Shown here: positions 1 through 64,000 of the stretch, in pieces
Position numbering within the stretch: position 1 is the first letter of the stretch
How the letters are laid out: each line of letters starts with the position of its first letter
Assembly: GCF_038025025.1 (NCBI RefSeq)
Contig: NW_027117348.1
Span: forward strand, 682,001 to 746,000
Source: Phyllosticta citribraziliensis
Taxonomy: Eukaryota
Direction of reading: 5' to 3'
DNA: 64,000 bases
Notes under the pieces: model-generated
Told to the model about the DNA's origin: nothing
The model's input: only the letters and a program-made list of their open reading frames with translations
Databases searched by the model: none
Position numbers and translations under genes: made by a program

Positions 1-3000
1 TCGGCTTGCCCCCCCAAACGACGTCCTATATTCCAAATTGCTGTAGCTCAGTGGCTGTTCCAGCGAAGTATAGAGAGTGGATGTGAACGCATCTTGGACA
101 AGGCAGCCAGCCTGGCCAGAACCACACTGGAGTCGGCTTCCGGAGAAGAAACCCGCGAATCCCTGGGAATCGTCTACCAGCGAATCCTGACATACAAATA
201 CTTTCGTTACGGCCCAATGGGCCTATATGACGCAATCACGCTGGGCTACAAACACGCAGAGGCAGTGGCTTGTTACGGTCCGAAATTCGTTGCGGCTCTC
301 TTCTACGACGGATTGGAAAATGTTAGGCACCTGCAAGAACGGATCACGGTCGTAAAAATACTCGACCGAGGCAATTTGCATCAAAACAAATATACGGCGA
401 GCGGAGGTCTCGCTATTCTCGACCTCGCAATCAAATCGTACGAGACGATTCCAGATGATGTGTCAGAGGCAAGGCTGTTAGGTTTGAAATGTCAAAGCCT
501 CGCCATCTGCTACTCACTGCGACATCAAGCCAATGCATGCCGAGGAGATCTCGAGAAGGCGCTAACTATGGGAGCAATGGCCAGAAAGTTGATTCCAAAC
601 AACGACCCCGAACAGAGTAGGACTCTGTACACTCTCGGGAAATCGCGCGCAATGCTGCACTTTTGTACCAGCAAGGTTGAGCATGTAGACGAAGCAATCA
701 TACTTTTCGAGGAGGCCGTGAAATTTGAGAAGGCAGATCCTGTTAAGCGAGCATTCTATGCAGGTGGTCTTGCTGGCGCCCTCCGTCTACGATACACTCT
801 ACTCGATGACACTAAAGACTTGGAGGCTGCGGGAAAATGGGTGATGGAGGCCATGGGTCCGAGTGAAGGCGAATCCGACAATATGTCGATACTTCTGATG
901 GTGCATGGAACCATTCTGTTCGACCGTCACCGCAAAACCGGCGATATTGACGACCTAAACCTTGCGATACAAAAGATTTCCAGAGCAAAGGAGCTATTTC
1001 CTGAAGGGCACTTTTTGTTTGCTCAGGCTTGTTTAAACTTTGGTTGGCCATACATGTGGAAGTTCCGAAGAACAGGACACGCCGACGACCTCGAAAAAGC
1101 TGTCGAATCGTTTCGACAGGCAGAGAAATCTTCACAGGGAAAAACTGCTCCTGATCCTGAAACATCGTTCGCATTTTCAAAGGGGCTTTTCATACAGTAC
1201 CAGACAACCAAAGACAGTGAGACTCTCGAAGAAAGCATCTCAATTCTACAGGAGGCGATATCGTCGATACCGACAGACTATACTTGGACACCAATTCTGA
1301 TGACCGAGCTTGGACATCGATTTTTCTATCGCTACAAGTCTATGTCTAACCCGTCTGACCTCGATGTAGCAGTTTCATATGCCGAGGGGGGGCTGAAAAT
1401 ATTTGGCAAAACACATTACCATTGGGGGCTCACTGCTCAACTCCTCTCCACCATGCTCTTTCAAAGAGCGGCAATTCTTTCAAGCCACAATGAAGCAGCG
1501 AAGTCCCAGCAGTTAGTACTGGAAATTGCAAAGAACACGGCTGTCCCACCCTGGCTCAGAGTACAAGCTGTAAGCACAGCAATCCACGGGTTTCGGAATT
1601 CAAACAAGCAGTTCCTACAGAGGCACGACGAGCTTGCCCGGCTTGCCCTCGATCTCCTCCCATACGCTTGCAGCCGCGAGCTGAGCCGCGAAGACCAGCA
1701 AGAAGCGGTGAAGCTCATCGAATTCTTTGCTGCCGACAGCTGTTCCTTGGCAATCCGACTCGGAAACTTCCCAGAAGCTCTCCACAGAGTCGAGTACGGC
1801 CGCGGATTGGTCTTGGGTCACTTGATCGACAGGCAAGACGACCTCGCGGACTTGAAGGAGACACACCCAGACCTGGCTCAACGCTACGAGAGACTTCGCC
1901 ACGAATCTACCAGCGAGCTTGAGGCCGAGAAGCTGAGCAAAGAATGGGAATTTCTGATGAAAGACAAGAGAAAGGCTCAAGCGAAGTTGCGGCAGTGCGA
2001 AGACGAAATTCGTTGCCAACCTGGCTTCGAACATTTTCAGAAGCCGCCCTCTCTGGAAGAGCTTGGACAGGGCGGACTGCATGGCCCGGTCATCATTGTC
2101 AACGTGACAGACTTTCGTTCCGACGCAATCATCCTCCTAAAGGGGTTATTTACTGCTATTTGCCTTCCTGGAATGGTGGAAAACATGCCAGATTACTTTC
2201 GCCAAGCTCTGGATAGGCAGCGATCTGGAGCAAGGCTTCCAGATACAGTGACAGGTGTTCCAGAGCTTTGGAAACATCCATCGGAAAGGTTTCGGCTCGG
2301 GACAAGCACATACTTCAGGGCAAATCGACCCGTCGAGAGAGACTACGGCCAGCCTAATAGCCTGGAGCTACTGACCTGGTTGTGGCATTCTTGCGTTCTG
2401 CCCGTCCTCTTGGAGCTCCGCGCACACGGCATTTCGCGAGAGGATGACGGCGATCCACCGCGAGTCTGGTGGATTGGCTCGGGAGCAGCAAGCTCCCTTC
2501 CCTTCCATGCCGCCGGGGACTTCGGAGCAATGTACCACGTCGAAGGTCGTAGGCAGCAGGCCTCTAGTGATTTTCCAAAGACATGCATGGATTGGGTCAC
2601 ATCATCCTACGCTCCAACCATCAAGGCGCTACAGCACGCGAGAGCGAGAGCTGAACAATCACCTCTTGTGGATCGTCCTTCAATCACCGTGGTCACCATG
2701 CCCTCGACACCAGGCCAGTCTAATCTGAAGGGAGCTCAACAGGAGAAAAAGGCAGTGGAAGAAGCGGCTACCGGTTTCAGCGTTGAAGACTCGCTCGAAT
2801 GCCCGACCGCCGCGGAGGTTTTGGGCCGCGTCCCAGATTCTCAGATCTTGCACTTTGCGTGCCATGGCATGTCCGATCCGATTGATCCTAGCGCAAGCCA
2901 TATGCTTCTCCAGAAAAAGGAACCAGATGGACGTATCGTACCAGACAGACTCACACTGGGAGACGTCTTGGACCGTACGGTCAAAAGCGGATCCCAGAAC

Positions 3001-3309
3001 TGGCTAGTCTACCTATCGGCATGCTCGACAGCCCAGGTAAAGGCCGACAAGATGGGCGACGAGAGCCTGCATCTGGCCAGCGCATTCCAAGTCGCCGGAT
3101 TCGCTCACGCAATTGGATCCCTGTGGTCAGCGGACGACGACATTTGCGTGGAGGTTGCGCGTCTCTTTTACCAAGAACTCTCAGAGTATACTGGTACCAA
3201 GCGCAAAGTTGCCGTTGCGCACGCTTTGCGCAAGGCGGTGATCCAAATCAGAAGCCGACACTACGACAATCCAGCTCTTTGGGCGCCCTTCATCCATTTT
3301 GGGGCGTAG
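1..3309 (+). CDS. TPR-repeat + CHAT (caspase HetF/clan CD) protease, 5'-truncated by the window edge
   Basis: Frame 1 is open from base 1 (SACPPKRRPIFQ...) to TAG at 3307-3309. Repeated helical units (GDIDDLNLAIQKISRA, GHADDLEKAVESFRQA, NPSDLDVAVSYAEGG) precede a coiled linker and CHAT motifs: GPVIIVNVTDFRSDAIIL, RVWWIGSGAASSLPFHAAG, SSYAPTIKAL, HFACHG (His codon 2863-2865), YLSACST (Cys codon 3022-3024), FQVAGFAHAIGSLW and WAPFIHFG. Confidence 0.92.
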   Translation, partial: SACPPKRRPIFQIAVAQWLFQRSIESGCERILDKAASLARTTLESASGEETRESLGIVYQRILTYKYFRYGPMGLYDAITLGYKHAEAVACYGPKFVAALFYDGLENVRHLQERITVVKILDRGNLHQNKYTASGGLAILDLAIKSYETIPDDVSEARLLGLKCQSLAICYSLRHQANACRGDLEKALTMGAMARKLIPNNDPEQSRTLYTLGKSRAMLHFCTSKVEHVDEAIILFEEAVKFEKADPVKRAFYAGGLAGALRLRYTLLDDTKDLEAAGKWVMEAMGPSEGESDNMSILLMVHGTILFDRHRKTGDIDDLNLAIQKISRAKELFPEGHFLFAQACLNFGWPYMWKFRRTGHADDLEKAVESFRQAEKSSQGKTAPDPETSFAFSKGLFIQYQTTKDSETLEESISILQEAISSIPTDYTWTPILMTELGHRFFYRYKSMSNPSDLDVAVSYAEGGLKIFGKTHYHWGLTAQLLSTMLFQRAAILSSHNEAAKSQQLVLEIAKNTAVPPWLRVQAVSTAIHGFRNSNKQFLQRHDELARLALDLLPYACSRELSREDQQEAVKLIEFFAADSCSLAIRLGNFPEALHRVEYGRGLVLGHLIDRQDDLADLKETHPDLAQRYERLRHESTSELEAEKLSKEWEFLMKDKRKAQAKLRQCEDEIRCQPGFEHFQKPPSLEELGQGGLHGPVIIVNVTDFRSDAIILLKGLFTAICLPGMVENMPDYFRQALDRQRSGARLPDTVTGVPELWKHPSERFRLGTSTYFRANRPVERDYGQPNSLELLTWLWHSCVLPVLLELRAHGISREDDGDPPRVWWIGSGAASSLPFHAAGDFGAMYHVEGRRQQASSDFPKTCMDWVTSSYAPTIKALQHARARAEQSPLVDRPSITVVTMPSTPGQSNLKGAQQEKKAVEEAATGFSVEDSLECPTAAEVLGRVPDSQILHFACHGMSDPIDPSASHMLLQKKEPDGRIVPDRLTLGDVLDRTVKSGSQNWLVYLSACSTAQVKADKMGDESLHLASAFQVAGFAHAIGSLWSADDDICVEVARLFYQELSEYTGTKRKVAVAHALRKAVIQIRSRHYDNPALWAPFIHFGA

Positions 3310-3506
3310 TGTCAAAGAAGATGTTTGTACACTCGAAAATGGCCTGCTATTACGTCAGGAATTTCATGCACAGTGACGTGGCGGTATGACCAAACTCGAC
3401 TTTTTCATTCGACTCCTAGACGTGGTTCGCCACGATGTCATCTCTTCTTCCACGCCAGATTCCATTTCTCGTCAATCCATCTTCGCCACAGCTGTTCTTT
3501 GATTCA

Positions 3507-4352
3507 ATGGCAGGCGCGACCATTCTGCTAAGCCATCTGCTTCCTGCGGAAGCTGTCGAGCTCGGTCGCCTGGTGATCCACCTTGAGTATCCGGAACAAG
3601 AATTTTTCCAGTCAGAGGACGCCAGCTTGAGCCCGGCGGGCATTCTTACGCAACGGCTCGACAACTTCCAACAAACGCTCGAGCAGAGCACACACTCCGG
3701 TGTCGAATCATATCTGTCAAACCTGCTTTCTGGCGCACGCAACAAGCAAAGGGCTTCGAGAATCAATCTTTCCTCTGCGGCATGTATTACACGACAGCTC
3801 CAAAACTCAAGCCAATATCTGGAAAGGCTATGCGCAACACGGCTAGGTCAATTCTGGCTGGAGCGCGCCATCCGAACTTCTCAGGATGTGTTTCTGGTTA
3901 CGGGAATCAAGACCGTGTTTGACGCGAGCGTGGAGAACGAGGCGTCGCACAGCTCTGGCTTGGAAGCGAAAGTGCAAGCCCCGTTGACCATGGCAGCCAC
4001 TGCGACAGGAGTTCCTGTCCCGATTGACGGGATGCTCGACATTGGGGCGCGAGCAAACAGATCAAAGATGCAGTCCAACAGCACCAGTTTCACGGCCCCA
4101 GGCGAACAGATATTTGCCGTTCAGTATCGAAAGCTTCGCTTTGCGAGGTTTTCAACCCGTAAAGTGGAGAATGCGAGGCTGGAGGGAGGAAATCGATGGA
4201 AGATGTATCTTGGAGGGAGGGGCGATGAGGACGAGGACTCTGAAGAGATTGTCAGCGTTGAAGTTGACGCTGGCCTTGAGGATGGCTTCGACTCTACGCT
4301 TTACGAAAGTGGCACTTTTGGCGGCGAGAGTTTCATCTACCCGGAGGTCTGA
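3507..4352 (+). CDS. Fungal gasdermin-like protein (RCD-1/HET-Q1 family)
   Basis: 281 aa from ATG 3507 (an in-frame ATG also lies at 3435), intronless. It shows the gasdermin pattern: VELGRLVIHLEYPEQEF near the N-terminus, DVFLVTGIKT, Ser/Thr-rich alternating beta-hairpin segments, GEQIFAVQYRKLRF, then an acidic C-terminal tail. It sits directly downstream of a protease gene. Confidence 0.82.
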   Translation: MAGATILLSHLLPAEAVELGRLVIHLEYPEQEFFQSEDASLSPAGILTQRLDNFQQTLEQSTHSGVESYLSNLLSGARNKQRASRINLSSAACITRQLQNSSQYLERLCATRLGQFWLERAIRTSQDVFLVTGIKTVFDASVENEASHSSGLEAKVQAPLTMAATATGVPVPIDGMLDIGARANRSKMQSNSTSFTAPGEQIFAVQYRKLRFARFSTRKVENARLEGGNRWKMYLGGRGDEDEDSEEIVSVEVDAGLEDGFDSTLYESGTFGGESFIYPEV

Positions 4353-7300
4353 ATATGCATCTCCGCCGGATTGTCGTTCGTTTCTATTGCTTGGTCTTTC
4401 AGGTTAGCAGAACTTCCAAAAAGAGTCGACGGCGGAACATGGTATTGTGTTTAAGGGGCAGCCATCGAGCAGCGTTGCTAAGCTCAGAGAGCCGACTTCC
4501 AGTACTGCGGGTGAACTAGGGAACAAAAGTTTCTTTCGACACCCACCGTAGTGCCATTTGCACCCACGTTGAAGAGCCAGCATGGTCTACCCCCGATAGC
4601 CGTTTTGCCGGCCCACCTTTCACCTGCCCTGTGACTCACGAATGCAATTCAAAGCCGACCACAGCCGCAACGATCATCAAGAACCGAAAGCCAACCCGCT
4701 GGCGATTGTTTTCTCTCCGTTCTGCTTGCTTGCCTTCTGCGTAGTCAGCTTGCACCCTAACAAAGCACGCCATTCCGCGGCCTGAGTCAGAGCAGCAGCC
4801 AAAAGGGTCATACTTTCTGCATGTCAATCTGAGAACGCCTTACGCCCTACGGGCTTAGCCGCCCCCAATCCAACTTTGTTTCAACGGCCTCTCTTGCCTT
4901 TCCTCCCGCAGACTTTTCCTGTCCTTTGATGTCGAAAAACGACTACCAATCTTTCTCCCCTGTTGTTGTGGTTTTGTCGATTACGAATCGAGAAGAATGG
5001 CCGCTTCCTTGTTGACATCGGCGTGGCGCTTATGCGCGACCTTTGTGTCGGCTTGATGGACATTACGATGACACATCTCGGTCGACCGCATTCCATCCTT
5101 TGCTGAAAGCGCAGCCCGGCACGATGCAAGGATCCAAGAGAAGAAAAGAAGAGGGGACGTCGACTCGAAAGACGATGGAACCATCGTCTTGCGCTGGCGG
5201 AAACTTCCGGGGCTTGCTGGGACTGGGAAGTTCGTGCAGAGCAGACGGATTCTGCGAGGAGTGTGAGTGCGTGTATCCAACGAGCAGGATGTAAGAAGAC
5301 CAAACTGGACGAGCGTACTGACTCTTGACAGTCGTTCAGCGACTCCACCTTTCATGTCCTCTCCAACCAGATCCGTCCCAGCTGTTGGGAGACGCGGAGT
5401 TGTTGTATGGGAATTGATTCTGGAAGGGTGGTGTGGAGCACGGGACGCAACTGCCTACATGTAGTCGGCGCCTTCCATTCAGCACAACCGCAGCTCCCCA
5501 ACTTTCTTGCCGTCAACACAACTTCTCCTCACCTCGACTTGACCAACTCTCCCTGCTTGAACGAAAAGCCTCAGCATGGCAGCCCCCCAACGCTTCAATA
5601 CTCCAACCAAGAAAATCCGACTGCGAGAGAAAATCACCGCGCAGAAAACCACCGGGTACGCGCTCTCCTCCTTTCGCTTGTTTGGGTTGCGCTGCAGCCG
5701 GATGAGAAAAGCCTTCAAGAAGTACAACAGCAGGAAACAGGCGACTCGGACCTTTGGCACGTTGGGAAGGACGATGAAGAGAAGCGCTCAGACCACCTAC
5801 TCAGTCAACCAACCAGAATCTCGCACCGACACTTTCTTGAACTTTGGTCTTTCCGAGCGTACTTTGGCCGTCGATCAGCTTGTGGCGATGCGCCTGCTGC
5901 TCGAGGCCCTCTGGCTCGTCACCCTCAGCACATGAGGTTTGAGGCGATCATCAAGGGACCTACCTCCTCGTTTTCCACCCTCCGCATCATTCGTATCCTC
6001 GACGTCCGCCGATGAAATCGCAGGCGGAAACATTTCCAGAGAGTGAGATGATATGCGCACGCTTCGCTACTCTCATCGTGTTTGCAACGAGAACGCTGCT
6101 AAAGCAGCCGCAATGCAGCAAGGGCACGGGACAGACTTGGAACAAGAGAGAAATAGCAGGAGACAGGAAGTTTTACAAGGAACAAAGGAATCGTTCGTCG
6201 CTCAAAAGCCTGCGATGCTGAGAGCCAAGGGGAAACCTGTGGATTCGCATGATGCGGTTGTTGCCGACACTGTTTGGGTACGATGCGTGCAGATGGTGCC
6301 CACGATGCTTGGCTTCGTTCTTCCGTCATCATCCTGTCTCAGTCAGTCCACTGCTTTCTTTCATCTCGGTCCTGTCTTGCAGACTCTGCGACACATTCTT
6401 GCCAAGTCTCAACAACCTGCTCTCCTTTGACATCTTTCTCTTGTCTCTGTTTTTCCTTTCTCTTACCTCTTCTCTCTACCCTCATTCTGTCGTATCTTCA
6501 CTGCGTTCCTTTACAGAGATTACTGTTTTCTTTCCAACATCTCTCCACGTCCACTTGTCGAGAATTACCGACTTTCGCCATTTTCTGTCTGTTCCTCATC
6601 GCCCTTTTCCTCTTCCGTCAACCGCCTATCAGACTGTCAGCTAGCCTTCGGCCAAGAGTGGGAGAGAGCGACACGTCGTCTGAATAGCAAGTAGCTACTG
6701 GCTCCTGCGAAGAGCAAGAGTGGGATGGGTGGGCCAACCATCCTCGTCGTCCTCCATCGTCAGCACGCCAGCCCCTACGCATCTTTCAGCACTCCGGATT
6801 CCAAGTGGCCCAGGATCAAAGGCTTGGCCAACCGGCTGGTGGGGTACTCGCGTCCATCGGAGAAGCGCGTCGATGGGCTACGCCAAGCCGAGCTTCGCTG
6901 GCTGTCTATCAGATACGACACGATAAGTACATATATGAACGGCATCTCGTCTGGTCAGTCCGTTGATGTCGCCAGTGGATGCGCGATAAGGCGACGCAGC
7001 AGCGATGCATGCGAATGTTCCCAGAGGCCATGCGCGAGGTAGATAGCTACCCAGATACCGCGATACCAGCGTCCGGGATACTCGCAATGGATAAGAGGAG
7101 CGGCTTCTCCCCTCTCCTTGACCTCATTTGTACGGATAGAACTCTCTGCCTGTCTTCCAAATCAGCTCGCCAGCTCTCCGGATTGGATATCCAGCAACCG
7201 CTACGACAAGAACCGCTCTTCTCGAGCAAGATGACTCTCATTCGCTCTGATCCGAAAACGAGGCAACGAAGTGTAGACGCAGATGAGAGCACTGCGGTCG

Positions 7301-7936
7301 CCACCAGCTGCCGTGGACACGAAAACGGACAAAAGATGGACCCTTCCCTCGACTTCAAATGAGCAAGCGTCAACAGTACCGCCCTTCTGAACTCAAGCTC
7401 TTCACGCCTTTCTGCCTGCCTGCGTGTCGCCACGTCCCGTCCGTCATACTGCCGTACCACAGTATCACACCTCAGCGTACCTTGCCTTGCCGTCGCACAA
7501 AACACAAAGCAAACCTACGATGCACGACTCAATGCGACGCGACGCGACGCGGCTCGCCGGCTGAGGCAGATGAAGCAAGAAGCGGAAATCCCCGACGCAA
7601 GACGCCCAAGAACGCATGCAAGCACGACCGGATGCATGTACGTCGATGAAAAAGCTGAAGAAAAAGCAAAGGGCAGACCCACGTTGATCGACCCACGGAA
7701 CGATGGGTGAGCGGACTGTTTGTTTTGCCGTTGGCACCGGCTATCCGTTGTACCGTTCGTTCGTTCGTTTTTCCGCCGGCACGCGAGCAAGCCATACGCC
7801 ACCCAGCCATCTGCCACGCCTGGTGTCTTTCCGTCGGTCGCTACCAAACCTCGAGGCTGGGTGGACTGCGTCTGGGAGGCTGTCATTCAAGACATGTCAG
7901 CGCGCAGTATGTTGGTGAGACGGGTGTCTGCCTACC

Positions 7937-7962
7937 TCTGCCTGCCTGCCTGCCTGCCTGCC

Positions 7963-7993
<31 letters not shown>
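7937..7993. repeat. Compound microsatellite (CTGC)n(CTGT)n
   Basis: Read directly: ctgcctgcctgcc...ctgtctgtctgtc. Confidence 0.9.
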
Positions 7994-7995
<2 letters not shown>

Positions 7996-8466
7996 TTCGG
8001 TGTCTCCGTCTGCGTTACCTTGTATCGCCACGCGATCAAGAGGAAGGAGGCTCGGGCGGGGGCCACGATCTGTACCACCCTTTGTACCACGCGACCGCCA
8101 CCACAACACCATGGCATCATCGGGTCGAGCCTCCCATCTCGTGGCTCGCTCTCAGCAGATCCAAATAGGCTGACTCGGATAGACCTACTACCATCCAAAA
8201 ACGCAAAAGAAAAAGCGAACAGTTGTGAGGGGGTATCAAGGCATTCAATTCGACCCGAGATTTGGGTTCTACGTACTTAAAAGCAAAAAAAAAAAAGGGG
8301 AAGGGGGTTTTTTTGTGTATCCTCCGACCACACCGCCAGCTCCGACCCGACCAACCGATCCCAAAAGGCGATTCACAGGAAAGGAAAGGAAAAACTCCGC
8401 CCGGCAAAAAAGCAAGTCTAGTGCCGCTGCTAGGTCTACTCGCCAGATGCACTGCACGCTCGCCGA

Positions 8467-10300
8467 CTAGCACAACCACTTGTACGCCTTCTTCCAGCGG
8501 GGCCAATTTGCCTGCTCGGCACGCTCCTCGGCAATCAGCTCGGCGAGATTGAACTCGCGGATGCCAGTGTGCAGATCCATGTTGTGCGCGCGCTGAATCG
8601 GCGGGCGGTAAATGAGCTTGTAGCCGAGGTAGAAAGCGATGACAATGGGGGCGGCAAGGTAGGCTTGGAAGAAGGAAGTGACGAGCTCCGAGGTGGTCAT
8701 GTCGGCGTATCCAATGGGCGCAAAGCCGGTCCAGAACTGGGCAATCAGGACGAGCACGTTGAAGCCGAAACCGATCCAGCTGCCGATGATGCCGGGCTGG
8801 CTGCGGAACGCCAGCTCGTCGAGCGTGTGGCCCTGGGCAGCCCAGCCCTTGCGGAAGCGAATGTGGGCCAGGCAGATGCTGCCCCAGGTGAAGATGGACG
8901 AGAGACCGGAGATGGCGAGCAGCCAGTTGAAGACGTCGCCCTCGGCGGGGGACGAGGCGATGAAGGCGAGGAAGCCTATCACCGAAGATACGAGGATGCC
9001 AACCATGGGGCGGCCTTTGCGGTCAATGTAGGCGAAGATTCTGGGCGCTTGGCCCTGCTCGGCCAGCGCGGCCAGCGTGCGCGACGAACCGTAAATGGAC
9101 GAGTTGCCGACGGACAGGACAGCAATCATGATGACGACGTTCATGACAGACGGCAGGCCGTCAATGCCGGCGTTCTTGATGGCAATGACAAAGGGCGAGG
9201 CCGCAGCATCGGCCGACGAGGATCCGCTCAGCAGGCGTTCGTCGTTGTACGGGACCAGCAGGCCGATGAGGGCCAACGAGACAATGTAAAAGAGGGTGAT
9301 ACGCCAAAAGACTTGCTTGACGGCCGTGGGCAGCGACTTGCGCGGGTTGGCCGTCTCAGCAGCAGCAAGACCGACGAGCTCAGTACCGGCAAAGGCAAAG
9401 GCGGCCGTCACAAAGACACTGCACAGGCCCTTGAAGCCGTGGTTAAAGGCACCCGGATCGCGCCAGTACAAGTTGCCAATGTATCCGCCCTGGGGCCCAC
9501 CGCCGCAGTTGAGGATGATGCCGAGGATGATGAAGCCAATGACGGCCGTCACCTTGACGATGGAGAAGACAAACTCGGCCTCGCCGTAGCCCTTGACGCC
9601 AAACAGGTTGATGCTAATGATGAGCACCAGGAAGATGGCGACCCAAGCGGAATTGTCTATGCGGCCCTCGTTCCAGTAGTTGACAGTGATGGAGGCGGCG
9701 ACGATTTCGAGGGGCAGCACGACCAGCCACTGCAGCGCGTAGTTCCAGCCCATGGCGAAGCCCCATGCGGGGTCGATGAAGCGGGTCGAGTAAGCGGAGA
9801 AGGAACCGGCGACGGGGAACAAGACGGCCATTTCGCCCAGGGCGTGCACCGTGCAGTACAACATGATACCAATCAGACCGAAGGAGATGAGCAGCGAGGC
9901 GGGACCGCCATTGGCCAGAGCCTTGCCGGAGCCGACGAAGAGACCAGTTCCTACGGCAGACAGTTAGCACCGAATGCGACACCGGCGAAGAGGACGGCGA
10001 CGACGTACCAATTGAGCCTCCAATGGCAATCATTTGCAGGTGGCGGCCCTTGAGGGTGCGCTGGAGCGGCGACTCGGCCGTGGCTTGTGCGGCGCTCTCA
10101 ACGTCGTACTCCTTGGCTTCGCCGCCACCGTGCGAGACGGGAGCCGTGGCGTGGGCGTTGGGATCGCGCTTGAAGCTGTCGATGAAGCGGCGGCTCCATG
10201 ATTCCTGGTGGTTTGCGGCCTCGCCGTAGACTGGGGGCGGCGGCGACTGGTTGGTGCTGGCCTTGTAGACGCCCTTTTCGTGGTCGACGGACACGGACAT
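8467..10300 (-). CDS. General amino acid permease (APC/YAT family, GAP1-like); exons 10300-10009 and 9950-8467
   Basis: Starts MSVSVDHEKG. LKGRHLQMIAIGGSIG joins TGLFVGSG across a 58-nt intron (GTACGT...GCTAAC...TAG, 10008-9951). Later motifs include ALGEMAV, GWNY, YGEAEF, FAFAGTELVGLAAAET and SPFVIAI, with many hydrophobic helices. Confidence 0.93.
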
Positions 10301-10495
10301 GATGGGTGAGGGGGCCCTGGGTGGGCCGTGGGAGAGGACGGAGGATGTGGAGAAGGAGGAGGAGGAGGAGGAGCGGAGGGAGGGAGGGAGAGAGGATTCG
10401 TCGGGATTGAAGGTGAGTTTCTTCAGCAACAGCGCTGGCCGTCAGCGGGCTTTAAGAATTGGTGTCGCAGGGGGCTGCTTTCAGTAAGGACGTCT

Positions 10496-11064
10496 CTTAT
10501 CTCTCGGCGCAGTACCCCGGCCCATGTAACGCTGTATGTCAGCCTTGTGGTTGGAAAAATTGGGAGAAAAAAGAGGCCGTCAGTCTTCAGACCTTCCTGA
10601 TAAGACATGGCGCGCAATTCGATTTGCTGACCAGCAGAGTTGCAGCAGAGGATTGGATTTTTCCGTTCTTTCTGGAAGCCTGCCTGTTTGTGCAGCGTGC
10701 ATGGAGGCGGTGCCCAGCAAGGCTGGACTAGAGCAGACTACTGGTCGTGTCTGGGAAGCGGGTGTTTGTGAGGTCACGCTACTGTATAGCCTGGCCAGCC
10801 TGCCGCCGCCGCACAGCGATAGGCGCACGACTCGCTCGGAGGCCTGATGCGGGCTTCATTGGCGGTCGAGTCGTCTGGCCGTCACGGCCGTCAATCAATT
10901 TCTGTGCGACGAGGGAGCAGGACGGATGGTGGATGGATACGACGCGAGTCGGGAGCCGGACGGACGATGGGGCGCGTGCCTGTCGAGCGTCCTCGGTGGC
11001 GCCGAGCATCCCAATCCCACGTCGACCATTGAGATAAGGCTTGTCCGGCATGCCCGAGCTTATC
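10496..11064. promoter_or_regulatory. Cluster of GATAAG (AreA/NIT2-type GATA) sites upstream of the permease
   Basis: CTTATC 10496-10501, GATAAG 10599-10604, GATAAG 11033-11038 and CTTATC 11059-11064, all within 800 bp of the GAP1-like start codon. Confidence 0.5.
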
Positions 11065-13756
11065 TTCTTCTGCTGAGACGGGGGTGAGGTGAGGTGAGGT
11101 GACGACACGTCCAGCGCGAAGAAACGGGCGCCGGGAGCCAGGATACGGGCAAATGTTCACCTTAAGCTTCTTCTGATGCTTTGTTCTCCCTTGCTTCTTT
11201 TTCGTCGACGCGGTACTTGTTGTTGAAGAACATGTGAGACGGAGCGTGGCCCCGACGCCCGACGGACTGAGGTGACTGACGACCTGACGACCCCACAGCG
11301 GCCCATTGATCCCCGTCTGTGCCTCCTCAGCGTCAAAGATATGTACCTACGTGAAAAGAATTGTCACTCTGACGAACGCTTCCGACAACCGACAACCGAC
11401 TGATGAATATCTCACACCCACGACTCGCCGCCAGCTCCCTCGACATTGACTCGGCTTGCTCCGGTGTGCCGGCCCTTCTCTTCTCTTCCATCTCTTCCTA
11501 GGTGCTCTGCCGACCGAGAGACAGAGACAGCTCATCATCCCACACGCACCCCACGCCTCTTCATCCCTTTGCAGCCTCCATCCTTCCAAGCCATCCATGC
11601 CACGGAATCCCTCGCCTCGCCAAACGCACCTACCTTTCCTGCACCCTCGGCCCGTTCACGCCATCTCTTCGTTCTCACTATCTCCGCCACGCCACCGCCT
11701 CTCGTCTGGCTTGCCTGGGTGGTTGCGGCCAAGATGGTCCAGCTCATCAGTTCATTGATCCTTCCTTCTCAATTCAAGACCACATCAGGCAGTTGACCAC
11801 CTCACCACACCCTTTTTTTTTTTTTTTTTTTTTCGTCCTTCCTTCTAACCGCCGCTACCTAGCCATTTCTGCTTTTACCCGTCAACCCATCTGCGAGACA
11901 AACGACCACCCAAGATGAAAATTACGCCCCCGCCTCCTCCCTTCCACAATCTCGCAAAACAGCCAGCCAGCCAGCCCGCCGCGAGCGCCCATCAGCAGCT
12001 GCGCAGCGAAGCCAAGCTACCAAGCTACCAAGCTACCAACCAGCCGTCTCTCCAATCAATCGAACTCCAAAACTCCTCCGTGTGCACGGCTACTCCCATC
12101 CATCCGTCCATCCACTCGTGTTCCCCAGATTTTGTATGACTGCTCTGCACGTCTGCACGCCCGGCAACCCGTTTTTTTTTTTTTTTTTTTTTTTCCCTTC
12201 CTCTCTTACCCCAGACGACCGTCCGCGGTGCGAAGCGAGCGACGGACGCCCGAAAATCTTAGCAAACCGAAACCCTCGACACCCACCCCCGACACCCCGC
12301 AAAATCCTCCCCCAGACGCCGCACGACGCACTCGCTGCGCAGCTGCTGTCCTGCTGGTCTGATCTGGGGGAGAGTAAAAAAATTACCCGGCGGGCGGCAC
12401 GGCGCGCTCGACCGACCGACCGAATGGCAGACACGCGAAAAGAAAAGGCGGAGTCGAAGCGAGGGGGATAGAAAGTCTGGGGAAGAAGGGTGTCTGGCTG
12501 GTCTGTTGTGCTGTGGTTGTGCTACTTCGGCGCTGTCGCTGTTGTGCGCGTGCTGAACGCACATTTCACACCAACAGACAGACAGCGTCGACACGACGCA
12601 TGGGTACGTATATGTATGCTTCCCCAGAGTTCTGCGTGAGACACGATCGCGTTGCAGCAGCGGCGGAAGTTAGCCAGAGGTAGGTAGGTAGGTAGTCGGA
12701 AGGCTTGCGACGGTCGCGCGCCTCTGCCATGGCCTTTGCCTCTCCCGTCGCCATGGCCGTCGCCGTCGCACCGGCGCGCCCGTCCGTCCACCTCATCCTT
12801 CGCGCCCCGGCCAGCGCCCTCGCGAAGGAACCGCACCGCACCGCACGCACCGCGCCACGCCACCACAACGAAAACGGCGACTGCTTGACTGACTGAAGAC
12901 CGTTCCCGAGGAGTGTCGTCTTTCTCCCAGTGCTCGCGTGCCACATGACTTGCGTGCGCGCTGATTGGTCGGCGCGCATCTCTCCTGTGTGTGCGCTACG
13001 CTGCGGCTGTTCCGACACGGACGACGAGCGGGCGGGCGGTGTGCGCTGGACGCGTCTGTAGCTAGGAGAATTGGTTGGTTAGTTGGTTGGTCCGGTGTGG
13101 CGGACCGGGACCGGGACCGGGAGCGTTTGCGGACGCGGATGCGGGGGAGACAGGTTAGTGGGAAGGTAGGTCACTAGCTACTTGCAGACAAGTGTGTGCG
13201 GGGGAAAGGGGGGAGAAGAGGGAGCGGTTTGATGTGACGACAGAGGTGAGCTGCTGGGATGGATCGAGGCACGTAGGAGGGGAGTGAGCGAAGAGGGAGA
13301 GAATTGGTGATTGGATGTTGAGTTGCTGCTGCGGTGGGCTGATGGTGCTCACGCACACCTTTCTTTCGCACAACACAAACATCTTTTCTCTTCGTCATAC
13401 TTCAAAGTCGCTCCCCCCCCCCCCCCCCCTTCCTTGCGCCTGTTGTTTAATTATCATCTCCTCCTCCATCCGCACGCACATCCCGACCCCATCCCACATC
13501 CCACATCCCACGCCCGCCTTCCCGCTAGACCGACTCGACTCGACCTGACCTGACCGCCTTGTTGGTCTCGTCTCCGACGTAACGTGTCTGCCCAGCATCT
13601 TCCCAGGCATGGCCAAGTCACCGCAAATGATTCATTTCGCACTCGTGGACAGCGCATCGCTTCTTTCCAGCTCAACTCAGCTCATGCATGCGAGGACGCG
13701 CGCTGGCCTTTATCTCATTCTTCCCGCATCGAACCGGCGAAACGGGTTCGGGTCTA

Positions 13757-13875
13757 GGAACGGGTACGGGTACGGGTACGCGTCTGGATCCGGCATTGTG
13801 GGTTGACGGCAGTCCGCCAACCAGCATGGTAGCCAGTCTTCTTCTTCTTCTTCTTCTTCTTCTTCTTCGTCGTCG
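13757..13875. repeat. Simple repeats (GGGTAC)3 and (CTT)n
   Basis: Read directly: cgggtacgggtacgggtacg, then about 10 copies of ctt. Confidence 0.85.
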
Positions 13876-16800
13876 TTGACGCGAATGGCCGTCATTGACT
13901 AAGGGCGCTGTTTGGCATCCTTCCCTACTCTTAACAGCTCCCCTCCAGTCTGTAGAAAGATGGGGCACACCACATAGACAGGGAGAAAAAAAAAAGAAAA
14001 AAAAAAGAAAAGAAAACAGATCAAGCGCGCGAATGCTCCTTGACGCGACACGGTGACGGCGCAGTCGAGAGTTGGCTCCAGACCGATGCAAGGATTTGCT
14101 GATGTCGACTTCTGCTGTAGAAAACATCGTGAGGTTGGGCGGAGCAGTGAGGTCTTTATACTCGTCGCCTCATCGCAAACGGCCGTGGTCGCGCATGTGT
14201 AGGAGTTGTAGGACAAGTTCTGCACAGGCTCTTGCTTCTGAAGTCTGCCGTACATGGCATGTGCCCTTTGAAAGTTGGTGTGAGAGAGTAGGTATAAAGG
14301 CGCCGCTCCTCTCCTCAATGGTTCTGCTATCCATCGCACAAACGTAGGCGGTTATTGCAAACACGCGGCATACCCCTACCAACTGTGCTGTCTCTTCTTT
14401 CTCCCCGTCAGCTTCTTCACTATTGTGTCTCTGCTTGCATTGCTTATCTACTCCTCTTTCTTAGTTAATCCGTTTATGGCGGTCGCTTACCTCCGTCATT
14501 TTCAAATGATGGTGAAGCTAGAACGCTAAAAGAAAGAAGTGGAGCGAGTGAAAAATGTGGCAAAAGAAAGTCAGGAGCCGCGATATAATGTCACCATAAC
14601 TGTCGCAGCCACTGAGTACGTCATGGCCTATTTTGGCTTCAGTGACACTGATTGATGCGCAAACTCCTTCTGACGTTGGCGGAAGAAGGGTAGAGGGGGC
14701 TTTTATACTCGCCTTAGCTTACACATGGAGATTATAGTGAGTAAGGCAGAGCGTGACCATCACGCGCGCTGAAGCGCTGCATGTGAGCGGTAGAAGGGTA
14801 TAAAGGCTGGCCTTTCCCTCCTCCGTCATGCTTCCTCGTCACTATAGCTGTTGGCCTCCTTTATAAGAAAAAAGGCCTGCAGAGGATCAGGAGCATTTCT
14901 GCGGGCTACTAGACCTCGATCAATACCAAGCACACACTCTGCCTTTGGCTTTGTCTGCTTCTCTTATGTGGCTAATGTTTCTACCACCATCTAATAATTT
15001 CTAGCAATATTGCTGCTAAATGCTAGAGCAGCGCAAAGTTGAACCATGCTGTTTATCAACATTGTCGCCTGTTAATCGCACTGGCTGCTCCCTAGTCACT
15101 ACTATACTCTAGGGAGATAAGCAACAGCGCAAAAGTTGCGACGCAGCAAAGTAGAAAATAGGACACAGTCTATGACCTTCCTTAGTATCCCTATATTGGC
15201 CACCAAGTTGAAATGCCGGCATGTTGGGGCTGATGCTGGGTCTATGCTGCTTTAGTGAGTGGATGAGAAAGGGCGGCGGGAGACGGCGCTGCTTTTGTAT
15301 CTGGCCTTGCCTAGCCTTGCCTGGCCTCGCACAGTCAAGTCACGCACGCGTAAGATCATGCGGTACCTTCCCATGTAGAAGCAATGGAGGTATAAATTCT
15401 CAGCCATGTTACAGCTTCAACTACAATTGTGCGGCGCACCATCCTGGTCATTTCATTCGCTCTCTCCTGAACAGGAGATTCGCGGTCTTAAGACTGTTGT
15501 TCTGTCTGTTTCTTCTCCTTTCTTCTTTGAAACTTTGGCTTAGCTCAGTTCTTGTGGTTCTCTTAACGTTTTCTATCGACGCCGCAGAATGCTGAAACGG
15601 CGCAGAAGCAAGCGGTGCTGTTGTTAGATGTCACCACGTTCTGCTGTCTGCTGCTTTCATCGTTTTTAATTGCGAGTGCTAGAGGGACAGGCAAATTCGA
15701 AGAAGGAAAGAAATGCCGCACTGCAGAGGAGAAAGAATTCATTCCCCTTTCTTTGCGAATATCCAAAAGGCTCCAATCGAAACTTTTCGTTCTATTCCAC
15801 CATCTTCGCTGGGGACACTTTGAGAAGACACAGTTCGAGAGCATTCCCATTGCGTGGCCACTCGCTCCTCGCTCTTTCTAGAGCTTTACATCAAAGTCCC
15901 GACTGTTCCACAACTCGACGCACAAGCAAGGACCACGAGAAAAGCACAGTCGCTCGACATGAAGTGTAGCGCGAACGCAATCACTCTTGTCACAAAATCA
16001 CGAATTCAGATTCCCGAAGCACAGCTCTTGATCACTTTCGCAGTACGTTGTCGTCCTTGTGAGTTTTGTACTTCCCAGCAGAGACAAAGGTTTTCGCAGC
16101 GCAGTAGACCACGAGGTCGGGAGATACGGCCCTGTAGTGAAAATTGGTCGTGCTGTGCGATTGGACCCGACCGCTGTCAGTGTCTGCGCCCCATTGACGG
16201 CCACGCCGGGCAAGACGGCTAGCCAGCGGATACATGGCGGCCGGATCACCTGGCCATGAGATATCTCATGCAAGTTGGACTTGCGGGGAAAGTATTGAGT
16301 TCCCAACTTGGAGGATGTGGACTTCCTCACTCACCACTCCTCCCAATCGTTAGTCGAAGGAGCGTCGCAAGCGGAAGAATGGGTCACTTAGAGACTGCTG
16401 AGCACTAGGCATATAGGCGTGGTCTTTCCTAACTCCTGAGAGGAATCGCTTAGTCCGAGAAGAACTCAGTAATGATGCAGCGAAAACACGACCGTCAACT
16501 TTGCGGTCTGTGAGCATTTTGGAGACATGCCATCATAACGAAATCTCTCAATTTAAACCGGTTTGCCTCAGCTGCGCTTCTCTTCTCAGCTGCGCACGCT
16601 TTGACGAGAGGGTGCTGAGGAGGAGCAAAATTTGGGCTCAATGCAGTTTCGTCGGCTGCCGTCGATCCGTAATCTGAGCTGACGGAGTTAGTGACAGAAA
16701 TTCTGCAGCACACCTTGGGTTGCTCAGATTGAGCCATGCGGGCGCCCATCTAGCGTCATTAGCTCCTGTGGCCGGAGGGCGACGAGTTCGAGCTGGGCTG

Positions 16801-18809
16801 CGGACAAGGTCGGGAAGAGGTTTGTGACCCGGGCCTCTTCCATTCTCTCATTTTCAGCAGTCCAGAATATTGCGGCGAAGTGCCAGGGAACTGTTTCCAG
16901 AGCAGACCATCTTCTTCACGGATAGGTTCCATTAAGACAGCCTGTAGAGTGTGCAAGCGCCCCTTGTCAATCATACCGCGAAAGGGTCGAGGGGGACTGG
17001 GTTACTTGCATGGTTTAGGACGAGCCTGAGCCTGAATATCCAAAGCCTTTGGACGGTGATAGGCGAACAACGGCAGTGTTGAAAGCAGATTGAGCACCTG
17101 CCATTTTGGGAAGTCGACTTGCCGAAATAGGCAGTCATTCGACCGACTGGTGGCCAATCAGGTGCGCCAGAAGGACATACAGCTGCCGCCATTGTTTAAT
17201 AATCACACTTTCGCTAGAATCAGGAGAAGGAACAATGGGAATCACATCTGGAGTTTCTCGGCGAGGCAAGATCGCCGTTAATGAATGTTGTGCTTCCTCA
17301 TTCACACTTTGCCAACACTGGAAGCCCAAAATGTCTTCCAGATGTGACGACCTTGAAGAAGTGCAGGAGGGTACACGCTCGGAGCTTAAGTGACGCACGT
17401 TATTCTGATGCTTTTGCTTCCAAGCTGCGCAAGAGAGACCACGCTCTTCTTTGAAGCTTCAAATTCCACAGCCCGGCTGCAAAGGAAAAAATGTCCATCG
17501 TTCGTCCGCGGAGGACAATTTGGAATCATCGAAGAGATTACGGCGTGATTTCCTTCTTGTGCTCGTTCAATGCAACTTGTTAGTGGCTACTAATGTGCGC
17601 TTGCAGTAGTCGACGCCGTCAAAAAGAAGCGATGGCTCCTTGGATGATGAACTGTCGGTCAGCCATGACATGCGAAGAGTTCGACAGGGAGGGATCCGAC
17701 GAGCGCGTTCAGTGTACACATTGCCGTTCAGGATCCAGATTGTAGAGGACACAGATGCCTACCTTTGTACTCAACATCAACTCCTAGAGAAGACGCGCCT
17801 TCAAACACGCCAGCAATGTCAACCGCTCAAAACCATGCACGCGCATCACTGACAACCGACTGCGCAACCGACTGCGCATACATACGCGCATGCCATCCTC
17901 ACCGCTGTCAAAATCGCCCACCAATCCGCTCCCTCCGCGCATGAGCACGTGGACCTGACAGACCCAGCCCGTCATCCTCAACGCCGCGTCTTGGCCCTGC
18001 CGGCCACGCAGGGAAACGCATCCCTGACGCACCGCCCCAGCGGTTGCATGGTGCCGAAGCTAGTTTGCGTTTGTCTCGGAAGACATACAGGCAGACGGAC
18101 TGGTGGTTGGGTGGGTAACCTGAGGTAGGGTTGGTAGGCAAGTGCCGGTCGGGTCGGTCGGCGGGCAGATACCTTGGAACGGCTGGCGGTTGATCCCGCG
18201 CTCGCCCGTCCGTCCACCCGCTGCGCCCGTTGCTGGTCGCGGCAGGCGGCAGAATAAACGTCTGCGAATGGGAGCGCGCAGTGTGAAAAGGGAAGGCTGG
18301 CGAGCTCACCTGATCCGTTGATTTCCGTCGTGTCTGGGCTGGGCGACATAATAAGCGTGAAGTGACGCTTCTCGGTTACGCAAGCTTCTTCGATCCAAGG
18401 CTGTCGGATACACGATGGACAGGCGCGTCTGTGGCCGCCGTTGATGATGACGAGGGCTATGCTCAGAAAGGCAGGTGCGAGGCTTCAGTGACGTTGATGA
18501 CCCATGAGAAACTGGCATGACTTCTTGAGCCAAGTTGACGTTGAGCTAACTCAAGCCGGATGGTGAGGCGGTTTCTCGGCAATCAGCCGTGGCATCGTGG
18601 GAAGTTGCGAGCGAAGGACCAAGATTCAAATGAGGACATTGACTAAAATGTATTGCATCACTAGTAATTACAGTGATTTCGACAAAAAGGAAAACCCCAT
18701 TAGTCCTTCAACGGCAGCTGGACATGACCTCGTGATGAACACCGTCTCGCCTCTCATCAAGTCGCAGCAATCTTCAGATGAAATGAAATTTACACGCGCA
18801 GCAACGCTT

Positions 18810-19625
18810 TTACAACTCGTTCGTCGGCTCGGTTCCGGGGAACTTGCGCGCAAACGAAACCAGCGTGATAACCTGGTCGACCTGCAGCGTGTTCGGATTG
18901 ACTCCAGGGTTGACAGCGCGGATTGCACCTTCCGAGCTGCGGTACCTCCGGCCAAGGATGTAAAAGGTGTCTCCCGCTTTGATCTTGTACGGTGTCAAAT
19001 CGGCCGAACTGTTGTCGCAGATTGGTATGTTGACCACTTGACCAATGTTGACAACGTCTGGGTTTGGAATGTTCGCCTTATTGGCTCCTGTGAGGGCATC
19101 CAATGTGATGTTGAAAGCTCGCGCGAGTGCTCCGAGAGTGTCCCCTGATTGGATGATGTAGAAGCCAGGGCCTCCGTTGATGCAAGTCGCGGTGGGAACG
19201 ACCGTGGAGATACAAGAAGTGCTGTCAGGGAAGCAGACCTGAGGGGGGATAATAAGGGTAGCACCAGCCAAAATGTAATCCGGGTTACTGATGTTGTTAA
19301 ACTTGGCAATGTCGCAAATGCCACGGTTGAACTTCTCCGCGATCTTCGTGAGAGTGTCGCCTTGTGGGATCACATAGGTTTGCGTGGTGGTATCGAGAGT
19401 GATGGAGCCGTTGCAAACTGGTGTCGATGATGTGTCAATAGCGATGGTCAAGTCGAAGGATGTCGTGGAGACCTCACGTTCTCGAGTCTCCAAGTTATTG
19501 ATCAGGGCTCGCTTTCCAAGACGTCCGACGACGTTCAAATCAGCAGCATCGGGATATGCCTCAGGCATCGCAGCAGCGAAGCCGAGGAGGGATGCTCCGG
19601 CAGCCACAAGAGTGATGAGACGCAT
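18810..19625 (-). CDS. Secreted 3xLysM chitin-binding protein (Ecp6/Slp1-like effector)
   Basis: Signal peptide MRLITLVAAGASLLGFAAA and a KR site, then three LysM motifs: YVIPQGDTLTKIA...NPDYILAGATLIIP, YIIQSGDTLGALA...NPDVVNIGQVVNIP and YKIKAGDTFYILG...NPNTLQVDQVITL. Intronless. Confidence 0.92.
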   Translation of the reverse strand: MRLITLVAAGASLLGFAAAMPEAYPDAADLNVVGRLGKRALINNLETREREVSTTSFDLTIAIDTSSTPVCNGSITLDTTTQTYVIPQGDTLTKIAEKFNRGICDIAKFNNISNPDYILAGATLIIPPQVCFPDSTSCISTVVPTATCINGGPGFYIIQSGDTLGALARAFNITLDALTGANKANIPNPDVVNIGQVVNIPICDNSSADLTPYKIKAGDTFYILGRRYRSSEGAIRAVNPGVNPNTLQVDQVITLVSFARKFPGTEPTNEL

Positions 19626-21859
19626 GTCGAAAACGTTCTTGTTTTTGCAGTACCTCTAAGATGTCGTTGGAGACGGTATTGGGGAGTCTGTCGGGATAAA
19701 GGGCGGCTAACGACGAAATAAAGACGGCACAAGTTACTCTTTAAAGAGCGGTGACATGGAGAGGGGCAAGCTCCCTTCCAAGCCTGGGCAGCTCAATGAA
19801 ACTCAGAATCAAGCGCAACCTTAACGCTGCTCGCAAAGCTCGCCATTCGATGTCCGATATTTGCCGTTGTGGAGCGTCTTGGTATTTTTGGGGACTCATG
19901 AGTGGTGGCGGCGGTTTGGGTTTACTCGGAAACGCTGCTGTCAAGGAAGTGAATAGCCGTAAACTCTATTTCAAACAAGGTGACTCGACACCTCTGAACC
20001 CTCCCCGCGTACCTGCATGCACGTACGTCATGGCTTTCCCTGAATGCCTTGGGCTACACAGGGCTGACAACGGGTGACGACGTTGGAAAAGGGTCTGCTG
20101 CCGGTTCGTTTTGCTGATGATCGTGCCTCGCGACCAAAGGTAGAGCGTAGAGCTGGAAGGGAAAATAGTCGAGCGCTAGCAGGCATAAACTAGCCATCCC
20201 GACCTGAATCGACAACAGGTACCAGGGGAAATTAAAGCTCGAGGCCCTTCTGCTAGGGCTCCCCGCCATCGATCCCAGAGTCGAGAATCTGAAATCTGGA
20301 CGGATTACCACCTTTGTCAACTGCCGACTGCCAACCCACGATGTATTCGGCGGCGAGTTTCGTAGCATGGCATTCTCATGACGCGCATTTGACTTGCTGA
20401 TCTGCGTCTTGTCGATCTCTGAGCCGCTGTCATGGGCGCTCATGATTGAAGCGCTTCGAATGGCTGACTGAATATTTCAAAATATGCGTCTTTTTGCGTG
20501 GTGGCATCTGCGACTGCAGCAACATCCTGGGGCAACAAGGCAGATCGCCACGTGTGCCTGATTTTCTTGACCGAATCTGCAATGATGCAGCGCAGACTGC
20601 TGTCCGGGACAAAGGGTAAATGGGTGGAATACGACGACGAAATTTCCTGTTGTGAGGCGCTCTGCGACTTTGAAAGGAGCGGTCCGAATCCTGCAGATGG
20701 TGTTGGCATGGACGACAGGCAAACTTTGCCTGTTGTTGAAGAGAAGCTCGATCCTTGCGGGGTTTCCTTGCTGCGACTGTTGGCACGGCCAAGCATCTTC
20801 TTACGGGGAAAATGCGCCTTGGCAAATGACTGGCACTTGGATGGTATGTCGCGGTGAAGAGTCGTATGACAAAATTTTGAGCATTCGCTTGTCTAGGCCG
20901 ATTGGCAAACTACGTCCAGTTTGCCGGACGGATTGCTTTTTCAGCTCGATTCAACCGAATGGACGCGAATCGTCGAGCGATGCATGCAGCAATGGTGTGC
21001 CACTCCTTGCGCTGAAAGAGTAAGAGGTATCATCTGTCGCGACAGTCACAGGAATGGGGAGACAAGAGACCGACACAGTATTAGCCGTCAAAGAACGAAT
21101 TACCGAGTAATCAGCCTTGTAAAGGCGCTGGCAGTGGCTGTGAATCCAATTCCTCGGTGTGCTTCACTCGTATTCTCGGACGCCGCCACTGAACACCGCA
21201 GAAAGTACCCACTTAGGGATAGGCTCTGCCAAAGCAAAATTTGGCGGAAGCGCGGAAGATTCAAGCAGGCCCAACGTGGGCAGAAGTGAGGGTAAGGTTT
21301 TGTTCAAACCATGTTTTCCCGCGCAAGTTGTTGTTTTGAAAGCGGCAGAGAGGTACGGCCCGACAGGCGGTATTCGCCATCAGATGACTTGTAGAGACGA
21401 TTCGGTGAAGGTTGATCATGCGATGAAGTGATCCAGGGCGTAGGCGCGACGAGGTGGATGGGGATGAGAAGAGAGAGCAAGCGGACAGACTGCGGAGTGA
21501 ATCGTCAGATCAGGACAGCAAAGGATGTCGACATCTCGACGAGGTTCCTTGAGGGTTGTCTTCGTCGTGGCAGCCGGACGGCATAGCGGTACCGTTCACG
21601 CGCTCATGAAGTTGTGGCGTCCATGAGAGGGGGCTGGCGCAGCACTCAAAACAAGGTTCTGAGCCCAGGCCTCGCCTGCAGCCCCCTACAGCTGCGATTG
21701 GTCGGAGCTCGGCACTGGAAGTCACGCTAGCCCAATTCGGAAACGCCCCCGATTTCACGCCCCCTCGCAGCAAGCTCCGCAGAGGACAACACTTGGTCAA
21801 AACAACGCGCAGCAGCAAAAGAATGCATGAAAAAGGCAAAAAGAATTTGGATTCTTACG

Positions 21860-21961
21860 CGACACCTGAGAGATTCGAACTCTCGCTCCCGAAGGAACTG
21901 GCTTGATTACAACCGGATGGATGGTAGCAGGCCAGCGCGTTAACCACTCCGCCAAAGTGCC
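21860..21961 (-). tRNA. tRNA-Ser(GCT) with ~21-nt intron
   Basis: Reverse complement reads GGCACTTTGGCGGAGTGGTTAACGCGCTGGCCT-GCT-A[intron]AGCCAGTTCCTTCGGGAGCGAGAGTTCGAATCTCTCAGGTGTCG. It has a long variable arm, A and B boxes, and a downstream T-run terminator. Confidence 0.95.
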
Positions 21962-24516
21962 GAAGTGTGCTATTGTTGAAATCGAGGTGGAAGTCAAAAA
22001 ATATAAAGTGCATAAAGTTGCAAGCCCGATGACCCAGCAAACCGCCAACGACGCGAATACTGGAAACACACTGCAAACTATAGATGGACATGATAATTAC
22101 ACGGTCGGAGAGAAAGTTTCGTTGCTATTCGTGGGAGTTTTCGAGCAACATTTGGAGAACAACGCCGAAGCCATTCCCAACACCTTTACCCCGGATTCTT
22201 GGCTTGCAACCTGCTCATGCGGTAGGCAGATCCAGCAGCATGGTTGCAGTAACAAGGATCTGACGAATGACTCGATGGGTCGAGGAAAAGCCGGTGGCTG
22301 GCGATAACTCGGTGTCGACAGACGAAGCGATGAGCGAAGACGATAGATTGTCGGCTGGCAACAGCTCCCCAGCGAGCGAGTTTGAGCAGCATTTCGTTTG
22401 CGACAGCTTGATCATGACGTCGAGCGACGCAAATGTTCCAGAAAACTGCGCAATAAGAGTAATTGAAATGTTTCACTTTGCCACCCGCGAAGGCCACCAC
22501 GGTGACTGCAAACGGACGGCAGCAGACATGCTTGCACACTGCATCCCTTCGTCCTCGCAAAATCCTGCGCAAGAAGTCATGGCCATGCGGCACAACAGCT
22601 GACACTAATCAGCAACGTCAGAGGTTTGCAAACAGCGAAATGGCGGATGGCAGATTCCTCAAGATGTGGCAGAGCGTTGGCCGCTAGTCTTTGAGTTGAA
22701 AGTCGGAAAAGTTCCACGTGCATTGCAGAATAGCACCTTCTCATGACTCTCAGCAGCTGTTAAATTGGTCGCACACTCAAACTGCAGATGCCGAGACCAG
22801 TATTCCGCAACAGAATTAAATCAGGCCAATAAACACTTGTCAAGCGGCGACTCCTGCCGTGCCGACAAGAAAGGTTGAAAGATCGCGTTCCCCGTGGAGA
22901 AGCAATGAGGTCGAAGCCCGGTTCGAAAATTTTAAAGCGCAGCAATAAGTTGAGAGTGCCAGGGAAAATAATGATGCGGACGAGAAGCTTTCGATCACCC
23001 GCGTGGGTGGTGATGGAGACGGCACGGGCTGGGTTGGGTTTGGGTCAAGGAAGTGACGGCCTTGGACCTCGCTTAGCGACCAAGCGACCGGCTTCGACAG
23101 GACCCCTGCCCGGACGCCAACTCTCAACTGCACACCCGAACAACTTCGCAACCTCAACACCAGCCTCACAGATTTCCTCCAACGGCAAGGACGAGGCTTG
23201 AAAGACAGCGGTTCCGATGAGGGTCGGCTGCTGCGTTTGACTGAGTCCTCCTTGCACGATACCCACTCCGCGATTGACGAGACGAGAACGACCTTCCGAC
23301 ACTCTTTTCCCACAGGGCTCAGTTTAAGCGACTTGGCCTCAATAGTCCTTCGAAGGATTCAGGGCATGGATGACGGCTATGGCGTCCATCGCCCAACAGC
23401 CACATTGGCCGGCCTCAGCTGGAGTAGCCTCGGCGACCAGCTGTTTCTCAGCCCCGTCGACAGCGGATTTCAAAATCAAGTCTGTTCCATCATTGCGGCC
23501 GAAGATTGCACCTTTGGAAATAGCGTCCCCGAATTCACCTTATTCGTAATGGCCTGCAACTCGTCAGTTCCACTCTGTCGACGACTTGGACTTGTCTCTA
23601 GGAACTGCCCCAATCGGAATCGTCAAGAAAGCCGCGATACCGACCTTGAGCGTTTCCAACACCTCCCATGTTCTCTAGTGCAACGAGAAATTGCCGGTTG
23701 AAGGAGCACTTCCTCCGCTTCGAAATGACTAGCGCATGTCAAGGGTCCAGCCAGTTTCTTCACGATTCCGGGCGTGACCTTTCTTGGCCGTTTGCAGCAG
23801 TAGATCTCCGTCTACATATAGGGCCAGAACATTACAACACACCAAGATGTAAGAGATTGGGAGCAGTAAGACCAAGGGAAAGAGAGACTCTCTCTTGAGT
23901 GGCATGGTGAAATGAAAGATAGTAACGTTTGACCGGAAAATAGAGATCAAAATGAGCACCGGTTCGACTTGCGTCAAAGTGGAGGCGGGCCCGTCCCCAG
24001 ATTTCCTGCGGATGAAGTGCTCCGCAGGAGTAACATTGGGAGGAGCGGAACATAGAAAAGGTTCTTCAGGAGCTGCAGGATAAGAGCTGGGCAACCGAGT
24101 CCCGTGGCATCAATCTTCAAATCATCCATCTCCCAGACTTCGCGAAATGTCGGCGATTGGTACTCTATTCCACTTTTGGAAAATGATTCTGCTGTGGGGT
24201 ACTAATGCTCACACTAGTTTCCAACCTGGCCAATCACCGCGGACATGTCTGAAAAAGGCGACGGTACTCTACTCCGCACTATTCCCCGATTCCAGCCTGA
24301 TATTTGTACGAGGCTGGACCTCGTGCTGGCTTTCCCTCGGCCCTCTGTTTGGCTCCTTTCCATCATCGGGACAGTCGGATCGACAAAGGGTCTAGAGGCA
24401 CGTCGATGGGTGGCTATGTCAGGGTCCCACATCCAAGACAGGTGCCATCTCTCTATTGAATAAGTAGAGTAGCGGCTCGCATACCCTCCTTGCTGCTCTT
24501 TTTGCAACGCGTCACC

Positions 24517-25828
24517 ATGCCAGGAACGGCAGATTTCACCCATGAGCCCGCGGTCAGAGGCACGGTGATCTATGTCGTACTCATCATATCCCTGTTGATC
24601 GTATGGATCACGACATGCCTCCGAATCTATGTTCGAGCAATCAAGATCAAGTCATGGGGATTTGACGACTGGTGGATGATGCTGACCTGGGTAAGCCAGA
24701 TGAGAATTATGTGGTTGAGCTGTACTAATGCATCAATTTCCAGGCGTCCTTTACGGCAATGGGAATCTGCATGATATTGCTCGCCTACAGCGGTTTCGGC
24801 AAACACATTTGGAAAGTTCCTACAAAATGGATCATCTTTGGTTTCAAGGTAATCATGTCTTCGACGTCACGCATTGAATCATCTGACAGTCAAAGGGATA
24901 CCTCGCCGCTCAACTCACATATATCCTCTGCGTTGTGGCCCTCAAACTCTCAGTCTGCGCCTTTTTCCTCCGTCTCACGAATCTCAAATGGCAAATATGG
25001 ACAGTCTGGGTTCTCATCGTCGTCAACAGCCTTTACTCCACCGGCTACTTTTTCCTCATACTGAACCAGTGCTCGCCGATATCACATCTCTGGAACCAAA
25101 TCATTCTCAAAAAGGGCACTTGTTTGCCCGAGAGTATCATCCTCGACGCAAGCTACGCGCACAACACCATTTCCATAGTGTCGGATTGGATTTTGAGCTC
25201 ACTGCCCATCTTTCTTTTGAGAAATTCGAAGTTGAAGAAGCAGGCCAAAGTCATCATCATCGTCCTCTTGTGCTTGGGATACTTGTAAGTGGCCGTTCGT
25301 CTCCAGTCGGCAATCCACTAACATGGTGCAGTTCGAGCGTGGCGTCCATGATTCGCATGTCGTCGCTCCCAACGCTGAATCGGACGTTGGATTACACATG
25401 TGGGTCTCCATTTGCGCACCATCTTCTCGGACAGTAACTGACTCGCCGCAGACACGGTTACACCTATTGCTGTGTGGTCGGCAGTTGAAGCGGCGGTGGG
25501 CATTCTGGCCGCCAATCTGGCGACATTCCGACCACTGCTCAGCTCTTACGTGCAGACTGTGACGACTTTGGACAGCACAGATTCGCGACGAGGAGGAACG
25601 AGTACATCACGCATGTCTGGATGGCGCCGCGGGAAGAGTCAAGAGAGGTTTACTCTCAACAGCGAAGGACACGACATGAACCGCCTCCAGTCGACAGACG
25701 TCAGGACAGTGCAAGGGAGCAGCGTTTCAGACCGCACCTCGACAGCGAGCGGCAAGAAGAATGTCGACGAGGAGATGGGGATTTACAAGCAGACAGAGCT
25801 GATGATTCGAGAAGAAAAGATTTCATAA
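24517..25828 (+). CDS. PTH11-like / fungal rhodopsin-domain integral membrane protein (no CFEM domain); 5 exons
   Basis: Motifs LRIYVRAIKIKSWGFDDW, GFGKHIW, LKLSVCAFFLR, QCSPISHLW, SDWILSSLPIFLL and WSAVEAAVGILAANLATFRPL. Introns at 24691-24743, 24849-24895, 25285-25331 and 25400-25451 restore one reading frame. Confidence 0.88.
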
Positions 25829-26678
25829 GTCGGAGAGCGAAGTAATGCAAGGTTGTCTATTCCAAAACTACGCCATGGTTTCTTTGCCTCTCCCGCAGCG
25901 TGACTGTCGTCGGAGCTTCACAAACCCACAATTGTCGACTGCAGATTTAACCTCGTATGTTTGTGTTTCAAGTTGATGGGTGAGCGCGCTGCGCTCGGTG
26001 GGGCCGACGGAGAATCACCGCCGCCTCGACCACATCATTTTGCAGCACATGGCCGCTCTCCCCCGCGCCTCACGACATGGCTCGTTCCTCTCTGCAGACG
26101 TCGACTCCTGGAACACTCTCACGCACGAATCGGCGATATGAAGAGCGACTTGATCCACTCGCCCCTTTCCATTTGCTGGCGCCATTGTAGGGATAGATGC
26201 GCGCCTAACACCGTTGCAATGTAGCGTCTTGCATCGCTACACGACTTGTTACTTTTGATACTCCACGAACTGTGCAATAGCGAATCCAAGCTCCAGATCT
26301 TTTCCCCATACGTCCTCACGTTCCCCATTCTATTCTCCACCGTCCCATGTCCGCTTCAGGCCAGAAGCAGCTCGCTAACGACCTGGAACAAGTCCCTAGA
26401 TCTCGGAGAGGCAGCCGAGCTTTGACGCGGCGACAGGCTAAGCCTCAGGCCCTTGTGCGGATCAGTCTTGTCATTTCTTGTCCCTCGCTGTCAGTCGTGG
26501 GCCCATTGTCCTGCGAGGATGCCTGAACACCCTCTCCATTTCGTGGGTAGGTATAAATCGGCCATGGAAGCGACTCTTCCAAGGCTTGTCTTCTTCGGAG
26601 CACTCATACACTCTCTTCCGTCCTTTTCAGCAATCGTCACTCCTTAGACCCGTCATTCGTTGATCGAATACCGCAAGA

Positions 26679-27907
26679 ATGGTCAAGTTTACCACTCTCA
26701 TGCTCGGCGCTGGCGCCGCAACCATGGCTGCGGCCGCCCCGGCCATCATGGCCGCCTCCAACAGCACTGGCTGCACCTTCACCGACGCCGCATCGGTCAA
26801 GAGCAAGAAGACGTCTTGCTCCAACATCATCCTCAAGTCAATTACGGTCCCGGCGGGCGAGACGCTCGACCTGACGGAGCTCAACGACGGAACCACGGTG
26901 ACGTTCGAGGGCACCACGACCTTCGAGTTCAAGGAGTGGGAGGGCCCGCTCATCAGCGTCTCCGGAAGCGCCATCACGGTCAAGGGCGGCTCCGGGCACG
27001 TCATCAACGGCAACGGCGCCAAGTGGTGGGACGGCGAGGGCAGCAACGGCGGCAAGACCAAGCCCAAGTTCTTCTACGCCCACTCGCTCAAGAAGAACTC
27101 CAAAATCTCGGGCCTGAATGTCAAGAACACGCCCGTGCAGGGCTTCTCCATCAACTCGTCCGAGGACCTGACCCTTGATGGCATCACCATTGACAACTCC
27201 GCTGGCGCGGACCAGGGCCAGTGAGTTCATGTCTTTTCAGGGGAAGTTGAGTGCGTACCTGACTGATTCTCCTCAGCAACACCGACGCCTTCGACGTTGG
27301 CTCCAGCACCGGAATCACCATCAGCGGCGCCAAGGTATACAACCAGGACGACTGCCTCGCCATCAACTCGGGAACCGACATCACTTTCACCGGCGGCTAC
27401 TGCAGCGGCGGCCACGGCCTGAGCATCGGCTCCGTCGGCGGCCGCGACGACAACACGGTCAGCAACGTCAAGATCACTAACACCAAGGTTGTCGACTCGG
27501 ACAATGGCGTGCGCATCAAGACGGTCTATGACGCCACGGGCAAGGTCTCGGGCGTCACCTACTCGGGCATCACCCTCAGCAACATCGCCAAGTACGGCAT
27601 CGTCATTGAGCAGGACTACGAGAACGGCTCGCCTACTGGTGCGTCTCCCCTGTGCCCCTGAATGCCCCTGAATGTCGGCCAAGACCGGACAACACTGACA
27701 TGACAAACAGGCGAGCCTACCACTGGCGTCCCCATCACCGGCCTCACCGTCGAGAACGTCAAGGGCAGCGTCTCCTCCGACGCCGTCCCCATCTACATCC
27801 TGTGCGGCTCTGGCTCGTGCAGCGACTGGACCTGGACCGGCAACTCGATCACTGGTGGCGAGAAGTCGAGCAAGTGCTCCGGCATCCCGTCGGCCGCTTC
27901 GTGCTAG
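26679..27907 (+). CDS. Secreted endopolygalacturonase (GH28); exons 26679-27220, 27277-27638 and 27711-27907
   Basis: Signal peptide and [17 protein letters not shown]. After splicing, all GH28 catalytic motifs are present: [23 protein letters not shown] and GVRIKT. A TATA-like GTATAAAT lies at about 26551. Confidence 0.96.
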
Positions 27908-30706
27908 ACGGCTACAGCCATTGCTAGCACCTTGATCGTTGGAATTATGTTGAAAGGAGGAGGTGGTGGGAGCGGCGGCGGTCGTGGTAAAGGGGAGGAC
28001 TTGATCACTTGTGTCTTTTAGATTCCGCACTGCTTTGCTTCAATGTTGAACACCGCATCGCAGGGCGTTCTCGCGCTTGCTTTCCATAGACGGCGAATAA
28101 TAGGGGATCAAGTCAGCAGTCTGCCACCTTGTCAGCGTCTCCGGATGCAAACACCTACATGCCTCAACGTCCGAAAGACCCCAGTCCCCCTTTCCCCTGT
28201 GCAGTCCTTTTACCTCGTCTCATCTCCGCCCCCAGTTCAGTCAGTCCAGCCAATGCAAAATCAGACGTCTGGATGCACAAGTCCGAAGCACGCCAGCGCG
28301 TAATGCCGGCCAGTGCGAGCATCCAGCAAACAAGGCCGGCCAGGCAGCCTGACATACGCGCACGCATCCAGTCCTTTTTTTCACTGCCAGGTACCGCTGA
28401 TGAGAGTGCCGACATGACTGCCAGACAGCCAGTCCGTGTCCGCAAGGAGTGCCTGTGAAGACTCCTTGCTCGTGCATATCTACCTGCCCGGATGGGCAGG
28501 CGGGCAAGGTCGAGTCGGACCGAGGCATCCTGAGGAACGTTTTTTCTGCCGTTTGATGGGTCCCGTTGATGAGGAAGCTGGACTGTAGTTTCGTGAAGAG
28601 GAGGTGCGTCTTCGTCTGCCTGTCAACACAGCAGACTGCCCTTCTCGTCGATGTTTGGACTTGTCTCGTCGTAGGTGATGGGGAGATGGTGGGCTTTCTT
28701 CGCGCCAGTCTCATCCCCGTTTGCCGTTTGCCGGTTTTCCGCAGCCATCAGGCCTTCCTTCTTCCTCTCGCAACACCTCCACGCACTCCCAGCAGCATCC
28801 AGCCAGCCAACCAGTTCGCCAGTCAGCCGGAATTCCCATCACCACGCGAACACGGCACGAGACGAGTCAACTCCTCGTCTCGAACACAGGCAGGCGCGTG
28901 GAAGCTGGGCGACAGTGAGAACTTCGGTCATTGCACCTCTGAGGAGGCGCCAGGCAGGGTGCCTGATGACGACCCCTGCACCACGCTCGCGGGGCCCCCC
29001 GCCAACCCCCTTCGCGCGGGCCCGGCGCGGCGCAAAAGCTTGGTTTTGCTTGGCCGGCCTAAGGCTGAGAGGAACGAGGTGTGTGTGGGGCCCACTCTAC
29101 CACTGCCGATAGGGGAGCCGACGACGGCGCTGGGTGACGGGAGAGACCGTGACTCGGTGTTGGTCTTGTCATTGCTCTCAGGTTGCTTGCTGGGACGAGA
29201 AGAGGAGAGGAAGGAGATGGGAGAAGGAGCGGCAGAGGGCGCGCTTGCGTTTGGCTGTTTGGTCAGCGTGTCGTCGTTGGAGCATTCGTGCATGCGTGCA
29301 GTTGGGGCGTCCAGCGCTCGCTGTTGGCGCCACACCCACGCGCGCGTCCGCTTATGCATGTTTGCTCCCACGCGCCGCTTGCTGGCTGTCTGGTTCGTTG
29401 TTGGTCAGCGCTGGATAAGAGTCGACTGCGTTTGCTGGAGGTTTGGAGTTTCGCAAAGCGCGCGCGTGCAGCGACGCTTTGGCTGAGGCTGCCTGACAGG
29501 CTGGATGGACCGTGGCTTCGACAGGTGGTGTGGACGAAAAGAGGAGAGCAGAACCTCGCGAGCGCCCAAACAGCGAGGAAATAACAAAAGTTGAAGAAAA
29601 GAGGGCCGCCGTCCCAGCAGAATCAGCAGTTCAACAAGGGATTTCGCACAGCCCGCCCCGTCTCCCACGTCTCGTCTCATCCGCCACTCGCCTTCACCTC
29701 CGCTCTCTGCGCGGGGAAACCCACAGCGAGCATCAACCGCTCTGGCTCGCCCACACCTACTCCCGCCGTTTGCCTTCCCCTCCCTTCCGCAGCCAAAAAA
29801 TACCGCAAACGCAAGCACAACGACGGTCGAAGGAGGCTGTGTCGCCAGCGCTGGGAAATTCACAGCGATTGCGACGTTCGACGTTGTCGAAAATTGCCGC
29901 AACGCGGTAGTGTGGGTGGGGCAGCCCACAGCGAGCCAGCCGAGCGACGGCGAGCTTCCTGGTACGGTGACCTCAGCAGTCAGCCAGCGGTCCTCGTTGC
30001 GCGTCCTGTGGTTGGTTGGTTGGTTGAGTGTTGTGGTTGTGCGATGGAGAGGAGGGCAAGCCATGGATGGAGCGGGAAGGTCGCAGATCGCAAGCGGAGG
30101 TCGATGAGAACATAGCTGGTCCTTGCTCTGGCTGCGGGCTGCGCGCGCTGAACGCGCTGCTCTCCCGCCCGCGGGAGATGGGCAGACATGCGGATTGGAT
30201 GGACTCGAACTTAAGCTTAAAGCACATACGAGAGGCAAAATCATGCTTATTCCAAAGGCTGGACGAGAAGGGTCGAGGCGTTCAGTATCGTCGGTGGCGG
30301 AAACGCGTCTTGTTGATCACTCGCCAAAGATACGAGCCATCTGGCATTTGATATTCGATCTCACAGTGGGTATCGAAAGAACTGAGATTCCCGGGTCTAT
30401 TCGTAGCAATGAACGACTTCTCCCTGAGCGCAACCGTAGCTTTGCACAAACGCTCCCTGTGTGCAGCCGCATTCCCAGGAGGGCTCATCCCTTTCGACCA
30501 CCTCTGTGATCCTTTGATGTGGAAGATAAGCAGGGTATTGAACTCTTGCTATGTAGGTGATGTCATTTACAGGATTGCGCATGTACAAGAAGCCTCCTTC
30601 GCTGTTCCGCCGTAATTCGTCATCGTAGCAATCTATATATGATGCAATGCAAACAAAACGCCATTCCCAATGCCACGAGCTACCAAGATATTCACACGAA
30701 GTAAGC

Positions 30707-32053
30707 TCATGCCGCCCCATACAGACTATTGACCGCCATCGCCAACGCTGCAACCTCCGTATTTGGCGCCGATGCGTCTTTATCCGATGCGCCAAAGAGG
30801 TCCATGTACAAGACGTTTGGATACGATTGGCTTGTAAAATTGACAAAAGCCTGCTGGAACAGCGGCTCGTAGGCCTTTTCGGCGAGCTCGAGGATGGACG
30901 TTGCGGCGTTGATAACGTCAAGAGCGTCTTGAGTTAGGGTCCACGAGAGCAAAAAGAATGTAGAGTCGGGATTCTTGCGCTGAGTGTGCAGTTTGGACAG
31001 CTGGTCGGCGACCATGGTATTAAGATCGTTAGAGTCGGCGTAACTGTTGTAGATGGGAAACGAGTTGCCGCTGTTGACGATACCGGCAGTGAACGCGGCG
31101 CTGGGTAACGAAATTCCTGTTGGGAGCTCTGTGACAAGGAGAACACATGGCCCATCCCCGATGAATGAGGACAGCGTCTTCTTGCTGAGGTCCGTCGAAG
31201 TCGTCAGACCCGTCGTGTTCAAGCGGTGATTGATCTTTTGCAGCTCTGCGAACAGAGTCTCCCAGTTGGCCTGCGAAAAGTCGGCATAGTCGCTGTCGGC
31301 ATTGTAGGCGTGCGAAATATCGAGAATGACGAGCTCGTTGTACTTGGACGTGAAGTCATTGATTTGCGAGATGATTTCGGTCAGAGACTGACCATCGGCA
31401 CCCTGCCAGCCGAGCACATCAACGTCACTGTAGTGTCCAGTCTGGAAGGATCCGTTCCTTAGTATCGGCCGAATATCGAACCACCTCGAGCCCGCCGTGA
31501 GCTGCGTCGCGATATCGAACTTTTGCGTAATGGTGTTTTGCTTCGTCACCAGATCAGTGTGTGTGCCAAACTTAGACATGCCTGCATCATGACTGCCAGG
31601 CATGCAGATATGGCGGATTTGTCGATCGCCAAGCAACGCCAGGTTCTGATGCATCCAGTCCACTGACGCGCCATTCGAGGTATAGCTCCCGTCAGCGCCA
31701 CCCAGCACCCAGTTGACATAAGATCCGCCGTTCCAGCCGAGGTTGATGGTGCTACCCTGAGCGTTGTTTTGCGTGGCCAAGTCGACTAGGTAGACCTCGA
31801 GGTTGAAACCGTCACGGTATCGGGCCTGGACTTGGAAGCTGGAAGAAGTGCCCCCCACCGCATAGACAGCCTCGCCGGCGTCGTCTCCCAAGCTCTTACC
31901 GGCCGCAACATGCCACTGGACGTAGACTGGCATAGATGCTCCCGATGCGACTGTGCTGGGAAAGGACCAATTGTCCATTTGGTAAGAGTGCGAATACGAA
32001 AGTGTCCATGGATGCGGAGTTGCATTAATCAGCTCGACGTAGCCGTTCGACAT
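30707..32053 (-). CDS. PI-PLC X-domain (PLC-like phosphodiesterase) protein with an N-terminal beta-rich domain
   Basis: Likely start MSNGYVELIN (ATG 32053), with a TATA-like TTATAAG at about 32150. Motifs ICMPGSHDAGM, QLTAGSRWFDIRP, TGHYS, ELVILDISH, LLSWTLTQ and YPNVLYMD. The upstream ORF extension to 32359 is probably UTR. Confidence 0.85.
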   Translation of the reverse strand: MSNGYVELINATPHPWTLSYSHSYQMDNWSFPSTVASGASMPVYVQWHVAAGKSLGDDAGEAVYAVGGTSSSFQVQARYRDGFNLEVYLVDLATQNNAQGSTINLGWNGGSYVNWVLGGADGSYTSNGASVDWMHQNLALLGDRQIRHICMPGSHDAGMSKFGTHTDLVTKQNTITQKFDIATQLTAGSRWFDIRPILRNGSFQTGHYSDVDVLGWQGADGQSLTEIISQINDFTSKYNELVILDISHAYNADSDYADFSQANWETLFAELQKINHRLNTTGLTTSTDLSKKTLSSFIGDGPCVLLVTELPTGISLPSAAFTAGIVNSGNSFPIYNSYADSNDLNTMVADQLSKLHTQRKNPDSTFFLLSWTLTQDALDVINAATSILELAEKAYEPLFQQAFVNFTSQSYPNVLYMDLFGASDKDASAPNTEVAALAMAVNSLYGAA

Positions 32054-33103
32054 GGCTGATGGTACTGGAATAATGTAAAGAAAGTGTAGGAAACGAAGGA
32101 ACGAGAGACTGTGGCCTACCTTGACCCATGGTTGCAGCAGGAAGAGACTTATAAGGGGCGGAAACAAAGAAGCGCGGGTGTAGCTGGGGGCGCTATGCAT
32201 ACACAGCCCGGATCTACGCACATTTTTCGAAACACACGGACTAGACAGCTCCTTTAACTGTTTGGCCAAGAGGTCGAGGAAAGCGCCTCGAGGACGAGGC
32301 GTATGGACGAGGATGCATGTCGAGAGCGCAAACAAGTCCCGACTGACAGCCAATCGCACGGGAGAGGACCATGTGAAGCAGACGAGGCAGAGAGAAACAT
32401 GATGAGGCAGAGAGGGGCATCAGCAGGCGCCGAGTCGATCCTAGTGGAGAAGGTGGCAGAGCAGGGTGTCGAGATGGCGGCTTCGTAAGGCGAGCGGTGA
32501 ATGATGAGTGGACGGCCACGCAGCCAAACGGCAGCACGTGCATGCGAGGATAAGGACAGACACGACGGAGCGCCAGACGAGGCAGCGCGTGGCTGGACGC
32601 AGTGGCTAGACCAGGCGCGGGATAGAGGATGGCGATGGACGTGATGGTGTTGAGGGGAGCTGGGACTAACGCAGCGACTGACGTGAGGAGCCGAGGCCGT
32701 CGACATGATCCTCCCCCTTCGGTCATGGTCCGCTGCTGCACCATCCACCATCCACCATCCACCATCCCCTGTCGGCGTCGCCCTCCCTCCTCAACACCAG
32801 ACTCGACCAGGGCATCCTCAAAGAGCCGTCCGTCGTCATTCTTAGCCAGGCATCCGAGCCGACGGGGTCCAAGGTCGCACCCCACCCGAACCAGGGCTCC
32901 GGCGGCCCGTCCCCAGGAACCTAAGCTACCACCCAACACAGCGCCCGCCCCGTGTTGACGCCCGCACTTCGCGTCCGCGTCCTCGACCACCGGTATCGCT
33001 CCACCGAGCGACGCGTTTCTCCTGTTATTGCTTTTGTCCGGCCCGTCGCCTACTTCAAGCCCTCCCACTGCTGTGCTCCGCATTGAGACACCACGCGCCC
33101 CCC

Positions 33104-34753
33104 ATGGCCTTGTCACGCGAGTCGAGCCCCGCCGCCCTCTTTGAGCCTCCAAGCTCCCCTCCGCCGCTGCCGTCTGATTACAGCCGGAAACGCTCGCGGT
33201 CGCCCACCCTCCACGACCACAGCCAGGGGAGCTCGTCGAGCGACGCCTTTTTATTCAGCAGCGACGACGCGCCCGAGGGCGTGGAGAATTACGAGATCCC
33301 CAATCGCAAAAAGAGACAGTACGTTGGAACGTGGTGGGCTCACGAGGACAAGCCTGCGAGGAGCCCTAAGCGAACCCCGAGGCCACGGGCTAAGAAAAAG
33401 CTATCCAGGAACAATGACAGCGGTGTCTGGCTGTCGAGCGAGTCGTCCGACGACTCCGCCATTGAGCGTCTGGCCGCCGCTCCCCGTCCAGTCCTGTTTG
33501 GATCCGTCCCGCGAGCTCAAAACCCACCTACTGAACAAGACAATGCTGCCGGACACGCAAGCGCCAACGAGAAGATCCAAGCATGTCTGGAGAACGGAAT
33601 CGAGTCGGTTGACCTCTCGTAAGCTACCCATCGATAGCGAGAGGCGTCTACTAACGAATGCAGTGCAATGCATCTAGGCTCGATTTCCGACGAACTCATC
33701 CAGCCGCTCGCGCAGCTCATCAGAAACCCTCGGGTTGGCGCCGAAGTCCCAAAGGAAGACTCGTACCAGTCCTTCACCCCATCATTGAAGATCTTCCTCT
33801 CGCAAAATGGGCTTCGAGCCGTCCCCATGTCACTGTGGAACCTAGAGAACCTGTCAGTATTGAGCCTGCGCAACAACAAGCTCGAGGAAATTCCGCCTGC
33901 CATCGCGAACCTCAAGAATCTCACGGAGTTGAATCTGGCTGGAAACAAACTGCGGTGGTTGCCATGGGAATTGCTTCGACTTGTCGCTCCTAGCGGCAAG
34001 TTGACATGTCTCAACGTGACCCCAAACCGCTTTTTTCAAGGTGGAAAGTTCTCGGGAACGCTGGAATTTTCAGATGATTCCCAGGAGATGGTGAAGAAAC
34101 TTTCCGACTTCAGGGAGGCCCTCGATGACCCCGAGCAGGCTGCATCACGAGAGCAAATCGCCTGGTCCATCCGTTTGTACGAAACTCTCCTTAAGCGCAT
34201 GGAAACTCGCGATCCCGCGCCAACACCGCGCCACGAGTGTCCAGCTTGGAAAAGGGAACCAGTGTACATCACGAGCACTCCAGTGGCCCGGATGGATTTT
34301 GATGGATCCTTGCAAAGGAACTCGCCCGTTCCCCCCTCGCGCGCCTCTCGCGACGTCTCCATTTTGCCAGCAGCAGGTGCAGGCCACACTCCGGCCATGG
34401 AGCTCGCCAACCTACCCAACAAGACTCGCGTTCCGTCCCTGTTTGAACTTTCCCTCCGCGCCGCTGCCGGCACCTCCAGCCCACACACTTTGCGGAACTT
34501 TTTTTCAGACGAGTCTTCTCCCAAACTTGTTGTTCGCGGACTTGAGGAAATGGAGCGCGCCCTGAACGCAGGGGGTCGAATCTGCTCCGTTTGCAGCAAG
34601 CCTTACATCCAGCCTGGGGCCGAGTGGGTCGAGTATTGGCACTATGCGGACACGCTGTTTTGCGGGGCCGAGGACTCGTTCCTGCCTTTCCTGAGGCGGG
34701 CTTGTTCGCTCGGCTGCGCAGCGGCAGTGAATGGCGGCGAGGTGCAGCAATAG
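33104..34753 (+). CDS. Leucine-rich repeat protein; intron 33619-33663
   Basis: Starts MALSRESSP with KRQYVGTWW and NNDSGVWLSSE. The GTAAGC...CTAAC...CAG intron joins in frame to LRRs (LENLSVLSLRNNKLEEIPPAIANLKNLTELNLAGNKLRWLP). C-terminal VPSLFELSLR and CSVC...LPFLRRACS. Confidence 0.85.
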
Positions 34754-36790
34754 ACCAGGGACCGCGTCGATGATGCTCGAAGCTGGATTGAAAGAGGCTG
34801 GTGCGTGGACCCAAAACCGATGGTGCAATTGTCGATCGGGCTTTCACAAACCTTCCCCCGAAACGTGTACTCTTACAACCCTGCCCGCAGTCTCTCACTG
34901 CACTTTTGTTATCTCGCACGGCGTTTGGATGGCTGGAGTCTGGCCTGGGGCGTCCCGGAATCGGATGATGGACACTGGATGGCCTGGCTGCGATACGGCC
35001 GATCCCTTTCTCCTTGATTGCTTGTCGGATTCTTGCAGATCAGTCCTTGATTTTCCTCTCTAATTTGTTCCATTTCCTGGGTTGACGCAGGACGGGACGG
35101 GACGGGCGGCAGGTCTCGCGGCGTTTTGAATGGTTGGATTGGTGGAAGGAGGCTGTGTGTTGCAAAATACCTCGTCTACCTACCTCACTTTCCTTGTTCT
35201 CTTCCTAGTCACCTCTGTAGTTTGGCTCGACCTGATTGATTCGGTCGAGGTTTCATACCAGGGTCTTCCTAATTTCAACCACGGTTCCCACGGGCGAACT
35301 GCTGCGATACTGTTTACTCGGAATCCGGCCAACCGAAGCGGGAGGATTGCATGACATGGCATGACATTGCCGTCTGCAGGAAATCTCTGAAAGGGGCAGA
35401 AAGACGGCAATGATGACGATGGGCGGAAGTACGTCCTGCGCAATGCGTAACGGCGACAGTCCTTGCATGCCGGTGGTGCAGGTGGAAGGTTCGTCCCGCC
35501 GCCCCGCGTCGGACCGCGACCTCGAAGTGCATCAAGTCTTGTGCTGTATCTGCAGCTGGCCTGGCCTGCACCAAAAGAACAGGGTTATGGTTGGAGTCGG
35601 AGGTTTGGAGTGGCAGCGCTATCAACTCCTCGTTGCTTTTTCCCCAGTCAACCCCACACCCATCTCCACACCAGCAAATCGCCGACCGCCAGCGCCCTTT
35701 ATCCGTCACCGCCAATTGACGTTTATCATGCATCCGCATTGGCGGGAAAAGGCAATTCTCGACAGAAAGAGCCATCGTCCATCAACCAACAGAAAAATTG
35801 CGCTGGACGCTGCAGGCCGCGACGTCATGGCTCCATGCAAGGAGCGTTCTGTCGCCTTCAACGCAACGCGACGCAACGCGCTGCCGTCTCCCCTATCTCG
35901 TCGTCTCGCCTGATCAGTCCTGCACTCGCCCGTTGCCGTACGACTACGACTGGGCCAACTTGTCGACGGATGCGATGCCGGGCGCCCCGCTTGAGCAAGA
36001 AAGCACCGTTTCCTCCTCGACGACTTGCTGAATCGATTGTCGCTCACTTGCGATTGGCCACTGAGCCATGCATTGTCTGTGAATTGCATGCAGGTACCGG
36101 CAGCCGCAAAATGTGAATGGTCGCATCGGGGACTTTCTGAGGCAGGTCGATCTTGTCGCTTTGAAGGACCACGCCTCGCAAAGGTCACGTCAGCGACCCT
36201 GGCCTTCGATGGAGGCCTCAAGAGAGCGGTATCGCACATGTGGCCAATCGGGGAGCATCCATGGCGCTGCTCATCTTGTCCATCCTGGTCGCGTTTTCCC
36301 AAAGTCACTTCACGCAGCGTGTTGCGCACTGCATCTTTGCATCTTTTTGAAGCTTGCCCTATATTTCGGGCGGGGCTTGTCTTTCTCTTGGATGGCACAA
36401 ACACTCGCCGCTTGGACCTTTGGATCCTGGACGTCTGGTCTCGACGTTACACGCGCGACTGCAAGACGCGTGGGCACCGTTGTCGTGTCGCTGTGACCGT
36501 GCTGTCTCAGCCTCTAGTATTTGCGCATGCGGTGCCCAGGCAAAGCATGAGGGTGGTTTAATAAACAGCTGTGCCTCTCAATCGCCTTGAGCTCAAATTC
36601 TGTTGGTGTCGTTTTTGATGTTCGATTTTTGAGCAATCTCCTGCGGCCATTGAGCTCGATTCTTCTTTCTCATTCAATCTCTTATTGTGAGTTTCTCCTA
36701 CTCCTGTGTATCTGATGATCTATACTCATGATTGGTACAGCTTGACCGTAGGACTCTGCTCCGCGTCTTTCGTTCGACTTGCATCCGGGA

Positions 36791-39700
36791 ATGCGCTTTG
36801 ACTCGAGCGATTCATCAGAGAGCAGGTCTGAGTCGCCTGACCCATACCTCGTCGAGTTCATGGAGCCGGAATGGATGGATGAAGCGGACGACGATCATGC
36901 ATCAGAGTCCTCAGAGTCAGAAGAATATTCGCCTGGTCGGGAGCAGGCGATGATAGACTCTATCTACTTCAACCCCGAAATACCGCGTGGGTCACCTGAA
37001 ATCGGCCTTCCAACGACACCGGTCCTTAGATCGAAGACGACCGAAGAGCTGGTAGCCCGAGAGCCTGGCGAACAAACAGTGAGCACCGACAGTCATGTCT
37101 ACGACCCAGTAATGTCACCGACCCCGCAGCCGCGACGTGTGGAGATTCCGGAAAGCTCTCCATTCAACACAGACTATGCATCCTTCCCGTCGAGTCCATG
37201 CTCCAAGGACTGCGACTACGAGGACGACGAGCCGGAGACAGTTGGCGCCGACCCTGACGATCCTGAAGCCCTATTCAGGCCGCGACGTCCAGAATGGTAC
37301 CATCCCCACACGAACATGTCGAACCAGTATTTCGAAAACAACAAGAATCCGCCTCAGCTACTTGAAGACTACGACCATTGGAAAAAGGAGACAATGACAG
37401 TGGTTCTCATAGCCGGGTTCAAAGAATTCGCCAATGGCAACCTCGACAACCATCGGGATTCCATATTCTTCCGGGCAGGCGACCGAAAGGCCTTTGGTAT
37501 CATCACGCGTGCAATGGAGAGAGGAATACCGGGGCTTGAAGAGGCGGTCGAAAAACACGTTCGGGACGGCAACTCATCCCCTTGGCCGATGCGCGATTGG
37601 GTCATTGCCGGGCGATGCGCGCGGGACCCCAAGGGAAAACGAGGGCTGCTTCCCGCGGAGATTGCTATCACGTCGCCGGATGCTTTCAACATGACGTCGA
37701 AAGACCTTTTGCTGGCTTTGGACGAAGTTGGCAAATGTGGTTTGAATACGCCCGAGTCCATCTCTCCTGGCCCTGTGTTGAATGCTCCCGGACCCTCTAC
37801 TCTTCCTCCCGCTTCTTCTGTCCCTCACCTTGCATCAAATGCTCCTGGAACTTCTGCACTAGCTACTACATCAGCTCCTGAGCAAGCTCCTGAGCCTGCA
37901 TCGACATCGAATGCTCCTGGACCCTCTACTCTTCCTCCCGCGTCTTCTGCCCCTGGCACAGCATCGGATGCTCCCGGTCCCCCTACACTAGCTACCACTT
38001 CGGCTCCTAACCCTGCGTCGAATGCTCCTATACCCTCTACACTTACAATCGCCTCGAACCCTGGTCCTGCATTGAATGCCCCCGAACCCTCCACTATTCC
38101 TCCTGATTCGGGTGGCACTTCATCTGCCCCTCCCCCGGCCTCTCACCCCGGCCCTCCGTCCGCTGATCCAACCGAACAGTGGTATAACCGCCGAGATCGC
38201 TACATCGAGGAGCTAGACCCAGAGGAGGTCTTCGCGCAATGGCGACGGTTCTTTTCCAGCAGCCTCTCAGACAACGGCGGGTGTGTCAAAGACTTTGCCA
38301 AACATTTGGACCAGCAGTGCTACGACTTGGAGATCTTTCGCAACCATTCCGAGATCCCCATATGGGTGAAGAAGATGCAGTTTCTTCACGGCCTGCCGGA
38401 GGGATTCGCCCGAGCCAAAGCAAAGTTCTTGAGAAAACATGGGCGACGGCTATTTCGTCAGGATCCCGAGCGCGATGGTCAGGGCCGTGTAATGGAGGGC
38501 AATGCTAGAGCTGTGACTTGGGATTATTTGGTCGAAGAGATGGAAAAGGAGGAGGCGCGTCTGCAGGGCAAAAGAATGAAAGCTATGGAAACAACGGGTT
38601 ATGAACCAGTGGAGAGATTTTTGGAGGGAGGTGAGGGGAATGCTGATGAGCAGCAGCTCATGAGAGAAACAGCCGAGTCGGAGAAAAAGGCCAAGAAGGA
38701 CGTGCAAGATTCAAAAACGATATGTCCTATTTTCAAGGAGATTCTGAGGGATAGGTTCCATGTTGCAGCCGAAGGTGCCGCCAGTCATGCCTCTAACGCT
38801 CCGCCGACTCGCCAGGAAAAGGTACCTTCTCCTTCAAACCTACCCAACGCCCCTCTCCGCACTCCCTTTTACCAATTCACCTCTTCTCGAAAACGCGCTG
38901 ACCCAACAAAGGACGCGCTCCCTTCCAGGAGTTCTTTGAAGCAACCGTCGCTGCCAACTGCCAGCGGCTCTTCTGTTGCTGCTGCTGCTGTCGCCGCCGC
39001 CGACGCTACCATCGCACCACCTAGGAGCGACAAGTCCAAGGGAAAGTCAACACCGACGGAGAAGGTCAAGACGAAAAAGACCACCAAGCCGAACCCGCCC
39101 GACACGTCCAGCAGCAAGACAGCGACTGCGCAGTCCAGCGCTTCAACGAAGAAGGAAAGCGACTCTAAACCACCCAGTTCTTCTGTGACAAAAGCCGTCG
39201 ATCCGCCCGAAGCACCCAAAGACAAGACCAACCTGGAATTGCCCAGAACGCCTGTAAAAAGGCCGAAGTCTGTTCCGCAGAGCGTGTCCGAAACCAAAAA
39301 CATCACGTCCAAGCAGCCCAGCACCACCGGGTCCAAGGTCATCAAGTGCGAACCGCTCAAAGTCCCTCCGAAGAAAACCATCAAGCTCGATGCCCCAGTG
39401 ACCTCCAGCAGCGAAGTTTTCAAACATGAAGCGCCCATCAAATCTGACAGCCAAGGGGAAACGGCAATAATCCCCTGCACCCCTCCTCGGAAGACGATCA
39501 TCGACCCACGTCGAATCGACGTCGACCCCGACACGCTGCCAGACTACTGCAACACGTGTCGCAAGAGCGGACACGCCGATCGCACGCGGGCCTGTCCGCG
39601 CTTCGACCCAGTCAGTGGCGTCATTGTCGGTCGCGACGTCGGACGCGCTCTGTTGCCAGGGAAGACGGAGCAGGGGCGCTTGCTGAAAGAGAGGGACGAG

Positions 39701-40267
39701 GTTTTGGCTAGGGAGAAGCATGCCGCGGAAAAGGCTGAGAGGAAGAGGGCTAGGGCTGAGATGAAGGAGCGAGAGAAATCAGAGAGGCAGAGGCGTGAAG
39801 GGGTGGCGGGAGAAGAGAAGGGCCAAGTTGAGGTGACTGTTCTGGAGAAGCCCAAAAATGCTCCTCAGGCCACGGTACAGGGTGATGGTGAGCCCGCAAC
39901 GTCGACGAATGCTCCCAACGCCGCTACTCAGGTCGAAAGCCAAAAGAAGAAGAAGTCCAAGGAGAAGAAGGAAAGGAATGCTGTTCGGAGCCTAGCTACC
40001 ACTCCCGTTGGGGCCAGGAGTGACTTTGGAGACCGAAATCACCCGCATGCTGCGCCCGAGACGAAAAATGGCCTGCCGGTCGCTCTGCCATCTCAGCCCC
40101 AACCTACAGCGATCGCTGGCACCAAGAGGAAAAGTGACGAGGTGGATGAGGCGGCGGATGCGATTGAGGCTGAAAGCAAGAGGCGCAGGCAGGAAAAGAG
40201 GCGAATGAAGAGGGAGAAGGCGAAGGAGAAAAAGGAGCGCCCACTTGAGTGTCCAGTTGGTGAGTGA
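36791..40267 (+). CDS. Large intronless protein with Ty1/copia Gag-like segments, a Pro/Ser/Ala/Thr repeat insert and a zinc-knuckle-like motif
   Basis: Uninterrupted ~1158-aa ORF. Segments PQLLEDYDHWKKETMTVVLIAGFKEFANG...DRKAFGII, VKDFAKHL...FLHGLPEGF...VTWDYLVEEMEKEEARL and CNTCRKSGHADRTRAC, followed by a Lys/Arg-rich tail. Confidence 0.75.
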   Translation: MRFDSSDSSESRSESPDPYLVEFMEPEWMDEADDDHASESSESEEYSPGREQAMIDSIYFNPEIPRGSPEIGLPTTPVLRSKTTEELVAREPGEQTVSTDSHVYDPVMSPTPQPRRVEIPESSPFNTDYASFPSSPCSKDCDYEDDEPETVGADPDDPEALFRPRRPEWYHPHTNMSNQYFENNKNPPQLLEDYDHWKKETMTVVLIAGFKEFANGNLDNHRDSIFFRAGDRKAFGIITRAMERGIPGLEEAVEKHVRDGNSSPWPMRDWVIAGRCARDPKGKRGLLPAEIAITSPDAFNMTSKDLLLALDEVGKCGLNTPESISPGPVLNAPGPSTLPPASSVPHLASNAPGTSALATTSAPEQAPEPASTSNAPGPSTLPPASSAPGTASDAPGPPTLATTSAPNPASNAPIPSTLTIASNPGPALNAPEPSTIPPDSGGTSSAPPPASHPGPPSADPTEQWYNRRDRYIEELDPEEVFAQWRRFFSSSLSDNGGCVKDFAKHLDQQCYDLEIFRNHSEIPIWVKKMQFLHGLPEGFARAKAKFLRKHGRRLFRQDPERDGQGRVMEGNARAVTWDYLVEEMEKEEARLQGKRMKAMETTGYEPVERFLEGGEGNADEQQLMRETAESEKKAKKDVQDSKTICPIFKEILRDRFHVAAEGAASHASNAPPTRQEKVPSPSNLPNAPLRTPFYQFTSSRKRADPTKDALPSRSSLKQPSLPTASGSSVAAAAVAAADATIAPPRSDKSKGKSTPTEKVKTKKTTKPNPPDTSSSKTATAQSSASTKKESDSKPPSSSVTKAVDPPEAPKDKTNLELPRTPVKRPKSVPQSVSETKNITSKQPSTTGSKVIKCEPLKVPPKKTIKLDAPVTSSSEVFKHEAPIKSDSQGETAIIPCTPPRKTIIDPRRIDVDPDTLPDYCNTCRKSGHADRTRACPRFDPVSGVIVGRDVGRALLPGKTEQGRLLKERDEVLAREKHAAEKAERKRARAEMKEREKSERQRREGVAGEEKGQVEVTVLEKPKNAPQATVQGDGEPATSTNAPNAATQVESQKKKKSKEKKERNAVRSLATTPVGARSDFGDRNHPHAAPETKNGLPVALPSQPQPTAIAGTKRKSDEVDEAADAIEAESKRRRQEKRRMKREKAKEKKERPLECPVGE
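37760..38110 (+). repeat. Coding tandem repeat, about 6 x 57 bp (~19 aa, core [SL][ND]APxPSTL)
   Basis: Copies read LNAPGPSTLPPASS, SNAPGTSALATTSA, SNAPGPSTLPPASS, SDAPGPPTLATTSA, SNAPIPSTLTIASN and LNAPEPSTIPPDS. Confidence 0.85.
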
Positions 40268-40709
40268 GGTGAATGATGGCTGATGGATGAGATAATGGTC
40301 TGATTTGGTCTCTTTTCTTGTTCTCTTTCTCCTTCCTCCTCTCTTCTCTGGATTGTTGTGAAATGGAGTTGTCCACTGCTTCAAGATGTCACGTCGCTGG
40401 TTGTGGAGTATGTCGAGCTCTCCTAGGATTTGACTACGTTGTTTTATTCAAGCCTGTATTCCCCCGCAGCCTTTGCCTTCGCCGTGGTTACTGATTTTAG
40501 CAAGAGCCTCTAACTTGTGATCACGAAAGGAGAAGGTCGTCGCCCCGCCGACTTGTGACTTCTGCTGCCCGTCCACGGCGACAACTTTTCCATCCTGACG
40601 CCGAGAGTCTTTTTACCCTGAGGCCGACATGCAGCTATTCTCTTAAAAATCTTCAGCACTCGTTTTGAATCCATCTTTCCCACACATTTCATCCACGCAC
40701 GCAGGCAGC

Positions 40710-43700
40710 ATGGCCGCACCGACGCGGCTCGACATTGCGCCCCTGTTTCGCCCGGCAGGGAACTCACCTCCTGTCTACCTTGCGCAGTACCTCAGACGAG
40801 AAGAGGCTGCCAAAATTCTTAGCCTGGGCTGTGGCGACATTCGCAACGTCCTCTTCACGGCGTATTGCGAACGGGATCATGGTGAGAAAGAGCTTGATCG
40901 CGAAGACTTCACTTGCTGACCTCGACCAAAAGACAGGCTGCTGGACATCACCTGTTGCGACGTCGAAAAAATGGTGATCGGTAAGATGAGGTCGTCCGCC
41001 GCGCGTTGTCATTCGCTGACCTTGGCCACTTCAGCCCGAAACATCTTCCTCCTGTCGATATTCATCGACAGCGAATCGTCCGCCGTTACCGATGCAGCAG
41101 TGTTCGGGATCTTCACAGACATGGTTCTCAACGAGGAGACGTTCCAGTTCTTCCGGAAACAAGGAAAGAAGCTCCGACAGCGCGCCAAGACACTGGAAAG
41201 ATGGCACAACTCGATCTACGGCAAAGTCATAAGATTCTGTGACAGTGCGTCACTGGACCGGGTGCGTGAGGTCTGGGAATGTTACAGCAGAGGAGATGCC
41301 AGCGACTACACTCAGTTTGAGACCATGTTGAAGGGGGCCAGAGACGTGGGCAAGGCAAAGGGCGTCTCGGCGGAGCTGCTCATGGCGTCTGCCCCTCTCA
41401 ACACCGGCCCGCACACGCTCCTGGAGACCATGCGCGAGACTTACTGGAAACTTGGACAACTTGGATATGAATCAGAGGAAGAGGTTAAGGAAGGAAGATT
41501 ATGGAACCCGACCTTTGGGTGCAGAGCCGCCCACACCGTCATCCATCCAAGCACCTTTCCGCTCGAGGGGTTCCACCTTGCATTGGGACAAGATTTATTC
41601 GACGGATTCTCCCCAATGACTGAGCTGCCTCCCGAAGCAGCCAAGAAACTTTCCCAAATGGCACCTGGAATGATGCAATTTTTCGCGTGGTGCCGCGCTT
41701 TCCGTCGGGGCTGCCAGGATGGAAAAATCACTCTGAGGTTCGCTGTCGGTGATGCTCTAGCTTTTTGCTACGTGCTGCGCGATCTCCACCCGGGAACCCC
41801 ACAGCCTGCTTCGAGGTGGGCACCGCGTGGCCGTTTGAAAATGCAGAATATGGACTTGAATAGCCCAGACTATACCCCGGAAGTCAGCTCCGAGCCAGAG
41901 GCCTCCGAGGCTAGTGTAACAGCTGCTGGGCCAGGTAAAAAGGGTCCGAAAGCAAAGAGCAAAACGCCAGAAACGAATTTCAAGGCACCAATCCGCTTCA
42001 ACGCCATCGATACGGGGCGTCTAGTCGACAAGTGCGGCTCGTTGAACATCTTGCTGGCAACAGCGCCACTGCTCGACTGGTCGCTGTCTTCAACACTGGT
42101 GACAGAGGCGTCTTTGACCGAGGATCCAAACGAGACAGGCGTTTTGGTCGGCTTTTTCCCAGGGCACTTCGACACTATCGCGCTGGTGATTGGACTGATG
42201 CCAGTCGAGTTCTGGTGCAATACAACATCGGTGCCTCCTGTGTCCAGGACCTTCTCGTTGTTGGCGCAGAGGCTGCTTAGGAAGCATCCAACAGTAAAGA
42301 CCAGACTTTGTTGGAAAAGTTGCATCGCCAACGACGTCATCCTTGATGGCATGGGTCGCTTTTCGGGTCTTTCGTATGGTGCGAACGCCCTTGCTTCGTT
42401 TGTCCATATCCTTTATGCCAACATGTTTGGCCCTGGCGAAGGTACTTTACCCCGTAAAGTGAAGAGAGGTTCTCCTTTACTCCATCACACACAAGCAACC
42501 TTTGTCGCGTTTCTGGAGAGGATCAAACACACGTCTGTTACCGCGTGGGGCATTTTCGCAAAGGATTTTCTGAGCCAATTTGACGAGGCGGCCAAGTCGA
42601 CGGGAAGAGGCTACTTCTCCGAGTTGTTGGTTCAGCTGCACCGATTTGGCGTCTTGGACTTTGCCGACTCGCGACGCCTGTTGGGACCACCTTTCGCAAA
42701 TGCAACCCTCGTCCACGCCACTTTGCGAATTCCAAGGGAGGTTTTTCAACGTCTTTGGGGAATCAATCTGTCAAAGCTCGGAGACCTCCGAGTGGTGTGC
42801 ACTGTCTGGCATTCGGAGTCGGTAATCATGGACTTTGGCGTCCTCCGCATGACTTTCGGGACCATTCGGGAGTCAGGGCACGTATTTGGAAGAAGAAGCT
42901 GGCGCCTCGTCATTGACGAAGACCAAGATGGTTGGCTTGGGTTCTCTCCTCTCCTAGTCACCTTCTGCGCCCCATCGTTGACGTTCTCGGAGCCCGACCT
43001 GGTGGTAGCGTTCCGTCTCGAGCAAGACTCCAAGACGGCCGAAGTTCTTGGGCCCATCCTTGGTCCTTCTATGGTCATCTTCGAGACAGGCCTCGACAAC
43101 GAGGAGGGCGTTTTCGTCTGCTCTGAACCTCCCGTCATCCATTCACCAGAGGACATTACAGATCAAAGGCACGACCGATTAGTTCCTCGCGATCTTATTG
43201 CTCCAAGACGCCAGAATCCGACAGGCGCAAATCCTCAGCAGTCGTCTCCTGCAAATGGCACCGTCGCATCGGCATCCGTGGAGGACCAACAGGCCGCTGT
43301 AGCTGCTAGAACATCAGCATCCGCGGAAGATCAGGGGGACGCTTCAGCTGCCGGAGTACTTCAAAACGGCCATGACCCAGCTTCTACCGGTTTTGCTTCA
43401 AAGGAGCTTCCAGAAAAACAGCTTCAACCAGAGATGCTCTTTAAAGTCAGGCTTCATGTGGTCATGAACGAGGTAGGGGAAATGGGAGCGATGTCCGCAC
43501 AGCTCTCCCTTAAGTCGGGGGAGTGGAAAATGAAATTCGCCAATGGTGCTAAGGTCACCGCAAAGCTTGCCTCTCCCTGTGGGCTGGCAGTCTCCATGGA
43601 AGGAAGCGAATCCTTGGGACACATCCTTTTCCCAGTCCCTTTAATCCAAAGCAAGTTTTTGGTTGTGGGAGATCCCGAAGAAAACACAGTTACAGTGACG

Positions 43701-44717
43701 GTCGGGCCCGGCGATCCACTCGAAGAGCGGTACGTTCCCATTCTCATGTGGCCGAATTACCTATTCGATGGCACTATCGTGGTCAACGGAGTGTCATCCT
43801 TGGCTCTGGACGGTCTTCCAACTTTCGACAAGTCCCGCATTGGAGACGTCGAGGGCTTGAAGTCCCTAATATTCCACATTCTGTCTTCTCCTGAGGCTCG
43901 TATACCGCATGACGGCATGGTGCGCAGCTGCGACCCACGCATTAGCTTCAAAAACGACTTGATGGAACTTTTCAAAGGTGCGGCGGGTCTCGACCGGCCT
44001 TTGAAGACATTTTTCATCTTCTGCGACGAAGCGAACAAAGACAGATTCATGATCTGCGTCTCAGCCTTGCGTTTCGATATGAATGAACAATCGATCGTAC
44101 TGGACGCCGCCATCGTCGCCGTTACGGCGCGCAACAGGACTCGGGTGAAGATTTTCGCAAACACGTGTTTCAACAAACACGGCTCTCCTGGCGATGAAGT
44201 CCGCCGCATCTACTTCTCGAACCGCGAAGTTCCACTGTGGAACAGGATGTTCGCAGGGGCCGTCGAGCGCGCCAGAACTTGGTCGCACCGAGACGACTGC
44301 GAGTACAAAGCCGTTGGCCATATGCCTCTCAGCTACGACGTCTACAAGGAATTTCTGTGCTCGTGTGGCCATGGCAAACTGCCAGAAAACTTCTACCCAC
44401 GCAATGCGCCTGGCTGGGACAAGCTCCAGGAGACTGCGGTTCGTGCGGCCATCTCGCCATGCTTCGTGTCAATGTTGGTCGAGCCGCAGAGAATGAACAA
44501 GTTGGTAGCCGAATGCGCGGGCAGGAAAGCGGACGACACCGACTGCTTCAATTGCAGGAAAACGCCGGAGCAGCTCGGGGGCAAGACGATGAGCAAATGC
44601 GCCGGATGCGGTGTCGCAAAATACTGCTCGAGAGAGTGTCAGAAGGAGGCCTGGAAGATGCACAAGTCAATGTGCAGCTTCTACACCGGTTTTGGTAATA
44701 ACGACCGGGAGAGATGA
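40710..44717 (+). CDS. DUF4470-type N-terminal domain + C-terminal MYND zinc finger protein; introns 40882-40932 and 40981-41034
   Basis: PAGNSPP, ILSLGCGDIRNVLFT and LDITCCD...ARN after splicing, then FAVGDALAFC, WSHRDDCEY and LCSCGHG. MYND finger CFNC...CAGC...YCSRECQKEAWKMHKSMC. Confidence 0.9.
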
Positions 44718-45975
44718 TGGAGTGGTTTTCGTTGGCAGGGGGATGAGTGGATTCTAAAATGGCAATGGGCAGTTCTGGATAGGAGGAGTTGAAAAATGCA
44801 AAAGGACAGAGGCTAGTTAGAGGTCGATAGCTGACAGCAGGCGAAAACAATTTGCTTTGAATCCGTTGTCGAGGAGGAGTTGTATCCTGAGGATAAGCAT
44901 GTCGAAAAGGTGATGTATCAGGCAATTGGCCTGTTGTCATCCCCAAGACACACAATCAACGCCTTCGGCATTCGTCTTTCGAAGGAGAGAAGATAGAAGA
45001 GTGGCACGTCTTTCAATCTCCATGGCGCCGAGCAAAAGGTGTATCACGGCCTCTTGGCAACGTCGCCATCAATCCATCCTCTTGCCTAGGTCCCTTCTTC
45101 CCCACAAAACAGTGCAGCACAAAGACGGCACGGCTGATTGGGTCATTGAGTCATAGATATCTGTACCCTGGACGTTTCTCTTACTTCGGCCAGAAGCAGC
45201 ATTTGAAATGGCTCGTCAAAAAAGTGTCCGAGGCCGCCGAAGTGTTGGTGTTGCACGAAGACTGTTTGTGGTTGAAAATGATAGCAGCTTTTGGCGGACT
45301 GCCCGGAGCATTGGAAGAGTGGGATAGGGCATAGCATGACTCCAAACGCGAAGCCTGGGACAGGCGGGACTGCCGCCAAGTCTGCTCGCCCGCCACCGCA
45401 GGCTCTCCCACTCTTGCGCATTTTTAACCTTTTGGGCGGGCCTCATGGATGCTCCCACTTTTGCCGGTATCAGTCACGTGCGGCGAGACGGTATTCTCTC
45501 TCCGCCGCCCGCGTCCACCCTTGGGCCTGCTCCAGCTCGTGTGTGTGTGGAGATAAGCCGCCTGCCCTGCGCCGTCCCCAAAAATGGGTTAGGGAGCTTG
45601 TGTCATGACGTTCGCGCTGGGTGGTGGATAGGCTGGCCGGGCAGGCATGCTCGACACGCCAGTAAATGGATACACCATGGTTTTTCTCTTATATTTGCCG
45701 GGCATGCTCCTGGCCAGGCGCACATGCACCGGAAGACGTCGAGAGTCTACTATTTTATCTTTTTTCGTCGACTCAAATTGCGGCGGTATCGTGACTGCGT
45801 TTTGCTCTACGCGTACCTGGTACTCGCCAATCCGTTCCCGCTCTCGAAAAGAATTCGGTCAACGACACCTCATGTGCCAGCATTGCCTTCGTCCGCGTCT
45901 GTCGTCTCGTCCTCTCAGCGCCGCCGCTGCTTCACGGGGCTCGCCATTTGAAGTCACGCGCCACTTTCTGTCGCA

Positions 45976-48055
45976 ATGATGAACTCGCACGACCAACACC
46001 ACCACCATGATGCAAAGGATGGATCAATCGCAGAAAAAGGCGGCGGCGGCATCGCCGTGGACCCGTCGTCGGCCCATAGCACCAGCAGCGGTGGTGGTGA
46101 CTTCGATGTTGGCGACTCGACCTTCATCACGGCCGGCTCGCAGCACCTGCACCGAAAGCTGCGGTCCAGAGAGGTGCAGCTGTTTGCCATTGGAGGCGCC
46201 ATTGGAACCAGCTTGTTTGTGCAGATGGCGTCGGCGCTGCCAAAGGGGGGGCCCGTAGGCTTGTTCCTGGGCTTCTTGCTTTGGGGATTCGTCATGATTG
46301 GGGTGAATGAGTGCTTCGGTTCGTTTTTTGCCCGTCAGATTAGAGGACTATTGACTTGGAATGTCAAGAAAACGGAAAGAGCACAGTGCTGACTGCTGCG
46401 CAGCTGAGATGGTGTGCTACGCCCCTATTCCCTCGCCATTCATCCGACTTGCTGGATTCTGGGTCGACGATGCACTCCAGTTCGCCATGTCATGGAATTT
46501 CTTCTTTAACATGGCTTTCTTGATACCCTTCGAGCTGGTTGCTTTCCGGATCCTTCTATCATTTTGGACGGACGTTGTGCCGGTAGAAGCGGTGGTGGTT
46601 ATCATCATGATCCTCTACGGGTACGTCGAGCCAAAGAGTCGAAGCCTCCCAGAACTGACGAGGAAGCAGGCTGTTGAACTTGATATCCGTGCGGTATTTT
46701 GGAATGGCCGAGTTCTACTTGTCCATCTTCAAAGTCTTTTTGATTTGCATGCTCATCGCCTTCACCTTCTTCACGATGCTGGGTGTGAATCCGCTGGGTG
46801 ACAGATACGGCTTCCGGTACTGGAAGGATCCGGTAAGCGCTTTAGAAAGACTCCATGGCGGGGTCGCAGAAGTCGTGGCACACAAAACTATGGCTGGGGT
46901 CAGTCAAGGAGCATTCAAGCCTCTGAGAGGCTAGGACTAGGGAGCATTCGAGCCCCAACCTACATGACCTCAGAATTGTGTGCCGCGATACGTGCGATCG
47001 TGCCTTGCTCCGTTGAGCTATAGCTAACGTCTCAGGGTCCCTGGGTCGAGCACCTAGCCTCTGGCGACACTGGCAAATTTCTCGGCTTCCTCTCTTGTGT
47101 CGTCCAGGCCACCTTCACGATAGCGGGCCCCGAATACATCGCGATGGTCGCTGGTGAAGCCGAGCAGCCGCGAACCGTCCTGTTTAAAGCCTTCCGGTCC
47201 TTCATTTGGCGCATGCTTGTCTTCTTCGTCAGCTCCGCACTGGCCATGGGCATCTTGGTGCCATCAAATGACAAGACGCTGAACGCGGTGCTTTCGGGAG
47301 AGCAATCTGGAAGCGGAACCGGAGCCGCCTCGCCATACGTCATTGCAATGAACCGCATGAACATCCCCTTTTTGCCGCACCTCGTCAACGCGCTCATCAT
47401 GACCTCGGTCCTCTCTTCTGGCAATGGTGTGCTCTTCGCCACGACGCGAACACTGTTCGGCATGTCTCTCAACGGCACAGCGCCCAAGTTCTTCTCCAAG
47501 ACGCTCAAGACGGGCATTCCCATCTACTCGGTATTGGCCGGCCTGGCCTTTTGCTGTCTGGCCTTCCTCCAGGTCTCGCATTCGAGCGCGCAAGTCCTGA
47601 CATGGCTGGTCGACCTCATCACCATGGGTCAGCTCATCAACTACTTTTGCGTGGCCCTCACGTACCTCCACTTCCACGCCGCGCTGAAGAGAAACGGCAT
47701 CGACCGCCGCAGCCTGCCCTACCCCGGCCGCTTTCAGCCGTACACGGCCTACGTCGCCATGTTCGGCACGGCGCTCATGGCGCTGCTGCTGGGCTTCGAC
47801 CTCTTCATCAGCGGCAACTGGGACACGACCTTCTTCTTTCTGGACTACACGCTGCTGGGCGCCTTTCCCATCGCGTTTGCCGTCTGGAAGCTGGTGCACA
47901 AGACAAAGTATGTGCCCATGGGCACGGCGGACCTGACGGTCGGTGGCCTCGTGCCAGAGATAGACGAGTACGAGAAGGTGTTTGTGCCTAAGCCCATGGG
48001 TAGAATTGAGTGGTGGTTGGACCGCGTTTTCAACGGCAAGAGCCATTCGCAATGA
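45976..48055 (+). CDS. Amino acid permease (APC/YAT family, AGP2/proline-permease-like); introns 46319-46403, 46621-46669 and 46833-47035
   Basis: LHRKLRSREVQLFAIGGAIGTSLF, AEMVCYAP, FRYWKDP|GPW, GPEYIAMVAGEA and SPYVIAM. Canonical splice sites restore one reading frame. Confidence 0.92.
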
Positions 48056-48749
48056 GGTCGTCCGTGAAAGCAGATAGATCTTTTGTGGTTATCAAAATGT
48101 GTTGATCGTTTGCCTGTTTGTAATCTGCCATCGTGATAATGCGGCTCGCTCTTCGCTTTTGCTTTTGCTCCTGTGTCATACTGCGTCAGGTCGGGGTTTC
48201 AATCCTTTGCCGAGGAACGTACCTACTGCGTTTTGACGTAGCCCCAAATACCATCATTGGATGTCAGTAATGGTACACGGATGCTCCCTGGTTGCTTACT
48301 TTGTCAAGGTCCTCACATGATTGCCAACAGTGTAGAACCTATCGCCTCGGATGAGGATGACGGCATCCGAAGAATTGCCTTGGGAAAAGTGAGTGTTGAG
48401 GCAATGTCTACCTCTTGAAACGATTTTGGTATGGAAGAAACGGAGAATAGATAGAGTGAGGATCGACGACTTCTGAAGCCAAGTCTTCAATACTTTGTGA
48501 TTGACAAATCGAAAACGCCACTGTATTGATAAAATTGCCCTGCGCTGCGCGAGAAACAAAAGGAAAGTATCCAGGGGGCCCAAGAGCCTACCAAAGCAAA
48601 AAGCCGCATCTACCGTGATTCTACCCGTTCCGAAGCAAGGAGGCTTTTTCTATGTCGTATCCCTTTTACCCAAAAAATGCTTTTGAAACAGTATGCTGAC
48701 CGCTCGTTTTATCTTCTACCTCTATCTTGAACTTTTTCACCGCCCGGAG

Positions 48750-49481
48750 CTAGAATTCAAAGCTTTCGTCCACCTCGGTCGTCAGGGTGCTGACCCATTC
48801 GTCGACAACGTCGCCCGACGCTGGTCCATCGGCAGACGTTGCCATGCCGATATCCATGTTGCTCATTGTGTGGCCGGAGGGGTTCGGGCAGGACATTTGC
48901 CGCTTGTGGAGTGCCACGTTCTCCATCGATGGACGAAACTTTGCCGTAGGCGTTGATGCAATTGACGTGCAATCCGAAACCGGCGAGGGGGAAAGTATGA
49001 ATCGATTGATGGCCGGCGGGCGGATATCGGCCAAGTTTTTGTTGGGCTTGCCGCACTCCTTGGATTCTTCCAGCGTCGGGAGGCGGTTTGTCGAGGCGAT
49101 TCCCGAAGCTCGGCGCCGCATGTGGAAGAGAGTGGTGTCTCTGTGCTCCAGGGAAGGACTGTAGGATTCTGGGCGATGGTCTCTCAATGATTCGTGAAAA
49201 GACCCCTCGGAAGACGTGTCCGACCAATGCGACTGTAATGGTACTGATTTCATCGGAGCGGGCCGGAGCAGGCCAAGGAGACCTGCACTGCTTCGGAATC
49301 CTGGCGGAGTGGATTCGAGGGCGAAAGGCCTGGAGGCTTCGATGTTGGTCTGGTTCCAACGACGATGATGAGGAGATCGGTCGAGTGCCAGTGGTGACAT
49401 GTGCTCGGCGTGTAGCGACATGTCGAGGGGAAAGACGGAAAACGGGCTTTCCGGGCTCTTGACCATTGGGATTGAAGTCAT
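48750..49481 (-). CDS. Hypothetical Ser/Pro-rich protein (start uncertain; ORF open to 49670)
   Basis: A 306-codon ORF with disordered, protein-like composition and a plausible C-terminus (DVVDEWVSTLTTEVDESFEF). No recognisable domain. Confidence 0.45.
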   Translation of the reverse strand: MTSIPMVKSPESPFSVFPLDMSLHAEHMSPLALDRSPHHRRWNQTNIEASRPFALESTPPGFRSSAGLLGLLRPAPMKSVPLQSHWSDTSSEGSFHESLRDHRPESYSPSLEHRDTTLFHMRRRASGIASTNRLPTLEESKECGKPNKNLADIRPPAINRFILSPSPVSDCTSIASTPTAKFRPSMENVALHKRQMSCPNPSGHTMSNMDIGMATSADGPASGDVVDEWVSTLTTEVDESFEF

Positions 49482-52141
49482 GGTTGAGGATGCCGGCCGC
49501 CGGTCGAAGATGGAAACTAAAGCTCTACACGTTGAGCGAGAGGCGGGAGGACTTGGTGTCATACAAACCATCTTACTCGGACACGTCTTAAGAGAAGAGC
49601 TGTGGAAAAAGCAAAGTGACGGTGGAGGAACATCTAAGACATTCTCAAGCCATCTTCTGACCGTCCCCAAGCCTTGGAGAGTCAGTGTGCAAACAGGTGT
49701 ACCAACGGCATCTCATGCGGCGAGAGAGAAGTGTGCCTGGACCCTCGAATTCTCCAAATGCATCAAGAGATTCCGTGGCCCGGGTGAGCCAATTTCACGC
49801 AGCGCCGAGAACCTCCCTTACTTCCAACTGGACTAGGCCGTTTGACGTGCACAAGAAATGTGAGACGTACTCATTTACAGGTCCAGTTTCAGCTGCAAGC
49901 TGCCGCGTACGACGGTCACGCCTTGTCAAGTAATATCGCCCAAGCCTCGCCGTAGCAAATATCTTATCCCTCTGCACACCATTGACAGCCTGAAGAATAA
50001 ACGCCGGGCGGGATCGACAGTGGTAAGCTGCATGCTGCCACAGTCGATATTCGAATCTAGACGCCTTGACACCGAGGTTTCAAGAGTACAGTACAAACGC
50101 TGTGCATTCGAGCACTTCGAACGTGCCTCGGATAGCCAGCAGATGCAGTTGACCTTGAATTCGACGATTGGTGTGTTTTTAGCAGCGACGAACGAGCACA
50201 GCATCAATTTACCTCATCTTCAGACCAGCCAACACATGACACAACAGCGATCCCTCATCCACCACGGTCCAAGCTTTCCTTGGCACATGTCAAAGATGTA
50301 ACCCACGACCAATGTCTCAAGTACCGATTCTCTGAAGACGGTCTGCTTCACGAGAGCCCGCAGAGTGCTCAGGTGTCTATGTTGTGTTGGCGCGTGCCCG
50401 AGGGCCCCCAGCCTGGCTGGAGCGGCGTGATTGACGTCGTCGCCGTGGCGTCAGGAAGGCGAGGAAATGATGGACCGGTGAGGAATTTGGAGCGGCATGT
50501 TCCAGTCGCCCGAGCAGACGCTGACACATGGCCAGAGAGAGAATGGTCCCAGCCAACGTTGTCCAAATTTGGAATCGATCGCAAACGGCTTGCGGGCACG
50601 GTGGAGTTATTTTGAAGGTGGACGATCGAGGCAAGGCGTTGTGGCGCTGTGGCTCAAGAATGCGGCAGACGCGCGAAGAGAAGAGGACATGTCCGTGTTG
50701 ACGGCGGTGGGGGAGTGTTGGGTGGTGAGGGAGTGAGTGGCTGACAGCAGATGGATTGTTGTCTTCGGAATGTGGTGGTCAGTGCGCGGTGCTGAGTCAC
50801 CCTCCAGCGACTCGAGTCCCTTTTCTCTCGGCTGCCCCCAGCCTCTCCGCCCTTCTCTTCTCACCACCTTCCGCTGATCCAGCCTGCGACCTTGCACATC
50901 GTTTTGCGTCCGCCACACCATCTTTTCATCGGTCATCGATGTCTCCTCTTGCGAACGCGTTCTTGGTCCATCTTGGATTCTGAATCTTCGCGCCTGCCTG
51001 ACTCTCCCTGTTGTCACGCGTCGCCTCGGTCGGAACGCTTCTTTGACTGCTCCAAACCTTAACCGCCGATGGCCCACTTCGTGCGTGTTCTGGTTCGGGG
51101 CTGTCTAGTATGCCGACCTTGATGCTCAGGCCTCACGTCAGTGGGATCTGTGGTGTGCAGCCGTCTTCTCGTCGTCAGACGAGGGTCTGGCGCGTGTCGC
51201 TCACGGGCGGGTATCGGTATCCCAACGTGGCTTCAGGGCCCATGGCTTCGTCGTTCCTCGGGTGTTGCGACTGTTCCCTCGCCTTCGCATCATCTCAATG
51301 ATGGTCTCTCCTCACTGGAGTTGACCGCCCTTGGACCACCAACGACATTGCCCGCCGGGGTCTGGGAGATAACAGATGGGCGGATGCTTGGTGTCGCGAG
51401 CAAGCTTGTTGGATGGAGGGTGGTCGTCTTTGTTTCTGGTGTGGTCGTGCAGGCCGTAAAAGACGCGCCGGAGAAGCCAAAGTCAGAGGGTATCATCAAT
51501 TCGCGAGCCATGGCCGATGCAAAGAGCAGAGGGCGAACAAAAACCCTAGGGCAAATCAGCCCAGAGAAAAAGCTCCGCAGACAGGCCTCGTTCACAGGCG
51601 AACATCCCAGAGGACCACGGCAGAGGACCGTCGAGAAGCCCCTTTGCACACCAGAAGGCGAGTACTGAGCTGAAAGATTCAAGCCCGATGTGAGGTCGTC
51701 CCAACGTCCAAGTCCATGGAGTCTGAGCTGCCATGCAGCTCGCCCGGCTTACGAGCTGGTGCAGCCTGGGCGGCGGTGTCAAGACAAAGGAGTTGAGGAT
51801 CCGTCGAAAAACATGCACTATGTTCAATCCCGTACAGACGTCACGTCGATGGGGAACAAGGCGCGGCTTGAATTCCATCTGTATGACTGGCTCGTCACGA
51901 GCTGTCTGCTCAGTCGCCAGTATCTGGCATCAAACCTCGCCCGGCGAACACGCCGGCAAATTCTGTGCCGACATGGCAACTTGAAGCCGACGGGCAAGTC
52001 AAGGCCGGAAAGGCAGTTCAAGATTCAAGTGGGATTCCATTGGCGGCCCGGAACACATGGGCGCGCAGAAACCATTGAAGTCAAAATGACGCCGGAATGG
52101 TGTGACCGCGCTGGGAGAGACGTCTCTGGCCGGTGAATGGC

Positions 52142-52349
52142 AAGTCCGAGTCGAGAATTGATGTCAGATCTTCTCGTGCGGCAAAGAAAAAGTCCGAGTC
52201 TGAGAGATGCTGAGATCCTCTGCGCAAGAATGCTCCTGAGAGATGTGATCCTCGACGGCGGCAAAGAAAAGTCCGAGTCTGAGAGATGCTGAGATCCTCT
52301 GCGCGAGTCTGCGTCAGAGTGATGTGATCCTCGACAGCGGCAAAAGAAA
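52142..52349. repeat. Tandem ~80-bp direct repeat (2 full copies plus partials)
   Basis: gcggcaaagaaaa(a)gtccgagtctgagagatgctgagatcctctgcgc...gatgtgatcctcgac occurs at 52178 and 52258, with a partial third copy at 52337. Confidence 0.88.
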
Positions 52350-54979
52350 TGGTGGCTTCCATGCAGGTTGCGCCAGCAAATTGATGTGCGGCAGGGCAAA
52401 CAACCCCCAATGACCGACATCACGGAACTCATTCGCATTTGGCCTCTGCCGCGATCAGCTCGGGGTTAGCTAACCCCTCTCACCGGGCTTGAATCCAGCG
52501 GCATGCTGGGTGCGCAGATTCAATGCCAGAGTCGCTGTATTGCGACGACGGCCAAATGAAAATGCCTAGATTGCGAAGCAATCTGAACCGCTTACGAGTG
52601 GTTTGTCCTGGGCTGGACGAAAGATTCGGGAGTCATGTCCCACAAACTGGCATACGGAGCCGGTCACGGCAGCCCTGTTTTCCTGCTGCACTGCACTCAC
52701 CTGCCTTGCAGCAGCTTTTTCGGGTGCATTCTCTGGTGCAAGGATTCAAGAAAACCTCTCGGACATCACACTCCGCATCTTGTCAACAGGATGCCCCGTC
52801 CTCGGAGTACCCAAAACAAATAGACGCATGCTCCGCGCCTTGCTTGCAAGGGGCGTTTTCTTTTTCCTTTTTTGGTTTCAAAGTTCCTTGTGTTCGCGTT
52901 ATCTTCGGATGAAGAGTTGCTACGTGCCGCCAACGACTTGTTGCTGAGCTGCGCCTTTGCTACATCAACTGATTGTCATGTTCATTCAGAGTTGAGGAGA
53001 GGTCGGCGGAAGACTTGTCCGAGGGCTCAGCTCGGCCCCCATCGCTTTGTCTTGAGTGTCACTCTTGTTTTCGTCAAATGGGTGCTGGATGTTTGGAAGC
53101 TGAAATGGAAAATAGACAGCGCAACATCATCAATGTCAATCAACTCCCGTCACGTGTCGACTCGCACTCTGCGATCCTTTATCCCTCAATATTCACACGC
53201 ACTGGTGTTGAAGAGAACGCTGGCGCCGCCCGCTTCCTTCGGCATTGTCCCTCGTGCCAAAAGCCGATAGAAACTTCACATTCCCTCGACCCCAAAGGAC
53301 GAATCCATCGCACATCCCATCGTCTTGAAACCAGCAATAGGTGAATTGTAATCCGCATCGGAAACCCATGGAATCGCCATTTCCGCAAGAACTGCAAGAC
53401 TGCCCGGTGTGTTTTGCGCCTTCCTTTCGCCTCCAAGTAGCTCCTCTTCGGTTGAAAGCTGCCGTTGGCGGCCTACTTCACGGTACACGATGCAGAAAAT
53501 GAGCACGCAACACTCGCGGGAACATTTATCGCACAATCGCCGTCTCGCCAGCAGAGTCCACTTCTCCATCAGTCGCGTCTTCCGCATCCCATGTTGAAAA
53601 GAGGCCAGGCAGCAGAATTGCAAAGTCGCGAATACCAGAGATGGGGTGTGTTGCGCCCTACGGCCCTTACATTTGCCCTTGGGCCACTCCGAACTTGACA
53701 GCACCGCGGCTGATGCTCAAGGATGCCACGGTCTCGCCGAATTCGCCGCTGTAGATACTGCGGGCAATGTGTCACAAACGACCACGCTCTATTGTGGGGA
53801 GATCGCCTCTTCAGACAGCAAGCAACGCCTGCGGCTGCTCCCAGCGCCTACCCGGTATGCTTTCCCAAGGCAGAGCCGCACTCAACTGCCGCACCGCTCA
53901 ATCGCCATTGCCTGGAATTCGCGAAACGCATAAAGACAGAGAATGGGCTCGTTTGAGGTCAGCTTTCGGTGGTGAGACGGGTGAGACGGGCCGCGTCTCG
54001 GGAGCGCTTGCACGACGAACGGCCGAGGAAAGACGAAGAGGAAAAGAGAATGGGCGCAAAGGATTGGTGCAGGCTCAATCCGGCAAGGCCTTTGCTGCGT
54101 CAAAAAAGAGCGCGGCGTGATTGGCGAGAGCGGTAGCAGATTGTGGTGGTTTGCAACAGCAACTCGAAGACTACGCGTTTCGAGCGCCTTCTAGTCTCAA
54201 TCCATCGCATCTTCGAGACCTTGAGGCTTGGCTTTGGATGTTGTTTCCAAAGCCCTGACATTCTGATCGCCTCGCCCATGGTCTAGGTGTCTTGAGAACA
54301 TGCCTCGGTGCACGCCGGATGTTGGAAGACTGGAGACGCCTTTCCATTCTCATACACTTGGATCTCTAATCGGATCGCTGGCCCCATGATCTGTGATCTG
54401 AGCTTTCCAGATACGCATCGCAGACGCTCGGCATAGTGGCCACATTGAGGACTGCCTGGGCAGAAACGTTGAAGGCGCCTTGAAGTTGGTTCGAGCTGTT
54501 GCAAGAGTTTGACAGGCGCCTCCTCGAAGTCATTTAACAGCCTTGGAAAGATTTTGGAAATTTCTTTGATCGCGTCTGCCAGGTCTGGCATAACAATTCA
54601 GTACGCCTCAGACATTCGGCATCGTGGCGCAAGCTGGCCATCCCCAGTCTGAAAAATCGAGTTCCAACGGAATCCATCCCGCCGCTATTGCGCTTGACGG
54701 TAGTATTCCTATGGAGTGTGGGCTTGGGCGCTTGGTCTTCTGCGTCCGCCAAAGTTTCAACACTCTTTCGGCCGCAACATGCGAGACTTGAACCTCGCAA
54801 GCAGCACCGCAGAAGGGCACAGGCGCTGTGGTGTGATGGACATGGTCACAAACCGAGGCTTGAATGCATTTGAGAGGACAGTATAAAGCCATGGAAACAG
54901 ACACTGCACAACATCAGAATTCAACTCGATCCAATTCATCAACAACAAGCCAAAACACCAACTCCAACCTTCTGTCAAA

Positions 54980-55525
54980 ATGAAGTTCACCTACTTCGTC
55001 CCCGCTCTGCTGGCCACGGCGATTGCCACCCCGATCGTCGAGAAGCGCGACGCCACCGAGGCCATCACGGCCATCAACAAGATTTCGACGCAACTCGACA
55101 CGTTCAACCAGACGCTGACGGAATTCGCGACGGGCCAGAGCAGCGGGCTGGGCGGCGCGCTCAACCTGCAAAGCGGATCGGGCGACGTGGAGACGGTGCT
55201 CCAGGAAGCGACGACGACGGTGCAAAACGGGCAGCCGTTCAACGAGCAAGACAGCGCGCAGGTCGCGCAGGCCATCCTCGCCTTCCAGCCCAAGATCTTC
55301 GCCACCATCGACGGCATCACGGCCGTCAAGCCGCAGCTCCAAGCGAGCATCGGCTCCCTCACCAGCGTCGTCAAGACCAGCCTCCAGGAGCAGCAGACGG
55401 CGGCCCAGGGCTTCGCCGACGCCGTCTCCGAGAAGCTCACTGGCGAGTTCAAGGCCCAGGCTCCGGTCATCAACAAGCAGATACAGGACCGCTTCAACAC
55501 TGCGATCCAGGCTTACTCGACTTGA
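54980..55525 (+). CDS. Secreted HsbA / cell-wall galactomannoprotein (Mp1)-like helical protein
   Basis: Signal peptide MKFTYFVPALLATAIA and a Kex2 site (VEKR), then amphipathic helices with PFNEQDSAQV and FNTAIQAYS. GTATAAAG lies at about 54881, and the codon bias is strong. Confidence 0.8.
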   Translation: MKFTYFVPALLATAIATPIVEKRDATEAITAINKISTQLDTFNQTLTEFATGQSSGLGGALNLQSGSGDVETVLQEATTTVQNGQPFNEQDSAQVAQAILAFQPKIFATIDGITAVKPQLQASIGSLTSVVKTSLQEQQTAAQGFADAVSEKLTGEFKAQAPVINKQIQDRFNTAIQAYST

Positions 55526-56296
55526 GGAAGGTTGCGCGGGCCGGTGTTGATGTTTTGGCGCTCTTCTTCTCCTGCTTGGATCGAGTTTCTCCGTGGCTTT
55601 CATGCCGCGTCAAGCGCAGCTGGTACGGAATGGCTGTGCTGCGGCGCCCTGCGATGGGTTGTCGCGTGGTGGTCTTGAGCAATGGAATTCGCCTTTGTTG
55701 TTTTGCTTGCCTGCTTGCAAGTACACGAAGCCAGCTAGACAGTTTCTCAACAAATGGAAATCTTCCGAGAGCGTTCAAAACTACTGGTCCGACTGAAGTG
55801 CAAATGTTCGTGACAAGGGCGCAACTCCGTAGTGAAACCATCATCTGTTACATGTAGTCTTCGCTTTGAATGTTCTCTTTCTGCAGTCGTGATGAGTGTG
55901 ACAGAAGGCAGTGATGGTGACTCCATTTTTAATTCCATCAACGACGCGCGAGTTTGGTTCCCCAAAATCGTTACGTCTACAAATCCGATGCCCTTGCCGA
56001 GTAATTGGTTCAATTTGCTGCTGGGGGATCTCGTTCAAAGCCTTCATTTAAAAGATTGGCTCCCTCGTGGAAAAGTGCTTAACCAGCAGAGACCCCATAG
56101 ACCACCACCCCCGTCCCGCGGTGGCAGATACCGATCAAATCCGAGAAGACAAGCATGTCCCAAGTCCTTTCATCCGGTTGGCTCGTCTGCAACCCACCGG
56201 GTCCGTGCGCCACGCCAAAAAAAAAAGCCTTCACCCCCAGGCCCCCATCACTTGACCACGACACCACCAAAACAAAAAGACATAAGTCGGGATTTG

Positions 56297-56404
56297 AGCC
56301 CAACGCGGGGGTCGAACCCGCAGCCTTGAGATTTGCTTGTTTACTGCTGTTTGACGAGCTGGCGAACTAAGAGTCTCACGCTCTACCGATTGAGCTAGCC
56401 GGGC
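56297..56404 (-). tRNA. tRNA-Lys(CTT) with ~35-nt intron
   Basis: Reverse complement reads GCCCGGCTAGCTCAATCGGTAGAGCGTGAGACT-CTT-A[intron]ATCTCAAGGCTGCGGGTTCGACCCCCGCGTTGGGCT, with downstream T-runs. Confidence 0.96.
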
Positions 56405-57646
56405 GGCTTGTGTTGTTGTTAAGGAGCGAGTCGCTAAACCAATATATAAATATATATCTATGGGATCACAGAGCGTGGCAAAACAACAGTCACTGCTGCC
56501 CGAACTCAAACAAAGAAGATCCTTGCAAGTGAGTGTTTCGATGTAGTCCCACCGGGCTGGCTCGACGTTAGCTTTGCCGTCCACCTTTCCATCGGTTCTT
56601 TAAGGATCTTTCGTGTCCGCGCCTCTTCGCACTGGATAAGTGCAAGGAATGAGGATTTTTGTGACACGAAATGTCCTTCTGCTAAACAAAGAACCATACC
56701 TGTCGCCCATCGCGTTGGATGATCTTGGCGCCGGGCACAGAATTATGTCACGCGCACGATGCATTTTTATTTGGAGAGAGGAGATTGCCATTGCGTTCTA
56801 CGTATTTGTGCAGAAGTGAGTCGGGATGCTCTGCCAGCTCGGTGAGTGCGGGGAGGAGTGGGATGGACAGCACGCCCGGGGGCGACCGAGCGTGGACCGA
56901 GACGGCTGCTGCGCCTCAAAGAACACATTACTTCAGCCAACACGTTGGGGACGCCGTTTCGAAAGAAAAAGGAGTATGAAGGGGCAGTCTACGATGTCCG
57001 GGAACCCGCAACCGGAAGACGGACGATGGCAAGGAGAGGATTTTACGCCCTTGATTGGCACTACCGCCAGGTATTTCCGCAGACTTGGAAAATTTTCAAC
57101 CACGTCACAACCTCCCCAACATTGCTTTTCAACGCTACCGACCGTCGTCGAGTCGACTTGAGTTCACACGCGAGGCCTCGCGCTTGTGCTTGCCAAACAA
57201 GCAGGAACCAAGCCGCAAGGCCACGTTCCAGTGAAGATCTCACGTTATGGGCTAACCCGCTTAGGAAGGTTCGTCCCATACCTTTTCGACGACAGGGCAT
57301 GGAGTTGGATTGACAACGAAAGTGCTTCGACGACATCGCAACGCTCGAATTTTGAACAACTCGCTTGCATGAACGCTCCATGTTCAACCCGCTCGCTTGA
57401 AACCCGGATTCCTTGGTTCCTTACTGCAAGCTTTCCAACGACTCTTTTTGTTGAATTGTGTCCGCCCTGGGTGGCGCTGCCATAACTTGCTACCGTGGTG
57501 TACATCATTTGTGCGGTCGAGGTGTCATGGCAACGTAAAGTAACTTCGGCTCGTTGAGAAAGAAGATCGTGCGCTCAACTTGTAAGTCAGCGAGAGAATG
57601 CCGCGGGACAAACGATGCTTACCGTTTGTATGACAGATGACATCTT

Positions 57647-58369
57647 TCACCTACGGAACTTGAACCTCTCTACCAGGAGCGACTCCTCGAAATCGCAATC
57701 CTGCGCCATGCCCCAGTATTCCTCGACCGGATCCTCAATCTGCTCGTCCAACTCGCGCATGCGCTTGCGAACGGCTGGGAGAGGCTTGAGGATGGCGCGA
57801 ATGTCTTCAAAGGCCTCCAAGCGGTCTTCGTGACACAGGTCCAGCGTCACGAGCAAGAGGTGTTCCATGACGCGGCTGTTGACCGGAAGCCTGTTGGCCA
57901 TGACGGCGAAAGCTTCGACGTCCCAGGTGCACGTGTCGATGTAGAAGATGAGGGCGTCGCCGGCGGCGCGCTCGGCTTCGTCGACGCGGAGGCGAAAAGC
58001 GGCCACGTAAAGGTCGACGTCGTCGTGGAAATCGCTGGTCATGGGCAGCGGCTGTGGCTTTTCCGAGGCACAGGTTTCCAGCATCCAATCGAAAAGGTAG
58101 GCCAGCGAGGCGGGCGCGACGTTGGATCTGATGACGATGGCGGTCGCCGTGGGCTGCTTGGTGCGGTACTTGGCGATCAAGGTGCTGAATTGCGCGAGCA
58201 TGGCGCGCGGAAAGGTGCCGACGGTGTACATGTCCGTGTTCTGGACGTCGACATGGACGCGGAGGTTTGGGCCGCAGAGAAGACTGGCCCGGTCTCTTTC
58301 GCTGAGGACCAGGGGAGAGACGCCCAGCGGAATGGTTTTTGGGGGACCGGTGGTGTTGTGGAGGTGCAT
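57647..58369 (-). CDS. Divergent BTB/POZ-like domain protein
   Basis: LLCGPNLRVHV...FPRAMLAQFS...APASLAYLFDWM...VDLYVAAFRLRV follows the fungal BTB pattern, and the GC3 bias is gene-like. Confidence 0.6.
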   Translation of the reverse strand: MHLHNTTGPPKTIPLGVSPLVLSERDRASLLCGPNLRVHVDVQNTDMYTVGTFPRAMLAQFSTLIAKYRTKQPTATAIVIRSNVAPASLAYLFDWMLETCASEKPQPLPMTSDFHDDVDLYVAAFRLRVDEAERAAGDALIFYIDTCTWDVEAFAVMANRLPVNSRVMEHLLLVTLDLCHEDRLEAFEDIRAILKPLPAVRKRMRELDEQIEDPVEEYWGMAQDCDFEESLLVERFKFRR

Positions 58370-58691
58370 TTTGTTGGTTTGGTGCAGGGGCTTGGGCTGG
58401 CGCAAATTCAGTGGTGTGTTTGAGGCGTGGAGAGATGATTCACAAGACAAACGAGTCCTTGGTTCGACGAACAAAAAGTCAATGCGGACATCCCGTCTTT
58501 CCCAACATGATTCTGACCATGGGCCTCGCTTCGCTGTTGTACGCTAATTCCAAAGCGAACCAGGTAACGAATGCCTCTGGGGTGTTGAGCCAGTCCACCA
58601 TAAAATGCCACACAACCGCTCGAGTCGGCAAACTCATTTCACCTCAGCCCTTTTCGGAACACACTCCAAAACAATCCACAAAGAAGTCAAG

Positions 58692-59570
58692 ATGGATTTC
58701 TCAAGTCGATCACACAAGCTCTGGGCCATGGCACTCATCCTGGCCTTGGTCGCGTTCCTTCTTCTCGGCAACATGGGCCCGGGACAAGTCGAACAAACTC
58801 TCGACAAGCGCGGGGCTCCCGAAGGCGAAGCCGATGGCTGGAAACATGTCTGGGGGTCAATGGCTGCAAAACTCAAACACACTCTCCACAAGCGCGGAAA
58901 CGACAACGACAAGGACAAGGACAACGACAACGGCGGATACGCAGACGCCGTCGACTACATTCTCGAAGGGCACACGACGTTGCAGAATGCCTGGGGTACA
59001 GTACCAAACGAGTTCAACGACCAGCAGGAAGTGGCCATGAGGAAGATCCCCGGGCCGAAGACGGAGCCGCCCTTTGAGCCCTGCAACCGCAAGGATTGGG
59101 TCATGTGGCTCTCCTTCGGCGCGTCCCACGAAGAATTCTGGAGCCATCGCGATGCGAGGGATGTTTCATGCCTCAAGGACGCCGACTGGAAGTCCAACGG
59201 ATGTGCCCCCCTCTATAACCGGCCTGGACTCTGGCCTGGCATTGTATGGGACTTCACGGTCGCATGCCAGCGAAAGGACTTTGCCAGGCTCAATCTCCCA
59301 GATTTCAGAAGTGCCTTCAGGCAAGAGATGGGTTCGATGGTCAAATTTCATCCCTTCATCAAACAACGGTTTGCCAAAGATGCCATTCACATGTGCACCA
59401 AGCAACACTACAACAGGCCGCTCATGGATTCCGAGTTTGGCGACATTGTATCAGAATCGAAGAAAAGATGTCTTGGCTATGCCTGGTGGATGGTAAAGTG
59501 GCTTAAAGATGGTAATTTTAAAAGTGGAAAACTCCCCTTAGAGGAGATACTCACATGGATACATACATAG
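58692..59570 (+). CDS. Secreted or membrane-anchored protein with a C-terminal bacterial/fungal-type (group XIV) phospholipase A2-like domain; catalytic His replaced by Lys
   Basis: N-terminal hydrophobic helix LWAMALILALVAFLLL, then TLDKRG and TLHKRG. DADWKSNGCAP...WDFTVACQRKDFARLNL matches the family pattern DWxxDGCS...F..aC.RHDFgY.N. IKQRFAKDAIHMC and a C...A..Y-like end follow. Confidence 0.7.
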   Translation: MDFSSRSHKLWAMALILALVAFLLLGNMGPGQVEQTLDKRGAPEGEADGWKHVWGSMAAKLKHTLHKRGNDNDKDKDNDNGGYADAVDYILEGHTTLQNAWGTVPNEFNDQQEVAMRKIPGPKTEPPFEPCNRKDWVMWLSFGASHEEFWSHRDARDVSCLKDADWKSNGCAPLYNRPGLWPGIVWDFTVACQRKDFARLNLPDFRSAFRQEMGSMVKFHPFIKQRFAKDAIHMCTKQHYNRPLMDSEFGDIVSESKKRCLGYAWWMVKWLKDGNFKSGKLPLEEILTWIHT

Positions 59571-59851
59571 TTAGGGGTAGACCTTACCTATTATTAGCCT
59601 AGAGGAGAACCTTGGAAGAAATAACTTAATAAAGAAAAATAAACCTTGAAAACATAAAAACATTTTCAGGAGAAGATTCGTTCGCTCGCTCTGCCAAGCG
59701 CCGTAAGGGTGCCTTACCGGGCTCGGCTGTACCTGGGCTCGGCTTACCGCCCGACTGCCGGCGCCCGACCGTCGCGTCTCCCCCCCGCCATCCTACACGT
59801 CCCGTCCTCCTGTCGCTCCGCTTCAACTCCCTCGACTACGTCTGCCCTCTG

Positions 59852-61129
59852 ATGGCTCCCTCAAGTGCCCCCGCCAAATTCTCCCTCGCCTTTGGCTCAA
59901 AGAAATCCCCTGCTCCGGCAAACAAGAAGCGCCCTCACTCTACCCTCCAAGACTCGGACGATGACGAAGCTGCGCCTCAACCCCAGACAGTCTCCCACTT
60001 CGACAACTCTGCTGGCGGCGCCATAGACTCGAACAAAAAGACGCCCACAAACCTTCCACTCGTAATTTCAAGACTGCCGAATCGTGACTGGCGCGCCGAA
60101 AGCCAAACAAAGCGCCAACGGAGCCTCCTCCCCCATCACCAAAACGCGCACCCAAACACACAACTAGAACACGCCGAGGAACAAAAGCCAGTCTATGGCT
60201 TGAATGTCATCAACAAGGACACCGCCACCCCTGCGGCCGAAACGCCCGATGCGCCTGAGAGTCGAGCGGACGACGCAAGCCGACGTGCCACCACCGAGCC
60301 CGCGGAACCCAAAACCGACGAGCAGCTTGCCATCGAAGCCTTGACTGGCAACAGGCCCAAGTCGGAGTTGGTGCTTCCAGCTGTGGAAACCGAGGAGCAA
60401 GCCTTCCGTCGAGACTACGAGTCCGCGCCTGACATGGCGAGTTTGAATGAGTACGAGGCTGTCCCGGTCGAGGAATTCGGAGCCGCATTACTCCGCGGCA
60501 TGGGATGGAAAGAAGGCGAGGCCATTGGCAGAAGAAAAGGGCAAAAAGCAGTGCAACCCCGAGTTTTGGAGAAGCGGCCTGCGCTGCTGGGAATCGGTGC
60601 CAAGGCCGATGCTGCGATAGGGGAAGAGATGGGAACGTGGGGCAAGGCGACAAAGAGCAGGAAGAAAGGCCCGGAGTCTTACAATCCCGTCGTTTTACGA
60701 AACGCAAAGACTGGGGAACAGTTGACAGAGGAGGAGCTGCGGCAGAAAATGGCAGACCACAAGAATGCCGAACAAGAGGCTGCTCTAGCCAAACGACAAG
60801 ATGACTCGGATCGTCGCTCAGGGAGGTCATCTGGGCGGCACAAATCCCGTGACGATTACGATTCTGGGAGGAGGGAGAAGGACCGTGGTCGGGATCGAGA
60901 GAATGGCAGCAGATACAAGTCCTCTCGCGGCCACCAAAGCAGAAGCGACTCTGAAGAAAGCTCCCATACTCGGCGAAAGTATGACAGCAGGTCTGACTAC
61001 GACCGGAGGTCTGGTGATAGAAAGCGGTCCCCTCGGCGGCGCGATAGGGAAGAGGTCTACTCACGGCATTCACGTCATGGGCGAGACCGGAGCAGAGATA
61101 GGTACGAGAGCGATCGACGTCGACGTTGA
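59852..61129 (+). CDS. SPP2: Pre-mRNA splicing factor Spp2 (G-patch)
   Basis: TVSHFD and PLVISRLPNRDWR, then the G-patch YEAVPVEEFGAALLRGMGWKEG...RPALLGIGAK, YNPVVLRNAKTGE and an RS/RD-rich tail. Confidence 0.88.
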   Translation: MAPSSAPAKFSLAFGSKKSPAPANKKRPHSTLQDSDDDEAAPQPQTVSHFDNSAGGAIDSNKKTPTNLPLVISRLPNRDWRAESQTKRQRSLLPHHQNAHPNTQLEHAEEQKPVYGLNVINKDTATPAAETPDAPESRADDASRRATTEPAEPKTDEQLAIEALTGNRPKSELVLPAVETEEQAFRRDYESAPDMASLNEYEAVPVEEFGAALLRGMGWKEGEAIGRRKGQKAVQPRVLEKRPALLGIGAKADAAIGEEMGTWGKATKSRKKGPESYNPVVLRNAKTGEQLTEEELRQKMADHKNAEQEAALAKRQDDSDRRSGRSSGRHKSRDDYDSGRREKDRGRDRENGSRYKSSRGHQSRSDSEESSHTRRKYDSRSDYDRRSGDRKRSPRRRDREEVYSRHSRHGRDRSRDRYESDRRRR

Positions 61130-61565
61130 ATGAACCCAGCATGACGAATCTCACATGTTGGCAGTCGTGGGGATGGACTGGAAATCGCCGGAGGCCTTGG
61201 TTAGATGGCCTGTGTCCAGTCGGCGAATGAAAGGATTCCAGCGCCCGCATCTGCAATGCCCATTTGTGTCTCGCTTTGCATTCGTCGTGTGTTTACATAG
61301 GTGACTTTCTACAACTACAAGTTCCTCTCCGATGAGGCTTGAGATGGCTGCGGTGCTCCGGCTGGTACGGTCGGGTAGTACTCGGCACTCGGTGGTCCGA
61401 GCGGCCCGCTCACACCTCCGCCCCAGCTCCAGCTACAGCTCCCCGTCAAACACATTGACAAGCCACTCCCACCTTCAGCTCTCCACCTCTACGAGCTCTG
61501 CATAGCTCCATGCCGAAACTTAACCCCCCACTGCCATGATAGCCATCTGAAACCAGCCGTCCGCC

Positions 61566-64000
61566 ATGGCTTTCGATCCTTCCGGCGGCTACGTCGCGTC
61601 CAGCGGCCTCCCAAACCTCAACGACGAGTCTCTTCCTATATTCAATGTCGAGCTCGTGAACCTCAAGTTCGACCGTCCCTCCGACTTTGTCGCTGCCGAA
61701 GTTGCAAACAACGTTCTCATCCTAGCCTTTGAAACGGGTCGCATTCTCAGGTTTGATCTGGACAGCCCCGAGGACATTGATGGTATCTCGCGCCGCGAGC
61801 TTGCTTGGTCACTCGAGTAGAAGCTAATTCTGCCTCGCAGATGTCGACCTGCCAAAGAAACCTTTGGAGATTGGTGTCATTCGCCGCATGTTTCTTGATC
61901 CATCTGCCTCACACTTGATCATTTCAACGACGCTCGGGGAGAACTACTACCTCCACACCCAAAGCCGCCAACCCAAACCCCTTGCGCGATTGAAGGGAGT
62001 CACGATCGAAAGCGTGTCATGGAATCCGTCCGAGCCCACCGCCTCGACTCGCGAAATTCTCATCGGAGCCTCCGACGGGACCGTCTTCGAAGTCTACATA
62101 GAGCCCTCGGCTGAATTCTACCGCCGCGAAGAAAGATATATCAAGACGGTGTACAAGGCCGAGGGACCAGTCGTTGGGATATGGACGGACGCGATACCTG
62201 GAAGGCCAGACATACGCCGCATCTTGTTAGCAACTCCGACGAGCTTGCAGCACTGGATTGGAAGGATTGGTCGGCCCGGTAGAGAGGGTAGCGGATCCAT
62301 CTACAGCAGGCTCTTCGAGGCCGAAAGGCCGTCAGTGTACGACTTGGACCGACCGCCCCACGCTGCACCATCTACGCTTGCAATATCGCCAGAGACGGAA
62401 GAGGTTGCCTCGTCTACTGCAACAGAAAGAGAGAGAGCATTCGCATGGCTTTCTGCGCACGGAGTCTTCCACGGAAAGCTTTTGACCAACATCGACTCGC
62501 CCAATATTGGGAACGCTGTTCTTCAAGGCTCAAAGTTGTTTCCCCGATCCAAAATCCCTCCGTCTCGTACACGCGGTGGCCGCACAAAGTCGTTTCAGGA
62601 GCCAGCACATTCCATGATTCTCAGCCACTGGCACGTCATTCAACTCGTGGATGGTCGCGTAGTTGCCTCGAATAGACTCGACGACACAATAGTCTACGAC
62701 CAAGCAGTCATTGACCCAGATCAAAACGTGCTGGGCCTTGTTGCTGACCGGAAGAAGAGCACATTTTGGCTATTTACCAAGCAAGAGGTCTTTGAAATCA
62801 GTGTGTTTGACGAGAGTCGGGATATCTGGAAGATTTTCTTGAACCAACAGCAGTTCGAAGAAGCGTCGCAGTACGCCAAAACACCCACTCAAAAGGACGC
62901 CGTGGCAACAGCTTCGGGCGATTTCCTTGTGAAAAAGGGCAACTTCATGGAGGCCGCCAGTGTTTACGGGCGGAGTACCAAGCCGTTCGAGCAGGTTGCA
63001 CTCACTTTTGTCGACCACGGAGAACAAGACGCTTTGCGCAAATACCTATTAACCAAGTTGTCTACTCTGAAAAAGTCGGCCACCATGCAGCGCGTTCTCC
63101 TTGCCACTTGGCTTGTCGAAATTTACATCTCCAAGCTCAATACCCTCGACGACACGATCGGCACCAAAGCTGAGCTGTCTGAAAGTAGCACCCGTGACAC
63201 CGAAGACCAGCTTTCCGTCATTCGTCGTGAGTTTCAAGAATTCGTGACGCGATACAGAGCAGATCTGGACAGGAAGACGGTCTACGAAATCATCAGCAGT
63301 CATGGCCGTGAAGAAGAGCTGCTTTTCTTTGCTACGGTCGTAAACGACCACAACTACGTCTTGTCCTACTGGGTGCAAAGAGAGAGATGGGCCGAGGCCT
63401 TGAACGTGCTGAAGAAACAGACGGACCCCGATGTCTTTTACAAGTACAGCTCCGTTCTCATGGCCCACTCTCCGCACGATTTTGTCGATATTCTGATGCG
63501 ACAAGCAAACCTTGACGCGCGCAAACTCATTCCAGCATTGTTGAATTACAACAAAATCCACACCGGTCCTCTTTCTCAAGTGAGTAGGCAATATTGCTGT
63601 TGTGGAGTCTGGACTAACAAGTCGTCTAGAATCAAGCCGTCAGATATCTCCAGTTTGAGATCAATCAACACCACTCGACAGATGCGGCTGTCCATAACAC
63701 CTTGATCTCCATCTATGCATCTCACCCTTCGCGCGACGAATCTGCGCTGCTCTCCTACCTCGAGGCCCAATCGCTTGCCCAAGAGCAAGACTACGATGCC
63801 GACTTTGCACTCCGCCTCTGCATTCAGCATAAACGAGTACAATCCTGCGTCCACATATATAGCTCCATGTCGCAATATGTGCAAGCTGTCGACCTTGCCC
63901 TCAAATACGACGAGGTAGACTTGGCAAGCAGTGTGGCGGATCGCCCAGAATCCAACCCGACGCTTCGCAAAAAGCTCTGGCTTGCAGTTGCCAGAAAGGT
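61566..64000 (+). CDS. VPS18: Vacuolar protein sorting Vps18/Pep3 (HOPS/CORVET), 3'-truncated; introns 61783-61840 and 63580-63629
   Basis: RRMFLDPSASHLIIST, IESVSWN, EILIGASDG, DESRDIWKIFL, PFEQVALTF, LRKYLLTKL, WLVEIYISKLN, FYKYSSVLM and KLIPALLNYN|NQAVRYL, then RKKLWL at the window edge. Confidence 0.95.

Follow-up and report, generated by a model that had tools for sequence, protein, structure and literature searches.

The locus described here raises the question of how a small protein encoded beside a protease gene could be switched on, and at which bond the protease would cut it. The window analyzed is a stretch of 64,000 nucleotides from the fungus Phyllosticta citribraziliensis (contig NW_027117348.1, positions 682,001 to 746,000). 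The 3' part of a TPR-CHAT protease gene occupies positions 1..3309 of the plus strand, the gene itself extending past the window's 5' end. This gene is followed by a gasdermin-like coding sequence at 3507..4352 on the same strand; the two are separated by 198 bp, and the gasdermin thus has a protease gene well within 10 kb. A first-pass annotation made from the DNA letters had proposed that the gasdermin is activated by a cut after a Gly-flanked Arg, which would release a short acidic inhibitory tail. Our analysis of the relatives of this protein and of its predicted structure favours that proposal, and we put the probability that the bond R238|G239 is the activating cut at about 65%.

The gasdermin-like gene is intronless and encodes 281 aa, with its stop codon at 4350-4352. 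Thirteen relatives align with its product colinearly, beginning at the start Met and continuing through the C-terminus. Counted from the ATG at 3507, codon 238, at 4218-4220, reads AGG (Arg), with GGA-GGG (G236, G237) before it and GGC (G239) after it. The coordinates and arithmetic of the first-pass annotation, a 238-aa fragment and a 43-aa tail, are therefore correct. The N-terminal fragment (residues 1-238, 3507..4220, plus strand; 26.3 kDa, pI 9.2) is predicted from its fold to be pore-forming. Its length presupposes the start at 3507. The ORF list also contains an upstream in-frame extension (3435..3506, plus strand); a start at its alternative ATG of 3435, as in the database form of the protein (P0002, 305 aa), would lengthen the product by 24 residues. 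The Met column at 3507 is kept in 96% of 159 aligned sequences and in 12 of the 13 close relatives, one of which (P0007) has a predicted N-terminal extension before it. The start at 3435 was set aside because the family start column aligns with 3507, and the extension is probably not part of the gasdermin protein. Contigs of three runs of unknown kind span positions 2900-4500 without differences or joints.

Sequence searches with the gasdermin-like protein returned no family at E<=0.1 in Pfam and no matching model in PADLOC. Searches of the PDB likewise gave no gasdermin, either with the single sequence (four guanylate kinase matches only, E 0.6-1) or with a 14-sequence profile (one unrelated match, E 1.2). 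A missing match to a curated gasdermin sequence model does not exclude membership of the family. An AlphaFold model built from 130 relatives (pLDDT 82.7, pTM 0.78) was submitted to VIA structure comparison, and the best 25 rows are all gasdermins, with Z scores from 10.8 down to 5.4. The leading matches are to RCD-1 of Neurospora crassa, likewise a fungal gasdermin: the RCD-1 pore 8jyz_B (Z 10.8, rmsd 5.9, 184 residues aligned) and 8jyy_G (Z 10.1, rmsd 3.6, 162 aligned). Lower in the list are 6n9o (Z 7.2) and 6vfe (Z 7.1), as well as 7n50 (Z 7.0) and 7n51 (Z 6.8), two bacterial gasdermin chains whose alignments cover model residues 2..279 and hence include the tail. With the first model, the best 18 rows listed by Foldseek are gasdermins only, the RCD-1 pore scoring E 9e-6. 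The model thus bears out the predicted gasdermin identity, which rests on fold rather than on sequence. All nine relatives that were looked up appear in the column 'het-Q1 genebank ID' of Dataset S1 of Clavé et al. 2022, and the protein of the window is thus related by sequence to this published set of het-Q1 homologues.

The full database form of the upstream protease is P0161 (1234 aa). In the 1071-aa reading that starts at position 94 of the window, residues 758-1070 match the Pfam CHAT family PF12770 with an E-value of 1.6e-32 (113.6 bits, against a cut-off of 24). At E<=1e-5 this protein has 1085 relatives, many of which carry the TPR families PF13374 or PF13424. Pfam finds no TPR family at E<=0.1 in the window's own reading, and residues 132-436 match TPR-bearing ORFs in tblastn. 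Translation places the catalytic His in the motif HFACHG (2851..2868, plus strand; H924, codon 2863-2865) and the catalytic Cys in LSACST (3013..3030, plus strand; C977, codon 3022-3024), each present in 59 of the 60 relatives aligned. Both motifs align with their equivalents in the Craspase TPR-CHAT 7zoq, H924 with CHG, in an alignment that is weak (E 0.8). The gene therefore encodes a CHAT domain protease of clan CD with an intact His/Cys dyad.

Which residue such a protease would prefer at P1 is less readily predicted. An Asp triplet, D1014-D1016 in GSLWSADDD (3133..3141, plus strand), is a candidate acidic S1 determinant. D1015 is found in all 60 relatives, D1014 in 42 and D1016 in 30, whereas Craspase TPR-CHAT has WEAYPR in place of the triplet in the same weak alignment (E 0.8). 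The residue two before the catalytic Cys is Ser in the window's CHAT domain (LSAC) and Asp in a metacaspase-like protein encoded beside a gasdermin relative (LDCC; locus L004, below). Because the metacaspase Asp before the Cys is absent, an acidic S1 pocket in the window's CHAT domain can be regarded as a candidate only; the triplet was set aside as a proven S1 pocket, and D1015 is retained as the candidate residue.

The proposed cut site (R238|G239, AGG GGC, 4218..4223, plus strand) was examined by alignment of homologues, as the first-pass annotation had suggested. Of 159 aligned relatives, 143 have R in the site column, 9 have K and 3 have M; the remaining four comprise two truncated and two misaligned sequences. 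Thus 152 of the 159 carry R or K as the candidate P1 residue, the P1 role itself being a hypothesis. All five metagenome relatives have R as well. The column ranks 13th in conservation among the 281 columns of the protein. The most conserved residue, W231 (4197..4199, plus strand; W in 156 of 159), lies 7 residues upstream and serves as an anchor for the site. The distance between the two is 7 in 120 of 154 sequences, and the spacing from the site to the tail ranges from 8 to 23. In the 155 sequences scored around the site, P2 to P4 are variable, and P1' is small in 130 (G 93, S 19, A 12, T 6); among all 159 aligned, column 239 holds G in 97, S in 17 and A in 14. The description of the Arg as Gly-flanked consequently holds on one side: Gly at P1' is conserved, but P2 is Gly in only 23 of 155 relatives and P3 in 54. 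Structure model 2 places the site in a predicted loop (residues 235-245, 4209..4241, plus strand) between strands 230-234 and 246-253. The loop is less confidently modelled (block pLDDT 75-77, against about 95 in the core, in model 2; below 50 in model 1), and the loop placement accordingly has moderate confidence. Judged from site conservation and the model, R238 probably is the P1 residue.

The predicted inhibitory peptide (residues 239-281, 4221..4349, plus strand) begins with GDEDED and is 43 aa long, with a mass of 4,636 Da (4.6 kDa) and a pI of 4.05. The abrupt change of charge reported by the first-pass annotation is evident: residues 208-238 hold 10 K/R against 2 D/E, and the tail holds 15 D/E and no K/R. 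Among the 153 relatives whose tail reaches 20 aa or more, tails measure 44 aa at the median and carry a median net charge of -14, the least negative having -2, so that all of them are acidic. For the 31 residues immediately upstream of the site, the family median is a net charge of +5. Since it is seen across 153 relatives, the basic-to-acidic switch is a trait of the family and not a chance feature of one sequence. The first tail strand of the model (residues 246-253, 4242..4265, plus strand) contains conserved hydrophobic positions; among 159 sequences, position 248 is V/I in 103, 249 V/I/L in 147, 251 A/V in 142 and 253 L/V/F/I in 141. A C-terminal hairpin (residues 266-279, 4302..4343, plus strand; model strands 266-271 and 274-279) ends in the aromatic or aliphatic residues F276, I277 and Y278, with E274 kept in 110 of 159 and F or Y at position 278 in 96. 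In the alignments to 7n50 and 7n51, which run through residue 279, this region covers the same span as the C-terminal inhibitory peptide of the bacterial gasdermins. The window's protein thus has the short C-terminal peptide after an exposed loop that marks HET-Q1-like gasdermins, and by analogy its function may be inhibitory.

The genes beside the relatives bear on which protease would make the cut. Six of the nine traced relatives are CHAT-linked in Dataset S1 of Clavé et al. 2022, three have no recorded protease and none is linked to an S8 protease. KAF4540836.1, which falls in the same 90%-identity cluster as the best match, is paired with the CHAT protein KAF4540838.1 (P0165), which is 59% identical to the window's CHAT domain, and KAF3012604.1 is paired with KAF3012603.1 (P0170). 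A search for longer forms found a single fused form, P0016, a gene model that holds CHAT and gasdermin in the same order as the window's pair.

A locus scan with the 14-sequence alignment gave nine loci. At two of these, L001 and L004, the gasdermin relatives (43% and 38% identical by tblastn) retain the R and have Peptidase_C14 genes (E 1.7e-17 and 1e-19) as tail-to-tail neighbours; for the neighbour at L004, 10 of 11 PDB sequence matches are metacaspases. Against the nine loci, tblastn with the window's CHAT protein matched repeat regions only. Of the 101 long ORFs at these loci, 71 were scanned, after omission of 20 ORFs of L002 (which duplicates L001) and of 10 that overlap the gasdermin match; none of the 71 carried a CHAT or S8 domain. 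Metacaspases cut after Arg or Lys (Johnson et al., bioRxiv 10.1101/2021.06.07.447441). The three relatives with Met at the site (EXM24802.1, KGQ09542.1 and OAP64430.1) are all CHAT-linked. A Met side chain can form no salt bridge, yet it can occupy a pocket that accommodates long, unbranched side chains.

The closest characterized counterpart is the Podospora anserina pair Q1-6/Q2L-6 (Pa_6_6615/Pa_6_6610), which like the window's pair combines an N-terminal TPR region and a C-terminal CHAT domain with an adjacent HET-Q1-like gasdermin. The isolated CHAT domain of Q2L-6 processes the adjoining Q1-6, leading to a cell-death reaction (Clavé et al. 2022, PMC8851545); the main text of that article is silent on where Q1-6 is cut, and the word 'arginine' occurs there 0 times. 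Orthologue-level relatives of the window's pair are themselves among its CHAT-linked entries (Dataset S1; six of nine checked). HET-Q1 itself is 278 aa long, its inhibitory tail measures about 40 aa (about 5 kDa), and it is cut after residue 238; the window's protein compares with this in its 281 aa, its 43-aa tail and its predicted cut after residue 238. HET-Q1-like members have C-terminal peptides of 38-43 aa, and in both HET-Q1 and bacterial gasdermin (bGSDM) the C-terminal peptide restrains membrane binding. The exact C-terminus matters, HET-Q1 1-238 being toxic and 1-237 and 1-239 not; the fixed spacing between W231 and the site fits this result. HET-Q1 differs in its protease, HET-Q2, which is a serine protease of the subtilisin-like S8 type, and in its P1 residue, Phe238, with L237 also of importance.

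In Runella zeae, bGSDM is cut by a Roc-COR-CHAT protease after Leu247, with Gly at P1', in a loop of about 12 residues (Johnson et al., bioRxiv 10.1101/2021.06.07.447441). The position of R238|G239 in a loop before the first tail strand matches this arrangement, as does the Gly at P1', and the cut N-domain of the Runella protein is described as forming pores. The Runella system differs in its 21-aa tail, its palmitoylated N-terminal Cys and its reported role in bacterial anti-phage defence, whereas the site of the fungal family is occupied by Arg, Lys or Met and the tail, of about 44 aa, is strongly acidic. Since the sole mapped site of a CHAT-gasdermin pair follows Leu, membership of the CHAT family does not predict Arg, and the earlier appeal to separase, a CHAT relative that cuts after Arg, leaves the specificity unsettled. 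Craspase TPR-CHAT also cuts after a hydrophobic residue. Mammalian GSDMD and caspase-1 resemble the proposed system in that a clan-CD protease makes a single cut in an exposed linker of a protein with the common fold (6vfe and 6n9o, above). GSDMD differs in that its P1 residue is Asp and its inhibitory C-terminal domain is large and helical, and its protease is recruited via the inflammasome instead of being fused to sensor repeats.

We consider it likely that the window's pair is a two-gene fungal cell-death module resembling HET-Q1/HET-Q2, activated by a cut at R238|G239. In the resting state the 43-aa acidic tail would be folded back onto the basic N-terminal domain as three short strands and, as in bacterial gasdermins and HET-Q1, would keep this domain off membranes. 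When the repeat region of the protease senses its cue, the CHAT domain would cut the exposed loop 235-245; the conservation pattern points to a cut after R238, with G239 as P1'. The cut would free the tail and leave a 238-aa fragment ending 7 residues past W231. By analogy with HET-Q1(1-238) and Runella bGSDM, this fragment may then oligomerise into a membrane pore, causing cell death.

Other readings of the conserved Arg are possible but less probable. The CHAT domain, being related to caspases, might cut elsewhere in the linker, for instance in caspase fashion after an acidic residue of 240-247, with R238 kept for another reason. Most relatives have D or E at positions 241-247 (at 247, 102 of the 159 sequences have D and 23 have E), and the length after R238 varies, as is often the case in protease-accessible linkers. 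No acidic position in 240-246 is conserved in register, however. D247 was set aside as a caspase-type P1 residue, as it starts a predicted beta-strand and is followed by V/I, so that no small P1' is present. As in caspases, an Asp-binding pocket needs basic residues, whereas the active-site region of the window's protease has the invariant D1015 in mostly acidic surroundings; moreover, the genes adjoining close relatives are metacaspase-like. A cut elsewhere in the linker is therefore unlikely.

Slightly less likely again is a role of R238 in the gasdermin itself, as a latch for the tail, in lipid binding or as the end of the last core strand, with activation by another protease or at another bond. 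The fixed distance to the invariant W231 would suit such a role, as would the basic segment around R238 and the binding of acidic lipids by HET-Q1-N and bGSDM-N. Yet P2 to P4 vary, and the residue lies outside the core, in a predicted loop of lower confidence. The Met of the three CHAT-linked relatives could form no salt bridge and bind no phosphate. The preference for a small P1' is what scissile bonds typically show, and a structural reason for it is not obvious. It is most improbable that the tail is no cleavable inhibitor at all, the protein acting uncut or the gene pair being non-functional in this strain. The best structural matches are indeed RCD-1 gasdermins, which are active without proteolysis, but RCD-1 is a bare GSDM-N domain without an inhibitory tail, whereas the present family retains a conserved tail, about 44 aa long, in which hydrophobic positions are conserved. 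Both ORFs are intact, the catalytic residues are present, and the related TPR-CHAT/gasdermin pair of P. anserina is processed. Activation by a cut at R238|G239 remains the preferred reading.

A CHAT/gasdermin gene pair is of a known type, and the finding reveals no new kind of system. CHAT-linked pairs account for 353 of 1,884 fungal gasdermin/protease pairs, about a fifth (Clavé et al. 2022, PMC8851545); the S8-linked het-Q1 homologues in Dataset S1 number 1,187. The new element is the cut point predicted from the sequences. In the literature searched, no mapped cut site was found for a CHAT-linked fungal gasdermin; the SI Appendix of Clavé et al. 2022, outside the scope of this search, may show the Q1-6 sequence or site. 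A broader generalization, for which we see about even chances, is that one basic residue, located 7 positions past an invariant Trp and with a small residue directly behind it, constitutes a clade-wide activation switch (at least 150 clusters at 50% identity), served by two types of clan-CD protease, TPR-CHAT and metacaspase-like C14. If this is true, fungal gasdermin-linked CHAT domains would have a metacaspase-like specificity for Arg or Lys, unlike the Leu-specific CHAT of Runella, and the three Met variants would be lineages in which protease and substrate changed specificity together. Confirmation of the site would mean that P1 specificity among CHAT domains can be basic as well as hydrophobic. 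In fungi, gasdermin/protease gene pairs are what corresponds to pyroptosis, and with the predicted site the active fragment could be annotated by a common rule throughout the clade.

The upstream ORF, on the + strand, is cut off by the window's 5' edge and extends to 3309; the gasdermin ORF follows on the same strand, from an in-frame ATG at either 3435 or 3507 to 4352. Translation from ATG 3507 gives 281 residues, with AGG at 4218-4220 as codon 238, preceded by RWKMYLGGR and followed by GDEDEDSEEI. Residues 208-238 contain 10 K/R versus 2 D/E, while the 43 residues after R238 contain 15 D/E and no K/R (computed 4,636 Da, pI 4.05); the 1-238 fragment has a computed mass of 26.3 kDa and a pI of 9.2. 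Translation and composition thus confirm the coordinates, the basic-to-acidic switch and the 238 + 43 aa split described in the first-pass annotation, with the caveat of the ATG at 3435, where the 305-aa database form (P0002) begins. The Met column at 3507 is the start column of the family: Met is kept there in 96% of 159 aligned sequences and in 12 of 13 close relatives, and P0007 has a predicted N-terminal extension ahead of that Met. The upstream ATG (window 3435-3506), 72 bases before the family-conserved start, has A at -3, and ATG 3507 has T. One public run of unspecified kind holds a 1,484-base contig that starts at 3323, 14 bases past the CHAT stop codon, and spans the entire gasdermin CDS without differences or joints; a 4,156-base contig from a second public run spans both genes.

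The gasdermin identity of the downstream protein rests on its predicted fold. The protein matched no Pfam family at E <= 0.1 and no PADLOC model, and neither the single sequence nor a 14-sequence profile matched a solved structure. A first AlphaFold model, based on an alignment of 14 sequences, was of middling quality (pLDDT 61); the first 18 Foldseek matches listed for it were all gasdermins, the best being the RCD-1 pore 8jyz (E 9e-6). A second model drew on 130 relatives and had pLDDT 82.7 and pTM 0.78; the first 25 VIA-align matches listed for it were gasdermins only, including 8jyz_B (Z 10.8, rmsd 5.9, 184 aligned) and 8jyy_G (Z 10.1, rmsd 3.6, 162 aligned). Among bacterial gasdermins, 7n50 (Z 7.0) and 7n51 (Z 6.8) cover model residues 2..279, and the alignment therefore includes the tail. 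Cholesterol-dependent cytolysins come later, all below Z 5.3.

The upstream protein matches the Pfam CHAT family (E 1.6e-32) over residues 758-1070 of a 1071-aa reading; its full-length database form, P0161, has 1234 aa. The catalytic His in HFACHG and the catalytic Cys in LSACST are each kept in 59 of 60 aligned relatives. The sole PDB sequence match is the Craspase TPR-CHAT protein 7zoq, which is weak (E 0.8), yet the alignment crosses both motifs. Craspase TPR-CHAT cleaves after a hydrophobic residue. D1015 of the window's protein, in GSLWSADDD, is invariant in 60/60 relatives, and Craspase has WEAYPR there; this Asp is a candidate S1-pocket residue only. The Asp found two residues before the catalytic Cys in metacaspases is Ser in the window's CHAT domain.

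The remaining genes of the window are ordinary fungal genes. They include an amino acid permease at 8467-9960 (-) (Pfam E 2.7e-156) and a partial AA_permease frame at 47024-48052 (+) (E 2.2e-59), which covers profile positions 183-463 only and probably represents a single exon of a gene with introns. Two genes are of the secreted-protein type usual in filamentous fungi: at 18810-19652 (-) a protein bearing three LysM domains (E 1.3e-33), and at 58548-59567 (+) an ORF that weakly matches prokaryotic-type phospholipase A2 (E 5.6e-7). Pfam finds nothing at E <= 1e-5 in two long open frames, 36752-40264 (+, 1171 aa) and 30707-32416 (-, 569 aa).

A word-indexed search returned 14 proteins, including the window's own. 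An exhaustive HMMER search over 1.84 billion representatives gave 866 matches at E <= 1e-3, of which 473 reach E <= 1e-10 and 57 reach E <= 1e-30; the best 150 of the 866 were taken forward. The resulting alignment holds 159 sequences, with P0002, the window's own longer form, excluded and P0016 trimmed to its C-terminal part. The first-pass annotation had suggested checking homologues from CHAT-linked loci for a conserved R|G ahead of an acidic tail, and such an Arg is found: the R238 column holds R in 143 of 159 sequences, K in 9 and M in 3, the other four being truncated (P0031, P0125) or locally misaligned (P0056, P0098). This column ranks 13th of 281 for conservation. The P1' residue is usually small (G 93, S 19, A 12 and T 6 of 155), and the residues before the site are variable, the commonest being G at P2 (23/155), G at P3 (54/155) and L at P4 (28/155). 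W231 is nearly invariant (156/159) and precedes the site by exactly 7 residues in 120 of 154 sequences; the spacing from the site to the first tail strand is mostly 8 to 23. The second model places the site within a loop, residues 235-245, that links strand 230-234 to the first strand of the tail (246-253), with a block pLDDT of 75-77 versus about 95 in the core. In alignment and model, a lone basic residue that is conserved, with a small one after it, in a loop that is otherwise variable and apparently exposed, is the pattern expected of a scissile bond. In Clavé 2022 (PMC8851545), HET-Q1 1-238 is toxic and 1-237 and 1-239 are not; by analogy, the fixed core-to-site spacing agrees with that dependence on one length.

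The tail is not simply an acidic run. Among 153 relatives its median length is 44 aa (5th-95th percentile 35-83) and its median net charge -14, the least negative being -2; the 31 residues ahead of the site have a median of +5. At positions 248, 249, 251 and 253, between 103 and 147 of the 159 sequences carry an aliphatic residue, and the C-terminus keeps E274 (110/159) and an aliphatic/aromatic triplet at 276-278. These conserved positions map to three tail strands predicted in the second model. According to the Johnson preprint on bacterial gasdermins (bioRxiv 10.1101/2021.06.07.447441), Phe residues hold the bacterial peptide on the core sheet, and the tail of the window's family, with its conserved hydrophobic positions, resembles this Phe-anchored peptide. 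Su et al. 2026 report that the C-terminal peptide limits membrane binding in HET-Q1 and the bacterial gasdermin, and the window's tail would fit the same restraining role.

The accessions of the relatives were checked against Dataset S1 of Clavé 2022, which lists, for 9 gasdermin accessions, a CHAT neighbour in 6, none found in 3 and an S8 protease in 0. KAF4540836.1, which shares a 90% cluster with the best match P0003, is paired with KAF4540838.1 (P0165), one of the top matches, at 59% identity, to the CHAT domain of the window; the dataset also pairs KAF3012604.1 (P0009) with KAF3012603.1 (P0170). Since the relatives' pairs appear as CHAT-linked in this dataset, the window pair is an orthologue-level member of an already catalogued set. 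Both proteins have their closest named relatives, at 60-65% identity, in Lasiodiplodia and Phyllosticta, which makes the source an ascomycete; in another Lasiodiplodia assembly CHAT and gasdermin occupy neighbouring locus tags (P0162, P0281). P0016, from Neopestalotiopsis clavispora, is one gene model of 1422 aa in which CHAT (850-1139) leads directly into the gasdermin (1143-1419), either a natural protease-substrate fusion or an annotation merge of two neighbouring genes.

Nine metagenome loci also encode gasdermin relatives, and the Arg is kept at the site in all five full-length distinct ones (L001, L003, L004, L005, L006); L002 (statistics same as L001), L007 (a stop-containing fragment) and the short pieces L008 and L009 were excluded. 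In L001 (6254-8206, -) and L004 (6249-8405, -) a Peptidase_C14 gene lies tail to tail with the gasdermin, about 410 bp downstream (Pfam E 1.7e-17 and 1e-19), and the L005/L007 contig also holds one (L007:506-2803, +). These neighbours are metacaspase-like proteins of 650-770 aa, not CHAT, with C-terminal halves that have no Pfam match. The L005/L007 contig has a DDE transposase separating the C14 gene from the intact gasdermin, with the gasdermin fragment on the other side. In L001 an ORF (3-2603, -) with AAA ATPase, AAA lid and TPR matches is located some 2.4 kb upstream of the gene for the gasdermin relative; AAA ATPase domains also occur in several CHAT relatives (P0175, P0179, P0257). For the L004 neighbour, 10 of 11 PDB sequence matches are metacaspases, the best being AtMC4 (E 1.8e-10), and metacaspases cleave after Arg or Lys, as the Johnson preprint states. 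Of the independent hints that P1 is the conserved Arg, these metacaspase-like neighbours of Arg-bearing relatives are the strongest.

CHAT membership alone does not predict cleavage after Arg. The first-pass annotation had argued that CHAT relatives such as separase cut after Arg; this kinship is not predictive, because in the Johnson preprint's account of Runella the CHAT protease cuts its own gasdermin after Leu247, with the Leu-Gly dipeptide critical. Met replaces Arg at the predicted P1 in three CHAT-linked relatives, P0091, P0110 and P0129 (Fonsecaea erecta, Fusarium oxysporum, Beauveria bassiana). These variants may reflect a shift in specificity, within a pocket suited to long unbranched side chains, and they argue against a salt-bridge role of the site residue.

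The TPR region would hold CHAT activity in check until a cue is received, as we infer from Q2L-6, the protease beside the Podospora anserina gasdermin Q1-6, whose activity appeared only after truncation to the CHAT domain (Clavé 2022). The CHAT domain would then cleave between R238 and G239, to which we assign a probability of about 0.65, and the acidic tail would depart. By analogy with HET-Q1 and the bacterial gasdermin, the basic 1-238 fragment would bind acidic lipids and oligomerise into a pore.

In Clavé 2022, a CHAT gene adjoins 353 of 1,884 het-Q1 homologues, and processing is shown for one TPR-CHAT/gasdermin pair, Q2L-6/Q1-6. Full-text literature searches found no mapped cut site of any CHAT-linked fungal gasdermin: the main text of Clavé 2022 has none ('arginine' occurs 0 times), nor do passages of a 2022 commentary, of reviews from 2023 and 2025 and of the HET-Q1 pore paper of 2026. 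Systems of this kind are already known, and the predicted site at R238 is well supported and testable, which makes the finding useful but not surprising.

Follow-up and report, generated by a model that had tools for sequence, protein, structure and literature searches.

The locus and its transcripts

The DNA that we analysed (the window) is a 64,000-nucleotide stretch from Phyllosticta citribraziliensis. On its plus strand lies an intact, uninterrupted ORF of 1158 codons, which shortens to 1128 codons when an in-frame intron ('exitron') is spliced, and this spliced form has the same sequence as the annotated P. citribraziliensis protein. A first-pass annotation of the window had described the ORF as a probable domesticated Ty1/copia gag gene lying between ordinary host genes. 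The ORF is real, and domain searches place an LRR protein gene and a MYND-finger protein gene on either side of it.

33668-34750, LRR protein gene, upstream neighbour
36611..36686, plus strand, non-coding exon 1 (minimum extent), 76 letters 5' of the 36686/36741 joint in one contig
36687..36740, plus strand, 5'-UTR intron of 54 nt, GT..AG; joint 36686 to 36741 in contigs of two studies
36791..40267, plus strand, coding ORF of 1158 codons with the 90-nt intron kept
38822..38911, plus strand, in-frame, phase-0, 90-nt GT..AG intron (exitron), codons 678-707; spliced in contigs of three studies
40971-44717, MYND-finger protein gene, downstream neighbour

Exon 1 contains a 4-codon uORF at 36618-36632, and the 5'-UTR intron is bordered by GT at 36687 and AG at 36739-36740. 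For the exitron, GT, AG and a CTGAC branch-like motif are read in the sequence, and the annotated gene models of three species have exactly these 30 codons spliced or retained. The GT..AG-spliced contigs come from two studies of one organism and one study of another, and are taken to be RNA because they are spliced, as the runs carry no RNA label. The positions of the two spliceosomal introns are conserved, and the exitron encodes a conserved basic motif, VPSPSNLPNAPLRTPFYQFTSSRKRADPTK (block C), which shares 83% and 80% identity with its counterparts in P. citricarpa and P. capitalensis, respectively.

The earlier observation that no protease, integrase or reverse transcriptase accompanies the ORF was borne out, with no Pfam domain of any kind found within it. 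Flanking LTRs and RIP damage had also been reported missing, and accordingly no LTR-like direct repeats were detected in 33000-44000, where only internal coding repeats (37778-38109) and short low-complexity matches were found, while GC across the gene is 0.50-0.59 with no AT-rich RIP-like tract.

Conserved blocks and their distribution in Phyllosticta

Alignment with orthologues divides the protein into conserved blocks, listed below with block C at the exitron, which are separated by linkers that are only 23-28% identical and of variable length.

36920..37024, plus strand, block N, residues 44-78, short conserved motif in an acidic Ser/Glu/Asp-rich disordered N-terminus
37286..37735, plus strand, block A, residues 166-315, conserved and predicted all-helical; candidate capsid N-terminal lobe
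37736..38218, plus strand, Pro/Ser/Ala/Thr-rich linker of species-variable length, containing six imperfect repeats in the coding sequence (DNA 37778-38109)
38219..38563, plus strand, block B, residues 477-591 (472-595 in the model, 38204-38575), predicted capsid C-terminal-domain (CA-CTD) fold and putative homodimerisation module
39488..39598, plus strand, block D, residues 900-936, conserved RKTIIDPRRIDVDPDTLPDY and, after it, a CCHC-type knuckle; nucleocapsid-like
40118..40264, plus strand, basic segment at the C-terminus in which KRK...KRRR..KRR runs cluster (residues 1112, 1130 and 1136)

The orthologues of P. citricarpa and P. capitalensis are, respectively, 86% and 74% identical in block N, 67% and 39% in block A, and 92% and 76% in block D. 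Conservation thus peaks in the short motifs of blocks N, C and D and not in the capsid-like domain. Block D is set in a basic Ser/Lys/Pro-rich tail, and in the C-terminal basic segment the pattern AGTKRK..VDE..KRR..EKRR, which is kept in orthologues, resembles a bipartite nuclear-localisation signal.

There are 12 annotated members in five Phyllosticta species, one per assembly among those listed, and the contig of a relative (organism B) is collinear with the window over 33-45.5 kb, carrying the LRR gene, the gag-like gene and the MYND gene. Together with the spliced contigs of three studies, this single-copy, syntenic pattern agrees with the host gene that the first-pass annotation had proposed. 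The organism B contig lacks a net 129 nt in the repeat linker, which equals one repeat period, and also lacks 38631-39677 (1047 nt), the knuckle included. In P. citrichinensis the gene model is cut to 256 aa and departs from the family past approximately residue 229, which suggests that one lineage can do without the gene; the contig that carries this member equals in length the one with the orthologue of the MYND neighbour.

These truncations, along with the poorly conserved linkers, would fit a decaying gag-only copia relic that is still open and transcribed by chance, without selection for a host function. We nevertheless consider such a relic very unlikely, as ORFs of 1075-1202 codons are open in four species at an overall identity of only 36-48%, with islands of 74-92% identity standing between freely diverging linkers. 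The position-conserved introns, the collinear locus in organism B and the lack of LTRs, pol remnants or AT-rich decay also argue against it. The MYND neighbour is 48% identical to its P. citricarpa counterpart and is as diverged as the gag-like gene; rapid divergence is therefore not peculiar to the gag-like gene and offers no argument for an arms race.

Sequence-level searches

We found no Gag family at the sequence level. Pfam searches returned no family for the whole protein (E ≤10), for two orthologue proteins (E ≤1) or for each of three aligned family members, and no Gag family was reported when the blocks were searched singly. The profiles against which Gag ancestry was to be judged, PF14223 (Retrotran_gag_2/UBN2), PF13961 (DUF4219) and PF14244 (Retrotran_gag_3), were unreported even at E ≤10, a limit at which HMMER filters discard most matches above E ~0.1. 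Likewise, the copia and Ty1 Gag chains of the PDB were missed by both phmmer and a profile at E ≤10. A profile search of 1.84 billion protein representatives gave two matches, both to the gene's own Phyllosticta family, and thus no paralogue and no relative outside Phyllosticta. Gag support at the sequence level is therefore absent, and homology rests on a structure predicted from three diverged sequences.

Two of the motifs read by the first-pass annotation lie in blocks A and B. The copia-like N-terminal pattern, PPQLLEDYDHWKKETMTVVLIAGFKEFANG...DRKAFGII, is present where it had been placed, at residues 187-238 (~37349-37504). The second, GCVKDFAKHL...IPIWVKKMQFLHGLPEGF...VTWDYLVEEMEKEEARL, at residues 497-591 (~38279-38563), had been likened to the UBN2 capsid C-terminal pattern; its position held and the stretch is predicted to adopt a capsid CTD fold, but the PF14223 profile did not recognise it.

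Predicted capsid fold of block B

When residues 472-595 were modelled alone, AF2 gave a mean pLDDT of 86.2 and a pTM of 0.80 from a three-sequence alignment. Of its five models, four had a pLDDT of at least 73, and ESMFold2 gave a pLDDT of 79-81 for the same stretch with no alignment. Block B was helical in both predictors. A VIA search of 48161 PDB chains ranked the Drosophila copia capsid (8vvw_A) first, with a Z of 10.0 and an rmsd of 3.0 Å; the 90 aligned residues fall on 96-186 of that chain, and the second rank was 2.3 Z lower. All of ranks 1-34 were retroviral, retrotransposon or domesticated capsids, Drt2 included, and capsids made up 36 of the best 50 rows, the first unrelated chain appearing at rank 35 (Z 4.4). 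These scores are read with the caution that a Z below ~13 can reflect a common arrangement for helical models, and a second copia entry, 8s41_A, reached a Z of only 6.2 in this search.

An earlier, low-confidence model of 426 residues had also put copia at the top (Z 8.7), ahead of Drt2 in second place (Z 6.7), and capsids took 32 of the 50 rows listed; in a second VIA comparison with 75 chains the top nine were all capsid CTDs, seven of them from the Ty1/copia superfamily, after which Z dropped from 6.7 to 4.7. With Foldseek, CTDs of Ty1 p22, Ty1' or copia filled eight of the first nine rows, although no row reached E ≤0.001 and the best E was 0.75. A viral library search gave no match. Ty1/copia CTDs head both the VIA and Foldseek lists, and we predict with high confidence that residues 477-591 still fold as a capsid C-terminal domain.

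An alternative is that the protein is a genus-restricted orphan, nuclear and mostly disordered, with no retroelement ancestry, and that block B is a convergent or model-biased helical bundle. This would account for the failure of every search to match a Gag profile or a relative beyond Phyllosticta, and it accords with non-significant Foldseek E-values throughout, a Z of 10 inside the range flagged for helical models, a block B model built on three sequences and conservation that peaks in short linear motifs. We consider it unlikely none-the-less. One structural superfamily fills the first 34 ranks among 48161 chains without a break, with unrelated folds appearing only after a gap, and the same answer came from two models and three search routes; a CTD-like block followed by a CCHC-type knuckle is the Gag order, and there is an independent, weak Atlas lead from block A to a copia-Gag N-terminal family.

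It is also hardly credible that the gene encodes an RNA-processing factor with no Gag ancestry, in which block B would be a La-type xRRM or a PSP module beside the knuckle, as in ZCCHC8. PSP is a proline-rich, RRM-binding module that works with a zinc knuckle in ZCCHC8, and PF04046 (PSP) matched over IPIWVKKMQFLHGLPEGF with an E of 0.056, while human La RRM2 (1owx_A) was matched by block B alone (E 1.7e-4 over ~100 residues) and by the full-length protein (E 0.0045). The La match was, however, absent with two orthologues at E ≤10 and with the three-sequence profile, and by our own reckoning comes largely from a single stretch of 14 residues; no Pfam RRM family was reported, and we rejected a La-type xRRM (RRM_3) because both predictors give helices and not a beta-alpha-beta RRM. 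PSP was likewise rejected, as it reached 13.6 bits, where the cut-off is 19.6, with block B of this protein only, and none of the three aligned members matched.

Predicted homodimerisation of block B

Modelling of block B as a homodimer gave ipSAE values of 0.44, 0.40 and 0.41 (median 0.41), compared with 0.00 for the best of three controls, with a partner pLDDT of at least 79 and contact agreement of at least 81%. Among proteins of solved structure, 21 of 30 pairs and none of 23 single chains attain this mark. The predicted interface is formed by model residues 4-17 and 45-62, in the first and third helices, and in the VIA alignment model residue 11 corresponds to Ty1 residue 266. The Ty1 'Dimer-1' contact brings V266 of helix alpha-1 up against F312 of alpha-3 (PMC12530519), and block B is thus predicted to self-pair via the same helices. 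Invariant residues were not enriched at the interface (10/26 versus 34/124, P 0.12), and the homodimer result may stem from model memory of solved CA-CTD dimers.

Block A as a candidate N-terminal lobe

The helices of block A were predicted at a pLDDT below 50, and its structural matches in the 426-residue model are therefore meaningless. Block A had no match in Pfam or PDB sequences, and a comparison of the block A and block B profiles with hhalign gave a probability of 0.05%, which indicates no similarity. In the Atlas, block A matched a cluster in which 69% of members carry PF13961 (DUF4219), with a score of 0.85 that is under the tool's noise line, and PF13961 was the sole named family among 30 Atlas matches. 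Block A may represent a capsid N-terminal lobe.

The zinc knuckle

The knuckle, CNTCRKSGHADRTRAC, lies at residues 920-935 (39548-39595), where the first-pass annotation had read it, and C920, C923, H928 and C935 are invariant among Phyllosticta orthologues. Canonical nucleocapsid CCHC knuckles have the spacing CX2CX4HX4C, whereas all orthologues have CX2CX4HX6C, and the knuckle that follows the capsid-like block is in this respect noncanonical. Even so, the pattern C..C....H.{4,6}C arose in only 14 of 200000 shuffles of the protein, and the Cys/His motif exceeds chance. PF15288 (zf-CCHC_6) scored 13.2 bits against the knuckle (E 0.086; cut-off 22), and PF00098 was never reported, even at E ≤10. 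Although the knuckle is ~330 residues C-terminal of the CTD-like block, the Gag order of the two is kept.

Comparison with known Gag proteins and Gag-derived genes

The closest structural counterpart of block B is the Drosophila copia Gag capsid (8vvw, 8s41), which likewise carries a CCHC-type knuckle after the CTD. The two share only 14% identity when structurally aligned, and neither sequence nor profile searches detected any similarity. In contrast to copia, the Phyllosticta gene has introns and neither pol nor LTRs, and its product has a ~160-residue disordered insertion before the CTD, a stretch of ~330 residues from CTD to knuckle and X6 in place of X4.

Ty1 p22/p18 and Drt2 (7nlh, 7nli, 9rxy) are also fungal CA-CTDs of the Ty1/copia superfamily that are kept or expressed without pol, and block B aligned with Ty1 and Drt2 CTDs at a Z of 6.7-7.5 over 83-85 residues from Ty1 residue 266. 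In published work, p22 and Drt2 are described as short, CTD-only restriction factors of S. cerevisiae, formed of the Gag CA-CTD and close in sequence to the element that they restrict, with specificity requiring matching interface residues (PMC10951436, PMC12530519). Unlike these, the Phyllosticta protein is ~1130-1160 aa long and combines a candidate NTD and a knuckle with NLS-like tails and extensive disorder, and no similarity between its sequence and that of any Gag could be detected.

Among animals, Arc, PEG10, PNMA, MOAP1 and the SCAN domain share the CA-CTD fold with block B (Z 5.5-7.9) and are precedents for the reuse of a capsid lobe as an oligomerisation or capsid-forming module. They are derived from Ty3/gypsy elements and their Gag similarity is visible to sequence profiles. 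The Phyllosticta gene differs in superfamily and kingdom, and only it has long low-complexity expansions and an in-frame spliced motif.

The first-pass annotation cited such animal and yeast Gags as precedents but omitted published fungal cases, as co-option of Ty1/copia gag in Dothideomycetes has already been reported. Wang and Han 2021 describe Crtg12 and Crtg13 as single-copy, expressed, pol-less host genes found via sequence similarity to gag, shared above the family level in Pleosporales and relatives, with ~217-293 sites analysed (PMC8321522). These share their fungal class and their retrotransposon superfamily with the Phyllosticta gene; compared with what is described there, the latter (Botryosphaeriales) is genus-confined by HMMER, four to five times longer and recognisable only by its structure.

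Origin and possible function

The gene, which is single-copy and has spliced transcripts, carries a domain of predicted capsid fold and most probably derives from the coat-protein gene of a retrotransposon, retained by the fungus in a host role. For co-option we have a single annotated locus shared between species, with no pol or LTRs, and an open frame that appears to be expressed; for Ty1/copia Gag we have the predicted CA-CTD fold and its homotypic association in silico. We put the probability of a gag-derived host gene at 0.7-0.8, and at about 0.72 that it is a Phyllosticta host gene derived from a Ty1/copia-type gag, with loss of pol and LTRs, gain of spliceosomal introns and stretching by low-complexity sequence. 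The proposal of a host-kept copia gag is thus upheld by structure (copia CTD, Z 10.0), but not by profiles, none of which reported a Gag family at E ≤10.

In the course of events that we favour, the gene would descend from the coat-protein gene (gag) of an LTR retrotransposon of Ty1/copia type and would have lost pol and the LTRs and gained spliceosomal introns, while low-complexity and probably disordered insertions lengthened the protein to ~1130-1160 residues. The CCHC-type knuckle in the basic tail would form the nucleocapsid-like, nucleic-acid-binding part and the basic C-terminal clusters would direct the protein to the nucleus, giving overall a self-associating, nucleic-acid-binding protein.

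The first-pass annotation inferred a function as a restriction factor or an RNA-binding capsid-like protein. Given a Gag origin, there is close to an even chance that the CTD serves purely as an oligomerisation module, with a nuclear scaffold or RNA-binding role, by analogy with SCAN, PNMA and Arc-type Gags. On the same premise, it is possible but on balance doubtful that the protein engages copia-type Gag as a dead-end partner and thereby restricts copia-type elements, in the manner of Ty1 p22 and Drt2. It seems quite unlikely that the protein has a complete Gag core (block A lobe, block B lobe and knuckle) that assembles capsid-like particles or condensates around RNA, with the exitron switching the basic motif to set the place or partner of assembly. 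Were this true, the gene would be a filamentous-fungal counterpart of Arc, PEG10 or PNMA2.

An uninterrupted reading frame between ordinary host genes

The reading frame at 36791-40267 (+) runs without interruption for 1158 codons in the window DNA, and had been proposed in the first-pass annotation to be a domesticated Ty1/copia Gag gene carrying three Gag-like motifs. The first two of these, PPQLLEDYDHW...DRKAFGII at residues 187-238 and GCVKDFAKHL...IPIWVKKMQFLHGLPEGF...VTWDYLVEEMEKEEARL at residues 497-591, are present where they had been placed. The third, the proposed zinc knuckle CNTCRKSGHADRTRAC, is likewise present, at residues 920-935, but its spacing is CX2CX4HX6C where the canonical final interval is X4. 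This Cys/His motif is nonetheless not a chance pattern: when the protein was shuffled 200000 times, C..C....H.{4,6}C appeared in 14 cases, and the orthologues share all four ligand positions without variation.

The gene had also been described as lacking the remainder of a retroelement and as sitting among host genes, and our analysis bears this out. Neither protease, integrase nor reverse transcriptase is found, the count of Pfam domains of any kind in the reading frame being zero; there are no LTR-like direct repeats within 33-44 kb; and, as regards RIP damage, GC content stays at 0.50-0.59 with no AT-rich tract. An LRR protein gene and a MYND-finger protein gene flank the reading frame, and the window also holds amino-acid permease, G-patch and Vps18 genes as well as those listed here.

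217-3306, CHAT-domain protein (E 1.5e-32)
18813-19625, three-LysM secreted-type protein
33668-34750, LRR protein, neighbouring ordinary host gene
36791-40267 (+), Gag-like gene
40971-44717, MYND-finger protein, neighbouring ordinary host gene
58605-59567, protein with a prokaryotic-type phospholipase A2 domain (E 5.1e-7, narrowly over the cut-off)

None of the 15 reading frames scanned, from the 28 of at least 180 aa in the window, is a retroelement; the other 13 comprise the Gag-like and MYND frames, an open-ended duplicate of the first frame, overlapping or antisense frames, and three short stand-alone frames. Within the Gag-like gene, 37778-38109 contains six imperfect coding repeats, spaced at 54-72 nt with a 129-nt super-unit, which encode Pro/Ser/Ala units like S-N-A-P-G-P-S-T-L-P-P-A-S-S and vary in copy number between species.

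Distribution and conservation of the family

A word-index search with the whole protein, in which 8000 candidates were scored, returned three relatives, all from Phyllosticta. When all 1.84 billion representatives were searched with a profile built on residues 166-591, we recovered two proteins, both belonging to the same family, and no relatives outside it at E<=0.001. Together the three 90% clusters comprise 12 annotated proteins, spread over five species (P. citribraziliensis, P. citrichinensis, P. citricarpa, P. paracitricarpa and P. capitalensis), with one annotated copy per assembly as far as listed. Overall, the window protein is 48% identical to that of P. citricarpa and 36% to that of P. 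capitalensis, with conservation being very uneven along its length.

Conserved blocks of the window protein and their identity to two orthologues
Block; residues; identity to P. citricarpa; identity to P. capitalensis
N; 44-78; 86%; 74%
A; 166-315; 67%; 39%
B; 477-591; 53%; 41%
C; 678-707; 83%; 80%
D, with the knuckle; 900-936; 92%; 76%
Linkers; identity to P. citricarpa / P. capitalensis 23-28%

A 17-residue gap in block B of the Phyllosticta orthologue P0003 proved to be a gene-model artefact, with the segment present in two other annotated family members (P0036 and P0038).

Among contigs from sequencing runs, a 13-kb contig of a relative (organism B) is collinear with the window over the LRR, Gag-like and MYND genes, and the locus is therefore syntenic in at least one relative. 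This contig, which has ~91-94% nucleotide identity to the window and may contain assembly artefacts, lacks 38631-39677 (1047 nt, with 25 other letters instead), including block C and the knuckle, and together with a 1-nt deletion at 38533 this gives a net loss of 1023 nt, which is divisible by three. Within 37862-38001 a further 129 nt (net) is missing, equal to one repeat period. In addition, the annotated P. citrichinensis model (P0034) is 256 aa long and departs from the family after ~residue 229. In certain lineages, the gene may be decaying, dispensable or remodelled.

The MYND neighbour is 89% identical to its P. citrichinensis relative and 48% to that of P. citricarpa, making it as diverged as the Gag-like gene, and we dropped the idea that the Gag-like gene evolves faster than its surroundings. 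The housekeeping protein Vps18, also encoded in the window, has 53-60% identity even to other fungal classes (the search length window left no Phyllosticta rows), and both the Gag-like gene and its MYND neighbour are therefore fast-evolving. The locus as a whole may evolve unusually fast or be inherited separately. In P. citricarpa assemblies, relatives of these two genes are found on contigs of ~42 kb (41653-41994), and in the other species on contigs of 1.3-3.9 Mb.

Splicing and a candidate exitron

We compared contigs over 33000-45500 from sequencing runs, none of which is recorded as RNA. Contigs from two studies of organism A (X1 and X2) skip GT..AG-bounded segments in six places across three genes, and were therefore taken to derive from spliced RNA. 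Two of the skipped segments lie in the Gag-like gene.

36687-36740 (+), 5'-UTR intron, 54 nt, in contigs of both X1 and X2
38822-38911 (+), in-ORF intron, 90 nt, phase 0, with GT/AG ends and a CTGAC branch-like motif

The in-ORF joint was also seen in a contig from organism C (X4), making three studies in all. Splicing at this site takes out exactly codons 678-707, which yields the annotated 1128-aa P. citribraziliensis protein (P0035), identical to the window protein apart from these 30 residues. The removed residues constitute block C and are among the best-conserved stretches of the protein (83% and 80% identity, vs 27-28% just upstream), and three species each have one annotated model with exactly these codons spliced out and another with them retained. 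The segment has the look of an exitron conserved across the genus, with a basic motif containing RKR being switched in or out, and such an in-frame, spliced and conserved motif is a small puzzle in itself. No retained-intron isoform was seen among the RNA-type contigs, a form of data in which rare variants are dropped. The non-coding first exon of the gene also contains a four-codon upstream reading frame at 36618-36632 (ATG TTC GAT TTT TGA).

Sequence comparisons

As far as sequence comparison goes, there is no support for Gag. No Pfam family was detected at E<=10 in the full protein or in the three members of our family alignment (A2), nor at E<=1 in the orthologues P0003 and P0004, and when the blocks were scanned singly against Pfam no Gag family was returned, the sub-threshold matches being to PSP (E 0.056, block B), zf-CCHC_6 (E 0.086, knuckle) and two DUFs. 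The copia and Ty1 Gag chains of the PDB were matched at E<=10 neither by phmmer nor by profile; the A2 profile found low-complexity linker matches only (best E 0.02) and block A a designed-repeat artefact only. The Atlas linked block A to a cluster with PF13961, the copia-Gag N-terminal family, in 69% of its members, at a score of 0.85 with 99 shared features that the tool rates as 'lead only', and block B gave unnamed clusters only (0.92). Aligning block A with block B using hhalign gave a probability of 0.05%, and thus no sign of related lobes, and block A was modelled below pLDDT 50 within a 426-residue model of residues 166-591.

Two other leads arose for block B and were rejected. Human La RRM2 (1owx_A) was matched by block B alone at E 1.7e-4 and by the full protein at E 0.0045, over window positions 38255-38557 (residues 489-589). 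This La xRRM lead was reproduced neither by the two orthologues at E<=10 nor by the three-sequence profile, Pfam gave no RRM family, and two structure predictors gave helices. Reckoned from the printed alignment, most of the score came from one stretch, VTWDYLVEEMEKEE against VTWEVLEGEVEKEA, and the match is a warning that a phmmer score can be driven by a short stretch with a Trp (VTWxxLxxExEKE). The PSP lead lay under the Pfam cut-off and was not reproduced by the three A2 members.

Predicted fold of block B

The gene is annotated simply as a 'hypothetical protein', and after all sequence searches had failed its link to Gag came from predicted fold only. A first model of residues 166-591, built on the three-sequence alignment, had a mean pLDDT of 43.7, with 65-88 in the block B part. 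Foldseek against the PDB returned nothing for this model (best E 6.9). When 48161 chains were searched with VIA, which is independent of Foldseek, the Drosophila copia capsid 8vvw_A ranked first (Z 8.7, rmsd 3.4 over 89 residues, CA-CTD 94-182) and Drt2 second (Z 6.7), and retroelement capsids occupied 32 of the 50 rows.

We also folded residues 472-595 alone, using an alignment of block B with two full-length orthologues (A3), and obtained a mean pLDDT of 86.2 and pTM of 0.80, with the five models at pLDDT 86, 81, 75, 73 and 44. Against the same 48161 chains 8vvw_A again came first, at Z 10.0 (rmsd 3.0, 90 residues onto chain 96-186), followed by the PEG10 CTD at Z 7.7 and with a second copia entry at Z 6.2 only, all values below the ~13 under which helical models can score through a common arrangement. 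Capsids of retroviruses, of retrotransposons or of domesticated origin filled ranks 1-34 without exception, including MLV, Drt2, RSV, MOAP1, HERV-K, PNMA2, dArc, HTLV-1, FIV, Arc, HIV and Ty3; the first unrelated chain came at rank 35 (Z 4.4), and 36 of the 50 rows were capsids. With Foldseek no row was significant for this model (best E 0.75), yet eight of its first nine were Ty1 p22, Ty1' or copia CTDs, and VIA applied to Foldseek's 75 chains scored copia at 10.0, PEG10 at 7.9, Ty1' at 7.5/7.4, Drt2 at 7.3, MOAP1 at 6.8 and Ty1 p22 at 6.7-6.8, before a drop to 4.7. Foldseek against the viral BFVD library found nothing (best E 1.6, mostly phage proteins).

Residues 477-591 are thus predicted with good confidence to adopt a CA-CTD fold. 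No single Z value makes this reading convincing; it convinces because the list is taken up by one superfamily with a gap after it, because two models and three routes agree, and because sequence motifs had pointed to that superfamily in advance.

Predicted self-association

Capsid CTDs function through pairing. A homodimer of block B predicted by ESMFold2, without our alignment, gave ipSAE values of 0.44, 0.40 and 0.41 (median 0.41, vs 0.00 for the best of three controls), with partner pLDDT of at least 79 and contact agreement of at least 81%. Among proteins used for calibration, 21 of the 30 solved as pairs attained the ipSAE mark, against none of the 23 solved as single chains. Self-pairing of block B is therefore supported, rather than shown, by the model, and the pass may stem from the model's memory of solved complexes. 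The predicted interface involves model residues 4-17, 45-62 and 76-84, which form the first and third helices and part of the fourth. In the Dimer-1 contact reported for Ty1, Ty1' and Drt2, V266 of helix alpha-1 packs against F312 of alpha-3 (PMC12530519). The VIA alignment places model residue 11 at Ty1 residue 266, so the predicted contact would be of the same kind, and on this mapping by single-chain alignment the interface probably resembles Dimer-1. Invariant residues are not significantly enriched in the predicted interface (10/26 vs 34/124, P 0.12).

Origin and possible roles

The gene is intact, spliced, syntenic and genus-wide, and has neither pol nor LTRs, and we infer that it descended from a Ty1/copia-type gag. 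Granting that origin, there is about an even chance that it has a host role, the CTD serving simply to oligomerise a disordered nuclear protein that binds nucleic acid. Residues 725-899 have a net charge of +13; the knuckle and the basic Ser/Lys/Pro-rich tail would bind nucleic acid in a nucleocapsid-like manner, and the C-terminal KRK/KRRR/KRR clusters would serve as a nuclear-localisation signal. Conservation peaks in short motifs, a pattern that suggests host partners.

Again granting a Gag origin, it is less likely than such a host role that the protein acts as a restriction factor in the manner of p22 and Drt2, entering dead-end assemblies with copia-type Gag. DRT2 was described in yeast by Hannon-Hatfield et al. 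(PMC10951436); Drt2 is an endogenised Ty1 Gag CA-CTD restriction factor. For p22 and Drt2, restriction is reported to depend on a target that is close to them in sequence and whose interface residues match theirs (PMC12530519). No such closeness to a target is evident in the Phyllosticta protein.

Animals offer well-studied examples of gag co-option, which is rare in fungi. Among the 30 matches listed for gag domestication in filamentous fungi, no paper dealt with Phyllosticta or Botryosphaeriales, which is not proof of absence, and the eight papers listed for Phyllosticta copia elements held nothing relevant. Wang and Han report 14 deep gag co-options, did not seek events younger than family level, and describe Crtg12 and Crtg13 as single-copy, expressed Dothideomycetes genes derived from Ty1/copia (PMC8321522). 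As far as these sources extend, the published fungal gag co-options are the Ty1-derived restriction factors of yeast plus three deep events, Crtg12-14 (PMC8321522). The kind is thus already known, and the Phyllosticta gene is a new member of unusual build, being four to five times longer than Crtg12 and Crtg13, having its Gag sequence similarity erased, and carrying an exitron.

If this reading is true, sequence-based surveys undercount fungal gag co-options and structure-based re-screening of 'orphan' fungal genes should yield more. On the same condition, the study of retrotransposon control or of capsid-like assembly would gain a tractable candidate, and this in a genus with important citrus-associated members.
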